In this document: positions 1 through 64,000 of the stretch, piece by piece
Numbering within the stretch: position 1 is the stretch's first letter
How the letters are laid out: every line of letters begins with the position of its first letter
Assembly: GCF_036588685.1 (NCBI RefSeq)
Contig: NC_086377.1
Span: forward strand, 17,794,001-17,858,000
Direction: 5' to 3'
Origin: Mytilus trossulus
Taxonomy: Eukaryota
Length of the DNA stretch: 64,000 nt
Program-made: the position numbers and the translations under genes
Notes under the pieces: model-generated
Databases searched by the model: none
What the model saw: only the letters and a program-made list of their open reading frames with translations
Told to the model about the DNA's origin: nothing

Positions 1-1403
1 TATTTTATATCATTTATAATTTGCTGTATGAATAGATTTTTTGAGTAAAACTCTTTTGAATAGATATGTTACTGTTAATTTAACATCGCTTTTCGTAGGC
101 ATGTTTAAAATTTAAGAATAAACCTTTGTATTTGTATTAAAAAAACGTCGTGATCAAATATTTTTTTTCTTCAAATCTGAATATCACTTTCTGAATTTTG
201 TTAACCTGTGACAACAACCTGTATTCATTTCAGAAGAAGCAATTAATTCACGACTTGGGCTTTGTTTTATCTTAATAACGGGTTTTGTATTTGTAAAATT
301 TTTAAATCATTTGATAAAGAAATTTAAATCAATATTGTCTCTTTCTTAATATATCACGCTATTTCTTTTTGTAGCGTCACTCGGTCATTTATTTTCCTCA
401 TGTTCAAGGAACTGTGTTTACTTTTAATCTAGGGTTAATGGTTCTTTGAAAGTCAATCCGTCGCTGTATATTGAATAACATAAAAAATAAAACACAATAA
501 TTATATGATTTTCAAACGATTTGGAATTACATAGGACTAATAACTACTTCTGATGAGGAAGTTAGTGCAGTAGTTTAATCCCTTAATCCCTCATTCTTTT
601 TATAAAAAATCGAACAACGACGCGAAGGGATAGTGCAATAACAATTGAGCAATTCGCTTCTCTGTAAATGACAGAAGAGATTTTATTCGAAATTCAAATG
701 AAAAATAATAATCCATGTTACAATACAGCCTCAACGACAATAGTCTATATTAAGTTTTACGGATGTCATCATGTTGTAGTTGACCGCAATATATGTGTCG
801 ATGTGACCACGGACCAATTGCCCGGATCGTGACACACATTATTGTACTATGATGCTTATTTTCCATCAGCCATGTGGCGTGTTAAAGTGGATGAAAAGCG
901 AATGCTAACCATTCCGTAGCACTTAAGTTCAAACTATTTGTTATGTTAGAATCTTGATTTTCTATCGAGTGTTATATGGAATTTATTTTATTGAACCTCC
1001 CTTTCTTTTTGATCAAAGTCCGATCTGTTTTTCCTTCCAGTAATATCTTGCAGAAACAGGAATTTAATATTCTTTCGATTCTTTTTTTAATGTATGTGAT
1101 ATCATCGTTATACATTTGCTATATTATATTCTGTACTTTTATGTCTGTCTATAGCTTTTTTCACATCTGACTAATCGCAAGCCTTCATCAATTATTTAAA
1201 CATTACTAGTTTTGGAACGAACAACTTTGTTATGACGGAATTTTGAATGATATATTATTTAAGTATGTTTTTAAAAAATTCAGTGATGAGACTATTCTGT
1301 TTATATAAAACATACAACGATTAGAAAGGATTTTTTTTTAAAGAAATGATTTCAATTTCCAACTGAGTTAGACACATCGATCCGATTTTTATATTATGTG
1401 TTT

Positions 1404-1515
1404 ATAGCGATAAACAGATTATCATTGAGCATCTCAACTCGATTGCTTTTCTCGCTTTTGCCGGGTCGACCCAAATGCGAAAAGCAATCTCGTTTGAATG
1501 ATCAACGATAATCTG
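1404..1515. repeat. Hairpin-ended non-autonomous DNA element fragment (unclassified; longer copy at 46863-47131)
   Basis: Imperfect palindrome AGATTATCATTG...CAACGATAATCT preceded by ATAGCGATAAAC; the same module lies at 47020-47131. Confidence 0.55.
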
Positions 1516-1532
1516 TAAGTAAACAAAGTATT

Positions 1533-1623
1533 AGTCTGCCGAGATGGAATTAAAAGAAGGCAGTCTAGATAAAAGTATAAGTCTGCCGAGATGGAATTAG
1601 AAGAAGGCAGTCTAGATAAAAGT
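1533..1623. repeat. 48-bp tandem duplication
   Basis: AGTCTGCCGAGATGGAATT...CAGTCTAGATAAAAGT starts at 1533 and at 1581. Confidence 0.85.
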
Positions 1624-2043
1624 TAAGGAATATTTATCTCACCGCTAAAATTATCGTTCCATTTCTGTTTGATGTGACTGTTTCTCCTTGATATAGAATT
1701 GATTGATCTTCGCTAAATAGGATTATTTCTTGTCCTGAAATGTGAATATAATATAAAAATAATTTACCAAAAAAGTTTTATATACATAATTGGAGTGTTC
1801 CTGAAAAAGACAGCGGATGTTGGACAGGGGTAAACATTTTGCTTTGCAACCGGTCAACCGGAAAATTGTTGAAACGGTACTTAACGTCAAGACACTCATC
1901 CTATACCAGGCACAGATCAACTTAAGTTCTCCTCTGTACATTTGAAGATCCCTCTAATCATATGCATTGTGAAAGATAATTTAACGTTCACGATCCAATC
2001 ATAAGTGACTTATGTTTTTTTAACAATCGTATCTACGGTCCAC

Positions 2044-2122
2044 CATCTTCGCTAGCCAAGGGTTACGATCCACTTCCGCTCTCTGAGCGGGAGTGGATTT
2101 TAACCCTTGGCTAGCGAAGATG
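2044..2122. mobile_element. 79-bp palindromic MITE with 9-bp TSD (Academ- or MULE-type, superfamily uncertain)
   Basis: CATCTTCGCTAGCCAAGGGTTA...TAACCCTTGGCTAGCGAAGATG near-perfect foldback; flanks ACGGTCCAC and AAGGTCCAC match 8/9. Confidence 0.75.
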
Positions 2123-3118
2123 AAGGTCCACTTGAGCATAATTTTTACTTGGTAGTACATGACATTGCATGCATGGCCGTATTTTTGTTCCACGACCAAC
2201 CTCTGTGGTTTTCTTTATCTTGTTCTAGAGTGAAATAGAAAAGTTCTTCCACGCTAGATCGACAAACAAAGATAACAAACCACAAGGAAAAAGTTAATTA
2301 AGGCAAACATAACAAAGTTATACCGTATTATATATCTATAAATATTTATGAAAGTGCAAATAATATGCTGGAGTACCAAATGTTTGAAACGGTTAAGGGT
2401 CTCGTTGAGGAGTTTTCAATTTTTGAATTGTTTAAATTTTAAGGGAATGTTTTCCCTATAGTTTCACCTAGTCTTATTCTGTATAAAAATGCTACTTTTT
2501 TTTCTTGTTTTTGTAGTTATACGATGTATGTATTCTATATACTATATCATTCTTTCTTTAAAATGTATTTTTTAATTAACAGTTCTATTTTTAAGTAACA
2601 GTTCTATTTTTAATCTTTATATTTTGCACCCCATTATTTTCCTTCTTTACAATTGTGACTTATTATTCTATATTTTTATTTTTTTGCTATTCTCTATCAA
2701 CGCTATACCGCTAACCGCATCTAGACCCTCCTGTTGATGTGATTAACACGATATGGGAATATTTAATATAATAGTATTTCGAATGATATCATTAAACTTC
2801 CCTCTTCTGCTGCTTGAATAGTGTGAATAGGTCAAAGTTGATTTTGTATTACAGAATTTAGTCAGTTAAATAAACAATAAACATGATTTATACATGTTAT
2901 ATGCGGGTTTGAATAATACAGAAAATGTCTGATAAAAACATTTTTGAACACAAAAAATGTGTGGAAGATAGTGACATGCAATAATTTAACCTACCGCTGC
3001 TGTAAATAGAACCGAAAGTACAAATGAAATAAAATATTTCATCCTGTCAATATTGAATAATGAAATAGATTAGACTTGAGAAAATGAAACAGGTGTTTGC
3101 CCAAAACATTTGTAAGTA

Positions 3119-3260
3119 TACTCACTCGACACACAACTCAAATGAATAACACTTCCTGTTACAAACTTCGTAGTTAGTCTATTTATGGACATTTTGTGAC
3201 CTATTTTTAAAAGTATATCATATTTACATTTAAATACCTTTATGATATAGATACTGTTAC
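3119..3260 (-). promoter_or_regulatory. Core promoter and short non-coding first exon of a third HSPA12-like paralog (coding exons left of the window)
   Basis: Homologous to the blocks at 11435-11580 and 24662-24800 upstream of the two HSPA12 genes; (C)ATAAATAGAC TATA-like box at ~3177-3187 and GTGAGTA donor at 3125-3119. Confidence 0.7.
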
Positions 3261-3820
3261 ATTGTATACTGTTGTTGTTAATTTAATAACAAGAGTACAA
3301 TGACTTGTTTATAGAGAGAACCACGCTCTATACACGTTAAACAATACTTTCAACAATTCATTGATGGATAATTGAACGAGCCTTTGAATGGTTTGGTTTC
3401 AGTCCTTATCAAATAAACCTTCAATTTTAAGAGCAGTCCAATTTTCCATCAATTATCTCGGACAACTTCTTCTTACAGAAATTTCCTTTTATGTTTTATT
3501 TATTCATGTCCGCTTTGAAAACTGCCGTTGAAAAATTATCTATGTCATTGTTCTTGTTTGATAATTGTAATTTCATTATAACATGTATAAACATAATTAA
3601 TGTGTCTTTCAGCATTTCAGTGATATTTTGTGTGTTCCAGTTACGATTATCACTTTAATACCAGAGCTATGAATATTGCCTATTTAAAAACCCAAACTTA
3701 ATTGCCTTATGTTTTATTTGTGTTTGAACTCAATGTGAATATGCTTGGAATATAGACCTCTGGCCAATAAGCAAACAAAATCACTGGTAGTGTAGCCTTC
3801 ACACTAGCTGATGAACAAAA

Positions 3821-4311
3821 CACTACACAGGCAAAATTTGCTCGTATGAATTTCACATGAATATCACATGAAATTCACATGAAAAATTTCACGTGAGATT
3901 CACCTCAATCGAGCTTATACATGAAACTCACGTGAACATTTTCATGTGAATTTCACGTGAATTGAGATTCACATGAATCTGATGTGAAATTTTTCACATG
4001 AATTTCACGTGAAATTAACAACTAAAAAAAATGATATTTTCATCATTTTGATTAAATTTAAAAATTAATTGTTATTTGAAATACTCTATTTTAAAAATTC
4101 ATGTGAATTTCACATGAAAAAAATTTACGTGCTTTTCATGTGAAATTCACATGAATGTCATATGAGATTAACATGAAACTCACAAAAACTGATTTCACGT
4201 GGATTTCACGTATAAGCTCGTTTGAGGTGAAATTGATGTGAATTTCACGTGAGATTCACATGAATTTAAATTCACGTGAAATTGATGTGAGTTAAATTTG
4301 CCTGTGTAGCG
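3821..4311. mobile_element. CACTA/CMC-like MITE with palindromic subterminal repeats
   Basis: TIRs CACTACACAGGCAAA and TTTGCCTGTGTAGCG; interior packed with TTCACGTGAA/TTCACATGAA motifs; no TSD visible. Confidence 0.7.
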
Positions 4312-5438
4312 GTCGACTTCAATACTTCTCACAGAACGTAACTCAATTAGCTTGTACAAGTGTAAAATATTGATAGTCAATATTATAACCTGGATGTTTC
4401 CTGGTCAATCAAGTCATTAAAGGATTCTAAAAATAATCGTAGAAATGATTTATCTTTTGTAAATCTGATTTTTTTCTACATATATAACAACAGCATCAGC
4501 TAACTTTCTCTTCACAAACCCCAAAATAAATTGCCATATATTAACATAGATTCTTCAATCTTAACCAGGTTGCTATGCTATATGGTAAAATCTAAATACG
4601 TATAAAAATAAACAAAATTTGTATTCATTACTCTTCTGTTCAATTGCATACTTTTTGGGGTCACTTACAGCAAAAACACTTACATTAAATCTGTATATAG
4701 AAGCACTTGACAAAAAATAAGATAACGCGGTCCTTCATCAAACAAACAAAAGCTGTTGTTTTTTCTATGGTCAGGTTGTTGTCTCTTTGACACATTCCCC
4801 ATTTCCATTCTCAATTTCAAGGGTTAAAAGAGAACAGATGTAAGATCACCGAAACATATGACTTTTTTTAATAACTATCCCTCTCCTCCCCCGCCAAAAG
4901 CATTGTGCTTTTGGATGCCACTGTTACCTTGAACTCATCAACAAGTCTGTCGAAATGTTTAGCGAAAGAGAATTGTATTTAGACCATTTTGCACTAAAAT
5001 TGAGTATTCATGCGCTCGACAGCGTCAATATATGATAATTATGCAAAAGTAAAGCATCAGGTATTTATCTATGCGGTTCTTTGTTAAATGGATAAGGATT
5101 TTGAATTGGCAGTGTGACACCTATGTGCATCACTCGCCAGTAGTAAAGAGACAACTAATTATAACAATATCTTAAACATATGAGCAGAGTGCACAAAATA
5201 TGCTGAGTGTTTACTAGACAGGACTAATTCATTTTATTGGAATTAATTTGCATTATATCTATTGTTAAGACAAATAAGTCAATAACATTACCAGTGAAAA
5301 CTTCAAATTTAAAGTGATTGATATCGCAAACTGGTTTGCTCGTGTATCGATTTATTCGCAAAAGTGTTTAGTATTTCAGTAATCGTAATTATATATGCAT
5401 TCACGTGTTATAATATACCATGAAACACAGTTAATATC

Positions 5439-5583
5439 GGGCCCTGTTATAGCTGACTATGCGGTATGGGCTTTGCTCATTGTTGAAGGCCGTACGGTGA
5501 CCTATAGTCGTTAATGTTTGTGTCATTTTGGTCTTTTGTGGATAGTTGTCTCATTGGCAATCATACCACATCTTCTTTATTAT
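5439..5583 (+). mobile_element. PLE-type 3'-end repeat family R1 (other copies ~9527-9920, 18328-18420, 20770-20950, 21698-22050, 25040-25220, 44786-45197, 57000-57250, 61520-62015)
   Basis: Recurrent TATAGCTGACTATGCGGTATGGGCTTTGCTCATTGTTGAAGGCCGTACGGTGACCTATAG...ACCACATCTTCTT. Longer copies share the twister-like module with the RT-linked family at 36090. Confidence 0.65.
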
Positions 5584-6038
5584 AAGTTAATTAACTATAA
5601 TTCAAGAATCAACACAAACACAGGGGTATTCAAAACATCTACACTAAATGTATAAAGCTTCAACCATAACACGAGGTGACATAGTGACCAAAGATTTTAT
5701 TTGAATGAATTTATTACTACAGCATTACGATGTCTTTTAAAATGGCTATTTCTAGACAGTTTGTATGTACCCATAACAAGTCTTTAGACTATTCTGTCGT
5801 TTGGTGGCTGTTTCATTGACGAATACCAAATATACCCTACAAGTTATCATGTGAAGACTCTTCTGTCTTAAGCAAAAATATATAAACCTTAGTATACAAT
5901 TAAGTTATGAAAAGAATCGAATGTTTTAGAATAAACCGACGATAATACACTCTTCTGCACAAATTGAAATTTAGGATATATCTATGAGGTAGTCCTAAGT
6001 GTAAGACGCAGGTGATAATGCATTCAAGTTAATAATCC

Positions 6039-9000
6039 TTATATTAGATTAAACGTTGCTGATATCGCCTCCCCAGACTTTCTATCATGAGCCTTAATGT
6101 CAATTTCCGTATTTCCAAGGACAAATTCTACGTCTACCCAGCGTTGATCCTCGCAGGTGTCAGAAAAAGTGATTGTCGGTGTACATAGCAAAGCACATGT
6201 ATCATCGTCGACATAACTTGGTGTTGTCTCTTCAGATACATATACCATGATGTCCATTTTGTCTTGATGTTCGAAAGGTGTAAAGAATGATTTATTAACT
6301 ACCATTCCTGCTTTAACGCTTTCGTCTTTTCCGACGATAAGAGAAAAAATGTTGTCACACCTTTTCTCCTTTTCCATAACTACATAATGTTTTTTATCAT
6401 ATTTTCTGTCATCCCAAGGAACATTAGTTTTCACACCATAACTGCATCGCATTATCCGTGACTGGATATATTCTGGCTTATGGCCAAACAAAACAGCCCC
6501 TCTAAGCACGGAAAGACTGGCTTCATCTGGAATTATTATTCTTTTCTCCAGGAATTCTTTATTAACTGCGTCTTTTATAAACTGGCAATCTGAGAATCCT
6601 CCAACCAATAACAAATGTGTCACGCCCTTTAATGTCTTTTTTCCTAAAATCTCTTTCATGAGAGTAAGCACATTGTTAATTGTAGGTGTATATAGTTTCT
6701 TGAAAAACTCAAGGCTCATACGAATCTTATCATGTGTTAGTGTTATTTCCCCTGAATATGTAGAGGATTTAAGCAGAGACTTTAAATCTTTTTTGTGAAC
6801 TTCCTGGCACATTGTGTTTAGTGCAACAAACGGTATTGTTATAGTAACTTTAGGTTTATTAATTTCAAGTGTTTTCTTGACAATCTCGAATTCTCTTACT
6901 AAGTCTAAATATGCAAGGGGGCTATCTTCTTTCAATGATTTCATTATTTTCTCTCCAAAGATCTGTTCACAAAGCTTGAAGAACCTTCTATCAACCGATG
7001 TACCCCCACAATCATTTCCCATAGCTCTGTGTATTTCTTTCAAGCGACCATTTGCTACTTTCGGATGAACTGTAATGTCTGCAGTACCGCCTAGATGACA
7101 GACAAAATACACACTGTGGTTGATGATTGTAATATAACAAAATAAACAGAACTTAATAGATTCGTCTTTTACATATACCATAATGCATCTTGCATTTTGA
7201 TTTTTGATCTGAGTAAATTGAAATATCTGCCTATGATATTTGCAGACATGCGTCTTCTTTTCCACATTTTCAGATATTAACCCGCTTCAATTTTCATTAG
7301 CAACACAGTAACATTTCGTTTTCAACTCAACTTGATCCATATTAAAATGTTCTTAAATACTCGAAATTAAAAATTTAAAACTCAATATTATGAAATTAAT
7401 TAATAGACATTTTTTGTTATTACAATTAGAATGTTTTTTTTTTAATTCGATTTAAATATGGATGTATCACCTACCTCCAAGGTCAACGACCATGTACTCT
7501 GTCCCCTCCGAAGTCATTGCGAAACCTGGTACCGAACCATTCAATCTTTCAGTGGGTAAATATTGACAAAAAATAGATGCTGTTTCTGGTTCAAGTGCAA
7601 CGATCAAATTCTTTGTTTGTATGCCAGCCTATAATAAACAGAGAATTCTTTCAAAGAATATCCGTTTTACAAAATATATAAGTATGTGTTATAGCACTCT
7701 TTCAATGTAAAGTCACATTTCAGCAATTTACTTGCCTAATGTCATGAGCCTTTTAGTATTTTATTTGTTATTTTGGCATTATATTATAAATGTAGCCAAA
7801 GCGGGGTCAATGAAGTTTGTTTTTAATGTTCGAATCCCTTTTTTATGTTACGATACACATACGACTACAAAACCTCATGAAAGGTCATATTTCAACTCTA
7901 TTAGCACATTGTTTTTACATTTTGAGACCCACAAAATGTAAATGCTAAATATCAGGCAAATGTCCGGGTTAGCCTTTTCCCGCATTTATTTTGTTTTTTA
8001 CAAAATATAAATGTGTGTTTCAACTTTGCATAGTGTATGCTTCAGCGAAACCAATAAGTCATATTGCTAAAATAAATATGTTTCCGTATTGTAACTAAGT
8101 GTAAAACAAATGACACCTTCATACTACTAACCGCTTCAGCACACGATCTCATAAATCTTTTAGCTTTATCAGTCCAGATTGCAGGAACAGTAAGGACCCA
8201 TTTAACTTCATCTTGCTGGACTATATTTCCTCGTGTTTTCAAAAGATCTAGTAAATGTGTTACTAAGAAGTTGATTGATAATTTAAATACATCGAAAGCT
8301 GGCATTCGTTTTGTCCCAGTAATGTCTTCTAGCATCATGCTACTTGTGATGTTCTATTTCATGAAAATAAAAATAACAAAACTAATACATATATTTGCAC
8401 ATCTATATAACGAGTGTAAATAAACTCATCATAGATACCAGGACTAAATTTAGTATATACGTCAGACGCGTGTAATAACAGTAATAAACAGTGATAGACA
8501 GTTCTGTGCGAATATGCTTATTTTTCTACTTTGTTGATTAAGATTCGTTTTACTAATTCCAAAATGGAAGATTCTGGTAGTTTGTGGAATGGGGAGGGTT
8601 GTCAGCTTTCTATAAAAAGTTAAATCACGCAAATACTGAACTCCGAGGAAAATTCAAAACGGAGAGTCCCTAATTAAATTAGAAAACACATCAAACGAAT
8701 GGACACCAACTAACATATTCCTGTCTTAGTACAAATGTAGAAAATTATGAATTAAACCTGACTTAATAGCGCTAAACCTCTCCCTTGTATGACAGTTGCT
8801 TCAAATTCCATTATATTTACAACGATGCGTGAAAACACCAGGGCTCTTACTCACACCCTAATAACCTCTAGAAAAAATGTGTTTATTCTTATGGTAAGTT
8901 ATTGTTGGTAGTCGGCTGGTAACTGCTCTTTGGTAAGGCTGTTGTGTCTTTGTCTATTTCCATTCTTAATTTTATTCAATTATCTATATCAATATAATTG

Positions 9001-9311
9001 AAATATACCTTGTTATTATGTAGATTCATTTTGAAGCGTTCAAAATACAAGTAATCAGCATGTTCTTCTTCTAATAACAATTCAGCCCACTGATTCTCTG
9101 CATCGTACCCAAACGCTACAAACTCTCGTTTCCCGTCTAATAATAGACATGTTGGTGTTTTCACTGACGTGCAGTGACGAGTCTTCCACATTGCAGTGTG
9201 TATTTGTAATGGGTCTTTGGCGAACTCATTTCTCATCGAAAACGAATAACCTGAGTATGTAGTACCAAAGTCAATAGCAGCAACCATCAAGTAATTTCTA
9301 GAATCTTCCAT
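6039..9311 (-). CDS. HSPA12: Heat shock 70 kDa protein 12-like (atypical Hsp70, HSPA12 family), copy A, 576 aa, intact
   Basis: Coding exons 9311-9009, 8353-8132, 7628-7475 and 7090-6039, all GT-AG, phases 0/0/1, 1731 nt. Motifs AAIDFGTTYSGY, KTPT, WVLTVPAIW, ALEPE, VVDLGGGTAD, LVGGFS, VLRGAVLFG. Confidence 0.92.
8620..8830 (-). mobile_element. PLE-type 3'-end repeat family R5 with a degenerate twister-like module (also 12150-12270 and 13100-13337, plus strand)
   Basis: Minus strand reads ACTGTCATACAAGGGAGAGGTTTAGCGCTA...TTTAATTC...TGTACTAAGACAGGAATATG; homologous to 13141-13337. Confidence 0.6.
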
Positions 9312-10583
9312 TATTTATTTTTTTTTCATCTGAAATACGCAATATCAATGATCTTTATTATTATAGGACATGACATATACAGTAGGAATAATTCTTTTTT
9401 AGCCATAATACCACATTATTTCAAACTACAATTCAGAATCACATTAAAATTGAAGAGTAACTATATTCAGCATTTTGCTTATAGGATGTTGATCATAAAG
9501 GTTCCTTCTGGTGAGTGAAGTCATTTTCATCTGACTTTTATAGTTCGGTCTTATGTTGTACTGTTAAACCACTGCCACCGTCTAGGGAAGGATTGGGTCC
9601 TCGCTAACATGTTTACCCTTCTAAATTATGAATGTGCATGCCTGTCCTAAGTCAGGAGCCTGTAATTCAGTGGTTGTCTTTTGTTGCTGTGTTACAAATT
9701 TGTTTTTCGTTCACGTTTTCGTACATTAATTAGACCTTTATTTTTTAGTTGTAATTGTTTTATATTTGTCATGTCAAGGCCTTTTATAGCTGACTATGCA
9801 GTATGGACTTTGCTCGTTGTTGATGGCTATACGGTGCACATAAGCTGTTAATTTCTGTATCATTTGGTCTATTTTGAAGAGTTGTCTCCCTGTCAATCAT
9901 AACACATCTTTTTTTTTTTATTCTTACTCAAATACTGATTAAAATGTCTGGTGAACAAAAGGACAAGAATATCGCCTGGATGTTTTGTCCTTTGCAGAAT
10001 TGTATGTAAACAACAACAAATGATAAGTGATAGGTGATCTGTATATCTTTACTTTTTCTGTTTGTTTTGTTCAATAAGGAAAGCACAATGATTATACACA
10101 TGTGTTAAATATACATTAAACAGAAATATTGAGCACAATATAACAGAGAATTTATAATACGATTTTATAAGGACGTTATAAGGTTTTGGTTTCACTGATG
10201 ACGATGGATATGTTCTACTAATCAGAGCCAAACTCATATGTATGTTATTATGGAATAATTTTCCTTCAGTTCCACCAGAGACTCATATGACGTAGTTTTT
10301 CACCTGGTTAATTTTGGTTAGATAGGTTTTAGTTTTAGTACTAAATGTTTTACTCTACGTGTTGTTTTATTAGTGACCATGGTATTATCGTTTTTAAGAA
10401 TCCCTTTTTCTTGCGCTGGTTGGTGTATTTTCCCGCGGAATCTAATGCACACGGATAATTAAAGAATCATCTGAAATACTATATGATTTTCAATCAAGAA
10501 AGATAACGATATGTCAGGCTTTACTATTTTTATAATGTTAGTGCCTTCGTTATAATGTGTCGACTACATAAATTCAATATTGT

Positions 10584-10755
10584 CAGGGGCGGATCAAGAC
10601 ATTTTAAAAGGGGGGGGGGGTGTTCTAACCCAGGACAAAAGGGGGGGGTTCCAATTACATGTCCCCATTCAAATGCAATGATCGTCCAAAAAAATAAGGG
10701 GTTCCAACCTCCGGAACCCCAACCCCCCCCCCCCCCCCTTCTGGATCCGCGCCTG
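10584..10755. mobile_element. MITE with CAGG termini (hAT-like) and 5-bp TSD
   Basis: TIRs CAGGGGCGGATC and GATCCGCGCCTG; ATTGT on both flanks. Confidence 0.75.
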
Positions 10756-11434
10756 ATTGTATATCAGCTCGTTGTCCGTCCCAACATTTTAGTTAATGAT
10801 ACATGTATATGTATGTACTGTAAATAATAAGCCTTTTTAAATGACTTTTGAATGATGTAGTGTGAAAGGTCAACGATGAAGTTAATAATTTCATCTCTTG
10901 CTCATTATTTTAACTATACTGTGCTACCAATCCTCACCGTCGATACTAAATCGTTTCATTGTTCAGGTTGTATAGAAATACAGTTGCAATGAACGTCCAA
11001 AATAACATACATTGAATATGAAGTAGAAAAACTCTACATTTCCCAAACTATATTATATGTTAGAAAAAAAAGGCAGGAGACACATTTACCTATCATATCA
11101 AGAAATGATTCATGGTGGTATCGTTAAACACGTTGTAACAACCTAATCCCTGCTAAAAAACAATACGCGTATCATCATTTATTTCGAATAGTAACAATAA
11201 AACTACTCCTCCTGTCAACTGCCTTAAATGTGTTATGATGTGAAAGGTAATACTACCAGCTTGTAAAGTCGGCTGGGGACTATCAGATAACCTTACAGTG
11301 ATTAAACATGTTGAACCGAAAGTACAAATAGTACATAGAAAACTACTTTATCACTTGCATATTGAAAAGTAATCAATAAATAAATAATATACTGGAGAAA
11401 AAAAAAGATGTTTGCTATAAAACAGAAATAATTT

Positions 11435-11580
11435 TACTCACTCTACTGCCATATCAAATGAATGAAACTACCTCGTTTGAAATACTTCGCAGTTTGTCTA
11501 TTTATATTAAATACCTTTATGACTGATATTTAACAGTATCTCATATCTACTTTTAAATACCTTCATGATAGATAAATATA
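11435..11580 (-). promoter_or_regulatory. TATA promoter and short non-coding exon 1 of HSPA12 copy A
   Basis: TATAAATA at 11506-11499 (minus); GTGAGTA donor at 11441-11435; acceptor at 9331-9330; block conserved in three paralogous positions. Confidence 0.7.
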
Positions 11581-14500
11581 AATATATAGATAGATTATGT
11601 TGTTGTTATTTTATGTACTAACAAGAGTGCAGTGATTCGAGAAGAAAAAGTGCTACGCTATCTGTACGTGTAGGACTCTTGCAACAATTCTTTCTAAAAT
11701 CTGATTACCGTCTTGTAAATGAATGAAATATTCGCCACTGGGCGATAAACCCCAAGTTTTTGGTGGAGAACGTGTTGCTAAGTCTTTAGTTTTCTATGTT
11801 GTTTCTTGTGTACTGTTGTTTGTCTGTTTGTCTTTTTTTAATTTTTAGTCATGGTTTGTCAGTTTATTTTCGATTAATGATTTTGACTGTTCTTCTTGTA
11901 TCTTTTGCCCCACTTTTAAACCATACAACAAGGAATAAGTCAATCAAATTGTGATGGCAAGACTCAATGTTTATTTTTTTTTAGTTATATTTTTCTATTT
12001 TAGTCTTCGTTTTTTACTAGCTTAGTAGTTTTCCTCAGTTAATTATTTGGGTTTTTTTTATTGAACGAAATTGCCTTACAAACTTAAGAGTAATTTATTA
12101 TAAAACAAAATTCACTCGTCTTTATCAATATTTTTTTTTTATATTAGAAATTGCCTGTACCAAGTCAGGAATATGACACCTGTCATCCATTCGGATGATA
12201 TGTTGAGTTTTTGATTTTACCACTTGATTAAGGACTTACCGTTTTCGTTTTTTTTTGTGATTTTACTTTTGACTGTAATTAACAAATCGACTAAGGTTTT
12301 AACTCGGGCAACGTTGACCTGAAATTGATGTTTTCATTTTGGTCATAAAATCCCTCAAGTGTGTAGGTATTTGAGCGTCCTTTACTTCATAGTTTTAGAT
12401 AATCATGAACGTTCCTGGTGAAAGTTCAATGTTATAATATTTCTACCGTTATGTTTTTTTCACATTTCTCTTGAAATTTTTCCATTTGTTCTTTCTATCG
12501 TTAAAAACGGCATCAAATTTACCTGTGGTTGCTATAAGACCCTTTAATGTACAGTTGTTGTTATGTACTCTCTACGAGGGCCGTATTTCTCGATTAGATA
12601 GAGGGGAGCTTCGCAGTGAAATATGTCATTTGTACCACAGACAGCTTAGAGTGCATATCAGCAAGTTAAGGAGATAAACAATCTATCACGAATAGAAAAA
12701 GTGAAGTGTTGCTAATGTATTGCGTTTCACATCTTTCACTATTATTGTGAGATTTTTTTTGTTAAGATTACCATGCCTTAGTGCTTTCCAGTTGTTCTTA
12801 TATTTCTTATTAAAAATGTGATATGAAATTATCAAAAAATAAAAATATTGAATGTGAATTATTAGTTATCGTCTTTTGTGGCTTTCTTTTAACTTTATCT
12901 GATCTTTGGGGATATTTGTTCAATTGGCAATAAGCAGACCACATCTCCTTATTTTTATATAGTGGCAATAGATCTGTATAAGTTACATGAACACGCATAT
13001 AGGCTATCCAGTGGAAAGGAGTACATCCGAACCGTTACTTCGAATATTTCAATCCTACTAGTATATGGGTTGATTTAAAATACATTTACAATTAAGCAAT
13101 GGATTTGGTTTTTAAATTTGATAGAATGGACTTGTTTGCGACTGTCATACAAGAGGATTCGCGCTATAAAAGCAAGGTTCAATCCACCATTTTCTACATT
13201 TATAAACGCCCGTACCAAGACAGGAATATGACAGTTGTTGTCTATTCGTTTGCTATGTTTTATCATTTGATTTTGCTATTTGATTAGGTACTTTCCGTTT
13301 TGAATTTTACTCGGAGTTCGGTATTTTCGTGATTTTACACCAGTGTATAGCGTATTTTTAAAGTTTATAGGATCTCATTCATTTTCATACTATTTACCTG
13401 TGTTTACTTGTAATATTCTTCTTTTTCTTCCTGGTAAAATTAGCGGAAATGAAATGAATATTTTGGCGCAAATGAAATATTATTTTCACGCAAATGAAAT
13501 GACTCTTGACGAAAAGGCAAAGCACAGATTCCTACATTATGAGATTTGTAGATCAAATAGTAAAGTTTTATGTTGGAGTTCACAGATTTTTATGTTAATA
13601 ATGGGATTATTAGGGATTATGCTGTAACGACTATAAACAAATAAACTAATGTAAATCAAGGTGAAAATCAAGAAAAAAGTTCCTATTAAATATCGTCATA
13701 AAAGCGGGAGATTTGGCTAGTCACAAAACAAGGTACAACCCACCATTGTTTCTTAAAATTTCCTGTACCAAGTCCGAAAAATAGCAATTGTTATCCTATA
13801 GTTGAAGTTCGTTCCTGTGTGTGTTGCATTGTCGCTTGGTGGTTTTTTCCCTTTAGTGTTTCTGTTGTTTCGTTGTTTTCCTCTTATATTCGATGTGTTT
13901 TCCTTAGTTTTAGTTTGTAACCCGGATTTGTTTCCACTTCATCAATTTATGACTTTCGAATAGCGGTATACTACAGTAACTGTAGTCTTAATTCCTATCA
14001 TTATTTTAAAAGTTATGATTATTGTAACAATGCTTGCAGTTGGAAATTAACAATGTATCCTTAAATACAAACATAGAATAGTAAGTGGAGAAGAGAATAC
14101 AATTGATTTTTCAGTCTTCTAGAAATGTCTTTGAATGGCTGTCTGTAAAAAATGTATAATTTAAGCTATATTTCCATGAAACTAAAACAAGTCTTTACTA
14201 TTTTGTGTTGAAATAAGCATAAACAATTGTATTGCCCAGTTTTACACATTTCTAGAAGTATTGCCCAGCCCGGGCGGGTAATACTTTGCAACCCTGTGTA
14301 CACTCGGTGAACTATTCTAGATGTTGGGTCGATATCATAATACAAACATAATCAGAGTTTAGCATGGTGCCCATTTCGCTTAACTAGTATACATTATTGT
14401 TTAGGGACAAGCTGAAGCCCGCCTATGGTTCACATAGACAAAAACAAGTGTATGTGTTTCAAGTGCGGGATTTTCTCGCTACATTGAAGACCTATTGGTG

Positions 14501-14712
14501 ACCTTGTACTTGTTTTCTACTCTTTGCCGGGTATTAAACATTTGACAAATTTCCCGTTTCTACTATCAATTCCATACATAAACCATTAAAGAAAACTCGT
14601 GTTCAAGAATAAACAGAAGATAATACACTCTTTAGTAGAAATTCAAATACAAGATAAAAAAGAAGTGTTTACACTTTAGTTGATACTTCAAACTTAACAT
14701 TTCGCAATTTGA

Positions 14713-17700
14713 TTAAATCAGATTAAATTTTGCCGATATTGCCTCCCCCGAGTTTTTATCGTGCGCCTTCAGGTCTATTTCCGTATTTCCGAGAACAAAT
14801 TCAACGTCTACCCAACGCCTCTCTTCGCATGTGTCAGAAAAAGTAATTGTCGGTGTACATAACAGGAAGCATCTATCATCGTCCACATATCCCGGTGTTG
14901 TCTCTTCAGATACGTACACCATAATGTCCATCTTGTCTTGATGTTTGTAAGGTGTAAAAAAAGATTTTTTAACTATCATTCCAGCTTCGGCGCTTTCATC
15001 TTTCCCGATAATGAGAGAAAAAATATTATCACACCTTTCTTCCCCTTCCATAATCACATAATGTTTTCTATCATATTTCTTTTCGTTCCAAGCTACATTT
15101 GTTTTGACGCCATAACTACACCGCATGACACGTGATTGTATATAATCTGGCTTATGACCGAACAAAACGGCCCCTTTCAGCACTGACAGACCAGCCTCTT
15201 CTGGAATTATAATTCTCTGATCCGGAAATGCTTTTCGAACTGCACTTTGCATCAGTTGACATTCTGAGAATCCTCCAACCATTAAAACATGTTTGACCTC
15301 CTTTAATGACCTATTTCGTAAAATCTCTCTCATTAGAGATATAACACCGTCAATTGAAGGGGTAAACAACTTTTTAAAAAACTCAACGTTTATACGGATT
15401 TTATCATGTGCTAGTTTAATGTCTTTTGAGTATGGCGAGCTTTCCAGTAGAGACTTAAAGTCTTTTTTGTGAACTTTCTGACACTTTTCATCGAGCGCCA
15501 CGACAGGGATAGACATTGTTACTTTAATTCTTGTGCTTGTTTCAACTGTTCTTTTCTGGGATTCGAACTCTCGTACAAGATCCAAATATGCAAGAGGGCT
15601 TTCTTTCTTTAATGAATTCATTGTTGTTTCTCCGACTATTTCTTCGAACAGTTCTAAGAAGCGTTTATCAATCGATGTACCACCACAATTGTTACCCATA
15701 GCTCTGTGTTTTTCTTTTAATTTACCATTTGCAGCTTTCCGGTGAACCGTTATATCTGCAGTTCCACCTGAAGAAAACCAAAACAAATATATGGATTCAT
15801 TACTTTCCATTGGACACCAATTTTTGTGCATTTCGCGGGTATTGGTGAACCTATACAATTTATAGAGTTGGACGGAGAGTTGTCTCATTGACACTCATAA
15901 CACATCTTCTTATATCTATTTGGCAAAACCACGAACATTAAATATTCACGAACTTGTAAGGTTTCCTTAATTCACGAAAATTGACACCTACGAAAATGAA
16001 CCCATAGTAGAAAAAACACGTTAATTTTGAATTTATCATCTATACAGTCAAAGGCAATTAAAAAACTTGCATCTTTTTAAGAAGAAAGAGAAGTCAAGAC
16101 ACAATTTGTATATGTTTATGAAATAACCTACTGAATTTCAAAATTAATTAGCTACTGTTACTCTCTTACTAACTTATCAAAACTGAGGGGATAAATGATT
16201 TTAACAAATCTAGCAACAAAGACCGGCATCAATATATCCATGAAACTGGGTTTATTTTGGCATAGCAGTATAATATATTTACGCTCGAACAAACTCAAAA
16301 GGGCAAAAAAGATATGAAAGACGATTCAAGAGAGGATAATCCATCCCGTATGTTTATCATATTTAATGTTGTTAGTTATATGTATGTAATACTATACCTC
16401 CTAGATCAACAACCATATACTCTGTCCCCTCGGCTGGCATGGTAAATCCAGATTCCGAACCCTTTAGTTTCTCAGTGGATAAGTATTGGCAGAAGATTGA
16501 AGCAGTCTCTGGTTCCAGCGCAAGGATCAAATTATTAGTGGGTATATCAGCCTTGAATAAATGGAAATCAGAAAATACATACTGATATATCTATATTCTA
16601 AATATAAAAAATTAATGGAAAATTAAATTTTTAAAATATAACTAGCACTGTACTTACAGTGAAACAAATGCATTGCCAGCTGAAGGACGCCTCCTGGTGC
16701 GGAAATTTCTCGTTACATTGAAGACCTGTTGGTGACCTTCTGCTGTTGTTTTTTCTATGGTCGGGTTGTTGTCTCTTTGATACATTCCCCATTTCCATTC
16801 TCAATTTTATTGAACATACACAATTTTGTCATTCTTAGTGCTTCACTACAAGATGTATGCACCGTAAATAAATCAGACAATGTTTTACTTCTAAAGGTCA
16901 AAGACTTAAATCAAGGTAAGTGTGATCATTTGGCATACACAGTTTTTGGTAGGGTAACGGTTAGTGTTAAAAAGTCATGCTTCGAACATATATGAGTCGT
17001 GGTGTATTGGTAAGCGCATTAGACTTCAAACACAAAAGTTCTGTTTCGATCCTCGTTCCAGGGAGAACATTTTAGGGACTGAATTTGCGGCTCCCCGTGA
17101 CACCATTTGCGAGTATGGTCTTGATAAACGACGATAGTCCGTCGGATGTGACAAAAAATTACTAATCTGTGTTAAGAGAGATAGCAACATGTATTGCACC
17201 CTTGTAGATTTCGGAAAAAAAAAACAATGATGCATCAGAACACCTCGTTTGGTCAACCTAAGATCTAAGGTACAGACAGACAGACACACACAAACCGAAA
17301 AACAGATAGACGGATTCCTATATCCAAACTTTGTTCGCGGGTGGGGTATTAGAATGTGGGACACTGTACGTCTACACAGATTGTCTTTATGTCTCCTTTA
17401 AACTGTAGGGTTAAGGTTTAAAAACAATCTCCGTAATAACTATATTGAAGCAGGATCTGCTTACCCTTCCGGAGCACCTGAGATCAACCCTAGTTTTTGG
17501 TGGGGTTCGTGTTGTTTATTCTTTAGTTTTCTATGGTGTGTAATGTGTACTATTGTTTTTCTGTTTGTCTTTTTCATTTTTAGCCATGGCGTTGTCAGTT
17601 TGTTTTAGATTTATGAGTATGACTGTCCCTTTGGTATCTTTCGTCCCTCTTTTAACAAGGAAATAAATGTGTAACAGCGATGTAATTCAAAGTGAAACTA

Positions 17701-20700
17701 CTTGCAAACATATTTAATTTGGCATCACATTGCCGTATTATTGCTTTAAACTAAGAAAATGTGCAGACAGTTCTTAAATTCACAGAAAATAAGAATTACT
17801 ATATACAGAATATTTGACATTCATAAATAAATTAAAACTAAAATTATTGTGTAGATAGTGTACTTTCCAAATATCTGCTATGTTATTTAGTTTCTGAATC
17901 TTCGTCGATAATTGAAAACCAAATTATGAGCTTCAAACATCAGAATCTGAACATTTTTTTAATTTCATTCGCTTACCGCTTCAGCACAAGACCTCATAAA
18001 CTTCTTTGCTCGATCTGTCCAAATTGCAGGAACTGTGAGGACCCATTGAACCTCGTTATGGCGGACTACATTACCACGTGTTTTCAAAATATCTAACAAA
18101 TGGTTCACTAAATATTGGATTGAAAATTTAAACACATCAAAAGCTGGCAATCGTTTTGTACCAGTTATATCATCTAACATCATGCCACTTGTGATATTCT
18201 AAAAAGAGAACAAAAAGCATGTTATTTGATTTTGCTTCGCATCACGTTGCGGAGCTATTAGTTGCAGAAGACATACACGCCATCTTGAAATAATTACTTA
18301 TCGCATAATATGTTCTGATTGGTTATTAAAAAAGAAGGTGTGGTATCATTGCCAATGAGACAACTCTCCACAAGAGACTCAAATGACATAGGAATTAACA
18401 ACTATAGGTCATCATACGGTTACATTATTATGTGTTCGCTACGTTTGTTTTTGCTGTTTATCGGATAGGAATCCATTATTTTTAACACACGTGTTGCAAT
18501 TAAAATGTTGCACGCTAGCATCTTCTTTTCTATTGATTGTTTTATAACAAACGGTTTCAACAGCTATTGTTGAAAACCTAATCAAGTCCATGCAAATTTA
18601 TTTATTTTAATTTTAGAAAGAACACACTAGTATATGTAAATAGTAAATGTAGAAAGATTGAAAGAGAAATATTTCCTGCTTAATTTTCAAATGAGTATAC
18701 ATGTATTTAATAAAAGAGGACAACGAACCGGTAATTTTATACTGCTTTTTTATGGTTCCGTTATTGATGGAAATTCATTTTATAGTGGTCTTTTAAAAAC
18801 CTTTTAATCTTGAATTGGAGCAGTAAACATCATAAAAAATAATCATGATGAAAATGAGAATGGATATATTACCAAGAGACAACAACCTGACCAAAGGACA
18901 GAAAGTTGCCGAAAGCCACCAATGACCCTTTAACGCAGTGAGAAAATCCCGCACCCGTAGGTGGGCCTCAAATGGTCCCTTAATAAAAAAAAAAACTGTA
19001 CTAGTTTAGTGAAAAATGGACGTCATACCAACTCCAAAACTTAAATACGAACTGAAATGAAAAAAACCCCAAAAACATACAAGACTAAGTTAGTTGACTC
19101 TACCTGTGACTTTGGACAGGCGTATAAATGCGGCCGGTTCAATCAAGTTTTGTGAGATCTTAACCTTCCCCCTATACATCTAGCCTACTATGTAGAATAT
19201 AGAAACACATAGCAATACTCACAGTAAAACTCAGTTCAAAAGAAGTCCTAGTCCGAATTCAGAAAAGGTAACAAAAGAAATTTATCAAAATGACAATGAA
19301 ACATAAATTAACAAAGGACTACTATTAGTTACTGACATATAACAAAGAAGATGTGGTGTCATTGTCAATGAGATAACTCTCCACAAAAGACCAAAACATT
19401 AATCATGATAATGGAATATGTAGACAGCTTTCTCACAAGCAAACAGCCCCGAACTGTAAAAATGTAGGGACATGCCAACTCCAGACCTCAATTAAACTGA
19501 TTGAAAGATCATGTCTTCATCATATGAATATCAAGCACATGTACTATTCTTGAATATGTTTTGACAGAAAGAATAGTCGGAGTATTTTTAATTGCTTCTT
19601 GCTGAAGCTTTGACGCATAAATCAATGCTACGATGTATTAAAATCCAATTACGACCGAAAGAAAAGTCGAAAATAGACAAGGAACTAGAGGAGGATACTA
19701 ACGAATTCCGTAATATGTGAAAATTTGAACTAATAATTTCAGATCATCTAAATGGTTTAGATATGTGTTTGTATGAATCTAAAACTTGTTTTGTAATCTA
19801 ATTATTGTGCACATGTGATTTATTTCCTTAATGTATAACGATTTAATGTATAACAGGAAATCAGTTTGTATTAACAAAAAGTTCTTATCTTTAATACTTT
19901 GTGTCCTTGTTGCAATTATAATCAAACTATTTTGCAATGACCACCTTGATACACCGCCTTGTTACATCAAATGTATGTTTCATTATAATACGTTATTCTG
20001 ATTGGCTACACTGCAATCTTGCGTTATTCCTTAATCAACTTCAATACACATTAAAATTTACCATTCATGATGACAAGAGGTCCCACAATAAAGTGCACAG
20101 GTGTATCAAATAAAAACTTGATAAAAATCGTGTATTCATGATCCTAGCTTAAATATGTAATTATAAGCATTGAATGCTTCTTTTTGTAACTTCATACGGT
20201 AAAAGCGAATTGACCTATAGCGCAAATTTTAGAATGAAGCGCTTCCGCGATTCATAAAACTGAAATGTACATCGGTCAACGCTTTTACACCCAAATGAAG
20301 TTACAAAAAGCAGCATTTAATTCTTAAATAGATTTGGAGGATGAAACTGGATAGGGTTTTAAGTTCGGTAGCAAAAATTACAACCATATCAAGACTTCAA
20401 CATGTAAATGAATATGAATATGTATAAAAAAAATAGTTCCAGGTTAACGAGACAGACTCACTGGGTCAGATATTTTAGACGATATTTAACTAGGAAACAG
20501 TCAGTAGGATCACTTGCCAACTACAAGGACAATTTCAACTGAATCTTGGCCGACCATGCAGTCCACTATTCTTAAAAATAAAAGCCGCGCGGCGTGGTTT
20601 TTTTGCAGAGAAGAAGCAAATAACAATTTAAAAATCTATGTTAGTTGACTCTACCTGTGATCGTAGTTAACTGACTCGAAGAAAAGGGATACAACAATTG

Positions 20701-21354
20701 TAAAAGGAGTGCTGGTTAACGAACACCGAGATGCTAGAACTATATATTGATCAATTTTTAAAAAATAAATAGTTGGAAGATTGTCAATGAGACAATTCTC
20801 CGCAAGGGGCCAACATGAAACAGAAATTAACAACTATAGGTCACCGTACGGCCTTCAATAATGAACAACCCCCATATCGCATAATCAGCTATAAAAGGCC
20901 CCAAAATGACAATGTAAAACAAATCAAACGAGGAGACTAACGGCCTAATTTACACATATATGTACCAAAAATGAAGTAAAAACAAAAATATAACGTATAA
21001 ACAAACTATATAAAAATATTTCAACAATGATAAACAAAGTACCTTATTATTATGTAGATTCATTTTGAAACGTTCAAAATAGTAGTATTCCTCGTGTTCT
21101 CCATCTAACAATAAATCTGCCCACTGGTTCTCTGCATCGTACCCGAAGGCAACACACTCTCGTTTACCATCTAATAAAAGACATGTCGGAGTTTTCATTG
21201 ACATAAATTGTCGACTTCCGGCCTTCCATACAGGGTTAGCTTGTATCTTTAATGGATCTTTAACGAATTCATCTCTCATGGAAAATGAATAACCTGAGTA
21301 TGTCGTACCAAAGTCTAAAGCAGCAACCATAAGGTAATTCCCTGTTTCTGCCAT
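14713..21354 (-). CDS. HSPA12: Heat shock 70 kDa protein 12-like (HSPA12 family), copy B, 580 aa, intact
   Basis: Coding exons 21354-21043, 18198-17977, 16551-16398 and 15767-14713, GT-AG, same phases as copy A, 1743 nt; same Hsp70-12 motifs. Confidence 0.92.
16994..17215 (+). mobile_element. tRNA-derived SINE (degenerate)
   Basis: A-box-like TGGTGTATTGG, B-box-like GTTTCGATCC, then a body containing GATAGTCCGTCGGATG that resembles bivalve SINE central domains. Confidence 0.5.
17449..17653 (+). mobile_element. PLE 3'-end repeat family R3 (also 11755-11917, 28611-28791 minus, 35380-35716, 58848-59054 minus, 61020-61505)
   Basis: GCAGGATCTGCTTACCCTTCCGGAGCACCTGAGATC...GGTATCTTTCGTCCCTCTTT. 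The 61020 copy is preceded by degenerate RT C-terminal coding sequence (HDFLDRG, LKSSLR, HHDLVDRYG). Confidence 0.65.
18850..19540 (-). mobile_element. Diverged Naiad-type PLE 3' UTR (family R2), sense within HSPA12-B intron
   Basis: Reverse complement aligns with 36480-36941: 3' arm of the SECIS, damaged twister module and terminal module. Confidence 0.7.
19973..20330. mobile_element. Non-autonomous element with long terminal foldback (related pieces at 28113-28200 and 59595-59745)
   Basis: ATTGAATGCTTCTTTTTGTAACTTCAT...ATGAAGTTACAAAAAGCAGCATTTAAT inverted repeat that recurs elsewhere in the window. Confidence 0.55.
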
Positions 21355-22284
21355 CGCTTATTATTATTGTCCTAAAATCAGAAGAATCACCGTTGTGTTG
21401 AATATTATTAAATGTAAACTATGTAACAACGAGTACAGTAATTTCAGCTTCATCATATAAGTTGCCTTTCACAAGCAGTTCAAAATTAAAATGGAATAAA
21501 AATAAATGGGGAATATGTCCATAGGAAACCCATGGTGCCTAGCATTCAAATAAAAGTTACTAAGGGACATATTTTGCATTTGTTTGCATCTGTCCTTAGT
21601 CAGGAACCTGATGTTTAGTATTCGTCGTCTGGTGTGATTTATAAGTGTTTCTTGTTTCGCGTTTTTTGTTTTGTTTTATACCGTAGACTTTCCTGTTTAT
21701 AAAAAAGAAGATGTGGTATGATTGCCAATGAGACAACTATCCACAAAAGACCAAAATGACACAGACATTAACAACTATAGGTCACCGTACGGCCTTCAAC
21801 AATGAGCAAAGCCCATACAGCTTAGTCAGCTATAAAAGGCCCCGATAAGACAATGTAAAACAATTCAAACGAGAAAAAAATTGAATGGTTTTACACTTGC
21901 CATTTTAGGGGCTCTTAATAGCTTGCTGTTCTGTATGAGCAAATGTTCCGTGTTGAAGGCCATACTGTGGTCTCTAATGGTTTACTTTTACAAAATGTGC
22001 CTTGGAGGGAGAGTTGTCTTCTTGGAACTCATACCACATCTTCTTATATCTAAATCACAAGAACGATGAAAGTGACGCTACGCAAGTACAAACTTGATTT
22101 ATGTTTTGTGGTAATAAGCATTGTGTATAAGATTCATAACATTTGGTTGAGGCAAACTTAAGAATGTCGTTTGTCGCTATGTTACATATTTGTGTTGTCG
22201 ACGTATATTTGTTCCACCTAACAGAAGTTCCAACTGAAACTTTGTTACAAATAATGTCATAAAAATTATTTTTTCTCATGTTTG

Positions 22285-22902
22285 ACAGGTGAAAAGCAAA
22301 ACAAACTACGCACATATTACAAGTTAAAAGAGGAATATAAACCTGAGACTTATACAAAGTTAAATATCCCAAAACAATATATTAGACAATTATGCAAATT
22401 AAGAATTTCTAACCACAATTTACACATTGAAAAAGGCAGATATGATAAAACGCCTTTGGATCAAAGAATATGTAAACATTGTATGGATAACAAAATTGAA
22501 GATGAGTTTCATTTTATATGTGAATGCAACCTCTATCACGAGGAGAGAGAAAAGTTTTATGATGACATTGTTAATATTATACCACGTTTTTGCAATTTAG
22601 ATAATTTTGATAAATTTAAATATTTAATGAACTGTTCGGAGACTAATGTTCTCACCAGATTTCTTATATATATAGACAAATGTATTTTGATTAGACATTC
22701 ATCAGTGGGAATAATTGCATAATATTGAAGTTTGAGTTCTGTCCCTTGCTTGTGATACGTGTCAAAATTGTTGGCTGTTATGTTTTATTGTTGTTTTGTT
22801 TTGTATATGTTTTTTTTTTTATATGTGTTCACATGTTTCAGCGATGATCCTTTTGTACTGGATTTTATACTGAATAAAATTAGTTAGTTAGTTAGTTAGT
22901 TA
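22285..22902 (+). mobile_element. 5'-truncated non-LTR retrotransposon (ORF2 C-terminus, 3' UTR, (TTAG)n tail)
   Basis: LRISNHNLHIEKGRY...RICKHC...IEDEFHFICEC C-terminal CCHC region; AATAAA followed by TTAG repeats at 22880-22901. Confidence 0.85.
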
Positions 22903-24661
22903 ATACCTATATTCCTGTTGGGAACAAATATTCTATACCATTTATTCCGTTAGGAACAAATACTGTAATATTTACTCCTCTGGAAATAATATTCCAGAAC
23001 ATATTTTCCTTTTGGAACTTATATTATTAAAGGAACTCCTATTCCGTGACTTTAAAGCAATTCATTTGTGTGACTGATTGATGATCATGATGATTACTAA
23101 ACATGAAGTACCCAATATTAGCCATTGGTTTTTATGATCATGATCATGTACTGGCATAAGCCTTTGGATTTTGCAAATCTCACCTAGTGAAATCAATCTT
23201 TTCCTTTTCTTCTTACATGCATGTACATGTATTCCATGAGTAAGTTATTTAATCAAGTCGGTTATATATATTTGAGATTGTGCTGTTTCACACCAATTGT
23301 GATTTCATCCTACAAATGGAAAAACAATAAAATGAATGCAAGGACATAAACTTTAAAAAAACAAATCAAGTCCCGTTTGAATCTTAATACTTCTTTCATC
23401 GAAAGTGAAAACACTTAACTGACGTAGAGAGGAATTTAAAGAAGGAACATTCAATCCTAATTTTCCCTCCAAAACTCAATAAAAGACATTGGTTCCTAGA
23501 CCCTTTTGTCGAAACATTTGCTAAATTATTTATTATACAATTTATGGTCTGTTGGAAATCGCGCTTCATTTAAGAATTGAAACCTTTCGGGGATGGTGAA
23601 GTAAAAGTGTTAACTGAAGCACATTTTGATTTAAAATATTATGTTTGTACATATACTTTTTAAAGACATTTCAGTAAAACCTATTATACTGTAACCCTGG
23701 TTACCATGATTACAAGATATAACAGTAGTTACATTTTTTTTTATTATTTATGAATGTTGTTGTGAAATAACTACTCCCTTTGCAGTGATAGTTAACTTGT
23801 TCTGCTGTGTCAGATTGTGGTGCCCAAGACGTAATAGCACTTTTTCAAGTTAACAAAATTGTTGCTATTTCTAACTGTCTGAAATCACATTATTAAAAAT
23901 GTTCCTACTGTTTTCCCTGAATGTCTTGTATTCTCTTATTTTCTACACTGCTTTGCAAGACACGTAAAGTGCTAGTATTTAAGGATGCTTTGTGATTATG
24001 AAACATTAACTGGTGGGTTATATATTCATAGGAAGACAAAAAATTACTGGCTGATTGAGGTTACAGGATAGACATGCCTGCATTACGTGTACAGCGATTG
24101 ATTTAAGTTTGCGGTAATTTTTGTTGGTAATTAACACATAGAAAGAGCTGTGAGAGTTAGAGTTATTATGAACAAATGGAAACATATAGTTCCCTTTGCG
24201 GATAGTAAGGTTATCAGAAGATAAGACAACATATTTTGACACCTGGACACTGTACGCACAAACCTCAGGCACAAACATTACGCAACACTTAGTATCAAAA
24301 TATAACTTTTATTTCAAATATATATATATTTTAATCTAACCAAAATGTTGAAAATAGACCCACATCTTTTTTTATTATTGATGTTATGACTCATATAGTC
24401 TTCAGAATTCATTTAAAAAGCTACAACTGAATTTTTCAACATGAGTGTATTGAAAATGTATTTTTTTGAAAATGGCCAATAAACATGCATAGGCCAAAAG
24501 TTGACTTTCAATAACCTCTCTATGAATGTAAAATCATGCGTGTTAAAAGAAATCAAAAGTACAAATAATATTTGATTGGTTTTCATGCACGTCCAAACTT
24601 GATTAACGAAAGAAAATAAACTGTAAAATATGAATGTACTTACCGCAATATTAAATAATTC

Positions 24662-24800
24662 TACTCACTCGACAAACACATCAAATGAATGAACTTCCTG
24701 TTTTTAAACTACTTCGCAGTTCGTCTATTTAAAGATTCTGGTAACCTACATTTAACAGTTTATCATATTTAATTTAAATACCTTCATAATAAATATATAA
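24662..24800 (-). promoter_or_regulatory. TATA-like promoter and non-coding exon 1 of HSPA12 copy B
   Basis: TTTAAATAGAC at 24733-24723; GTGAGTA donor at 24668-24662 (alternative GTAAGTA near 24644); acceptor at 21373-21372. Confidence 0.7.
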
Positions 24801-26348
24801 ACATTATACGCACTGATTAGTGTACTGAACTGGTCGCATTGTTTTTGTAACGTTAACATGAAATAGAAGCCGGGGAACCTTTCTATAACATTACAATGAT
24901 TACAGAATGTCAGAATTACTGGGATTCCATGCTAAAACAAATGTGATAATCCTGTAACTAAAATAATAGAGGGTCCGGAGGGGGAGGGAATTTGTTTTTA
25001 TATTCTTCTAAATTGTTTGGGCATTTTTTTAGATATATTAAGAAGATGTGGTATGGGTGCCAATGAAACAACTCTCCATTCATGTAACAATTTATAAAAG
25101 TAAGCCATATTATAAGTCAAAGTACGACCTTTATAAACACGGAGCCTTGGCTCACACTGAACATTAAGATATGAAGGTCCCTAAAAATTACCTACATGTA
25201 TGTCAAACCATTCAAACAGGATAATCTCTTTTCTTTCAACTCATATTTGAAAATAACGCTTCTTTTGTTTTTAAAATACTTATACACATAATTTACTATT
25301 ATTTTTTTCTATTAATTCATATTCTTCATTTTTGAGGTCAGTCTCGTATTACATATATAATTATAATTATTTTTATTTTTTTAAATTATTCTTTATACTT
25401 TTGCATCCAATTTAATGAATTCTCTATTATTTACTTTTTTGTTCTTTTTCTATATTCCTAAAATTGTATTTCCGTTATAATCTATTCTACAAAAAATGCA
25501 TATAACCCGTCCCCAACTCAACCAAGACCCTTACACCAGTTATACTTTCATACTGCTCTGGTTATTTTTGTTTTGAGGATGTTTTTTTTTATGCTGATGC
25601 GTCTAGAAAGCACGGCTCTTTTGTATAATATTCGTTATCGTCCCAAATATGCATGATATATATTCGTCACTTGTCACTATATATCGCCATTTATCAAAAT
25701 TCTCAAGAATTTCTTATCTATTATAGGTGAATCCAGTGATTTTCTTTTCTAAAAAGGGGGGGTCACAACCCCCGGAACTCGGACTCGTACTGAGAGTAGT
25801 TGTCTGAAACAACATTACGATACACTTATATATATAAAGTGGTATAATATGTATACTGTGGCCTTTATATGCCTTTTCGTGTTTTTTTCGTTGAGCTGCA
25901 CTGTCCTCCTGTCGTGTACATGTTTATTCCGCGTTTGTCTTTACTTCATATGTTCGTAGTCTTCAATCAAGAAATAGCTTTCATAAACACCTATCGATAA
26001 AAAAGATAAGTATACATTAACTATGCTAGTATTATATTTAAAAAAAAAAACCAACAAAATATTTTTATAGGGAAGGAGACAACTCAATTATTCATGTTTA
26101 TCATGTTTTCTTGTAAATATCTCTACAAATGAAATACTTTGTCAACAATATTTGTCAAGAATTCGTGAAATTCAATTGTATTTTACTGTATTAGTAATCA
26201 GACAGCATTAAATAAAACGTATGTTTTTTTCTTGATTGCAAGCTGAAGGACGCCTCCGGGTGCGGCAACTTCTCGCTACATTTAAGACCTGTTGGTGACC
26301 TTCTGCTGTAACAGTTTTTTTTTTCTATGGTCGGGTTGTTGTCTCTTG

Positions 26349-27437
26349 GATAGATAGATAGATAGATAGATACTTTATTCTCTAAAAACTAAATACAAGT
26401 TTACAGAGAAACATACACTAAATACATATACAATAGTTAAGGTAAACAAATACAGTAAGATATTTTAAAAGTAAAAAATTATAATTTACAAAGTCTGAAT
26501 AATCTTTGAGTGCCCCTTGTCTTTTTTCTTTTTTCCTGCATTCGTTGTCAAACCATGATTTGTTCGATTTCCGTTTTTGTGTATTGAGATGAAATATTAA
26601 TCCATATGACACAATTGCTTTCATTTTCTATAAGCTAGACATATTTTAAAATCTCATGTTTTTAACAAATTATTAGGCCGCCCGATCGTCTATTTAAATT
26701 TGAATCATAAGTTGAATCTGTTTTTCATCCAGGCAGGGATAGATGGTCGCAGTTGTCGGGTTTGGTTTCTTGGAGACATAATATATCTTATTTGGTTATA
26801 AGGTCAATAAAGTTACTTCGTGCTTGTCTTAATTTCGCATACATTTAAGCATAATATTTTTTAATTTCTAATTTCATATTCACGGCAGTTTATCTTACAC
26901 TGTTTATGATTCAAAGTTCTTGTGGTTACGTTTGTACCTCCTGCGATTTCCTATGACGATGAGCTAGTTCTTAATCTCTTGTTCGGCCTACTTACAGTAT
27001 CATTATTTTCCTTTGAGAAAGATTGGCTTTCCTCTATATTGTTTTTAGAATTATAAACTTTACCTTCGATAATTAATTTGTCCCGTATCAGACTAACTCT
27101 TTTCCCATTTCTTTTCGCGTCTTTCATGACAGGATATAATTTTCGTCTCCGTTCTTCTATTTCAATAGGAAATTGTAAGTTCATCCCAAACTGAGGTTTT
27201 TCTTTTAACTTTGGCCCTGCTTCTAAAACTTTTCGTAGGTCAGCAAAATATACGAATTTCACTACAATAAGTCTTGGTTTGCCCTTATTTTTGTCTGCCC
27301 TACCAAACCTATGGATATTTCCAAACTGTATATCTTTTTTAATTAAAAGTTCATTCGAAATGAAGTTCTGAATTGCGATTTTGGTGTCTTCCTTGGGTTT
27401 CTCCTCAATTCCGCTAAAAACAAGGTTATTTTGCATT
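26349..27437 (-). mobile_element. Internally deleted LINE (ORF1 fragment, ORF2 remnant, (TATC)n tail) nested in an R2 repeat
   Basis: ORF 27436-26951 (NNLVFSGIEE...HRFG...PRLIVVKF, L1-type ORF1 RNA-binding region); KSWFDNEC ORF2 linker remnant; AATAAA and (TATC)n at ~26349-26380. The R2 repeat is split into 26239-26348 and 27438-27470. Confidence 0.75.
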
Positions 27438-27849
27438 TAACAAATTTCCGATTTCCATTCTCAATTTTATATTAACATTTAGATGCCGATGTGTTATTTA
27501 AAATGAGAAAAAATTGTCCCATGATTCACATTTTCATTATATAGATTTATAAGTCAATAACACTAAATCCATAGGTGTCCAGTAAGAATTATCCGAGTAC
27601 TATATATATATATATTGGATATTGTCATCTATAATGAATAGAGTTATCTTTCTTTGTACTAATTATTTCCATGTCCAAGTGCATTTGCCCTTGGTCTCTT
27701 TTCTATTTTAGTGACTTGTATTATTTATTCCTTCAACTTGTTTTTATAGGTGGAACTCTGTTAGCAAACTATTTCCATCTCCATTTGATATGGTGAATTA
27801 AATTATTAAACTATTTTTGCTGGCATTCTAGCATAGCAGAGAAACTTTG

Positions 27850-28068
27850 AAAGAACAAATAACAATAACAATTGTTTTATGTTGTGACATTTTATATGAT
27901 ATATATATATTCTATGATATTATATTCTCTTCATGTGAATTGAAATTTTAATATTATCTTCATTATATGTTTTTGTGTTAAGAATCAGAATGTATTGTTT
28001 ATTGTTGTCATTATGTCCCGTCAGGGGCCCTAAATTGGAAAATAAAGAACTTTGAACTTTGAACTTTG
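27850..28068 (+). mobile_element. Probable LINE 3' end with (GAACTTT)3 tail
   Basis: GC-rich stem GTCCCGTCAGGGGC, then AATAAA, then GAACTTT x3. Confidence 0.45.
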
Positions 28069-28807
28069 TATTGCATGCATTGCAAGTATTGCAGGGTTAT
28101 CCTATAAACGATTTATTTAAGAATTGAATGCTTCTTTTTGTAAATTTATTGGGGTGTAAAAGCGTTGACCGAAGTACATTTTGTATGAAGCGCGGAAGCT
28201 TGACAAGCTTGTATGACACATGAAGTGGTTAACTAAAAGCAATCAACCTGATCAGATGATATCATCAAGAACTACTAGATTCATTATTGCGAAAAATGCA
28301 ACACGTTGCGAAAAATGCAACAGGGTTATCATGGTAACCGTAATTATCGCAATAATTTAAACTCGCATTTTGATAAATTTGTAGTTGAATTAAACTGGAT
28401 TTTCCTCAAAATCGCAATAATAAATGCACGCAATAATTTCTGAATTTACAAGATTAGTTCAAAAGGAATATCGATAGATGCTGGAAAATAAAATAACACT
28501 TTACAAATTGTGTTCGACAATGTTCGAAGCGCTTTTCTAAATAAACCTGTACCATGCAAGCTAACACCCGGCCATAATGTAAAGGTCAGCAATGCCTAAG
28601 TTACTGCATAAAAGAGGGACGAAAGATACCACCGTGACAGTCAAACTCGTAAATCTAAAACAAACTGACAACGCCATGGCTAAAAATGAAAAAGACAAAC
28701 AGAAAACAATAGTACACATGACACAACATAGAAAACTAAAGAATAAACAACACGAATTCGAACCCCACTAAAAACTAGGGGTGATCTCAGGATGATGATC
28801 TTTATAT

Positions 28808-31800
28808 ACTGTTACTGTTACTGGTAATTTCCTCATCTCTCAGGAGCACTCCCAAAGGGATACATAGATTTTAAAGTATAGTCTAAGAAAGGATCTAAGA
28901 AAGGATATATATATATACAACTTACGTTAAACTGTACAGTTTCCCACCACCCTTGGCTATTGCGTATACTAAAAGCATTGTTCATTTGGCATACTTTAAG
29001 TCTATTTACACACTGTCTATAATATAACTTCTTATGTTTCATCTTTTAGGAGATAAGTTCTCCTCACATGTAGTCCATAACATAATGTCCTTGTTATTTG
29101 TTCAATATCAGTATAGTTGTCCTTTTTTAAGCGAATAGATGTTCTCACACTTTCACATGTAGAGTCAAGAATAAGTTTCATTAGTTGTCTATTATCAAGA
29201 TCTTCGTATGTTCCTTTTTTAATGTTTTCTAGATAGCATTTTAGAGTGTTCAAGTGATTTCTTCGTACATCCTCTAATCTATCACATATCAATAAAAAAT
29301 GTTCTAAATCTTCTGTATCATTTTGGCACATTTTACATTTTGCTGTTTCTTTATTATTACTAAACTTGGCTTTATTAACTTGTAAAGTATAAGTTCCTGT
29401 TAACAGTCTGGCTTTTACTTCAGCTTTTTTCACCTCAATATGACAGTTTGGTACAGATTTCCATATCTGATGAGCATTTTCTATAGCATATGACTGAATA
29501 TTTAGTAGTTTCAAGGTTGACTTCTGTTGTTTCTCTTCTTGCCACTTAACATCCCAGTAGTGTATTATATGTTTCTTTACTGTTTTTTTCCATTTCAGAG
29601 TATCTAATTCATTCTCTAACAATGTTTCAATTTCTGGTAAACCATATTTCTCTAATCTCTGAATAACCTTAATAATGTAACTTTTACCATTGCGTTTTGC
29701 CATACTTAATTGTCTTTCTAAAATTTTGAATTCTAAAGTTTCTTTGTTGTGAAGGAGATTTCCTAGAAATGTTAATATCAATCGGTCTACTACAACCTCG
29801 ACTGGCTTCACTCCTAGAAGTGAGTAAGTGGCAATATTTGCTGTCCTGTCTGGAAGACCCTGAATTTGTCTACATACTTTCAACTGTAGTCGCTCTAATT
29901 TCAGGATATCTGACTCAGTGAAATTCATTACTTCTATTCCATATAATGCTCGTGGTATGACATATGTTTTCCATATTTTATAGGCTACTATTGGAGACAT
30001 GCCTTTCCTTGCATGTAGTCCAGGTCCAAGTAAAGCATACAGAGTTTTCCTTGCCAGTTTTAGTCGATCTTCAGTGTTCAGCTTGTTTTTACTATTTCGT
30101 ATTAGTCCTAGATATTTTGTTTCACTCTTTTGGGTTATCTCATCTTTTCCAAGGTATACCGAGAAGTTACTTTGACATTTAGTGATCGGTACCAAATCTG
30201 ACTTGTCTGGGTTTATAGTTACTATGTCTCTTTTTGTACAGTTTTCAACAATGTCTAATAATGCTTGTACTTCATGTTGGTTTTCTGCCAATACAGCTAT
30301 GTCGTCAGCACACGTTGGGGCCATTTCTTTTATGTTTCCTATTTCAGCTCCAATTTCAGATCTTTCTAATGCTTTCAGTATATTGTTATTATATCTCTTA
30401 TATAACATTGTTGACAATTTTGCTCCTTGTCTTACATCTTGTGTTACTTTCACTTCACCTGAGAGACTATTATTCCATTTCACTTGTATAGACATATTTC
30501 TATATAAATTACGTAAAAGTATCCAAATTCCACCACAAATTCCGTCATGATATAAGTTATTAAAAAGTATCTCATGATTGAGTTTATCAAAGGCCTTTTG
30601 GGCGTCAAGGGTAAGTAGAAAAAGTTCTCTCAAAAGTTCCTTATAACAGTCTGCTGTTTGTGTAACAATAAACGCTGTATTTAGTGATGATGCCTTTTCT
30701 GTGAAACCACGTTGTTATTTACTTTGTTTTGGAAGTAGAGTTGGTTCAATTCTGTCTTTTAATAGACTTTCAAGTACAGTTGAAAAAGTATTAGTAACTG
30801 TTATACCCCTGTAATTTTCTGAGTACATCTTGTCTTTGCCGGTTTTTGATACTGGAGTAACTGTTCCAGATTTAATTTTTTCTGGCACATCTAGATTGTC
30901 AAAGATTAAATTGATGATAATTACTATAAATGGTATAATCTCTTCTGGTCCATACTTGAAATGCTCTGAGCTAATTCCATTAACGTCTGGTGACTTTCCT
31001 GTTTTCATCTTAGAGATTGATGACTGGACCTCATCTACAGTTGCTCGTTCTATTGGTTGTAGATTTTCTTTTTCTATAGATTCAATGATTTCATTTTTGA
31101 TCTTTACGAGGTTAAGTTTTTCTGCACCAGTCTCATTCTCAATGTCGTTATTAAAAAGTTCTGAGAAATAGTCCCTCCATCCATCTGAAATTTCCTCTAG
31201 GTTATCTAAGGCGTTTTTATTGAATACCATAATGTCAGGATTTGAAGTATCAGATCTTCGTTGGTTTTGAATTAATTTATGAAATAGTTTGTTATCACTT
31301 TGGCTTGATTTCATAATTTTTTCTGTAAGTGCTATTCTTTGCGAAGCATGTGCCCTACGTTATGCACTCCTTAATCGTCTTTTTGCAGTTTGCATTTCAT
31401 TTTTGAGTTCGTAATTTTGCGTATCTTGCTTCCACATGTAGAAGGCTTCTTTAGATTTTCGAGAAGCATTGTTTATATCTTGGTTCCAAATACTTTTGCC
31501 TTTTGTTGTAACAACTGTTTGTTTTCTATACTTTGGGATAGAAAGGTTTCCTGCATGATGTAGGATATTCTCTAAATTTTCGATTGCTTCTGATGTTGTT
31601 TGAATTTCAGTTAGATCTATTTCTGTCAGTTTAGTTGTGATGGCTTCTTGGTATATTTGTTTATCACATTTTCTCCAATCAGGACGTTTAACTATTTTTG
31701 TTATTTGCCGTTTTTTTCTATTCAATGTTCCTACAACTTTCGCTATGACAATTGTGTGGTCAGAAACATTTAGAGGCTCCATGTCTGATATAGATACTGT

Positions 31801-34800
31801 GTACCTTATATTGTTCTCAGCTCTCTTGTGAAGAAAATAATATATCTGTGATTTAGATATTTTATTATGGTTATAGAATGTTGGTTTAATTGGATAGTTG
31901 TGTACCATTTCCAATTCGTTGTTGGTTAAAAATTGTTTTAAAATCATATCTCTTGATCTATTGTCTCTATGTAATGACGCATTTAAATCTCCACAAAGCA
32001 TTATTTGATATTTTTCCTGATATTTTTCAATTATCTCTTCCAGCTGAGCTAGCATATCTTTATATTTCTCATCACAATTTTCATTTCCTGATGGCATGTA
32101 AACATTTATCAAGCATATTGGGTGCTCTTTCGTATTCACTGTTATGCGTTCATTTCCATCTGGCATATATTTCACTGCATTGTCAATGTCTTTTCTCCAG
32201 AACGTAGCCACCCCCCCCCCCCCCCATAACCTCTTCCACATATAATATCTGAAGTGTCGATATAGTCATCAACTGATTTTGCCTCTACTTCATGCATATT
32301 ACTGACAGCATTCAGGTAATATTTCTCAGATGAATATAACCAATGTTCTTGAATACAAAAAAAATCACATCTCTTTAGTACTTGTTTCAAATAAAGTTCA
32401 TTTGACTTAGCATTTTGTATATTTAATGTACCTATAGTGATTTCCTTTTTTGCGGATGATTCGAGGTTGAGGCTCGGCCGTGCTCTAAAAAAGAAGTAGA
32501 ATCTCTTTGTTCTTGATTTCCTGAGTTTGAATTATTTTCAGTTACTTTTACACTTTGTATGTAAGTGTTTTGCTCACTTTCACTTGAGTCTGAATGTTTC
32601 TCTTTGGGTCTATCACAGTTTGATTTCAACTTGTGTGTATTGTTTTTAAGAAGTTCTCTTGGATATTTTCCTATCGGAATAACTCGTGGTTGTTGCGTTT
32701 TAACTTTCTCTAAATTTGGCAGTGTCATACTTTCTGGTGCTTTCACCTTACTTTGATTTAAAAATGTTGGTATCTGGTGGAAATCTCGTTTATTTTGCTG
32801 ATGATATTTTTGGTGGTCATTTTGTCGCACATTTCCAAAATGATTTACCATAGGCATATTTGCTAGCTGTATACTACTATGTTGATTGTTCATTCTATAA
32901 GAATTCACTTGGTGCATGAGATTTTGTCCTTGAATATTACGTATTTCTTGTGGTTGTTGATATGGCCCTGGAAATCTCTGTGTCAATATTGGTATTTTGA
33001 TTTCAATTGATATTGACCTTGCATGGGTATATGTGATTGTTGAAATGGAAATACCTTTGTTAATATAGGTCCCAACTGATTTTGTCCTGCAGCAGGCATT
33101 TTTGGCTGATTCATCATATAATTTTGGTTCTTGTTTTGAGTATTTTCTACATTTTGTACATATCTTTGTTGATTTATTAGTGGTTCTGTCTTGTGCTCAG
33201 TTATCAACGATTCATGATTTTGTAAGCTTGGCCGATAATTTTTCACTAATTTTTCATTGTTATTTTTACATGCACATTTACTCTCATGTTGTTCAAAGTT
33301 CGGTCTATTATCATGAAGTTTCATCATGTTTATTTCAGTTTTTAGATCTCTGATCTCCAGTTCATGCTCTAGTTTTATCTCATGAATGTCTAATTTATGC
33401 TGGAATTCCATAGTCATTGTTGTAAACTTGGCTGATATTGATTCTTCTAGCATTTGCAATTTAGTTTTTATAGTTTTTATAGCTTTTGTAAGGCAGAATT
33501 TTGCCATTGATGAATTTCATCTTTTTCTTTGCCTGTTGTTTGTTGTTTCCATTTACAGTGAATGAGGCTGATTGTATTTTCATAGTCCCTGTTTTGCTCC
33601 TCTAGCATGATAATTCTAGCTCTGCTAGCTGTGAGTTGTTGTTCTAATTCTATAGTTTCTTTCTTTTTCCATTTTTTGGCCTCGGTTTAAGGTTTATCGG
33701 GCTATGAGAAGGAGGGTCGCTTACGTGAGTGGGTAAGTTTTCATTTAGTTTATCTGGCCCCACTGTTTTCACTTTAGTTTCCTCTTCATTTATATCATTT
33801 ACCAGTTGTTCTTGATTGTCTCGTTGATTATAGGATACATCTACTTCTGTTTTTGATTTTGATTCATTTTCTTGTTGTTGATTGCTATTGTTTATAGCTA
33901 TGTGCACATTTTCTTCTTCTTCTTCTTCAATATTGAATGTTACATTTAGAGGTGTGTTTGTTCCCTTTCGGTCGTTCTCTAGTTCAAACTGTATAAAACT
34001 CTCATGTATAAAGTTATCTTCTAAGTTTTCACACAATGGGCAAGTATATGTCAGGTTGGTGTCTTCAGACTGTTTTTCAAATTCTTCTTCAGTGAGATTA
34101 CTGCATTCTTTATGTAACCACATACAACATTTTGTACATTCAACAGAGTTCTCATTGTTGACATCATAAAAACATGCTGGACATTTGATATGATTAATTT
34201 GTGGGTCAATATTTTCTTGTTCCCTTTGTGTTTTATTAGTTTCAATTTCAGGCGTAGGAATGTTCTTTCTTCTACCTATTATTTGCAACTTGTTTGGATT
34301 TTCACATTTTAAATCATTATCTTCTGTATTATGGTTCTTACTACTATATTCAGTCACTGCCTGATTTGAAAGTACAAGCTCGCATATTTCTATTATCTTT
34401 TCATTGATTTGTTTCACATTTGCCATATCTATAGTCTTTATGATTTCTCGGAGGTCTTCACAAATAAATTGCTGGTATTGACGCCCATTGATATCCATTC
34501 TACTAGTAGTATTGAACATGTTGATTCTATACCATTGTCTACATTTAATATTCATATTTTCTTTCGGTCTAATTGAAAACGATTCCTCTACTATTGCTTT
34601 TCCAATTGTCTTATTGCTAGTTTTACTAGATTTGACAGTTTTATTGTATGTTTTATTCTGATGTTCATCATACTATTTGATTATAGCCCTGTTATATACT
34701 TCATATGCAGCTGGTGTAAACGACATCACCAAAGTACCTCTTTTAAGTTCGATTTCAACATCAAAATCTCTTTTCGCAGCATCTATCTTTTTAAGTAATG

Positions 34801-35280
34801 CTGTTCTTTCATTAAGTTTATATTTCATCGATGTTTCATTTCTAATGGGTGTGAATATCTCTTTGCGTACAATCGTTCTGTTTGTCTTCCGCACAGTAAT
34901 GGGAGACGCCATATTTAAAAGTTTGACACTTCCGGTTTTGTATTTTAAAAGTTACTTCTCAATATATATATATTCTAGTGCGCTATTTACGAAGTGCTCA
35001 TCAATAAAAGTTTTTAAAAACGATAAATGTCAAATATATACACTAAAAGCGAACACACAGGATTATCTACAGGTTTAGGATAAAAGCACCGGTAAAATTT
35101 TTTCAACCATGACGCATTTAAAACCTTAAAATGTCATTTGTTGCAGGAGGTTAAAACTCTAAAATGCACTACGAAGCGTGAGAAAGTGTGTAGGGTGAAA
35201 CTGTACAGTTTTTTGTAAAACCTTTTGTGCTTTAAAACAACTAAAACTCTAAAAATATTGGGAGTGCTGTGCAGGTGAAC
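28808..35280 (-). mobile_element. Near full-length decayed non-LTR retrotransposon, RTE-X-like (ORF1 with PHD finger; ORF2 APE endonuclease, RT, CCHC)
   Basis: ORF1 34912-32432 has one nonsense codon, two frameshifts and a PHD (CPAC...CTKCCMWLHKEC...CPLC). ORF2 ~32486-29032 has TLNIQN, CIQEHWL, GDLNA, SDH, DAQKAFD, RQGAKLS, CADD and CKMC...EHFLLIC, with a poly-G frameshift at ~32211-32225 and stops at 31360 and 30715. Tail is CAGTAA repeats. Clade assignment is inference. Confidence 0.88.
32486..32492 (-). promoter_or_regulatory. Candidate -1 programmed ribosomal frameshift heptamer U UUU UUA linking LINE ORF1 to ORF2
   Basis: ORF1 phase TCT TTT TTA GAG; the -1 frame continues RARPSLNLESSAKKEITIGTLNIQN into the endonuclease with no in-frame ATG. 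Confidence 0.6.
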
Positions 35281-36431
35281 CTTCTATACCGCTTTTTTTT
35301 AATCTTAAACCAAAAGAAACGAACAAACAATACCAAATCAATTCGTACGTGCCATATGATTAATTGCCGATAATATCTCAGATGATATCGGATATGTTCC
35401 ATATGTCACAACAACAAGCCTGTTCCCGTTTCTAGAACTGGACCTACCCAATTAAACTATTTCCCGGGGTTGTAGTAATATGAGCAACACAACGAGTGCC
35501 ACACGTTGGAAAGGTTCTGCTTACTCTTCTGGAGCACTTGAGATCACCCTCAGGTTATGGTTTTGTTTGTGTTGATTAATCTTTAGTTTTCTATGTTGCG
35601 TCTTGTGAATAATCATTTGTCTGTCTGGTTTTTTCAGTCTCTTTTAGCCATGGCGTTGCCAGTTGATTTCGATTTATGAGTTTGAATGTCCCTCTGGTAT
35701 TTCACGACCCTCTTTTATACACTCGGCTTTAACTTTGAAGGTAATGAACTCTGGTTTAACCTTGAAGTGTATAAACTTTGCTTTAACCGTAAAGATTATG
35801 AACTTTATAAATTTGCTTTAACCTTGTAATGTATTTTCTTTAACAACGAAAGTAATAAACCCTGCTTAACCTTGATGGTTATGCTTATAATCTTTTGATT
35901 TTTTTTTAATCAACTTTTGAGCATAATTCTTATTGAAATACTATGTGTATTTCGAAGATATACATTATATGCGCTCAGATTAATATATAAAAAGCTATAA
36001 GAAAGTTAAGGCATTGTAAGGGGATGGGTACGACGTTTCAACCTAGGAAAAAAAGATGGAAAACGGCATTTATTTTTGAAATATAAGGACATCACAAACT
36101 GGTCAAAACATTTACTAAATTTTATCATCGGTATAAAGACATCATTCGTAAATATAGCTCAACATGCAGACTTCTTATACGTTCAGGTATTTCACATCCA
36201 ATTTTTTATGGAAATATTCTTTATAAAGCACAAAGGTGTCAGTATTCACCTCATAAACTTACAAAACCTTTGAATAGACTTATTAAGAAGGGATATAATT
36301 ACGATACTGTTGCCAAGTCATTAAAGATTGCATATTTTGGCGTTAATATTAAGTCACTGATAAGGTCTTTGCGTCGGAACTAAACACATTTATTCTAAAA
36401 TCAGTTGTTGGCATGACACGGGTTATGTTCT

Positions 36432-36504
36432 TCTCATATATGTTATGATGGTATGATACTAAACCCCTTACGGGAAGGATTGTGCCTGATGTTCATATGA
36501 TGAA
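36432..36504 (+). promoter_or_regulatory. SECIS element (form II) in PLE 3' UTR
   Basis: ATGAT (36445), 11-nt helix II GGTATGATACT, AAA (36461), CCC/GGG mini-stem, AGGATTGTGCC, TGAT (36487); helix I TTCTCATA/TATGATGAA. Confidence 0.8.
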
Positions 36505-36615
36505 ATCATAATCTTTCAGTCAGTTTAATTGAAGTCTGGAGCTGGCATGTCAGTTTACTGCTAGTAGTCTATTGTTATTTATGCATTATTGTCATTTTGT
36601 TTACCTTTTTACATT

Positions 36616-36706
36616 GGTTAGAGGTATAGGAGGAGGGTTGAGATCTCACAAACATGTTTAACCCCACCGCATTTTTGCGCCTGTCCCAAGTCAGGAGCCT
36701 CTGGCC
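36616..36706 (+). ncRNA. Twister-ribozyme-like fold, permuted type P5, lacking a canonical P1
   Basis: P5 GGTTAGAGGT/GCCTCTGGCC; GAGGG; T^AACCCCACC; P3 GCA-TTTT-TGC; P4/L4 CCTG-TCCCAAGT-CAGG. Predicted scissile bond 36659/36660. Confidence 0.7.
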
Positions 36707-37592
36707 TTTGTTAGTCTTGTATTATTTAAATTTTAGTTTCTTGTGTACAATTTGGAAATTAGTATGGCGTTCATTATCACTGAACTAGTATATATTTGTT
36801 TAGGGGCCAGCTGAAGGACGCCTCCGGGTGCGGGAATTTCTCGCTACATTGAAGACCTGTTGGTGACCTTCTGCTGTTGTTTTTTTATTTGGTCGGGTTG
36901 TTGTCTCTTTGACAAATTCCCCATTTCCTTTCTCAATTTTACATAATTATAACAAGACATCATGAACATGTACATATCTGACATGTCTGATTTGTCTTTA
37001 GAAATGGAAACAAGAAATACATAGCATCTCAGAGTTCAACATTTCAACTTGTTGCTTATGATATGATCTTTTTAATTTTAATGCCAAATTAGATTTTTTA
37101 TCCAATTTCATGGTCCATTGAACATGGAAAATGATAGTGCCAGTGGGGCATCCGTGTACTTAGGATACATTCTTGTTTTGTGTTGTTTTGTGTTGTTTTG
37201 TTGCTGCCCCATAAACAATTTTCATTTCTCTACAATATATACCACGCTGTGGTAATTAAAACTGATAAAATAAATCATAACTTCAACATTTTTAATAAAG
37301 ATTATGTATAAAACAATCAATGGAAGAATTAATTCGAATAACATAAATACAATATACAAATAACAGGTAATTACAATATACAATTAACAGGTAACAATAT
37401 TATACAATATACAATTTATTAACAGGTAACAATATACAGTTTGTGGGAATGTTGTTATTTATCACCATAGTAACAGTATGGACAGATCAGCCATATTCTT
37501 TTCTTTCAAAATATAAGAAAACTATTATTTTACTAAACGAACTGTCAGAAAATAACAGCTACTTCATCAACCATGAATTTAACTTGCTTTAA

Positions 37593-37982
37593 GGATTTTT
37601 GCTGCTCATTTTCAAAATATTTAACATTTTATAAAACTAGTATATATTTATAGGGTATAAATTGAGGAAGCAAAAAAGCAAAACAAATATGGGCGTCAAT
37701 GTGCTTATTTTCGAGATATTAGCCATTGAAATTTTGGCGGGAAAATGTTCTCTCTTAATTTTTCATTGCTTTATCATTGACCAGTTAAAGTTCTCAAAAA
37801 CTATTAAAAAATAAATAAGATTTTATAAGACTTTAACAAATGGCTAAAAATTATACATGTAAAAGATTTATAAAAAGAAAAATAGGGGTTCATGGGCAAT
37901 TTTTTTTAAGGCATTTACATGGATAAAACCAGAGGATTTCGAAAATCTGACAAAAATTCCAAAACATGACAAGCAAACATCC
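37593..37982. mobile_element. MITE with TTAA flanks and GG termini (Kolobok-like)
   Basis: TTAA|GGATTTTTGCTGCTCATTTT ... AAAACATGACAAGCAAACATCC|TTAA. Confidence 0.6.
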
Positions 37983-38249
37983 TTAATACAATTAAAAAAT
38001 AATTAAAATAAACCCTTTAAAACAAGTTTACTGGTACAAGCAAATAAAAAGTTCTTGTCTACGTCTCAATTAGTTTCTGTTAATGTAACTATCAAATCTG
38101 TTGTTTTTTTTTCATTAAAGGGGACACAACTTAAAAAATTGCAGTTGTAATTAAAAGAATTGTCTCCCCTTAATCATCTCCCCTTACCCAAGTAAGGCGA
38201 GATGATTAAGGAGAGATGTCCTCCTTCATTAACAAAAATATCTCCACTT

Positions 38250-38402
38250 AGGCTCTTACCAAAGTCTATCCCCATCATTTATGATTTGAAAAATGATCTC
38301 CCCTTACCAAAGTCTATCCCCATCATTTATGATTTGAAAAGTTATCTCCCCTTACCAAAGTTTATCAACCTTCATTAACAAAAATTATCTTCCCTTACAA
38401 AG
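38250..38402. repeat. ~48-bp minisatellite, about 3 copies
   Basis: TCTCCCCTTACCAAAGTCTATCCCCATCATTTATGATTTGAAAA repeated. Confidence 0.7.
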
Positions 38403-38722
38403 GTATCTTCGCTTCAATATGTGCTTTAATTATAAATAATAAATTTAAAATGGAATGTGAAGTCATTATCACCATAAATATCTAAGTTCAGCCAGTTATA
38501 ACATATATGAGGGAGGGTAGGAGGGGTCCTGATCCCGAAATCCCTAGCTTTAAAACACGAAATCCTGGCCTTAAAACAACATGCATTCCCAAGGTCCCAA
38601 AATTCCAAAAATGAATTCCCGGATCACCAAAGGGTCAATCCCGAAATCCCAAGCTCAACTACACCCGATCCCAGGGTCCCAATAAAGGTCCTATCCCCAC
38701 TCATATATACATTTTTACAATA

Positions 38723-38931
38723 CTGTGGATTCATTTATTTTCGTGGATATCAATTTTCTTGGAATGCTATAAACTTGCACATTTGTAGACATTTGATTTC
38801 GTGGTTTTGTCAATCTCTGTATGCAAAGCCTATTGAAAATATGTTATTCGTTGAACATTTGAATTCGTGGTTCATCAGTACCTACGAAATCCACGAAAAT
38901 TGGTATCCGACGAATAATAATGAATCCACAG
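38723..38931. mobile_element. Tc1/mariner-type MITE with TA TSD
   Basis: TA|CTGTGGATTCATT ... AATGAATCCACAG|TA. Confidence 0.8.
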
Positions 38932-39299
38932 TAAAATATAGTATCAATTACTTTAAGAATACAATTCAAGTACATTGATTATGTGATAGTCAATTAAGTT
39001 AGTCATTGTTTGTGACAATCAAATCACAGATTGATGGCAGGAAATATAAATGTGCAATATTGTCATGAATGAGAATGAGATATCCATTTTATGAAATTAT
39101 AAGAGTAAAAAAAAAATCATGAAATACATTGTAAATATAAAATAAAATATACAAAATAAGTTCAATTATAAAACATTTGATTCAAAAGAAAGTTAAAAAG
39201 AAAAATATACATACATATATATATATATCATGGAATGTACAAGTTAAGTCTCGATTCCAAAAAACTCATTTGTTTTTGTGTCAAAAGAAAATAAATGGG

Positions 39300-40174
39300 C
39301 AGGGTTTCCGCTGGCGGTCGCCATTTTCGCAATTTGCGAAAAAATAATAATTGTGGCGATTAAAATTCGTCATTTGCGAAAGAATTTGGCGAAAGAAATA
39401 TACATAACGATTTATTTTCAGCCATCTTGTTTATTTACTTTTTTCGAGTTTCTCTGACTTTACCGATCAGACAATACTCGGAATTCACCTTGAACTCGTT
39501 AAGATTTTGACAGAAAATCAATAATCAGCTGATTGCATTTATAGATATGATCAGCTACTGACATCAAAGGACTAATTAATAAAGGTGTTGATTGTATGAT
39601 ATGGTTAAATGGCTTCTGTCACATGTCACAAAATGGATTTATAACCGCGTTGCGACGCACGTGTTAGAAGCAAAATTTTTACGCTTCCTCTCCTTCTTTT
39701 AATGATAGTCCAGAAAAGAAAACTTGTTATGACGAAAAATGCTCAAAAGCAAGGAAGGTCTCTGATTTAAAACTTTATCATTTAACTTTCATATAGATCT
39801 TTGATTTGAGTGGGTACTTTGAAGTTGTTTCAGTAACACACGTGTTTCAAGCATATAGTTTGACTTTTTTACGATGGTCTAGAAGTAGAAAAGAAAACTG
39901 TCGTTATGAAATAATCTATTCAAAAGGTCGGCATGAGAGTAACCCTTCAATGTAATGACTACACCTTGCAACAGGGGTCAACTTCAAGTGATAAGGTGTT
40001 TTGTTTTGTTGTAAAAATCACTTCTTTTTTAAGGAGGGGGGACTTGAAAAAATGTAAAATTTAAAAAAAAAATATATTTGTGTTACTTGGCGAAAAAAAT
40101 AATAGAGTGGCGAAAAATATATTGTTTTGGCGAAAGAGGTGGCGAAAAAAATAATTGACCCAGGGGAAACCCTG
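39300..40174. mobile_element. Non-autonomous hAT-like element with 6-bp TSD
   Basis: TIRs CAGGGTTTCC and GGAAACCCTG; AATGGG on both flanks; subterminal GGCGAAA repeats. Confidence 0.8.
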
Positions 40175-40506
40175 AATGGGGAATGTGTCCATAGGGACTC
40201 AGATGATGCCCCCTGCTAGCATATAATGTTATAAAGGAAAATTCAGAGAAAACATAATGAATTGCTTATACATTGTAAATAAAAAAAAATCTACAAATTA
40301 AGTTAAATTATAAAACATATTTAATTGAAAAGAAAGTTAGAAAATAAATAGATATATATGTATATGATGGAATGTACAACATGTACAAGTTTAGTCTACA
40401 TGGTCTAGATTCCAAAAATAGTAATTAATTTAGGCGTAAAAGGATATTAAATGCACTCATTTGTTTATGTCAATACAAATTTTTTTTAAATATTCTGTCA
40501 TTCTAA

Positions 40507-41308
40507 AGGGGCACTAGCTACCATGGCTACAAGATATATAAAAAATCTAAAGCTGACTATGTGGTATGGGCTTTGCTCATTGTTGAAAGCCACACAATGA
40601 CCTATTCAGGGATCTCCATGGATGAAAATTGAACCATGGAGGAACTTTCACCATCATAAACCATATCTACGCCGTACAGTGTAGCGCGATCGAAAGTATT
40701 TCATTCCTCCACATAAGGATAGGTGAACATGCTAATTCATTGCTTATTTAAATTATATTTATATGAATTTTCATTATAAATACTATATATAGAAGTATAT
40801 ATATTTTCCATAATTGCCGTTTGTAACTCTTCAAAGGACATGTACAAGCCCTCATGCCCCCTCCCTTTCCCTTAGAATGACCAATAACTATCACAAAGGT
40901 CACCATGTAGTTTTCTTGCTATTTTTGGTAATTTTTTAACATTAAAAGTCAAACAAAGGTCATTTGATTGATTGATGTGATCCACAAAAAATCTTTCTTA
41001 TACAGGTAAAAACAATGATTTACATATATTTTTAATCTATAACAGGAAACTAAACAGACCTAGAATAATCCAAATATACGAGTCCAATTTCTATTTCTAT
41101 TTATGTACATATATATGATCATTGGAAGTCTTCGGAGGTCAACTACATAGTAATTAGATGGCGTCAAGACTAAGATATTATCCAGCCAATGACCTGTAAA
41201 TTGTTTATTTTATACTTTATAATTTGGATAAATGTTTTACATGGTAATAAATCAAATACAAGAATTTAAATCAAATCGGTCAACATGAATTTGACAGCTA
41301 GTGCCCCT
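40507..41308. mobile_element. Non-autonomous DNA transposon (Kolobok-like termini)
   Basis: TIRs AGGGGCACTAGCT and AGCTAGTGCCCCT; TSD not clear. Confidence 0.6.
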
Positions 41309-41438
41309 AGAATAAATAATAAGTACACTAGTTTTGAGTGTCCTCTGTTTTAGAGACATTTCAAACATGATGGACTAATAATGGAGCATCTGATAACATC
41401 CTAACAAGACAACATACATCACAGTTTAAACTTTATAA

Positions 41439-41721
41439 GGGAGCTACCATTGGATTTTTATGGGGGGGGGGAAATTTGAAAAAAAGGCAGGACAGGATTT
41501 TGAGTGAAAAAAAAAAGGCAGGATGAGTAACTTGGCTAAAAAAAAAAGGCAGGATGACAATTGTTGTAAAAAAGTCAGGATAAGTTAAGCATGTTAAGAA
41601 AAAAAAGTCAGGACCAAATAGACTGAAAAATAAAAAGGCAGGACAGAGATTACAAATAAAAAAAAAGGCAGGACACAATTTTTCATCCTAGCCCCCCCAT
41701 AAAAATCAAATGGTAGCTCCC
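41439..41721. mobile_element. PIF/Harbinger-type MITE with TAA TSD
   Basis: TAA|GGGAGCTACCATT...AATGGTAGCTCCC|TAA; internal AAAAAAGGCAGGA repeats. Confidence 0.8.
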
Positions 41722-42099
41722 TAATACTATGTGGACATAGAGGTATGTCTTGTGTTAATGTATCTGGATAGCAAAATACAAATGTTAGAGTAAAAAGGAC
41801 AAATCTAACCACATTTAACAATATACATTGCAGTTTGCAGCTTATACTAAAAAAACAGCATCAATTTAAATAATTGTAAAAAATGTAAAGATTGATTTCA
41901 ACTTAATCTAGAATTTTGAAATTAACTATATACATCACAGTTTGCAGCTAACATCAATCTAAATAATTTTATACAATGTAAAGATTAAATTCAACATAAT
42001 TTGAGAAATTTGAACAAATATTTTTTAAAATAGTTAAAAAAATATAGTTTAGCTCCCTTTTTCATTTTTCACTATAATTTCATCCATTTTTGTTTTTCT

Positions 42100-45000
42100 T
42101 CATATTGATATTTTTTTCCGTTTCAATTTAGGTTTAGCATTTTCATCATCCTCTTTAATTTGTCTCTTTTTTCTGCGTGACCTAATTGAACTTATTTCAT
42201 CAGGACAAGAATCACTTTTGATATGTTGTTCTTTTTCTTCTTTTTTCTCTTCTTCTGTTGTAGTCGTCTTTATTATTTTCCTCCTCTTTTCTTGACTCCC
42301 TTCATTTTCTTTCAATTTCTTTTTCTCTTCTTCTGTCTTCTTTATTGTTTTCTTCCTCTTTTCTTGACTCTCTTTATTTTCTTTCAATTTGTTTTTCTCT
42401 TCTGTCCTTTCATGCATTTCTCTGTGTCTTTTAATTTGGTCACTCCTTCTAAATTCCTTCCCACAAATTTCACATTCATAAACCGTCCCAGTCCCGTGTT
42501 GGAATTTAACATGTCTCTTTAAATAATACTGTAAACTAAACTGTAAACCACATTCCTTACACGTGTATGTCTTATCTTTGGTGTGTGTTTTCCTGTGTAC
42601 ATTTAATACACAAGAATGAGCGAACGTTTTATTACAAATCTCACACTTATATGGGCGAGCCCCTGTGTGTATGACCTTGTGATTCTGCAGGGATCTTTGA
42701 TTGACAAACGTTTTATGACAAATATCACACTCTTCTATTCCTTCACCTGTATGAATGTTTTCATGATAATTTAAATAACTTTCCGTTACAAATCGTTTTC
42801 CACAGACCTGACACTCAAAATCCTTGGCACTTTCGTCATGACTTTTAGCATGTGTTTTGATATAATTTTTTCGATAATATTTTTGACATATATCACACTC
42901 AACCAGTTCCGATTTCTGTTTCTGTCTGGTTGTCAATCCATTACTTTTGTTGAGCGGAGAAAGATTATGTTTTTCATTGATATGAACCTTCAGATATCTG
43001 TTCTGTGTATAAACCTTATGACAGAAATGACATTGGAATGTCCCTGGAGCATGGGATCTTTCATGTGCCTTTACCGATTTCTCTGTTTTATAACTTTGAC
43101 CACAAATCTTACAAGAGAAAAGCCTATCCTTATTGTGTGACTGGATGTGATTATTTAAATGATCTTTCCTGATGAATCCTTTCCCACAAATATCACAGCT
43201 GAAGTTAGTCTCACCATTGTGTTTCTGTAGGTGGATAGCCAACTTATATTTCTGCATAAATGTAATACCACAGATGTGGCAGACATGTGGACGGTCACCT
43301 AAAAGTAGAAAATACATATATATATGTAAACCTGTGTACTCATATGAGACAGACATGTGGACGGTCACCTAAAAATAGAAAATACACATATATATGTAAA
43401 CCTGTGTACTCATATGAGACAGACATGTGGACGGTCACCTAAAAGTAGAAAATACACATATATATGTAAACCTGTGTACTCATATGAGACAGACATGTGG
43501 ATGGTCACCTAAAAATAGAAAACACACATATATATGTAAACCTGTGTACTCATATGAGACAGACATGTGGACAGACACCTAAAAGTAGAAAATACACATA
43601 TATATTTAAACCTGTGTACTCATATGAGACAGACATGTGGACGGTCACCTAAAAATAGAAAACACACATATATATGTAAACATGTGTACTCATATGAGAC
43701 AGACATGTGGACAGTCACCTAAAAGTAGAAAATACACATATATATGTAAACCTGTGTACTCATATGAGACAGACATGTGGACGGTCACCTAAAAATAGAA
43801 AACACACATATATATGTAAACCTGTGTACTCATATGAGACAGACATGTGGACAGACACCTAAAAATAGAAAACACACATATATATGTAAACCTGTGTACT
43901 TAGATGAGACAGACATGTGGACGGTCACCTAAAAAAAGAAAATACACATATACATATGTAAACCTGTGTACTCAGATGTGGCAGACATGTGGACACTCAC
44001 CTAAAAATAGAAAATACACATATATATATATATGTAAACCTGTGTACTCATATGTGGCAGACATGTGGACGGTCACCTAAAAATAGAAAATACACATATA
44101 TATATGTAAACCTATGTGGACAGTCACCTAAAAATAGAAAACACACATATATATATGTAAACCTGTGTACTCATATGAGACAGACATGTGGACGGTCACC
44201 TAAAAATAAAAATACAAATATATATGTAAACCTGTGTCCTCAGATGTGACAGACATGTAGACAGTCATCTAAAAATAGAAAATACACATACATATGAAAA
44301 CCTGTGTACTCAATACTCAGATGAGACAGACATGTGGACGGTAACCTAAAAATAGAAAATACACATATATATCTACCTGTGTACTCAGATGAGACAGACA
44401 TGTAGATGGTCACCTAAAAATAGAAAATACACATATAAACATATGTTTGCCTGTGTACACAGTTGTGACAAAACAAATGGATGGTCACTTAAAATAAGAA
44501 AATACACATTATATATATGTTTGCATGTATATACAGATGTTACAAATGTGTGGACAGTATGCACGTGTACACAAATGTTAAAAACATGTAGACAGCCGTA
44601 AAAACAGTCCTTTAATTACACACTGATTACCACATAAATGACAAAAAGCATTGATCAGAATTAAAATAAGATATAAGTCCATAATATGCTTCGTTAGAGA
44701 TAAAACTCTTGGATTTTTTTTTAATTTGGGGGGAATACTTATAATAATACATGTATCTCTGGATATATCTACATTTATTTTTCTCCATCTGACGAGTTAA
44801 GCCTTCTCCAACTGATTTGTATAGTTTGTTCTTATGTTGTACTGTTATACCACTGTCCCAGGTTAGGGGAGGGTTAGGATCCCGCTAACATGTTTTACCC
44901 CGCCACAGTATTTATGTATGTGCATGTCCCAAGTCAGGAGCCTGTAAATCAGTGGTTGAAGTTTGTTTATGTTTTACATATTTGTTTTTCATTCATTTTT

Positions 45001-48000
45001 TTATATAAATAAGGCTGTTTGTTTTCTCGTTGGAAATGTTTTACATTGTCTTATCCAGGCCTTTTATAGCTGACTATGCGGTATGGGCTTTGCTCATTGT
45101 TGAAGGCCGTACGGTGACCCATAGTTGTTAATGTCAGTGTCATTTTGGTCTCTTGTGGAGAGTTGTCTCATTGGCAATCATACCACACCTTTTTTTTATA
45201 TTTGATAAAGAACACGATTTCTATTTCTCAAATCTAAAATATAAATACAAATCCTACCTGTATGAACTTTCTCATGTTCTGCCAGACTACACTTTGTAAC
45301 AAAGTCTTTGGGGCATGCTCCACACTTATATGGTCTTTCTCCAGTGTGTATTCTGACATGGTTCTGCACACATAAGAGATAATCGAATGTCTTCTTACAC
45401 ACCGTACACTTATACAGTCTGTAAACCTTCCTTGACCTTTTACCTACATATTTATTTAAATGTGATATTTTTTCGTATGTATAAAGGCTAGACTCATCAT
45501 CAGTTGGTTCTAATTTAATTTCTTCTCCTTTTTCCAGTTCTTGGCCACTCTGAGCCTCTCTGCTTTTATCATTGTCTCTGTCTATTTCTTGTCCATTTCT
45601 GACTGTATTCCTACTAAGAATCAGTTCTGAGGTACCAGACTGTTCTAAGTAATCTACAATTTCCTTTTTTATTTCATCTGGATCAGTTAAAGCATCAGAT
45701 GACATTTCAGCAGTTTTGGAAGATTGTTTACTCAGTGTAAATGGTTCATTTAGGACAGCTTTTGCTGATGTCTTTGTCAAATTTTCGTTACTACATTGTA
45801 AAATGTTTTGATTTCTTGGTTGGAATGATTTATTTGTCAAGATCTGTAAAGTGTTTTCATTTGTAGTTTGGTTTAATGTATTTGTCAAGCATATTGTTGC
45901 AGGATTTGAACTAGAATATGCATTTGTTGTGGTCGTAGAATTTTCTAAACTATCTTGGTTCAAAGTATTAAACATTTTTTCACTAAAAGTAGACTTTTTA
46001 TAGGTATCTTGCTTTTTTGATTGAATAACTGGCCCTGTTACCATGGCACCTGATTTTGTTTCTATAGTGAACTGTCCTGTTACTATAGACACTAGTTCTT
46101 TTGCCATAGCAACTGGTTCTCTTTTTAAAGTAATTGGCTCTGTTTTTGCAGTATCTCCTTCTGTTTCCACAGTGACTTTTTTAATAACTTCTGTTTCCAC
46201 AGTGTTTTGTTCCATAACCTCTGTTTTCATGTTATCTATAACAGTTACCAAAGAATTGAAATTCAAATCTAGCAGATCTGGGTCATTTTTATGTTTGACT
46301 TCCAAGTCATGGATTTTCTCTGCTTCATTGAGAAGCATTTTACAAGTTTTAAGGATTTGATCCTACAAATTAAAAAAAACAACATTATCAGTATAATTTT
46401 TATATCATGGCTACTTTGCAATATAAAACATTATCAGTGTAATTTTTATATCATGGCTTGTGTACAATTTGGAAATTAGTATGGCGTTCATTATCACTGA
46501 ACTAGTATATATTTGTTTAGGGGCCAGCTGAAGGACGCCTCTGGGTGCGGGAATTTCTCGCTACATTGAAGACCTGTTGGTGACCTTCTGCTGTTGTTTT
46601 TTATTTTGGTCGGGTTGTTGTCTCTTTGACACATTCTCCATTTCCATTCTCAATTTTATTCTTTGCAATATAAAACATTATCAGTGTAATTTTTATATCA
46701 TGGCTTCTTTGCAATATAAAACATTATCAGTGTAATCTTTATATCATGGCTTCTTTGCAATTTAAAACATTATCAGTGTAATCTTTATATCATAGCTTCT
46801 TTGCAATAAAAAACATAATCAGTGTAATCTTTATGTCATGGCTTCTTTGCAATATAAAACATTATCGCTATTTTGTGCATTTTTCCTTTGATTTTTTTTT
46901 GTGATAATTTTCATATCATGCTTCTCGCTTGAGATGAAAAAATTATCAATAGAAACTAAGGAGGCACGTGGCGTTACTAAGGAAATTGACATGAAATTGA
47001 CAACGTCGTCCTAGGTAAAATAGCGATAAACAGATTATCATTGGTCATCTCAACTCGGTTGCTTTTCTCACTTTCGCTGTACCAGCTCAAGCTAGAAAAC
47101 CAATCTCGTTGAAATGACCAACGATAATCTATAATTATCAGTGTAATCTTTATATCATGGCTTCTTTGCAATATAAAACATTACCAGTGTAATCTTTATA
47201 TCATGGCTTCTTTGCAATATAAAACATTATCAGTGTAATCTTTATATCATGGCTTCTTTGCAATATAAAACATTATCAGTGTAATCTTTATATCATGGCT
47301 TCTTTGCAATATAAAACATTATCAGTGTAATCTTTATACCATGGCTTCTTTGCAATATAAAACATTATCAGTGTAATCTTTATATCATGGCTTCTTTGCA
47401 ATATAAAACATTATCAGTGTAATCTTTATATCATGGCTTCTTTGCAATATAAAAAATTATCAGTGTAATTTTTATATCACAGCTTCTTTGCAATATAAAA
47501 CATTACCAGTGTAATCTTTATATCATGGCTTCTTTGCAATATAAAATATTATCACTGTTATTTTTATATCATGGCTTCTTTGCAATATAAAACATTATCA
47601 GTGTAATCTTTATATCATGGCTTCTTTGCAATATAAAACATCATCAGTGTTATTTTTTATATCATGGCTTCTTGAAAAGATTAAACAATTATTGACTTGA
47701 ATCAGTTAATGCTAGTCGACATTATTTCTAACCAAATTTTCAATAATTCTTCCAATAATCTCAATTCAATATTCACTGTCAAGTTTCGATTCTATTTGCC
47801 ATAGATAGGGAATTGTGCAATATACATGATATAAATACAAATCATTGTGTAAGTTCAATTAAAACAATGATCAGAACTGTGTTCTCTCTCTCTCTTATTG
47901 GTAAGGTTTATGTTTAACTGTGTTCTCTCTCTCTTATTTGTTAGGTTTATGTTTAACTGTGTTCTCTCTCTCTTATTGGTTAGGTTTGTGTTTAACTGTG

Positions 48001-50887
48001 TTCTCTCTCTCTCTTATTGGTAAGGTTTATGTTTAACTGTGTTCTCTCTCTCTTATTTGTTAGGTTTATGTTTAACTGTGTTCTCTCTCTCTTATTGGTT
48101 AGGTTTATGTTTAACTGTGTTCTCTCTCTCTCTCTCTTATTGGTTAGGTTTGTGTTTAACTGTGTTCTCGCTCTCTCTTATTGGTTAGGTTTATGTTTAA
48201 CTGTATTCTCTCTCTCTCTTATTGTTTAGGTTTATGTTTAACTGTGTTCTCTCTCTCTTATTGGTTAGGTTTATGTTTAACTGTGTTCTCTCGCTCTCTC
48301 TTATTGTTTAGGTTTATGTTTAACTGTGTTCTCTCTCTCTTATTGGTTAGGTTTATGTTTAACTGTGTTCTCTCTCTCTCTTATTGGTTAGGTTTATGTT
48401 TAACTGTGTTCTCTCTCTCTCTTATTGGTTAGGTTTATGTTTAACTGTGTTCTCTCTCTCTCTTATTGTTTAGGTTTATGTTTAACTGTGTTCTCTCTCT
48501 CTTATTGTTTAGGTTTATGTTTAACTGTGTTCTCTCTCTCTCTCTCTTATTGTTTAGGTTTATGTTTAACTGTGTTCTCTCTCTCTCTCTCTTATTGTTT
48601 AGGTTTATGTTTAACTGTGTTCTCTCTCTCTCTCTCTTATTGTTTAGGTTTATGTTTAACTGTGTTCTCTCTCTCTTATTTGTTAGGTTTATGTTTAACT
48701 GTGTTCTCTCTCTCTCTCTCTTTCTTATTGGTTAGGTTTATGTTTAACTGTGTTCTCGCTCTCTCTTATTGTTTAGGTTTATGTTTAACTGTGTTCTCTC
48801 TCTCTTATTTGTTAGGTTTATGTTTAACTGTGTTCTCTCTCTCTCTCTCTTTCTTATTGGTAAGGTTTATGTTTAACTGTGTTCTCTCTCTCTCTTATTG
48901 GTTAGGTTTATGTTTAACTGTGTTCTCGCTCTCTCTTATTGTTTAGGTTTATGTTTAACAGTGTTCTCTCTCTCTTATTGGTTAGGTTGATGTTTAACTG
49001 TGTTCTCGCTCTCTCTTATTGGTTAGGTTTATGTTTAACTGTGTTCTCTCTCTCTTATTGTTTAGGTTTATGTTTAACAGTGTTCTCTCTCTCTTATTGG
49101 TTAGGTTTATGTTTAACTGTGTTCTCTCTCTCTTATTGTTAAGGTTTATGTTTAACTGTGTTCTCTCTCTCTCTTATTGGTTAGGTTTATGTTTAACTGT
49201 GTTCTCGCTCTCTCTTATTGGTTAGGTTTATGTTTAACTGTGTTCTCTCTCTCTTATTTGTTAGGTTTATGTTTAACTGTGTTCTCTCTCTCTCTCTCTT
49301 TCTTATTGGTAAGGTTTATGTTTAACTGTGTTCTCGCTCTCTCTTATTGTTTAGGTTTATGTTTAACTGTGTTCTCTCTCTCTTATTTGTTAGGTTTATG
49401 TTTAACTGTGTTCTCTCTCTCTCTCTCTTTCTTATTGGTTAGGTTTATGTTTAACTGTGTTCTCTCTCTCTTATTGGTTAGGTTTATGTTTAACTGTGTT
49501 CTCTCTCTCTTATTTGTTAGGTTTATGTTTAACTGTGTTCTCTCGCTCTCTCTTATTGTTTAGGTTTATGTTTAACTGTGTTCTCTCTATCTTATTGTTT
49601 AGGTTTATGTTTAACTGTGTTCTCTCTCTCTTATTGGTTAGGTTTATGTTTAACAGTGTTCTCTCTCTCTCTTATTGTTTAGGTTTATGTTTAACTGTGT
49701 TCTCGCTCTCTCTTATTGGTTAGGTTTATGTTTAACTGTGTTCTCGCTCTCTCTTATTGTTTAGGTTTATGTTTAACTGTGTTCTCTCTCTCTTATTTGT
49801 TAGGTTTATGTTTAACTGTGTTCTCTCTCTCTCTCTCTTTCTTATTGGTAAGGTTTATGTTTAACTGTGTTCTCGCTCTCTCTTATTGGTTAGGTTTATG
49901 TTTAACTGTGTTCTCTCTCTCTTTCTTATTGGTAAGGTTTATGTTTAACTGTGTTCTCTCTCTCTCTTATTGGTTAGGTTTATGTTTAACTGTGTTCTCT
50001 CTCTCTTATTTGTTAGGTTTATGTTTAACTGTGTTCTCTCGCTCTCTCTTATTGTTTAGGTTTATGTTTAACTGTGTTCTCTCTCTCTTATTGTTTAGGT
50101 TTATGTTTAACTGTGTTCTCTCTCTCTTATTGGTTAGGTTTATGTTTAACAGTGTTCTCTCTCTCTCTTATTGTTTAGGTTTATGTTTAACTGTGTTCTC
50201 TCTCTCTCTTATTGGTTAGGTTTATGTTTAACTGTGTTCTCTCTCTCTCTTATTGGTTAGGTTTATGTTTAACTGTGTTCTCTCTCTCTTATTGGTTAGG
50301 TTTGTGTTTAACTGTGTTAGCTCTCTCTTATTGGTTAGGTTTATGTTTAACTGTATTCTCTCTCTCTCTTATTGTTTAGGTTTATGTTTAACTGTGTTCT
50401 CTCTCTCTCTCTCTTTCTTATTGGTTAGGTTTATGTTTAACTGTGTTCTCTCTCTCTCTTATTGGTTAGGTTTATGTTAAACTGTGTTCTCTCTCTCTCT
50501 CTTATTGGTTAATTTTATGTTTAACTGTGTTCTCTCTCTCTTATTGGTTAGGTTTATGTTTAACAGTGTTCTCTCTCTCTCTCTCTCTTATTGGTTAGGT
50601 TTATGTTTAACAGTGTTCTCTCTCTCTCTCGCTCTTATTGGTTAGGTTTATGTTTAACTGTGTTCTCTCTCTCTCTCTTATTGGTTAGGTTTATGTTAAA
50701 CTGTGTTCTCTCTCTCTCTTATTGGTTAATTTTATGTTTAACTGTGTTCTCTCTCTCTTATTGATTAGGTTTATGTTTGTCATACACTTATTCAGAATAC
50801 TGTGCCTGCACTGACTGCTTGTAAGATTACCTGAACTTTATCTGTAATTATGTCCATTCTTTCTGTCAAATCTGTTCTTCTGTTGAC
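42100..50887 (-). CDS. C2H2 zinc-finger protein (12 fingers, K/E-rich basic C-terminus); 5' end uncertain
   Basis: Exons 50887-50831 (57 nt), 46362-45258 (2 fingers) and 43298-42100 (10 fingers); GT-AG sites and phases consistent; the splice rebuilds the HTGDRPH linker. The start is either the ATG at 50857 or in an unidentified upstream exon. Confidence 0.85.
43271..44600. repeat. ~70-bp tandem array built from the intron/last-exon junction of the ZF gene (~18 units)
   Basis: Minus-strand unit ...TATTTTCTATTTTTAG|GTGACCGTCCACATGTCTG...; exact 70-bp period over 43299-43929, degenerating distally. Confidence 0.92.
44850..44955 (+). ncRNA. Degenerate twister-like module (family R1)
   Basis: Closing stems CCACTG/CAGTGG and CAGGTT/AGCCTG; GGGGAGGG; TTACCCCGCC (UAA mutated); TGTCCCAAGTCAGG. 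Confidence 0.6.
46379..47673. repeat. 46-bp intronic minisatellite (~18 copies) interrupted by two insertions
   Basis: AAAACATTATCAGTGTAATCTTTATATCATGGCTTCTTTGCAATAT repeated; insertions at 46457-46658 (R2) and 46863-47131. Confidence 0.92.
47875..50778. repeat. ~2.9-kb intronic satellite, ~38-48-bp unit with variable (TC)n
   Basis: AACTGTGTTC(TC)nTTATTGGTTAGGTTTATGTTT repeated about 70 times. Confidence 0.95.
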
Positions 50888-53800
50888 CTAAAACACCACA
50901 ATAAATTATAAACACTGTCAAACATTCAAACATATTATCCACATTGATCTGTGTCCACACTTGTTATAATAACAAAGAGTGTTGACATATCATCATTGTT
51001 GACAAAATATTTAAAGTAATCTGAATTTAATGTCACGTAATTGTTCTAATAGGTCATAGAGACTAAAATAATCTGAATTTAATGTCATGTAATTGTTCTA
51101 ATAGGTCATAGAGACTAAAATAATAAATTATATTGCAGTAAAATATTTCTTATCACTGTCGGACTCACCACTGCCAAAATGGTTGAGTCCCTGGACACGC
51201 CTTCAAAATTCTTAGTGAGAACCCCGAGTTTGTATGTTACTATTATTACTATAATAGATTATTTTTTTTGATTTACAATTCATTCATTTTTTACTAATTA
51301 CAAGTCAACTTTACAAGGCAAGAGATCACTATGGAGTGTGGAAACAAAATTCAGCTAGAACTCCACATGCACTTGTTTCTATCCATGGGAAGACCCACGT
51401 TGATACTGGGTCTTCCCATCGATGATATAAACAAGTGCCTGTGTAGGACTTATCTGTGTTTGTAAAAATGTTATATTGAAATAATTATGATGTCTTGAAA
51501 GGCTGTTTCATTATTTTTCTGCAACGCATTTCTACCAAGGCCTCAAAGCAAAAAAAATAAGATAGCCAGTCCTTATTACTTAGACAAATATGGGTACAAA
51601 GTCCCCTATTACCATGATAACAGAAGAAAAGTCAATCAAAAAATCAATCCGGAAAATGAACTCAAAATCGTTCAAATTTTTTTGTTGTCGCTTTTTTTAT
51701 TCCTGCATTTGCACAGAAAGCAGAAATCTACTGCCTTTTTCCAAGTATCTAAGTTACAAAAAATTAATTCATACAGACTTCGTCCCCATTTACAGGTAAT
51801 GCCTGCCTCATATTAGTCATGACAGTGTGTTTTTTCAGTTACCATGGATACTGGTTATTTTTTTATTTATTTAAATTGTCAGTAAAATGTATAAATAATT
51901 GATGACCTGTGTAATATGAGATTCAAATAGTTTGACTATATTTTTTTTATTTTGCAAATTTAAGTGCTGTTAGTTTAATTTTTTACAATCATGACAATTA
52001 TACATATTATATATATATATACCGATTTACGTCTGCCTAATGCCTTGGTTCTCTTTCACTTTGACTTTTAGTTTCAGCAGTTCAGTATTCATGAATAACG
52101 ACATGACATTGACAAACACCGAAAAAAAAAGAAGGAAACGACTTTTTCTAAAAAAAATTTGCTCATTTACCATATAGTTAAAATATATTGCCTTATACAT
52201 ATCCTACATGTTATGATTTTTCATGCCATTTTCTTATTTTGCTCGAAAAGCAACACAGCCGTTTACAACAATGAAAATAAAATAACAAACCGGGTAAGAC
52301 ACACTCGCCCCAAATTTCTACTGACTCGCCCCCATTTTCTATCAAGTAAAGTAAGTTAGTAAAGTAAAATTGTATTTTGATCTTTCATTTTTCCAGTACA
52401 TGGTTAGTAATTCCAGTCTTAAAAAAGTGTTTTTTTGGTGAACATTAGCATTTTTGAGATGTCACATGCAGTCTGCACGGAGATACCAAATATATTTATA
52501 ACTTTGTCTGTGTTTATAAGCATGTTTAGTTTTCCTATTGCTTCAACAATTTCAGTTTCTGATAGTGGTCCTTTGATTCATGTTTTCATATATAAGGTCA
52601 ATGGCGTTAGTTCTGCCAGTACTTCATTCTATAAATGAGACAATATCTGAAAAGATCTTATTTCCATGTTTCATCTTTCACCAGTAATTTTTTTTAATTC
52701 GGGCATCTTTTTGGAAAATTTTAAGTTTCAGTATTAACTAGAGTTTATAATGCACCAACTCTTGCCAATAAAACACTCTTTCTAATATTTCTGTTAATAA
52801 AATATTACAATTTAAATCAAGCATGTCAAGGTCCAACCCTCAAACACTCTTGTTGTGCGGTGTTGTTTTCTTAAAACTGAACCCAGCATTCAAAGGATAT
52901 CAAGCTTCCAATTTTCACCAAAATGACATATTATATAGAAAACGTGTTCCTTACTGGTCTGATTTTGTTATAAGTAATTAGCATGTGATAAAATTTTGCA
53001 TTTTTACGGGTCCTTTAAATTTTGTCCCAAGGGGTAATTAATTTCCCTCCTGTTACCACTCGTGTTTTTGTCACCTGTGGACCCGTTTGAAAGTTTTTTT
53101 TTTTCTTGATTGGATTTACAGGTAAGTTACAGGTAAATTCATACTTTTACATTGGCTGAGCACAGAGTATAAAGACTGGTCTTAGGTCCAAGACCACAAT
53201 TATTTCGAAGTGCATTTCTTTTAGATGAAAATTAAAAAAAATCCCACCTGCGCTTTCTCAAAGAAATTTTTACAGTGTGCTGTACTACTTTTTGGACAAA
53301 TCATATCAAAATTATAGAAAACTTCATCGGCTCTAACTCAAAATATGGACAATCTTATGTCTTGAAATCTTTTGACAGCTTCCGAAGCGTTAATTTTTAA
53401 CCCTTTTCAGCTGGACCAAATTACTACTTTCCTTAAAAAAATCTGGACCCAATATTTTTTACAATGTAATTTCAGCCCCCCCCCCCCCCCCCCCCTATAC
53501 TTGCAATTTGAGGCATTGAACATGGAGAATCTATACTTTACATACAATATGTAATGTGTTAAAAGTTGTTGTTGAGATTCCAAGTCTGTATTTTGTCTCT
53601 GTTCATTCGTTGACGAAAAACAAAATACTACCAGCAACCAACAACAGCATTTAAAGTAAAAATAAAACAGTCAAGAACAAATAACGAATGAAATCAACAG
53701 TAACTTAATTTAGACACAATGTCAAAAATCAAAGACATGCTAAATATCAGGTACTAACAATAACCAACAGAAACATAGAGCAATCACTGCTTTATTTGTA

Positions 53801-54395
53801 CTGGACATGTGGTAAAACAAAACAATACTCACTTATATGTTAAGGAACATATGTATACTATCGTATTGTATTTTAGGGTGTATCAGGGCCTTAAATGCCG
53901 ACCGGCATGAAGAGGATAGGTGAGGTGAGGTATTTTAGGGTAAAAACCCTTACCAGCTGGCAGCAGAAAATAACATACAAGATTCTACAGAAAATAGACA
54001 AGAAATAGATGAAATAATGGACTATCTCAAGGTACATGTTCTGCTTTATTAAATGGTTGATAACGATCACAAAAGTATACAGAACATATCAATCATTAAA
54101 CAAAACAAACATGGAACAGAGAGCAATGCTATTTTTCGTTATGTGATTTTGTAGTATTGTCTTATTAAACGGCAGATGACGACCACAAACGTGTCCACAA
54201 GTATATAGAATATGTTAGCTGTCATTAATTTAAAGAAAACGAACTCCAAACATATCAACGTGATGTTGTTTGTCATGTGACTTTGTAGTATTGTAATCAA
54301 TTAATTTGATATCAAAATCTCAAGCAGGACGATGTGCATAAATTGACAAAATCATCAATATATCTCGATGTATAAAACATTGTTAGACAACTAAA

Positions 54396-57300
54396 CACTG
54401 TGTATCATCGCCACCGGAAATTGGGTACTAACGAAGCGGAGAGAAATAGCAAAAAAAGTAAACAAGTTAAGAATTCATTCAATTTAGAACATTTCCACTC
54501 ATTTGATGAGGCTGCCGCTTAAGAAATGATTTTCTCATATATAATTCTTTAAATTATTAGGGTTATAAGTACAAAATTAATACAGGATATTGTGTAATAC
54601 TCCAAAACTTGTCACTTAGTACCGGAAAATTTTGAGGTCGAACGTCCTCTGTTGTCCCATTCTCAAGATATTGAACTGTTTTTGATTATTTTTCCAGACA
54701 CGTTTTTAGAATATTATAGTGTGGCATCAGTTTTACTGAAATTTGTTGTCAAAAAGATGTATTTTAAAGAATATAGACCATAAAAAATAAAGTCTAGGGT
54801 AAGACAACTTGCTCGTGTTGACAAATTTACTGTATGGCAACTTGTTTTCAACTGTATGGCAACTTGCTAATTCAAGAATATTTATTTACCGTCCTTTCAA
54901 AGAAAATAAAGTATGAAGTTTAATTATCTAAAAGGGGGGTACCTTTTTATGTTACACTGTTTTGTACTTTTCAAGGTTTTGTTAAAAATGTTATTTGAGA
55001 TAAATTAAAACTGTTAACTGTTTTCGAGACACTGCCTGTAATCTGTTTTGTTAAAATTTGCAATGTTGTTAACTGTTTATTTGAAATCGGGATTCATTTC
55101 ATCTGTTACTTTTAACACTGTTTTGACATCATTTTCTCTGTTAACTGATGTTCACTTTTATTTACAAGAATCTCATTAAAACTATCTGTCCATCTCTTTC
55201 TTTACGTTGCTTCCGCAAAGGAGTGACATGAACAGCATATACATGTACAATGTATGTAATTATAAAATTGTCTTTAAAAATCTTTGAGTATAGTAACTCC
55301 TTGATAAAATTGAGAATGGAAATGAGGAAAAAGTCTAAGAGACAGAAGCCATACCAAATAGCAGAAAACAACCAAACGCAGCAAGAAAATTGTGCACTAG
55401 GGTGGGTGGCAATACACAGATAGGAAAAAACTTTAAATTGACACTCTTTTCCTTTCTTTCTAACAAATAAGGCTTAATATTTGAGTTGTGCATATGTATA
55501 TTTATGGAAAGAGAATCGTCCATAGATTTGATTTCCAATAGTTATAATGGTGAACCATAATCTCTCTTATTTGTGCAACCATGGCAACAAATCAGCATTT
55601 ATTTGATACCAAATATTGCTAAATAGGGGGTTGAACATGTCACAAGGTCTAAAAAAAAATTGACCCAAAGGAAAATTTCAATCAATAAGAGTGATACCTT
55701 TCCTGAGACCATAGACATATATCTGTCAAGAGGTAATAAAACCGTATGCATTTCTGCTGGTTTTTCCATAAAATTGAATTGAAAAGATCGAGCGTCAAAT
55801 CTTTGTTGAAAACAATACAAAATTTCGAAATCTATTGTAATATGGATGGGTAAATATATAGACGGTCAAACTGAAAAATGGCTTATAAAACATGCTAAAA
55901 ACAATCTAAATGTTTAAATAAACCCACTAGGACGGCTATATTATTCTTCAATTATCTAAAAACAAATTCAATTGTTAGAAAATTCACCATGACCAAATTG
56001 CAAAACTAAACTTGTAACTGTGTAGTGGTATTCGGATTTCTAATTTATACAGTCGTTTTGATTATTTGAAATAAAAATAAGTAAACTTTCGTTATTCCTT
56101 TTAATAAAATCATCTAAGCAATGAGTCGTATGAATACCCTGAGATATAACCATAACTTATGAGAGCCCCCGCCATAAAAATTAATGTTCGTGCCATACAG
56201 TATTCACTCATTCTTTTTGTTTTTTACACTTTCCTATGTCATGACGATAACTCAAGTTTGCTACGACTGATTGAAATAAAACATTTACTCAACAATACAC
56301 ATAACCAGAAGAAGCCTCCCTTTTGCAGTTTGAAGCATTTTCGATTATTCATGACATAATAGTCATTTTTCTTGGAGTCAATCATTCCGTCTGCTTGTCC
56401 ATCCGTTCTTGAAATTGTCTGTCCATGTGTCAATAAAAAAATATGGTACTTTGTGTATTCTGAAAATTAGTCAGCTTTATAAAAGTTTGCTTATAGAGCT
56501 CGGCATTTCTGCGACTTTGTACAGTGGTTTTCAAACTTTCAAATACATTGAAGATATGTACTTCCCCTTTTTATTGCTGTTGGGTTCGTTTGGAAAAAGT
56601 GTAAATTAAAGTTGCTGTTAAATGTTATCAGCATTTAAAATTTGTTGTTAACTGTTTTTAGCAAAATCGATATGTTGTTAACATATTAACGAACACACTA
56701 TTGCCCCCCCCCCCCCCCCCCAAATCTAATTATGCATTAGATAGAAATACTATTCGCTTGACAGCATTTAAGAGGTATACACATTATGTATTATGAAACC
56801 AGAGACATATAATACAATTGTATTATATGTCTCTGATGAAACTGACAAGAAAATTAATTCGAAATGCAATTCACGAATTATTTCTCCTTACTTTCGATGA
56901 AAATTTAATACAGTATTTTCTTAACTTTTCTTTTTACAAATGAATCATTTCAGAAATTAAATAATTAAACAATGTATTTAACCCAGCACATACTTTATGT
57001 GTCTGTCTGAATTCTCGATCTAGTGGTTCGGTGGTTGTCGTTGGTTGATCTCTATCATATTTGTTGTTTTTCATATAATTGTTTTGTTATGAGTTAGACC
57101 GTTAGTTGTATTGTTGAATCCATTCACATTTTTCGGTCGGTGCTTTTTATAGCCGACTATAAGGTACGAGTTTTCGTTGTTGAAGGCCGTACGATAGCAT
57201 ATATTTGCTTACATACACTTTATTTGATCCTGGTGGATATTTGCTATCATATCTCCACTGTTTGTATCTGAGTAAAACCTAGCACCAACAAAGTATAAAT

Positions 57301-58070
57301 GTGCGGTTTATTTTATTGAACTTACATAATTTCACCCGAACAACAAATAAGACAACAGTCGTTAGTAGTTTAACGATATATGCATGTATTTAGGATGATA
57401 TGGTTGAAAAAGACCTTTTTGTACAAAGTCGAATAGCGGTACGCAACGAAGATTTCTGAACGGAATAACCGACGTATATTTAATAATATTTGATAAGTAA
57501 GTCATTTTAACAAGTATATTTGTAAGCCTGTAAAGCTTTGATATCAACAAAATATCGTCACTTGATATTATCTAAACTTCCTCTTGAAATTATAATATAT
57601 TGCAAGACGCCATACAGACAAAAGTTGTTATTATGCAAGTCGCCGTACAACGTCCTGCAATTCGCCGTACAATAAACAAACAATGTTTTTGTCCAAATTC
57701 TTTAAAATACATTTTTTTGCAACAAATTTCAGTAAAATTGATTGTACACTATAATATTCTAAAAACGTGTCTGGAAAAATAATCAAAAACAGTTCAATAT
57801 CTTGAGAATGGGACGACAGAGGACGATCGACCTCGAAATTTTCCGGTACTAAGTGACAAGTTTTGAAGTATTACACAATATCCTGTATTAATTTTGTACT
57901 TATAACCCTAATAATTTAAAGAATTATATATGAGAAAATCATTTCTTAAGCGGCAGCCTCATCAAATGAGTGGAAATGTTCTAAATTGAATGAATTCTTA
58001 ACTTGTTCACTTTTTTCTATTTCTCTCCGCTTCGTTAGTACCCAATTTCCGGTGGCGATGATACACAGTG
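54396..58070. mobile_element. 3.7-kb non-autonomous DNA transposon with ~390-bp TIRs beginning CACTGTG
   Basis: 54396-~54785 is a high-identity reverse complement of ~57685-58070; subterminal TGTAYGGCRACTTG repeats on both sides; no transposase ORF; TSD unclear. Confidence 0.8.
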
Positions 58071-58485
58071 GACAAGACAACAAAGCAACCTTATAAAGCA
58101 ACATAATGAAAATGAAACTTTAAAGGGCAACAAACAGTCATCAACAATAATCAAATATCTGTACGTATGTCGTATGTCGTATGTACAATGTATGGGTATA
58201 TGTAATGCATTGCTTAATAATATTGGGTTAGATGTCGCATTCACCAAAATCATAAACACAGGAAACTGTTAACACTGAAACGTCAACAGTTTATCTCTCC
58301 AAAAATTATTGTAAGTAACAAATCTAGAAAAAAACACCTTATTTTGTAAATCAACACTTGGTTCGTTTGTCAGGCTCGTCAAATATTCTGTTTGCATTAT
58401 TAATTTTGATGAGGATATCTTTATGATTTGATATCTAAATGAACTCAACCATATTTTTACAGCTTGATAAACTATTATGATACAA

Positions 58486-58695
58486 GAGGCTCCCACAGGG
58501 TACCCCCTAAGGTCGCAAGGTCGCTTTTAAATTCGCCGCAAGGTCGCGAGGTCGTTTTTAAGTGAAATGTTCAGGTCGCAGGTCGTTTTTTCCAAATTTT
58601 ACAGGTCGCAGGTTGTTTTTAGAAGGCCCTTAGGTCGGAAGTCGCCTCTAAAAAGCCCGGAGGTCGCAGGTCGTTTTTTACCCTGCGGGAGCCTC
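58486..58695. mobile_element. MITE with 6-bp TSD (unclassified)
   Basis: ATACAA|GAGGCTCCCACAGGGTA...TACCCTGCGGGAGCCTC|ATACAA; internal AGGTCGC repeats. Confidence 0.8.
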
Positions 58696-59077
58696 ATACA
58701 ATTTTTTTTCTTTCTTCTAGATTTGTTATTTACCATAATTGTAATCACGGCTGTGCAAAGCAAAATTATTATTTATCTGTACCAAAAAAAGAACCTAACG
58801 TTTTCCAGTCTTATTGAAATATATTAGTTACAGTCAATCTTGAACTAAAAGAGGGACGAAAGATACCAAAGGGACAGTCAAACTCATAAATCTAAAACAA
58901 ACTGACAACGCCATGGCTAAAAATGAAAAAAGACAAACAGAAAAACAATAGTACACATGACACAACATAGAAAACTAAAAAATAAACAACACGAACCCCA
59001 CCAAAAACTAGGGGTGATCTCAGGTGCTTCGGAAGGGTAAGCAGATCCTGCTCCTTTGAACTAAAGTAGTCATTGAA

Positions 59078-59290
59078 TAAGTCAAAATATGTCCGATCTG
59101 CCTACTTCTCAAAAGTCAAAATATGTCCGATCTTCCTACTTCTCAAAAGTCAAAATATGTCCGATCTTCCTACTTCTCAAAAGTCAAAATATGTCCGATC
59201 TTCCTACTTCTCAAAAGTCAAAATATGTCCGATCTTCCTACTTCTCAAAAGTCAAAATATATCCGATCTTCTTACTTCTCAAAAATCAAT
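59078..59290. repeat. 34-bp minisatellite, ~6 copies
   Basis: AAGTCAAAATATGTCCGATCTTCCTACTTCTCAA repeated. Confidence 0.92.
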
Positions 59291-60538
59291 ATGATCGTGT
59301 TACGGTCAATTTCGTCTACTTTACAAAATAATAATAGTGTCAGTTTATAGAATAATTAAAAATATTAATGCGACTGGGAAATTCCCGACCTCAAGCGTGT
59401 TGATTCAAGATACAAGAGTGGTGAGACTTTAATAAAATATTGAATCATGAATCAAAAGACTTAATTTGGTCTTTGATAAAGAACGTTAATCCAAACTGAA
59501 TGAGGTCATTTTGTCACACCAATTATCTTGATCATAATTTAATTCAAAACCATTAAACATTTGACAGGTAACGGAAGTCAAATGTCTAAATTATAATTAT
59601 TAAAGAATTGCACCTTTTTTTATAACTATATTGGGTGGTAAAAGCGTTTACAGAAGCACATTTTCCTCGCTTCATTTTAAAAAGGTGCGAACAGTTAATG
59701 CTTACATGTACTTCCCTATTTATATTATAAAAAGAAGCATTTTTATGATAACATTACAAAACTATCATGTATTAAGTTGGCTAGGGCGTCTTACTAAAAA
59801 TTGATACAATATTTTGATAAATTGTCAAAATTTAGTTTTTATAATGCCTTTTTCAAAAAAAAAATATTAAAAAGGATGGATCACGGGACTCTGTTCACGC
59901 TACAAAGTGTGCAAAAGTGTCAGATTTTGTATAGATTATGCATGGAAAATCAAATTTTGTGTGAAAAAAACGTACTATAAGAACTTTAAGATACAATGTG
60001 AGAAGGTTGCTCTTATAACATGCTTTCAGATAAGGAGTTAGATGTCAAAATATGTAAATTCATAACACTTTCTATTATCATTACTTTATTTCAATTATCT
60101 CCCCTTATTTGACAAAGTGAGGAATATCTGATCAAACACAAACAAGGTGTTTTACAACCGTAATAATGATAAACACACATTTTTCTATATTTATATCAAA
60201 AGTCTTTTACATAAATTACATACAACTTTAAAAATTTGCACATTTCATCAAATATTTAGACCGAAGTTATCTGCTTTTTTCAAAATCCAAAATGGGGTAA
60301 GACACTCGAGCCGCCTTAGGAGTTACATCATATTTTTCTATGTGTTGTCTCAGTAAATGTAATGCAATCAAGCTGTTGTATTGTAAGGTACATGTCTCAA
60401 CTGTTTTTAATTTGACAACAATTATGTCGATTACATTTTTTCGTTAAATAATTTAGAATTTTCTAAATATACTGCCGATATCAACCAAAAGGAACTTACT
60501 GTGAATAAATCAAATGTAAACGCTAATAACTGTCCTTT

Positions 60539-60585
<47 letters not shown>

Positions 60586-60699
60586 TCATATTTTATTGAA
60601 ATCTGTTCATTTGTTAGTTTTCAAACATCAAGTACCGGTAACTGTCGTTTTCTAGATAAAGTTTTACAGGGTGGTCGCCACAGTAAAATTTGCTACAAA

Positions 60700-61505
60700 A
60701 GGGTCGATTTACCACTTATTGGATGGTGATGTTTCTTTGATACAATCTTACAGACTGTTTTCATTTCACAACTCGTTCGCTATGCCCGTGCCTGTTGTAA
60801 TGCTTTAGGTTGTCACAAGTCAACCATGTGGGATTTCGTTACCACAAATTACTTGAAACTTTTACTAAATTATTACATAAAGTTTTGGTGTTGACGTTCG
60901 GTTTTACATGTAGATTTTTTTTCAAACGGGGATATTGTAATTATCCGTACCAGAAAATTGATTCTTTAAATAAACCTTTTATAAAATGTTACCATTCACC
61001 AGTTATTTCACGATATTCTGACCCGTGCTTGTATTGTCTATCATGATTTTCTTGACAGAGGGTTCACAAGGAAGCTATTTAAAAACAAAGAGTTTAATCA
61101 CAGGTGATTTTGAAATCATCCCTCCGTAGATTAAACGAAAGCCATCACGATTTGGTTGACCGTTATGGAATAATCGTTTGATAGATGATATCGGATATTT
61201 TCTTAACGCCGTAACTACAATCATTTTGCCTTTCATGAATGAGACCTACCAAATCAGACTATTTGTCGGATTTTTTTTATATAAAATGCTTGCGCAACAT
61301 TACTTGTGTCACATGTGGAGCAGGATCTGCTTACCCTTTCGGAGCTTCTTTGGTGGGAATTGTGTTGATTATTCTTTATTTTTCTATGTTGTGTCATGTG
61401 TACTGTTATTTGTCTGTTTGTCTTTTTCAATTTTAGCCATGAAGTTGTCAGTTTATTTTCGATTTAAGAGTTTGACTGTCCATCTAGTATCGTTTGTCCC
61501 TCTTT
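60700..61505 (+). mobile_element. Degenerate PLE RT fragments (two families) plus R3 3' end
   Basis: Remnant translations ISQLVRYARAC, GFRYHKLLETFTK and HHDLVDRYG; followed by the R3 terminal module. Confidence 0.6.
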
Positions 61506-62839
61506 TGTTATATACATATTCACTTTCATGAGCCGACTCCTGTATCTTGGCCATGCACAAGGTCACGTGTTTTTCTGACTGTTTCGGACGTCATTATTCT
61601 AAATTCATTGGATTTTGAATGTGTGCAGATTGTTAGTTCATGAGTACCTGGTCACGTCCGCGTATTTTTTTGTTATAGTACAACTATTTGTAACCATCTT
61701 ATGCTGAACTGTAACACCCCTGTCCCAGGTTAGGGTGCGGGTTCAGATCCCTTTAACATCTTCAACACCACCACATTCTGGTTGACATTTGTTGCTGATA
61801 CATATTTTTTTTCGTTCATTTCTTGGTCGTTATTTTTTTTTAAAATATTTTTTCCATATAAATATTTATCATTTGTGAATTTTTTATGTAGCTGGTAATG
61901 CCGTATGGGCTTTTCTTATTTAAGAAGGCCGTACGTTGATCTATAGCTGTTGTCAATTTCTTTGTCATTTGGTCTCTTTTGAAGACTTGTCGGATTTGCA
62001 ATGATACCTCATCTTCCATTTGAATATAGGTATAAGATTAAAAAAGTAGTCGCTTAGCTTAGACCATTGAAGGTATGAGTAAAACACTCTTTGTTTTATT
62101 ACATTTCTGTTAATGATACGTACTGTTTCTGTTATTGAACCTTTTTTGAATGTAACCAATTTTAATATATTGCATGTGTCGGGTATTTTGCATACTAAAC
62201 AGTATTTTGCTTATTTCCATATCCAAAATTTAGATTTCTCAGCCTGCGGCCATTTAAAAAAATACATACCGAAGGCAGAAATCGCCCGGTTTTATTATTC
62301 GGAAACAAAATATAACTGATTGGTTTTACAATAATTTTTACTTAAAGTAAATACTCAAATACATGCACTGGTGTGTCATAAGCTCTCCTCTGTATCTACC
62401 TTTACCAGGAACGTCCCCTCCTCCATATTTTAGAACTATTAGCACTTACCTCTTAACTGATGGTTACTGTATAGAATGCTCTTAAAGGAGTAAAAAATGC
62501 ATGTTGATCATTTTTAAGCTATGTACTAAAACGAGTATCGAACATTTTTGCTACGCCTTTACTTCAAAAATCACGAATTCTAGTTCCGAGCATCATATCA
62601 TTTAACAGCGCATTGTTACTCTATATTATTCATCATTTAAGTGAAATTTAAAATTTTAATATGTAACTAGCTTTATTGACAAATATAAATAATGTGAAAA
62701 ATGCACTTTTGAAAAATTTTAAGACTTTGAAAGTGTATATAAATAAACTCCTCACCTACATTTGTATGTGAAAAATTATCATATACATATATGCAATATT
62801 TATAAAGACTAAATCGTCACGGTGGCTCTTTCCACAGGT

Positions 62840-62997
62840 ATTAACAACATGTGTGCACTATAATAAATAGAGGGTACTTGTAGCCTTTTTGTCGTTGGAA
62901 TGCCATCCATTTGTCCATTAACAACATGTGTGCACTATAATAAATAGAGGGTACTTGTAGCCTTTTTGTCGTTGGAATGCCATCCATTTGTCCATTA
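62840..62997. repeat. 77-bp exact tandem duplication downstream of the orphan gene
   Basis: TTAACAACATGTGTGCACTA...CATTTGTCCA starts at 62841 and at 62918. Confidence 0.9.
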
Positions 62998-63378
62998 AAT
63001 GCTAAAAGAAAGATAGTTTTTCAAATTTGGAGAGCGTTAAATAAATCTGACAATATCACATTGATATGAAAAATAAAGGAATGCGTCATAAGAATAGTAT
63101 ATGATTTATTGATATAACAATGATGCGGAGAATAAAACAAGTTTTAAAGTTGTTTGCAATATTACTAATTCCAGTTATACGAACTTAGTAAATTATATAA
63201 ACACCTATAAGGACACTATTTCAAATCCATATAATTGCACTTGTACTTCATCATATTCATAAAATTAAATTTTATCATATTCCTTTAAGTAAACTATTTC
63301 AAATCCTTTAAAGTATACATCAAGATAGAACTAGAATCATCCTTTGAATTTTCATTGATGATAGTCTTTATATTTATT

Positions 63379-63918
63379 CTACAGAATACTACAACACTCG
63401 CACTCGCTATCGCTGTCCGAATCTGGGTATTGTATTGCGGGACGTTGTGGACGGTTTGGTTGCTGCATTCTATCAATCATTTGTCTTAATGGTTCGATAT
63501 AATTTTTTTCTATCCAAGACATCTTATAACACATAAATTCCTTGATGGCTACCTGAACGTTCCCAACCATAACTGATCGTGCAGCTACAATTCTAGTGCG
63601 GTTTGTCTCAATTTTAAAGAATCCATTCCCGAAATTGCCACATGCCTCTTCGTCATGGAAAATACATACATCGGTTAACGTTACAGGATCTAGCATAGTA
63701 CACAATAAGATCATTGCAGCTGTCTCCTCGTTAGTCAGTGAATTGTAATTTTCGAAATCGGTCAATCTTTTAATATTATGTTCGGTTCGGTCCAGCTGTA
63801 AAACTGTACACATGCTTTGTAAATAGTACATTAGTTTGGCTTTCGGGTTATTGGGAACTGTGCATACTGAGTCTTCTTGTTTAACTTTCAGGCCAATATG
63901 ATCTAGAGCTACTGCCAT
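63379..63918 (-). CDS. Intronless uncharacterised protein, 179 aa, with C-terminal CaaX (CSIL)
   Basis: Open frame with good start context (ataATGG); TATA-like TTATATA ~55 nt upstream; globular-looking N-terminal ~145 aa, Q/P/R linker, acidic DSDSDSECECCSIL end. Confidence 0.75.
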   Translation of the reverse strand: MAVALDHIGLKVKQEDSVCTVPNNPKAKLMYYLQSMCTVLQLDRTEHNIKRLTDFENYNSLTNEETAAMILLCTMLDPVTLTDVCIFHDEEACGNFGNGFFKIETNRTRIVAARSVMVGNVQVAIKEFMCYKMSWIEKNYIEPLRQMIDRMQQPNRPQRPAIQYPDSDSDSECECCSIL

Positions 63919-64000
63919 TATCGTACCTTTGCAGTTCGACAGTGTTTGTTTGATATGAAATTATGATTCGTATATAAGCTGACTAAATGAATCGTATTAT

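Follow-up and report, generated by a model that had tools for sequence, protein, structure and literature searches.

A conserved in-phase U UUU UUR heptamer at the ORF1/ORF2 junction of a decayed bivalve Proto2 LINE and its relatives points to -1 frameshifting

The window analyzed here comprises 64,000 nucleotides of Mytilus trossulus DNA (RefSeq assembly GCF_036588685.1, contig NC_086377.1, positions 17,794,001 to 17,858,000), and all coordinates below refer to it. A LINE occupies its minus strand between position 34912, the ATG of ORF1, and a (CAGTAA)n tail near 28810; the parts of the element are collected in Table 1. The translations, read by eye, also reveal Hsp70-12-like exons (6000-21400, minus strand), a zinc-finger ORF (42100-43400, minus strand) and another LINE 3' fragment (22255-22722, plus strand), and a long tandem repeat was recognized by eye at 48400-50200.

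Table 1. Parts of the LINE and of its ORF1/ORF2 junction in the window
Feature	Position	Strand	Description
ORF1, decayed	32432..34912	-	One internal stop, several frame breaks
ORF2	29032..32441	-	APE endonuclease, reverse transcriptase, C-terminal Cys/His region
3' UTR	28807..29031	-	Terminal hairpin-like region and (CAGTAA)n tail
ORF1/ORF2 overlap	32432..32531	-	ORF2 in the -1 frame, no ATG
Slippery heptamer U UUU UUA (T TTT TTA)	32486..32492	-	In ORF1 phase; predicted -1 shift site
C-rich motif CCGAGCCUC	32469..32477	-	At +9; putative unstructured stimulator
ORF1 stop TAG	32432..32434	-	Within the first beta-strand codons of the endonuclease

ORF1 is composed of an N-terminal alpha/beta domain, a PHD-like finger, and coiled-coil-like and low-complexity parts. 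The N-terminal domain (34912-34340, minus strand), modelled from a relative (L257), folds confidently with a pLDDT of 90. Its likeness to KA1/TBP-like domains is weak (the best match has Z 7.6 and an rmsd of 4.1 across 97 residues; the RNA-binding KA1 domains of METTL16 and TUT1 have Z of about 6) and offers a lead only; a Foldseek search with this domain returned no significant match. ORF2 matches the Exo_endo_phos_2 (E 3e-9) and RVT_1 (E 5e-18) domains; its frame is interrupted near 32210, at a poly-G run, and contains stops at 31362 and near 30717.

Proto2 elements are defined by two ORFs, the second of which encodes an APE endonuclease and a reverse transcriptase (RT), and the window element displays this organization. 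Its closest database protein is from Mytilus edulis. The RT is about 76% identical (140 of 184 residues, counted by hand) to B.platifrons_113_LINE, which is labelled Proto2 in Table S7 of Martelossi et al. 2023 (PMC10294476). Judged by this likeness to one Proto2-labelled element, rather than by a tree with named references, the element is a decayed bivalve Proto2 LINE. The RTE-X label given by the sequence-only reading is replaced accordingly, the nearest labelled relative being Proto2 and the RTE-X-like RTs forming a separate clade; Proto2 elements are sometimes labelled RTE-X (PMC10294476). Four short DNA words of the window family had no match in supplementary file 24 of the same article.

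At the junction, the ORF1 frame reads TCT TTT TTA (Ser-Phe-Leu) on the minus strand, so that the heptamer at 32492-32486 lies in ORF1 phase, as the sequence-only reading had described. The -1 frame is open from 32531 and reaches ITIGTLNIQN, motif I of the endonuclease, at 32441 after a 15-codon linker, while the preceding stop in this frame ends 40 nt before the heptamer. The reading frames thus bear out the earlier description of a -1 slip leading into this motif, with a stop about 40 nt upstream and no ATG ahead of the motif. The first in-frame ATG of ORF2, at 32297, lies downstream of both motif I and the QEHW motif, and a start there would cost the enzyme two catalytic motifs. The position of the ORF1 stop (-83/-89 nt from the catalytic Glu) is common to many relatives. 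By itself the heptamer is unremarkable, since TTTTTTA occurs 114 times on the two strands of the AT-rich window; the sense strand of the 6.2-kb element contains it only twice.

Relatives of the element were sought with the endonuclease only, never with the junction. A tblastn scan located two intact relatives (L001 and L002) in two bacterial assemblies (G001 and G002) that include animal repeat contigs; these assemblies hold over a hundred animal LINE contigs, a case of host contamination. An endonuclease profile search gave 113 matches in G001 (about 108 of them retrieved) and 16 in G002, and the QEHWL motif pattern added 120 metagenome loci. The viral contigs searched contained no relatives. 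The main count covers 200 loci with a profile score of at least 25, which collapsed at 75% identity into 139 clusters. The 98 clusters with an unbroken endonuclease, together with the window, were placed in a tree, which does not include the other 41, short or broken ones. Four groups were obtained: clade A with 58 families including the window, clade B with 7, clade C with 28 and clade D with 5. A tree of endonuclease plus RT gives SH-aLRT values of 100 for clade A and 96 for A+C, and another such tree gives 1.0 for clade A; the support of clade A in an RT-only tree is low after rerooting (0.278).

ORF2 lies in the -1 frame in 54 of the 58 clade-A families, and 51 of them carry an in-phase TTTTTT[A/G] inside the overlap (40 with A, 11 with G). 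A UUR leucine codon invariably occupies the A site (40 UUA and 11 UUG, never UUU or UUC), and the 11 families ending in G fall outside the textbook X XXY YYZ consensus, in which Z is A, C or U. These 51 families, 37 of which come from G001 and G002, 13 from metagenomes and one from the window, have endonuclease identities of 23-73% (median 33%), although 37 of 51 represent just two assemblies with probably similar hosts and, because of shared descent, 51 families are not 51 independent events. A T6 run is found 90-230 nt before the catalytic Glu in 50 of 57 clade-A elements, every run in the same phase, versus 3 of 39 elements of clades B, C and D in the same fixed window, all in other phases. 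Elsewhere in these elements an in-phase heptamer was encountered at none of 20,067 ORF1 positions and at one of 34,643 ORF2 positions (1 in 54,710 overall), and of 69 Phe-Leu pairs found within ORF2 bodies a single one is encoded by the heptamer. Conservation of the heptamer across the relatives is far beyond chance and beyond coding needs. The expectation that heptamer, phase and -1 overlap would recur in related elements is thereby upheld.

The surroundings of the heptamer are conserved as well. Upstream of the heptamer the ORF2 frame is shut after 1-29 codons in 49 of 50 families, and the ORF1 stop follows 25-133 nt past the heptamer, often inside motif I. No in-frame Met precedes the endonuclease in 40 of the 51 heptamer families, and the family shows neither the continuous ORF nor the in-frame AUG that would have spoken against recoding. 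A Met is present in 11 of 51, and in 7 of these it overlaps the last A of the heptamer; by comparison, it is found in 7/7 families of clade B and 27/28 of clade C, sister clades that are devoid of the heptamer and together have a Met in 34 of 35. In a set of 33 left-out clusters scoring at least 60, the heptamer is in phase in a further 13 and out of phase in 3 (broken copies), and an in-frame stop is present in 6. Several database proteins, some of them named Mytilus, show a matching Phe-Phe ahead of motif I.

A -1 overlap with no AUG, placed behind an in-phase U UUU UUA, suggests that ORF2 is likely translated by a -1 slip as part of a fusion. On sequence grounds we put the probability that programmed -1 frameshifting produces an ORF1-endonuclease-RT fusion at about 0.87. 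A minority of ribosomes would slip back one base at U UUU UUA, with tRNA-Phe and tRNA-Leu re-pairing on UUU UUU, and tandem or P-site slippage may take place on U UUU UUR. Most ribosomes would continue to the ORF1 stop 60 nt on, which would set a fixed ratio of ORF1 product to fusion, as for Gag and Gag-Pol. The invariance of the UUR leucine in the A site hints that slow decoding of this codon may help the shift; in HIV, decoding of UUA by a rare tRNA-Leu modulates shifting, according to the accessible part of PMC6547452. The sequence-only reading had envisaged a PHD-endonuclease-RT fusion. Anatomy and conservation support the endonuclease-RT portion, the fusion protein being predicted from them, whereas the PHD finger of the window ORF1 is weak (20.9 bits in Pfam, under the cut-off of 24) and a pattern detects it in 13 of the 29 ORF1s examined.

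Because the copy in the window carries several stops and frame breaks, as the earlier caveat about decay frameshifts had anticipated, the overlap itself might be a decay indel, the active element having one ORF or an AUG. Contigs from four runs (X1, X5, X6 and X14) were aligned to positions 31250-33800 of the window, a comparison with other copies that the sequence-only reading had called for. X1 record 1, X5 record 18 and X6 record 21 span the junction without an indel, and the gaps of the junction-spanning contigs are all explained by indels elsewhere (32141, 32209/32210 and 32995); the matches listed for X14 include no piece that spans the junction. The window stop at 31362 and the breaks at 32995 and 33472, on the other hand, differ in all four runs. 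An indel-free junction in three runs, where the other breaks differ, indicates that the overlap belongs to the family, and it recurs in the 54 families noted above, many with intact ORFs of 1100-1200 codons. Together, the contigs and the family-wide overlap refute an origin by decay. None of the substitutions listed for the run contigs falls within the heptamer, and base changes there may still be present among a further 189.

The other alternatives accept the overlap and account for it differently. ORF2 could be translated by termination-reinitiation or non-AUG initiation, the U-run being a cis-signal or a conserved Phe-Leu/Phe-Phe coding sequence; reinitiation alone has been demonstrated by experiment for LINE ORF2, as far as the available text of PMC2881922 and PMC5972666 goes, and the Met of 11/51 families and the closeness of the ORF1 stop to the endonuclease start agree with it. 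Selection on the protein would permit TTC and CTN codons, however, and Phe-Leu pairs elsewhere are almost never written as the heptamer; the stop lies 25-133 nt past the heptamer, often within motif I, and the nested families described below, which have exchanged the heptamer for known readthrough motifs, suit a fusion and not a restart. This explanation is therefore improbable. An RNA polymerase slipping within the T-run, with the gain of one U, would yield the same fusion from a few transcripts, but it needs neither phase nor purine, and yet the phase is fixed and A or G comes next in 51/51 families. The T-runs are mostly just six or seven T long, and slipped RNAs would return as single-ORF elements, none of which was seen among the 58 families; such slippage is very unlikely. 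Even less credence is given to splicing, in which the U-run and an AG would form an acceptor joining ORF2 to upstream ORF1 sequence. The window does read TTTTTTAG, and in P0001, a gene model of Mytilus edulis, ORF1 and ORF2 are joined here, but the AG is present at the site in just 18 of 51 families, no joint falls at the site among the run-contig matches listed, and an acceptor would require no fixed ORF1 phase. None of the four alternatives (decay, reinitiation, splicing, transcriptional slippage) explains phase, purine, rarity of the heptamer and readthrough swap together.

A GC-rich island had been remarked downstream of the heptamer, and a stimulatory stem-loop or pseudoknot proposed there; -1 signals of this type usually have such a structure 5-9 nt past the heptamer. 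The downstream region of the window folds no better than shuffled sequences (z -0.2 to -0.6), and the 51 families give no structure signal either, with mean z values of -0.28 and -0.19 versus 0.02-0.11 for the controls; a crude scan of three sequences for pseudoknots found none. The stimulator is probably not a local hairpin. In the 51 families the first 30 nt after the heptamer are rich in C and poor in U. GCCTC starts at +11 to +13 in 27/51 families versus 58/3549 background windows, and the wider pattern CCNRGCCUC, defined post hoc after viewing the data, occurs in 22/51 families, at +7 (16) or +9 (6), versus 10/4458 background windows. Since its reading frame differs between lineages, the C-rich motif looks conserved as RNA sequence, and this motif at +7 to +9 is put forward, tentatively and with considerable doubt, as the best stimulator candidate. 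Conceivably, GCCUC might act by base-pairing to 18S rRNA.

Long-range pairing was evaluated separately and found no support. Duplexes between the shift region and the 3' end of the element amount to -12.6 kcal/mol for cognate and -13.4 kcal/mol for non-cognate combinations (13 elements, permutation p 0.86), and pairing elsewhere in the element is no better than controls. The 3' motifs fold into local hairpins, and a number of elements (L302, L303, L313, L318, L319, L246, L260 and others) share the same ending, two short hairpins followed by a microsatellite tail.

Seven clade-A families lack the in-phase U6R heptamer. In L123 the -1 frame opens at a different canonical heptamer, C CCU UUU; the site of L014 reads just T TTT TCC, and the sequence of L009 ends before any shift site. 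Tandem repeats open in both the ORF1 and ORF2 frames stretch from the junction to the endonuclease in L014 and L009 (about 650-660 and at least 488 codons). In the remaining four (L138, L099, L084 and L155), ORF1 ends with A-UAG-G in frame with ORF2, three of them having no Met; the three of these families that can be placed constitute one group inside clade A with a support of 100. Four short loci outside the tree (L177, L178, L185 and L186) carry an in-frame UAG CAA UUA, UAA CAA UUA or UAG CAA CCA, that is UAG/UAA-CAA-YYA, at the ORF1/ORF2 junction, about 170-110 nt before QEHW. UAG-CAR-YYA, as in tobamovirus, and UAG-G are listed as type I and type III readthrough contexts, respectively, in the text available from Firth and Brierley (PMC3542737). 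These relatives likely read through a leaky stop rather than frameshift. Since nested relatives swap the shift site for in-frame leaky stops, the fusion itself appears to be what selection keeps.

A similar arrangement is seen in RTE-X-like elements of G001 (L235, L237-L241 and L265-L294), a set defined by an RT motif like that of RTE-X-labelled rows, with two more added by motif, and not deduplicated. Twenty-four of them form a clade with a support of 98.2. An in-frame TAG separates ORF1 from ORF2 in 25 of 26, followed by G in 21; a Met is present in just one of the 26, and one consists of a single open frame. The clade is thus a candidate, on present sequences, for clade-wide stop-codon readthrough. 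Clade B (L083, L085, L087, L131, L133, L141 and L146) shows another layout: in all seven, ORF2 is in the +1 relation to ORF1 and the ORF1 stop is preceded, within a few codons, by an AUG, which makes them termination-reinitiation candidates.

U UUU UUA is also the shift site of HIV-1 gag-pol, in which a structural ORF is likewise fused to an RT ORF, and the alphavirus 6K/TF site of Semliki Forest virus, with its unstructured 3' stimulator, sets a precedent for a site without structure (both in the consulted sections of PMC5009743). Unlike these, the site described here belongs to a non-LTR element with no protease seen and no strong downstream hairpin, and it admits UUG in 11/51 families. The in-frame stop contexts of gammaretroviruses (UAG-G) and tobamoviruses (UAG-CAR-YYA) reappear in the nested and RTE-X-like relatives, the window element itself being predicted to frameshift. 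Human L1 and silkworm SART1 also possess a bicistronic RNA with ORF2 dependent on ORF1 translation, but they reinitiate (PMC2881922, PMC5972666 and PMC5009743, in the portions available) and yield a separate ORF2 protein, whereas the Proto2 element is predicted to make a fusion. Among LINEs, a parallel is provided by TRE5-A and TRE3-A of Dictyostelium, which are of the APE type and whose ORF2 is stated to depend on a -1 frameshift; they are of the amoeba L1 clade, and the passage in PMC5911963 names no slippery site. For Proto2, by contrast, the signal itself can be named, and it is conserved in an animal clade within the RTE superfamily; the sister Proto2-like sub-clade C has a Met in nearly every family.

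The word 'frameshift' is absent from the main text of Martelossi et al. 2023 (PMC10294476), and the accessible text of PMC5006619, PMC1965478, PMC11203168, PMC3905857 and PMC8226300 makes no mention of LINE ORF2 frameshifting. Our literature search, with most subscription papers and Repbase Reports outside its range, retrieved no report of -1 frameshifting for Proto2, RTE-X or other animal LINEs. Retroviral-type recoding in LINEs is thus barely documented before, TRE5-A/TRE3-A having already been stated to use it. By a broader reading, to which we grant slightly better than even odds, much of the RTE superfamily, namely RTE-X and one sub-clade of Proto2, would have no free ORF2 protein and would make a Gag-Pol-like fusion by recoding, swapping a -1 shift at U UUU UUR, UAG-G and UAG-CAR-YYA, the menu of retroviruses and RNA viruses, with the shift driven by an unstructured C-rich motif and not by a hairpin or pseudoknot.

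Experiments have settled the mode of ORF2 translation only in L1, SART1 and a handful of other LINEs, and in each case it was reinitiation; the Proto2 junction offers a short, defined signal, open to testing, that suggests another mechanism in a large animal clade. The AUG-bearing sister clades serve as natural controls and the readthrough relatives as natural swaps. If the prediction is correct, the fusion would offer a simple explanation of cis-preference and the ORF1:ORF2 stoichiometry, annotated Proto2 and RTE-X ORF2 proteins would have wrong N-termini, and dozens more natural eukaryotic frameshift and readthrough sites would be at hand, possibly with a new unstructured stimulator.

The window also contains a second decayed LINE (27436-26816, minus strand), whose L1-like ORF1 ends in TAG G. 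The motif-I-like KILCLNVC at 26860 is in frame with this stop, a layout shared with the RTE-X-like readthrough candidates.

What the first reader, a model, noticed from the sequence alone, without database searches (positions are those of the whole stretch)
36636..36661. Twister P1 is replaced by two tandem palindromes in each family: possible dimer-dependent ribozyme
Seen: the strands that should form P1 do not pair (UU opposite UU). The linker instead holds two self-complementary blocks whose sequence changes while palindromy persists: R2 TGAGATCTCA (36639-36648) + AAACATGTTT (36650-36659); R1 GGATCC + AACATGTT (44877-44894); R5 TAGCGCTA plus a degenerate AAnnAGGTT; the ~13715 family TGGCTAGTCA. 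Loopless palindromes fold poorly as hairpins but pair well between two molecules. Known: minimal PLE hammerheads act as dimers from tandem repeats, and twister P1 is dispensable in engineered mini-twisters. Inference: cleavage may require pairing of two copies, such as tandem pseudo-LTRs.
Basis: partly seen in the sequence, partly recalled or inferred. Interest (0 to 1): 0.75.

Follow-up and report, generated by a model that had tools for sequence, protein, structure and literature searches.

The report
Twister ribozyme built to pair up
A jumping gene of shellfish carries a twister-type RNA motif whose first helix is replaced by two mirror-image sequences that change together from family to family, so it likely cuts itself well only when two copies pair, which would be a new way of switching this ribozyme class on.

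Summary
The motif (36616-36706) is a type-P5 twister core in the 3' end of a 5'-truncated Naiad Penelope-like element.

P1 is absent: 0 of 17 family representatives have a first P1 pair, whereas 8 cleanly parsed phage type-P5 controls have a stable P1 hairpin. The slot instead holds two palindromes. 12 of 17 representatives beat shuffles, and the innermost pairs, which no hairpin can form, change on both sides. Five published Naiad ends show the same design with other sequences. Pairing between two RNA copies is therefore likely selected (about 0.8).

That cleavage needs the pairing is inferred only (about 0.55). P1 is known to be dispensable, the predicted monomer misfolding is no worse than in canonical controls, no RNA ends pile up at the site, and no close same-family tandem was found.

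Ten other Naiad ends carry an unrelated, uncatalogued fold that also has two palindromes. I found no dimer-built twister and no Naiad twister in print.

The parts
36088..36941 (+). 5'-truncated copy of a Naiad-type Penelope-like retroelement, with a deletion of about 85 nt near 36603 relative to L027
   Evidence: BLAST against L027, L055, L007, L041; loose ends at 36599 and 36603
36088..36383 (+). C-terminal end of the reverse transcriptase ORF
   Evidence: P0001 is 92% identical to P0002 and 74% to P0007; P0007 holds an RT core and the DKA motif that Craig et al. give as diagnostic of Naiads
36435..36499 (+). SECIS-like element in the 3' UTR
   Evidence: Rfam SECIS_1, 32.8 bits, E 0.013, below the gathering score of 35; also in L027 and L017
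36616..36625 (+). twister P5, 5' strand (pairs with 36697-36706; the open stem that makes it type P5)
   Evidence: fold; layout compared with Rfam twister-P1 and Twister-P5 models
36629..36637 (+). P2 strand (36629-36632; A36631 is G in most copies) and GAGGG with the T1 strand (36635-36637)
36639..36648 (+). palindrome 1, in the slot of P1
36649..36649 (+). spacer base between the palindromes; C or T in the family
   Evidence: common variant in RNA reads and DNA contigs
36650..36659 (+). palindrome 2 (duplex 36651-36658); 36659 is the base before the predicted cut
36659..36661 (+). predicted cleavage site U^AA (cut between 36659 and 36660; untested)
   Evidence: position by analogy with the Rfam twister models
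36662..36679 (+). second P2 strand (36662-36665), T2 strand (36666-36667), P3 hairpin (36668-36679)
36680..36706 (+). P4 (36680-36683 with 36692-36695), L4 with the T1 and T2 partners (36684-36691), P5 3' strand (36697-36706)
44858..44947 (+). R1, copy of another family; GGATCC and AACATGTT; first A of the cleavage site changed
13692..13782 (+). decayed copy of another family; palindrome 1 with one wobble, palindrome 2 broken
8711..8795 (-). R5, decayed copy; TAGCGCTA kept, palindrome 2 broken
19107..19180 (-). decayed copy of the R2 family
9582..9664 (+). decayed copy of the R1 family; palindrome 2 kept
13149..13233 (+). decayed copy of the R5 family

Best explanation
This is a twister-type RNA motif in the tail of a Naiad retroelement whose first helix is replaced by two self-complementary blocks, and these blocks likely pair with the same blocks of a second copy to build the missing helix, so that efficient self-cutting would need two copies. 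Shown: the twister core layout, the missing P1, the conserved double palindrome with covarying centres, and the Naiad context. Inferred: palindrome 1 (predicted duplex -9 to -20 kcal/mol in intact families) would nucleate a family-specific dimer. Palindrome 2 (-4 to -7) ends at the base before the cut and would stand in for P1. Holding both would also free the T1 guanines from pairing with the linker. The partner would most plausibly be the second pseudo-LTR of the same transcript or of a tandem insertion. A lone tail would then stay largely uncut and usable as a template, which fits genomic copies keeping the 280 nt downstream of the site.
For: 0 of 17 representatives have a first P1 pair and their linker hairpins are 0 to -1.5 kcal/mol. 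Of 9 phage type-P5 twisters passing Rfam's cut-off, the 8 parsed cleanly have P1 hairpins of -10.4 to -17.1 and no two-duplex excess (p 0.06-1.0). The zero-loop centre pair of palindrome 2 is AU in 7, UA in 3 and unpaired in 3 of 13. In 21 sequences, 4 of 5 palindrome-1 pairs change on both sides, 0 of 500 shuffles reach the covariation score, and all slid controls are lower. Central tetramers GATC, GCGC, CATG and CGCG occur in the loci; CTAG and TGCA, and a CG centre for palindrome 2, occur in published Naiad ends read by eye. The pair at the end of palindrome 1 departs as U-G in 5 rows and as a non-pair in 1, as expected for RNA. Blocking both palindromes lowers the gap to the active-compatible fold in 12 of 12 copies. 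T1 covaries: GC 11, UA 8, UG 1. Naiad RT sequence lies upstream in 11 of 62 loci and in the window. Hammerheads of other Penelope-like elements have palindromic stem III loops and act as dimers.
Against: No cleavage was measured. Twisters without P1 cut at almost wild-type rate according to one review, although another paper calls this inefficient, and P1 defects had no effect in a large screen of type-P1 twisters. The monomer gap of 2.1-10.4 kcal/mol is not above that of two canonical controls (5.6, 5.8) or three related type-P1 copies (7.1-12.7), so misfolding of the monomer is not shown. 5 of 17 representatives fail the shuffle test, and only 8 of 17 pass a strict test in which the dyad is set by outer pairs alone; three more have a GCGC-centred palindrome one register off. 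No RNA ends pile up at the site in two RNA runs. No same-family direct tandem was found within 1.5 kb in 62 loci. Forming both duplexes between two folded cores would interlock their loops, so one core must open first (my reasoning, not computed). The families are related, so the counts are not independent events.
Confidence: 0.55

Rival explanations
1. The palindromes do join two RNA copies, but for another purpose (holding two templates or the two ends of a transcript together for the element's protein, before or after cutting); the twister cuts as a monomer without P1.
For: P1 is dispensable. Ten other Naiad ends have two palindromes around an unrelated fold, so dimer formation may be a need of the element rather than of the twister. 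After cutting, the loop is open and both duplexes could form freely. A Penelope-like protein is predicted to be a dimer, and its hammerhead was not needed for insertion in vitro.
Against: Palindrome 2 ends exactly at the base before the cut, and palindrome 1 starts one base after the T1 strand in the representatives, which ties them to the active site. A constitutively fast cutter would remove the 280-nt tail that the copies keep.
Confidence: 0.22
2. The motif works as a monomer in which the two blocks form two small hairpins, perhaps held by the element's protein.
For: R1 forms a 5-bp hairpin of -4.4 kcal/mol. The hammerhead of an anole Penelope-like element cut only with protein present.
Against: Linker hairpins are 0 to -1.5 kcal/mol in 17 of 17 representatives. 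Hairpins do not need self-complementary loops, yet the innermost pairs covary.
Confidence: 0.08
3. The palindromes are DNA dyad sites for a dimeric element-encoded protein, co-evolving with it in each family.
For: Dyad sites also keep self-complementary centres; the protein of a related element is predicted to be dimeric.
Against: The sites sit inside an RNA fold at fixed distances from T1 and the cut. U-G departures outnumber non-pairs 5 to 1 at the end pair. Six different central tetramers would need repeated changes of protein specificity.
Confidence: 0.08
4. The fold no longer cuts at all and serves only as a structural or protein-binding RNA dimer.
For: Rfam score 16.8 against a cut-off of 37.6; no RNA ends at the site; P2 is only 2-3 pairs in register in several families.
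Against: The cleavage-site AA and the GAGG are kept in most families, T1 covaries, and T2 is 2 of 2 in 11 of 17 representatives under a fixed register. Part of the core (P4, L4, and part of the TTNAA and P2 bases) was fixed by the search pattern and is no evidence.
Confidence: 0.07

Closest known systems
Type-P5 twister ribozyme (Rfam RF02684)
   Same: Order of parts (P2 strand, GAGGG, P1 slot of about 20 nt, N^AA, P2, T2, P4 with UCCCAAG loop), both pseudoknots, ends in P5.
   Different: P1 hairpin absent and replaced by two palindromes; L4 ends AAGU with T2 AC/GU or GC/GU; carries P3; scores below Rfam's cut-off; lies in an animal retroelement.
Minimal and short-stem-III hammerheads in the pseudo-LTRs of Penelope-like elements (Cervera and de la Pena 2014, PMC4209133; Lunse et al., seen only as cited in PMC6765202)
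   Same: Same kind of element and position; a helix at the active site is too weak in one copy and is built from palindromes of two copies.
   Different: Different catalytic class; two palindromes of 8-12 nt rather than one of 2-4 nt; sequence differs by family, so pairing would be family-specific; dimer activity untested here.
Schistosoma T-variant twisters of Perere-3 (PMC8501958)
   Same: Natural twisters with a defective P1 in a retrotransposon.
   Different: Those are at the 5' end of a LINE, with P1 formed by the target site; the passages seen mention no dimer or palindrome (0 occurrences).
Naiad Penelope-like elements (Craig et al. 2021, PMC8557442)
   Same: C-terminal RT, DKA motif in a 74%-identical relative, SECIS-like element after the stop codon, 5' truncation.
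   Different: The paper reports no canonical hammerhead and never mentions twister; the N-terminal endonuclease could not be seen here.

Membership tests
Twister ribozyme, type P5 | Stem P1 next to the cleavage site | tested here: not met
   0 of 17 representatives have a first P1 pair
Twister ribozyme, type P5 | Stems P2 and P4 | tested here: met
   P2 88.5% of cells paired in 13 sequences, but only 2-3 pairs in register in several other families; P4 was fixed by the search pattern
Twister ribozyme, type P5 | Pseudoknot T1 | tested here: met
   96.8% paired; one pair GC 11, UA 8, UG 1
Twister ribozyme, type P5 | Pseudoknot T2 | tested here: met
   2 of 2 pairs in 11 of 17 representatives under a fixed register, 1 of 2 in the other 6, of which 5 may be register shifts; CC/GG in two clam consensus ends read by eye
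Twister ribozyme, type P5 | Conserved N^AA and GAGG bases of L1 | tested here: met
   present in R2 and near-invariant in alignment A1; partly selected by the search pattern
Twister ribozyme, type P5 | Termini in stem P5 | tested here: met
   layout matches Twister-P5; the internal hairpin lies where the twister-P1 model has its common stem
Twister ribozyme, type P5 | Rfam gathering score | tested here: not met
   16.8 bits against 37.6
Twister ribozyme, type P5 | Site-specific self-cleavage | not testable with these tools
   no end pile-up in two RNA runs, which is weak either way
Naiad Penelope-like element | RT at the C-terminus with DKA motif | tested here: met
   ORF ends in RT sequence; DKA seen in relative P0007
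Naiad Penelope-like element | N-terminal GIY-YIG endonuclease and CxC motif | not tested
   the copy and the loci are 5'-truncated or too short
Naiad Penelope-like element | Pseudo-LTR or partial tandem arrangement | tested here: inconclusive
   no same-family direct tandem within 1.5 kb in 62 loci; full elements are 3.4-4.4 kb
Dimer-dependent ribozyme (as Penelope hammerheads) | Conserved palindrome replacing an active-site helix | tested here: met
Dimer-dependent ribozyme (as Penelope hammerheads) | Activity higher as dimer than as monomer | not testable with these tools
   needs a cleavage assay

The most novel reading that the evidence does not exclude
Naiad retroelements use a family-specific, two-helix RNA dimer interface as a general switch for their ribozymes. 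It is grafted onto a twister in mussels and clams, giving a natural dimer-gated twister, and onto an uncatalogued pseudoknotted fold in oysters, hemichordates and a hydrozoan that would be a new self-cleaving class.
Probability: 0.3. Interest if true: 0.9.

Novelty: new variant of a known kind. Interest (0 to 1): 0.74.

Why it matters
Naiads were reported to lack the usual hammerhead, and the role of ribozymes in Penelope-like elements is open. A twister that has reached the same dimer logic as the hammerheads would show that these elements select for copy-number-gated cutting rather than for one catalytic class, and it gives a clean test (heterodimer rescue). It would also be a natural, sequence-programmable two-RNA switch for a ribozyme widely used in RNA engineering, and it explains why current twister models miss a very abundant repeat.

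Tried and rejected
No genome is held for the window. A window-wide Rfam scan found no twister; only the 141-nt scan gave a weak Twister-P5 hit. The viral collection held no match to the bivalve-type pattern.

I first labelled the motif type P3 and corrected this to P5; script headings do not depend on the label. The idea that the monomer is specially self-inhibited was not supported by controls. A strict automatic linker extraction kept only 27 of 72 cores, so relaxed anchors were used afterwards. One search used a mis-indexed structure and is void. In alignment A1 the odd-palindrome families are one column off in palindrome 2, and the 8-mer families are off-dyad in palindrome 1, so only T1 and palindrome 1 were counted on it.

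Reads showed no ends at the site; the runs hold many decayed copies on both strands, so this decides little. The twister screen's supplement could not be read and may list bivalve candidates; its text says it focused on type P1. Lunse et al. was not held. Earlier-finding look-ups returned nothing.

Full report
Observation. The sequence at 36636-36661 is as described. TGAGATCTCA (36639-36648) and AAACATGTTT (36650-36659) are perfect palindromes, and the blocks named in R1, R5 and near 13715 are present, the last with one wobble. The bases that should start P1 are U opposite U. Taken alone this is weak: adjacent perfect 8-mer palindromes occur 20 times in the window, and of 9 motif copies found with a sequence model only R2 keeps both blocks perfect at 8 bases or more.

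Context. R2 lies in an 854-nt repeat copy (36088-36941) matching four longer loci at 88-97%. It begins in the end of an ORF that is 92% identical to an RT-bearing protein and 74% to one with the DKA motif, followed by a SECIS-like element. These are features of Naiad Penelope-like elements as given in the passages of PMC8557442 that I read, which report no canonical hammerhead and have 0 occurrences of 'twister'. Naiad RT sequence lies upstream of the motif on the same strand in 11 of 62 loci and in the window. The host is probably a mussel, inferred from the motif shared with the published Mytilus Naiad end. R2 itself is a decayed copy, with a P2 change at 36631 and a deletion of about 85 nt upstream.

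The core. The order of parts is that of a type-P5 twister. T1 is 96.8% paired and one pair alternates GC, UA and UG. T2 is complete in 11 of 17 representatives under a fixed register. P4, most of L4 and some bases at the cleavage site were fixed by my search pattern and are no evidence. Rfam does not accept the motif (16.8 against 37.6 bits). P1, a defining stem, is missing, so I file it as a twister-like variant rather than a plain member.

The linker across families. A pattern scan gave 60 metagenome loci and 2 genome loci. Cores were grouped by their downstream flank, independently of the linker. I set aside a group of 10 type-P1-like copies, 3 bacterial-looking type-P1 copies and the copies truncated inside the linker, and chose 17 representatives by hand. 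None has a first P1 pair and their linker hairpins are 0 to -1.5 kcal/mol. As controls, 13 phage matches were fetched: 9 pass the Twister-P5 cut-off and 4 are type P1. The 8 type-P5 ones that parsed cleanly have P1 hairpins of -10.4 to -17.1 kcal/mol in a slot of like length, and no excess of double self-pairing. In the Naiad set, 12 of 17 exceed shuffles at p<0.05; the 5 failures each have mismatches in one or both blocks. An unpicked set gave 15 of 28 at -15 kcal/mol or better, including 6 of 8 with intact cores, with a non-significant trend.

Centres. A hairpin needs no self-complementary loop; a duplex of two copies does. The innermost pair of palindrome 2 is AU 7, UA 3, unpaired 3 of 13, and that of palindrome 1 is AU 11, CG 1, unpaired 1. 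In 21 sequences, 4 of 5 palindrome-1 pairs change on both sides, and the score beats 500 of 500 shuffles and all slid controls. Kinship inflates that test, and the 8-mer families are off-dyad in that alignment. A strict test passes 8 of 17, with four different central tetramers. I read by eye the last 400-450 nt of 27 of the 54 Naiad consensus sequences in the supplement of PMC8557442 (names inferred from record order). Five carry the twister-like motif, and all five have both palindromes, with new centres CTAG and TGCA in the first and a CG centre or a one-base odd centre in the second. Among the 40 variant rows shown in the read lay (89 more were hidden), the only one inside the linker is the spacer base 36649. 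Selection for pairing between two copies is thus likely, about 0.8.

Mechanism. Predicted duplexes are -9 to -20 kcal/mol for palindrome 1 and -4 to -7 for palindrome 2 in intact families, and cross-family duplexes are mostly much weaker. In a dimer, palindrome 2 ends at the base before the cut and would replace P1, while palindrome 1 follows the T1 strand; the two helices would lie side by side with one core at each end (inference). In most monomer folds the T1 guanines pair with the linker or with the cleavage site, and blocking both palindromes lowers the gap to the active-compatible fold in 12 of 12 copies. However, canonical controls show gaps as large (5.6 and 5.8 kcal/mol), and the program ignores pseudoknots, so an off-state monomer is not shown. 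Forming both helices before cleavage would interlock the loops, which needs a core to open or a chaperone; one helix at a time, or a dimer after cutting, avoids this. Copies keep 280 nt beyond the predicted cut, which suits a normally uncut tail. An anole Penelope-like element likewise used unprocessed RNA in vitro and showed no reads ending at its hammerhead site (passages of PMC11167929).

Against dependence. P1 is dispensable in mini-twisters (passages of PMC5408937), 'inefficient' without it in PMC8501958, and tolerant of defects in PMC11662667. No RNA ends pile up at the site in two runs, read at about 18% and 6%. No same-family direct tandem lies within 1.5 kb in 62 loci; four loci hold two cores, of different families or in opposite orientation. 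I put the dependence of efficient cleavage on pairing at about 0.55.

A wider pattern. Ten of the 27 ends read carry a different fold: a stem enclosing a 10-mer palindrome, a conserved GCAGG...TGCTYAC stretch and a 6-mer palindrome, with an apparent pseudoknot (by eye, not aligned). Truncated or decayed copies occur in the window, where Rfam found nothing. The other 12 ends showed neither motif in the part seen; several had hammerhead-like cores. The two-palindrome design on two unrelated folds supports dimer formation as a need of the element, which favours both the best reading and the first rival.

Novelty. Nine literature searches returned lists, covering twister with Penelope, dimer, palindrome, bivalve, mussel, homodimer, and Naiad with ribozyme. 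None showed a Naiad twister or a natural dimer-built twister. I read passages only, of ten papers (PMC8557442, PMC11662667, PMC5408937, PMC7229834, PMC11167929, PMC4209133, PMC10085705, PMC6765202, PMC8501958, and bioRxiv 10.64898/2026.07.22.740005, which has 0 occurrences of 'twister'). Subscription papers and the supplement of PMC11662667 were not seen and may list these motifs. Three earlier unchecked notes of this scan report a twister in Naiad tails, two of them with an abnormal P1; the lines shown do not mention palindromes. Verdict: a new variant of a known kind, convergent with the dimer hammerheads of Penelope-like elements; interest 0.74.

Noticed in passing
window 17452-17576, 35490-35636, 58920-59052 (-), 11715-11839, 61305-61429; L040 near 301 (-): Copies of a second Naiad tail motif. 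In ten published Naiad ends (oysters, ark clam, pearl oyster, hemichordates, a hydrozoan) it has two covarying palindromes and an apparent pseudoknot; Rfam has no match. It sits where other Naiads have ribozyme-like folds and may be an undescribed self-cleaving class.
   Followed up: partly
window 36435-36499; L027 469-533 (-), L017 614-678 (-): SECIS-like element, just under Rfam's cut-off, in Naiad families of a probable mussel; selenoprotein Naiads were reported only in clams and spiders. In-frame UGA codons were not checked.
   Followed up: partly
L001, L003, L005, L010, L012, L019, L021, L033, L043, L048: A type-P1 twister-like repeat family with the same P4 and L4 sequence and a displaced P1 (L043: Rfam twister-P1, E 8.6e-7, below cut-off); no Naiad RT hit in the flanks.
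   Followed up: partly
L014, L024, L031, L038, L039, L040, L044, L060: Eight copies appear to be 5'-truncated inside the 21-nt linker, at the middle of palindrome 1 or the start of palindrome 2 (by eye); the search pattern biases this.
   Followed up: no
supplement of PMC8557442: Several Naiad ends (two corals and at least three other animals) show hammerhead-like cores with unusual order or insertions.
   Followed up: no
window 29032-34672 (-): Broken LINE-like element with PHD finger, AP endonuclease and RT domains.
   Followed up: no
window 42100-46362 (-), 43131-44560, 46539-50200: C2H2 zinc-finger ORFs among tandem arrays of 70, 46 and about 40 nt.
   Followed up: no
window 6039-7286 (-) and 14713-15894 (-): Two related ORFs of about 400 codons, one with an Hsp70-family hit.
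   Followed up: no
window 54396-54755 and 57713-58070: Long inverted repeat (about 360 nt, 95%) around 3 kb, like a DNA transposon.
   Followed up: no
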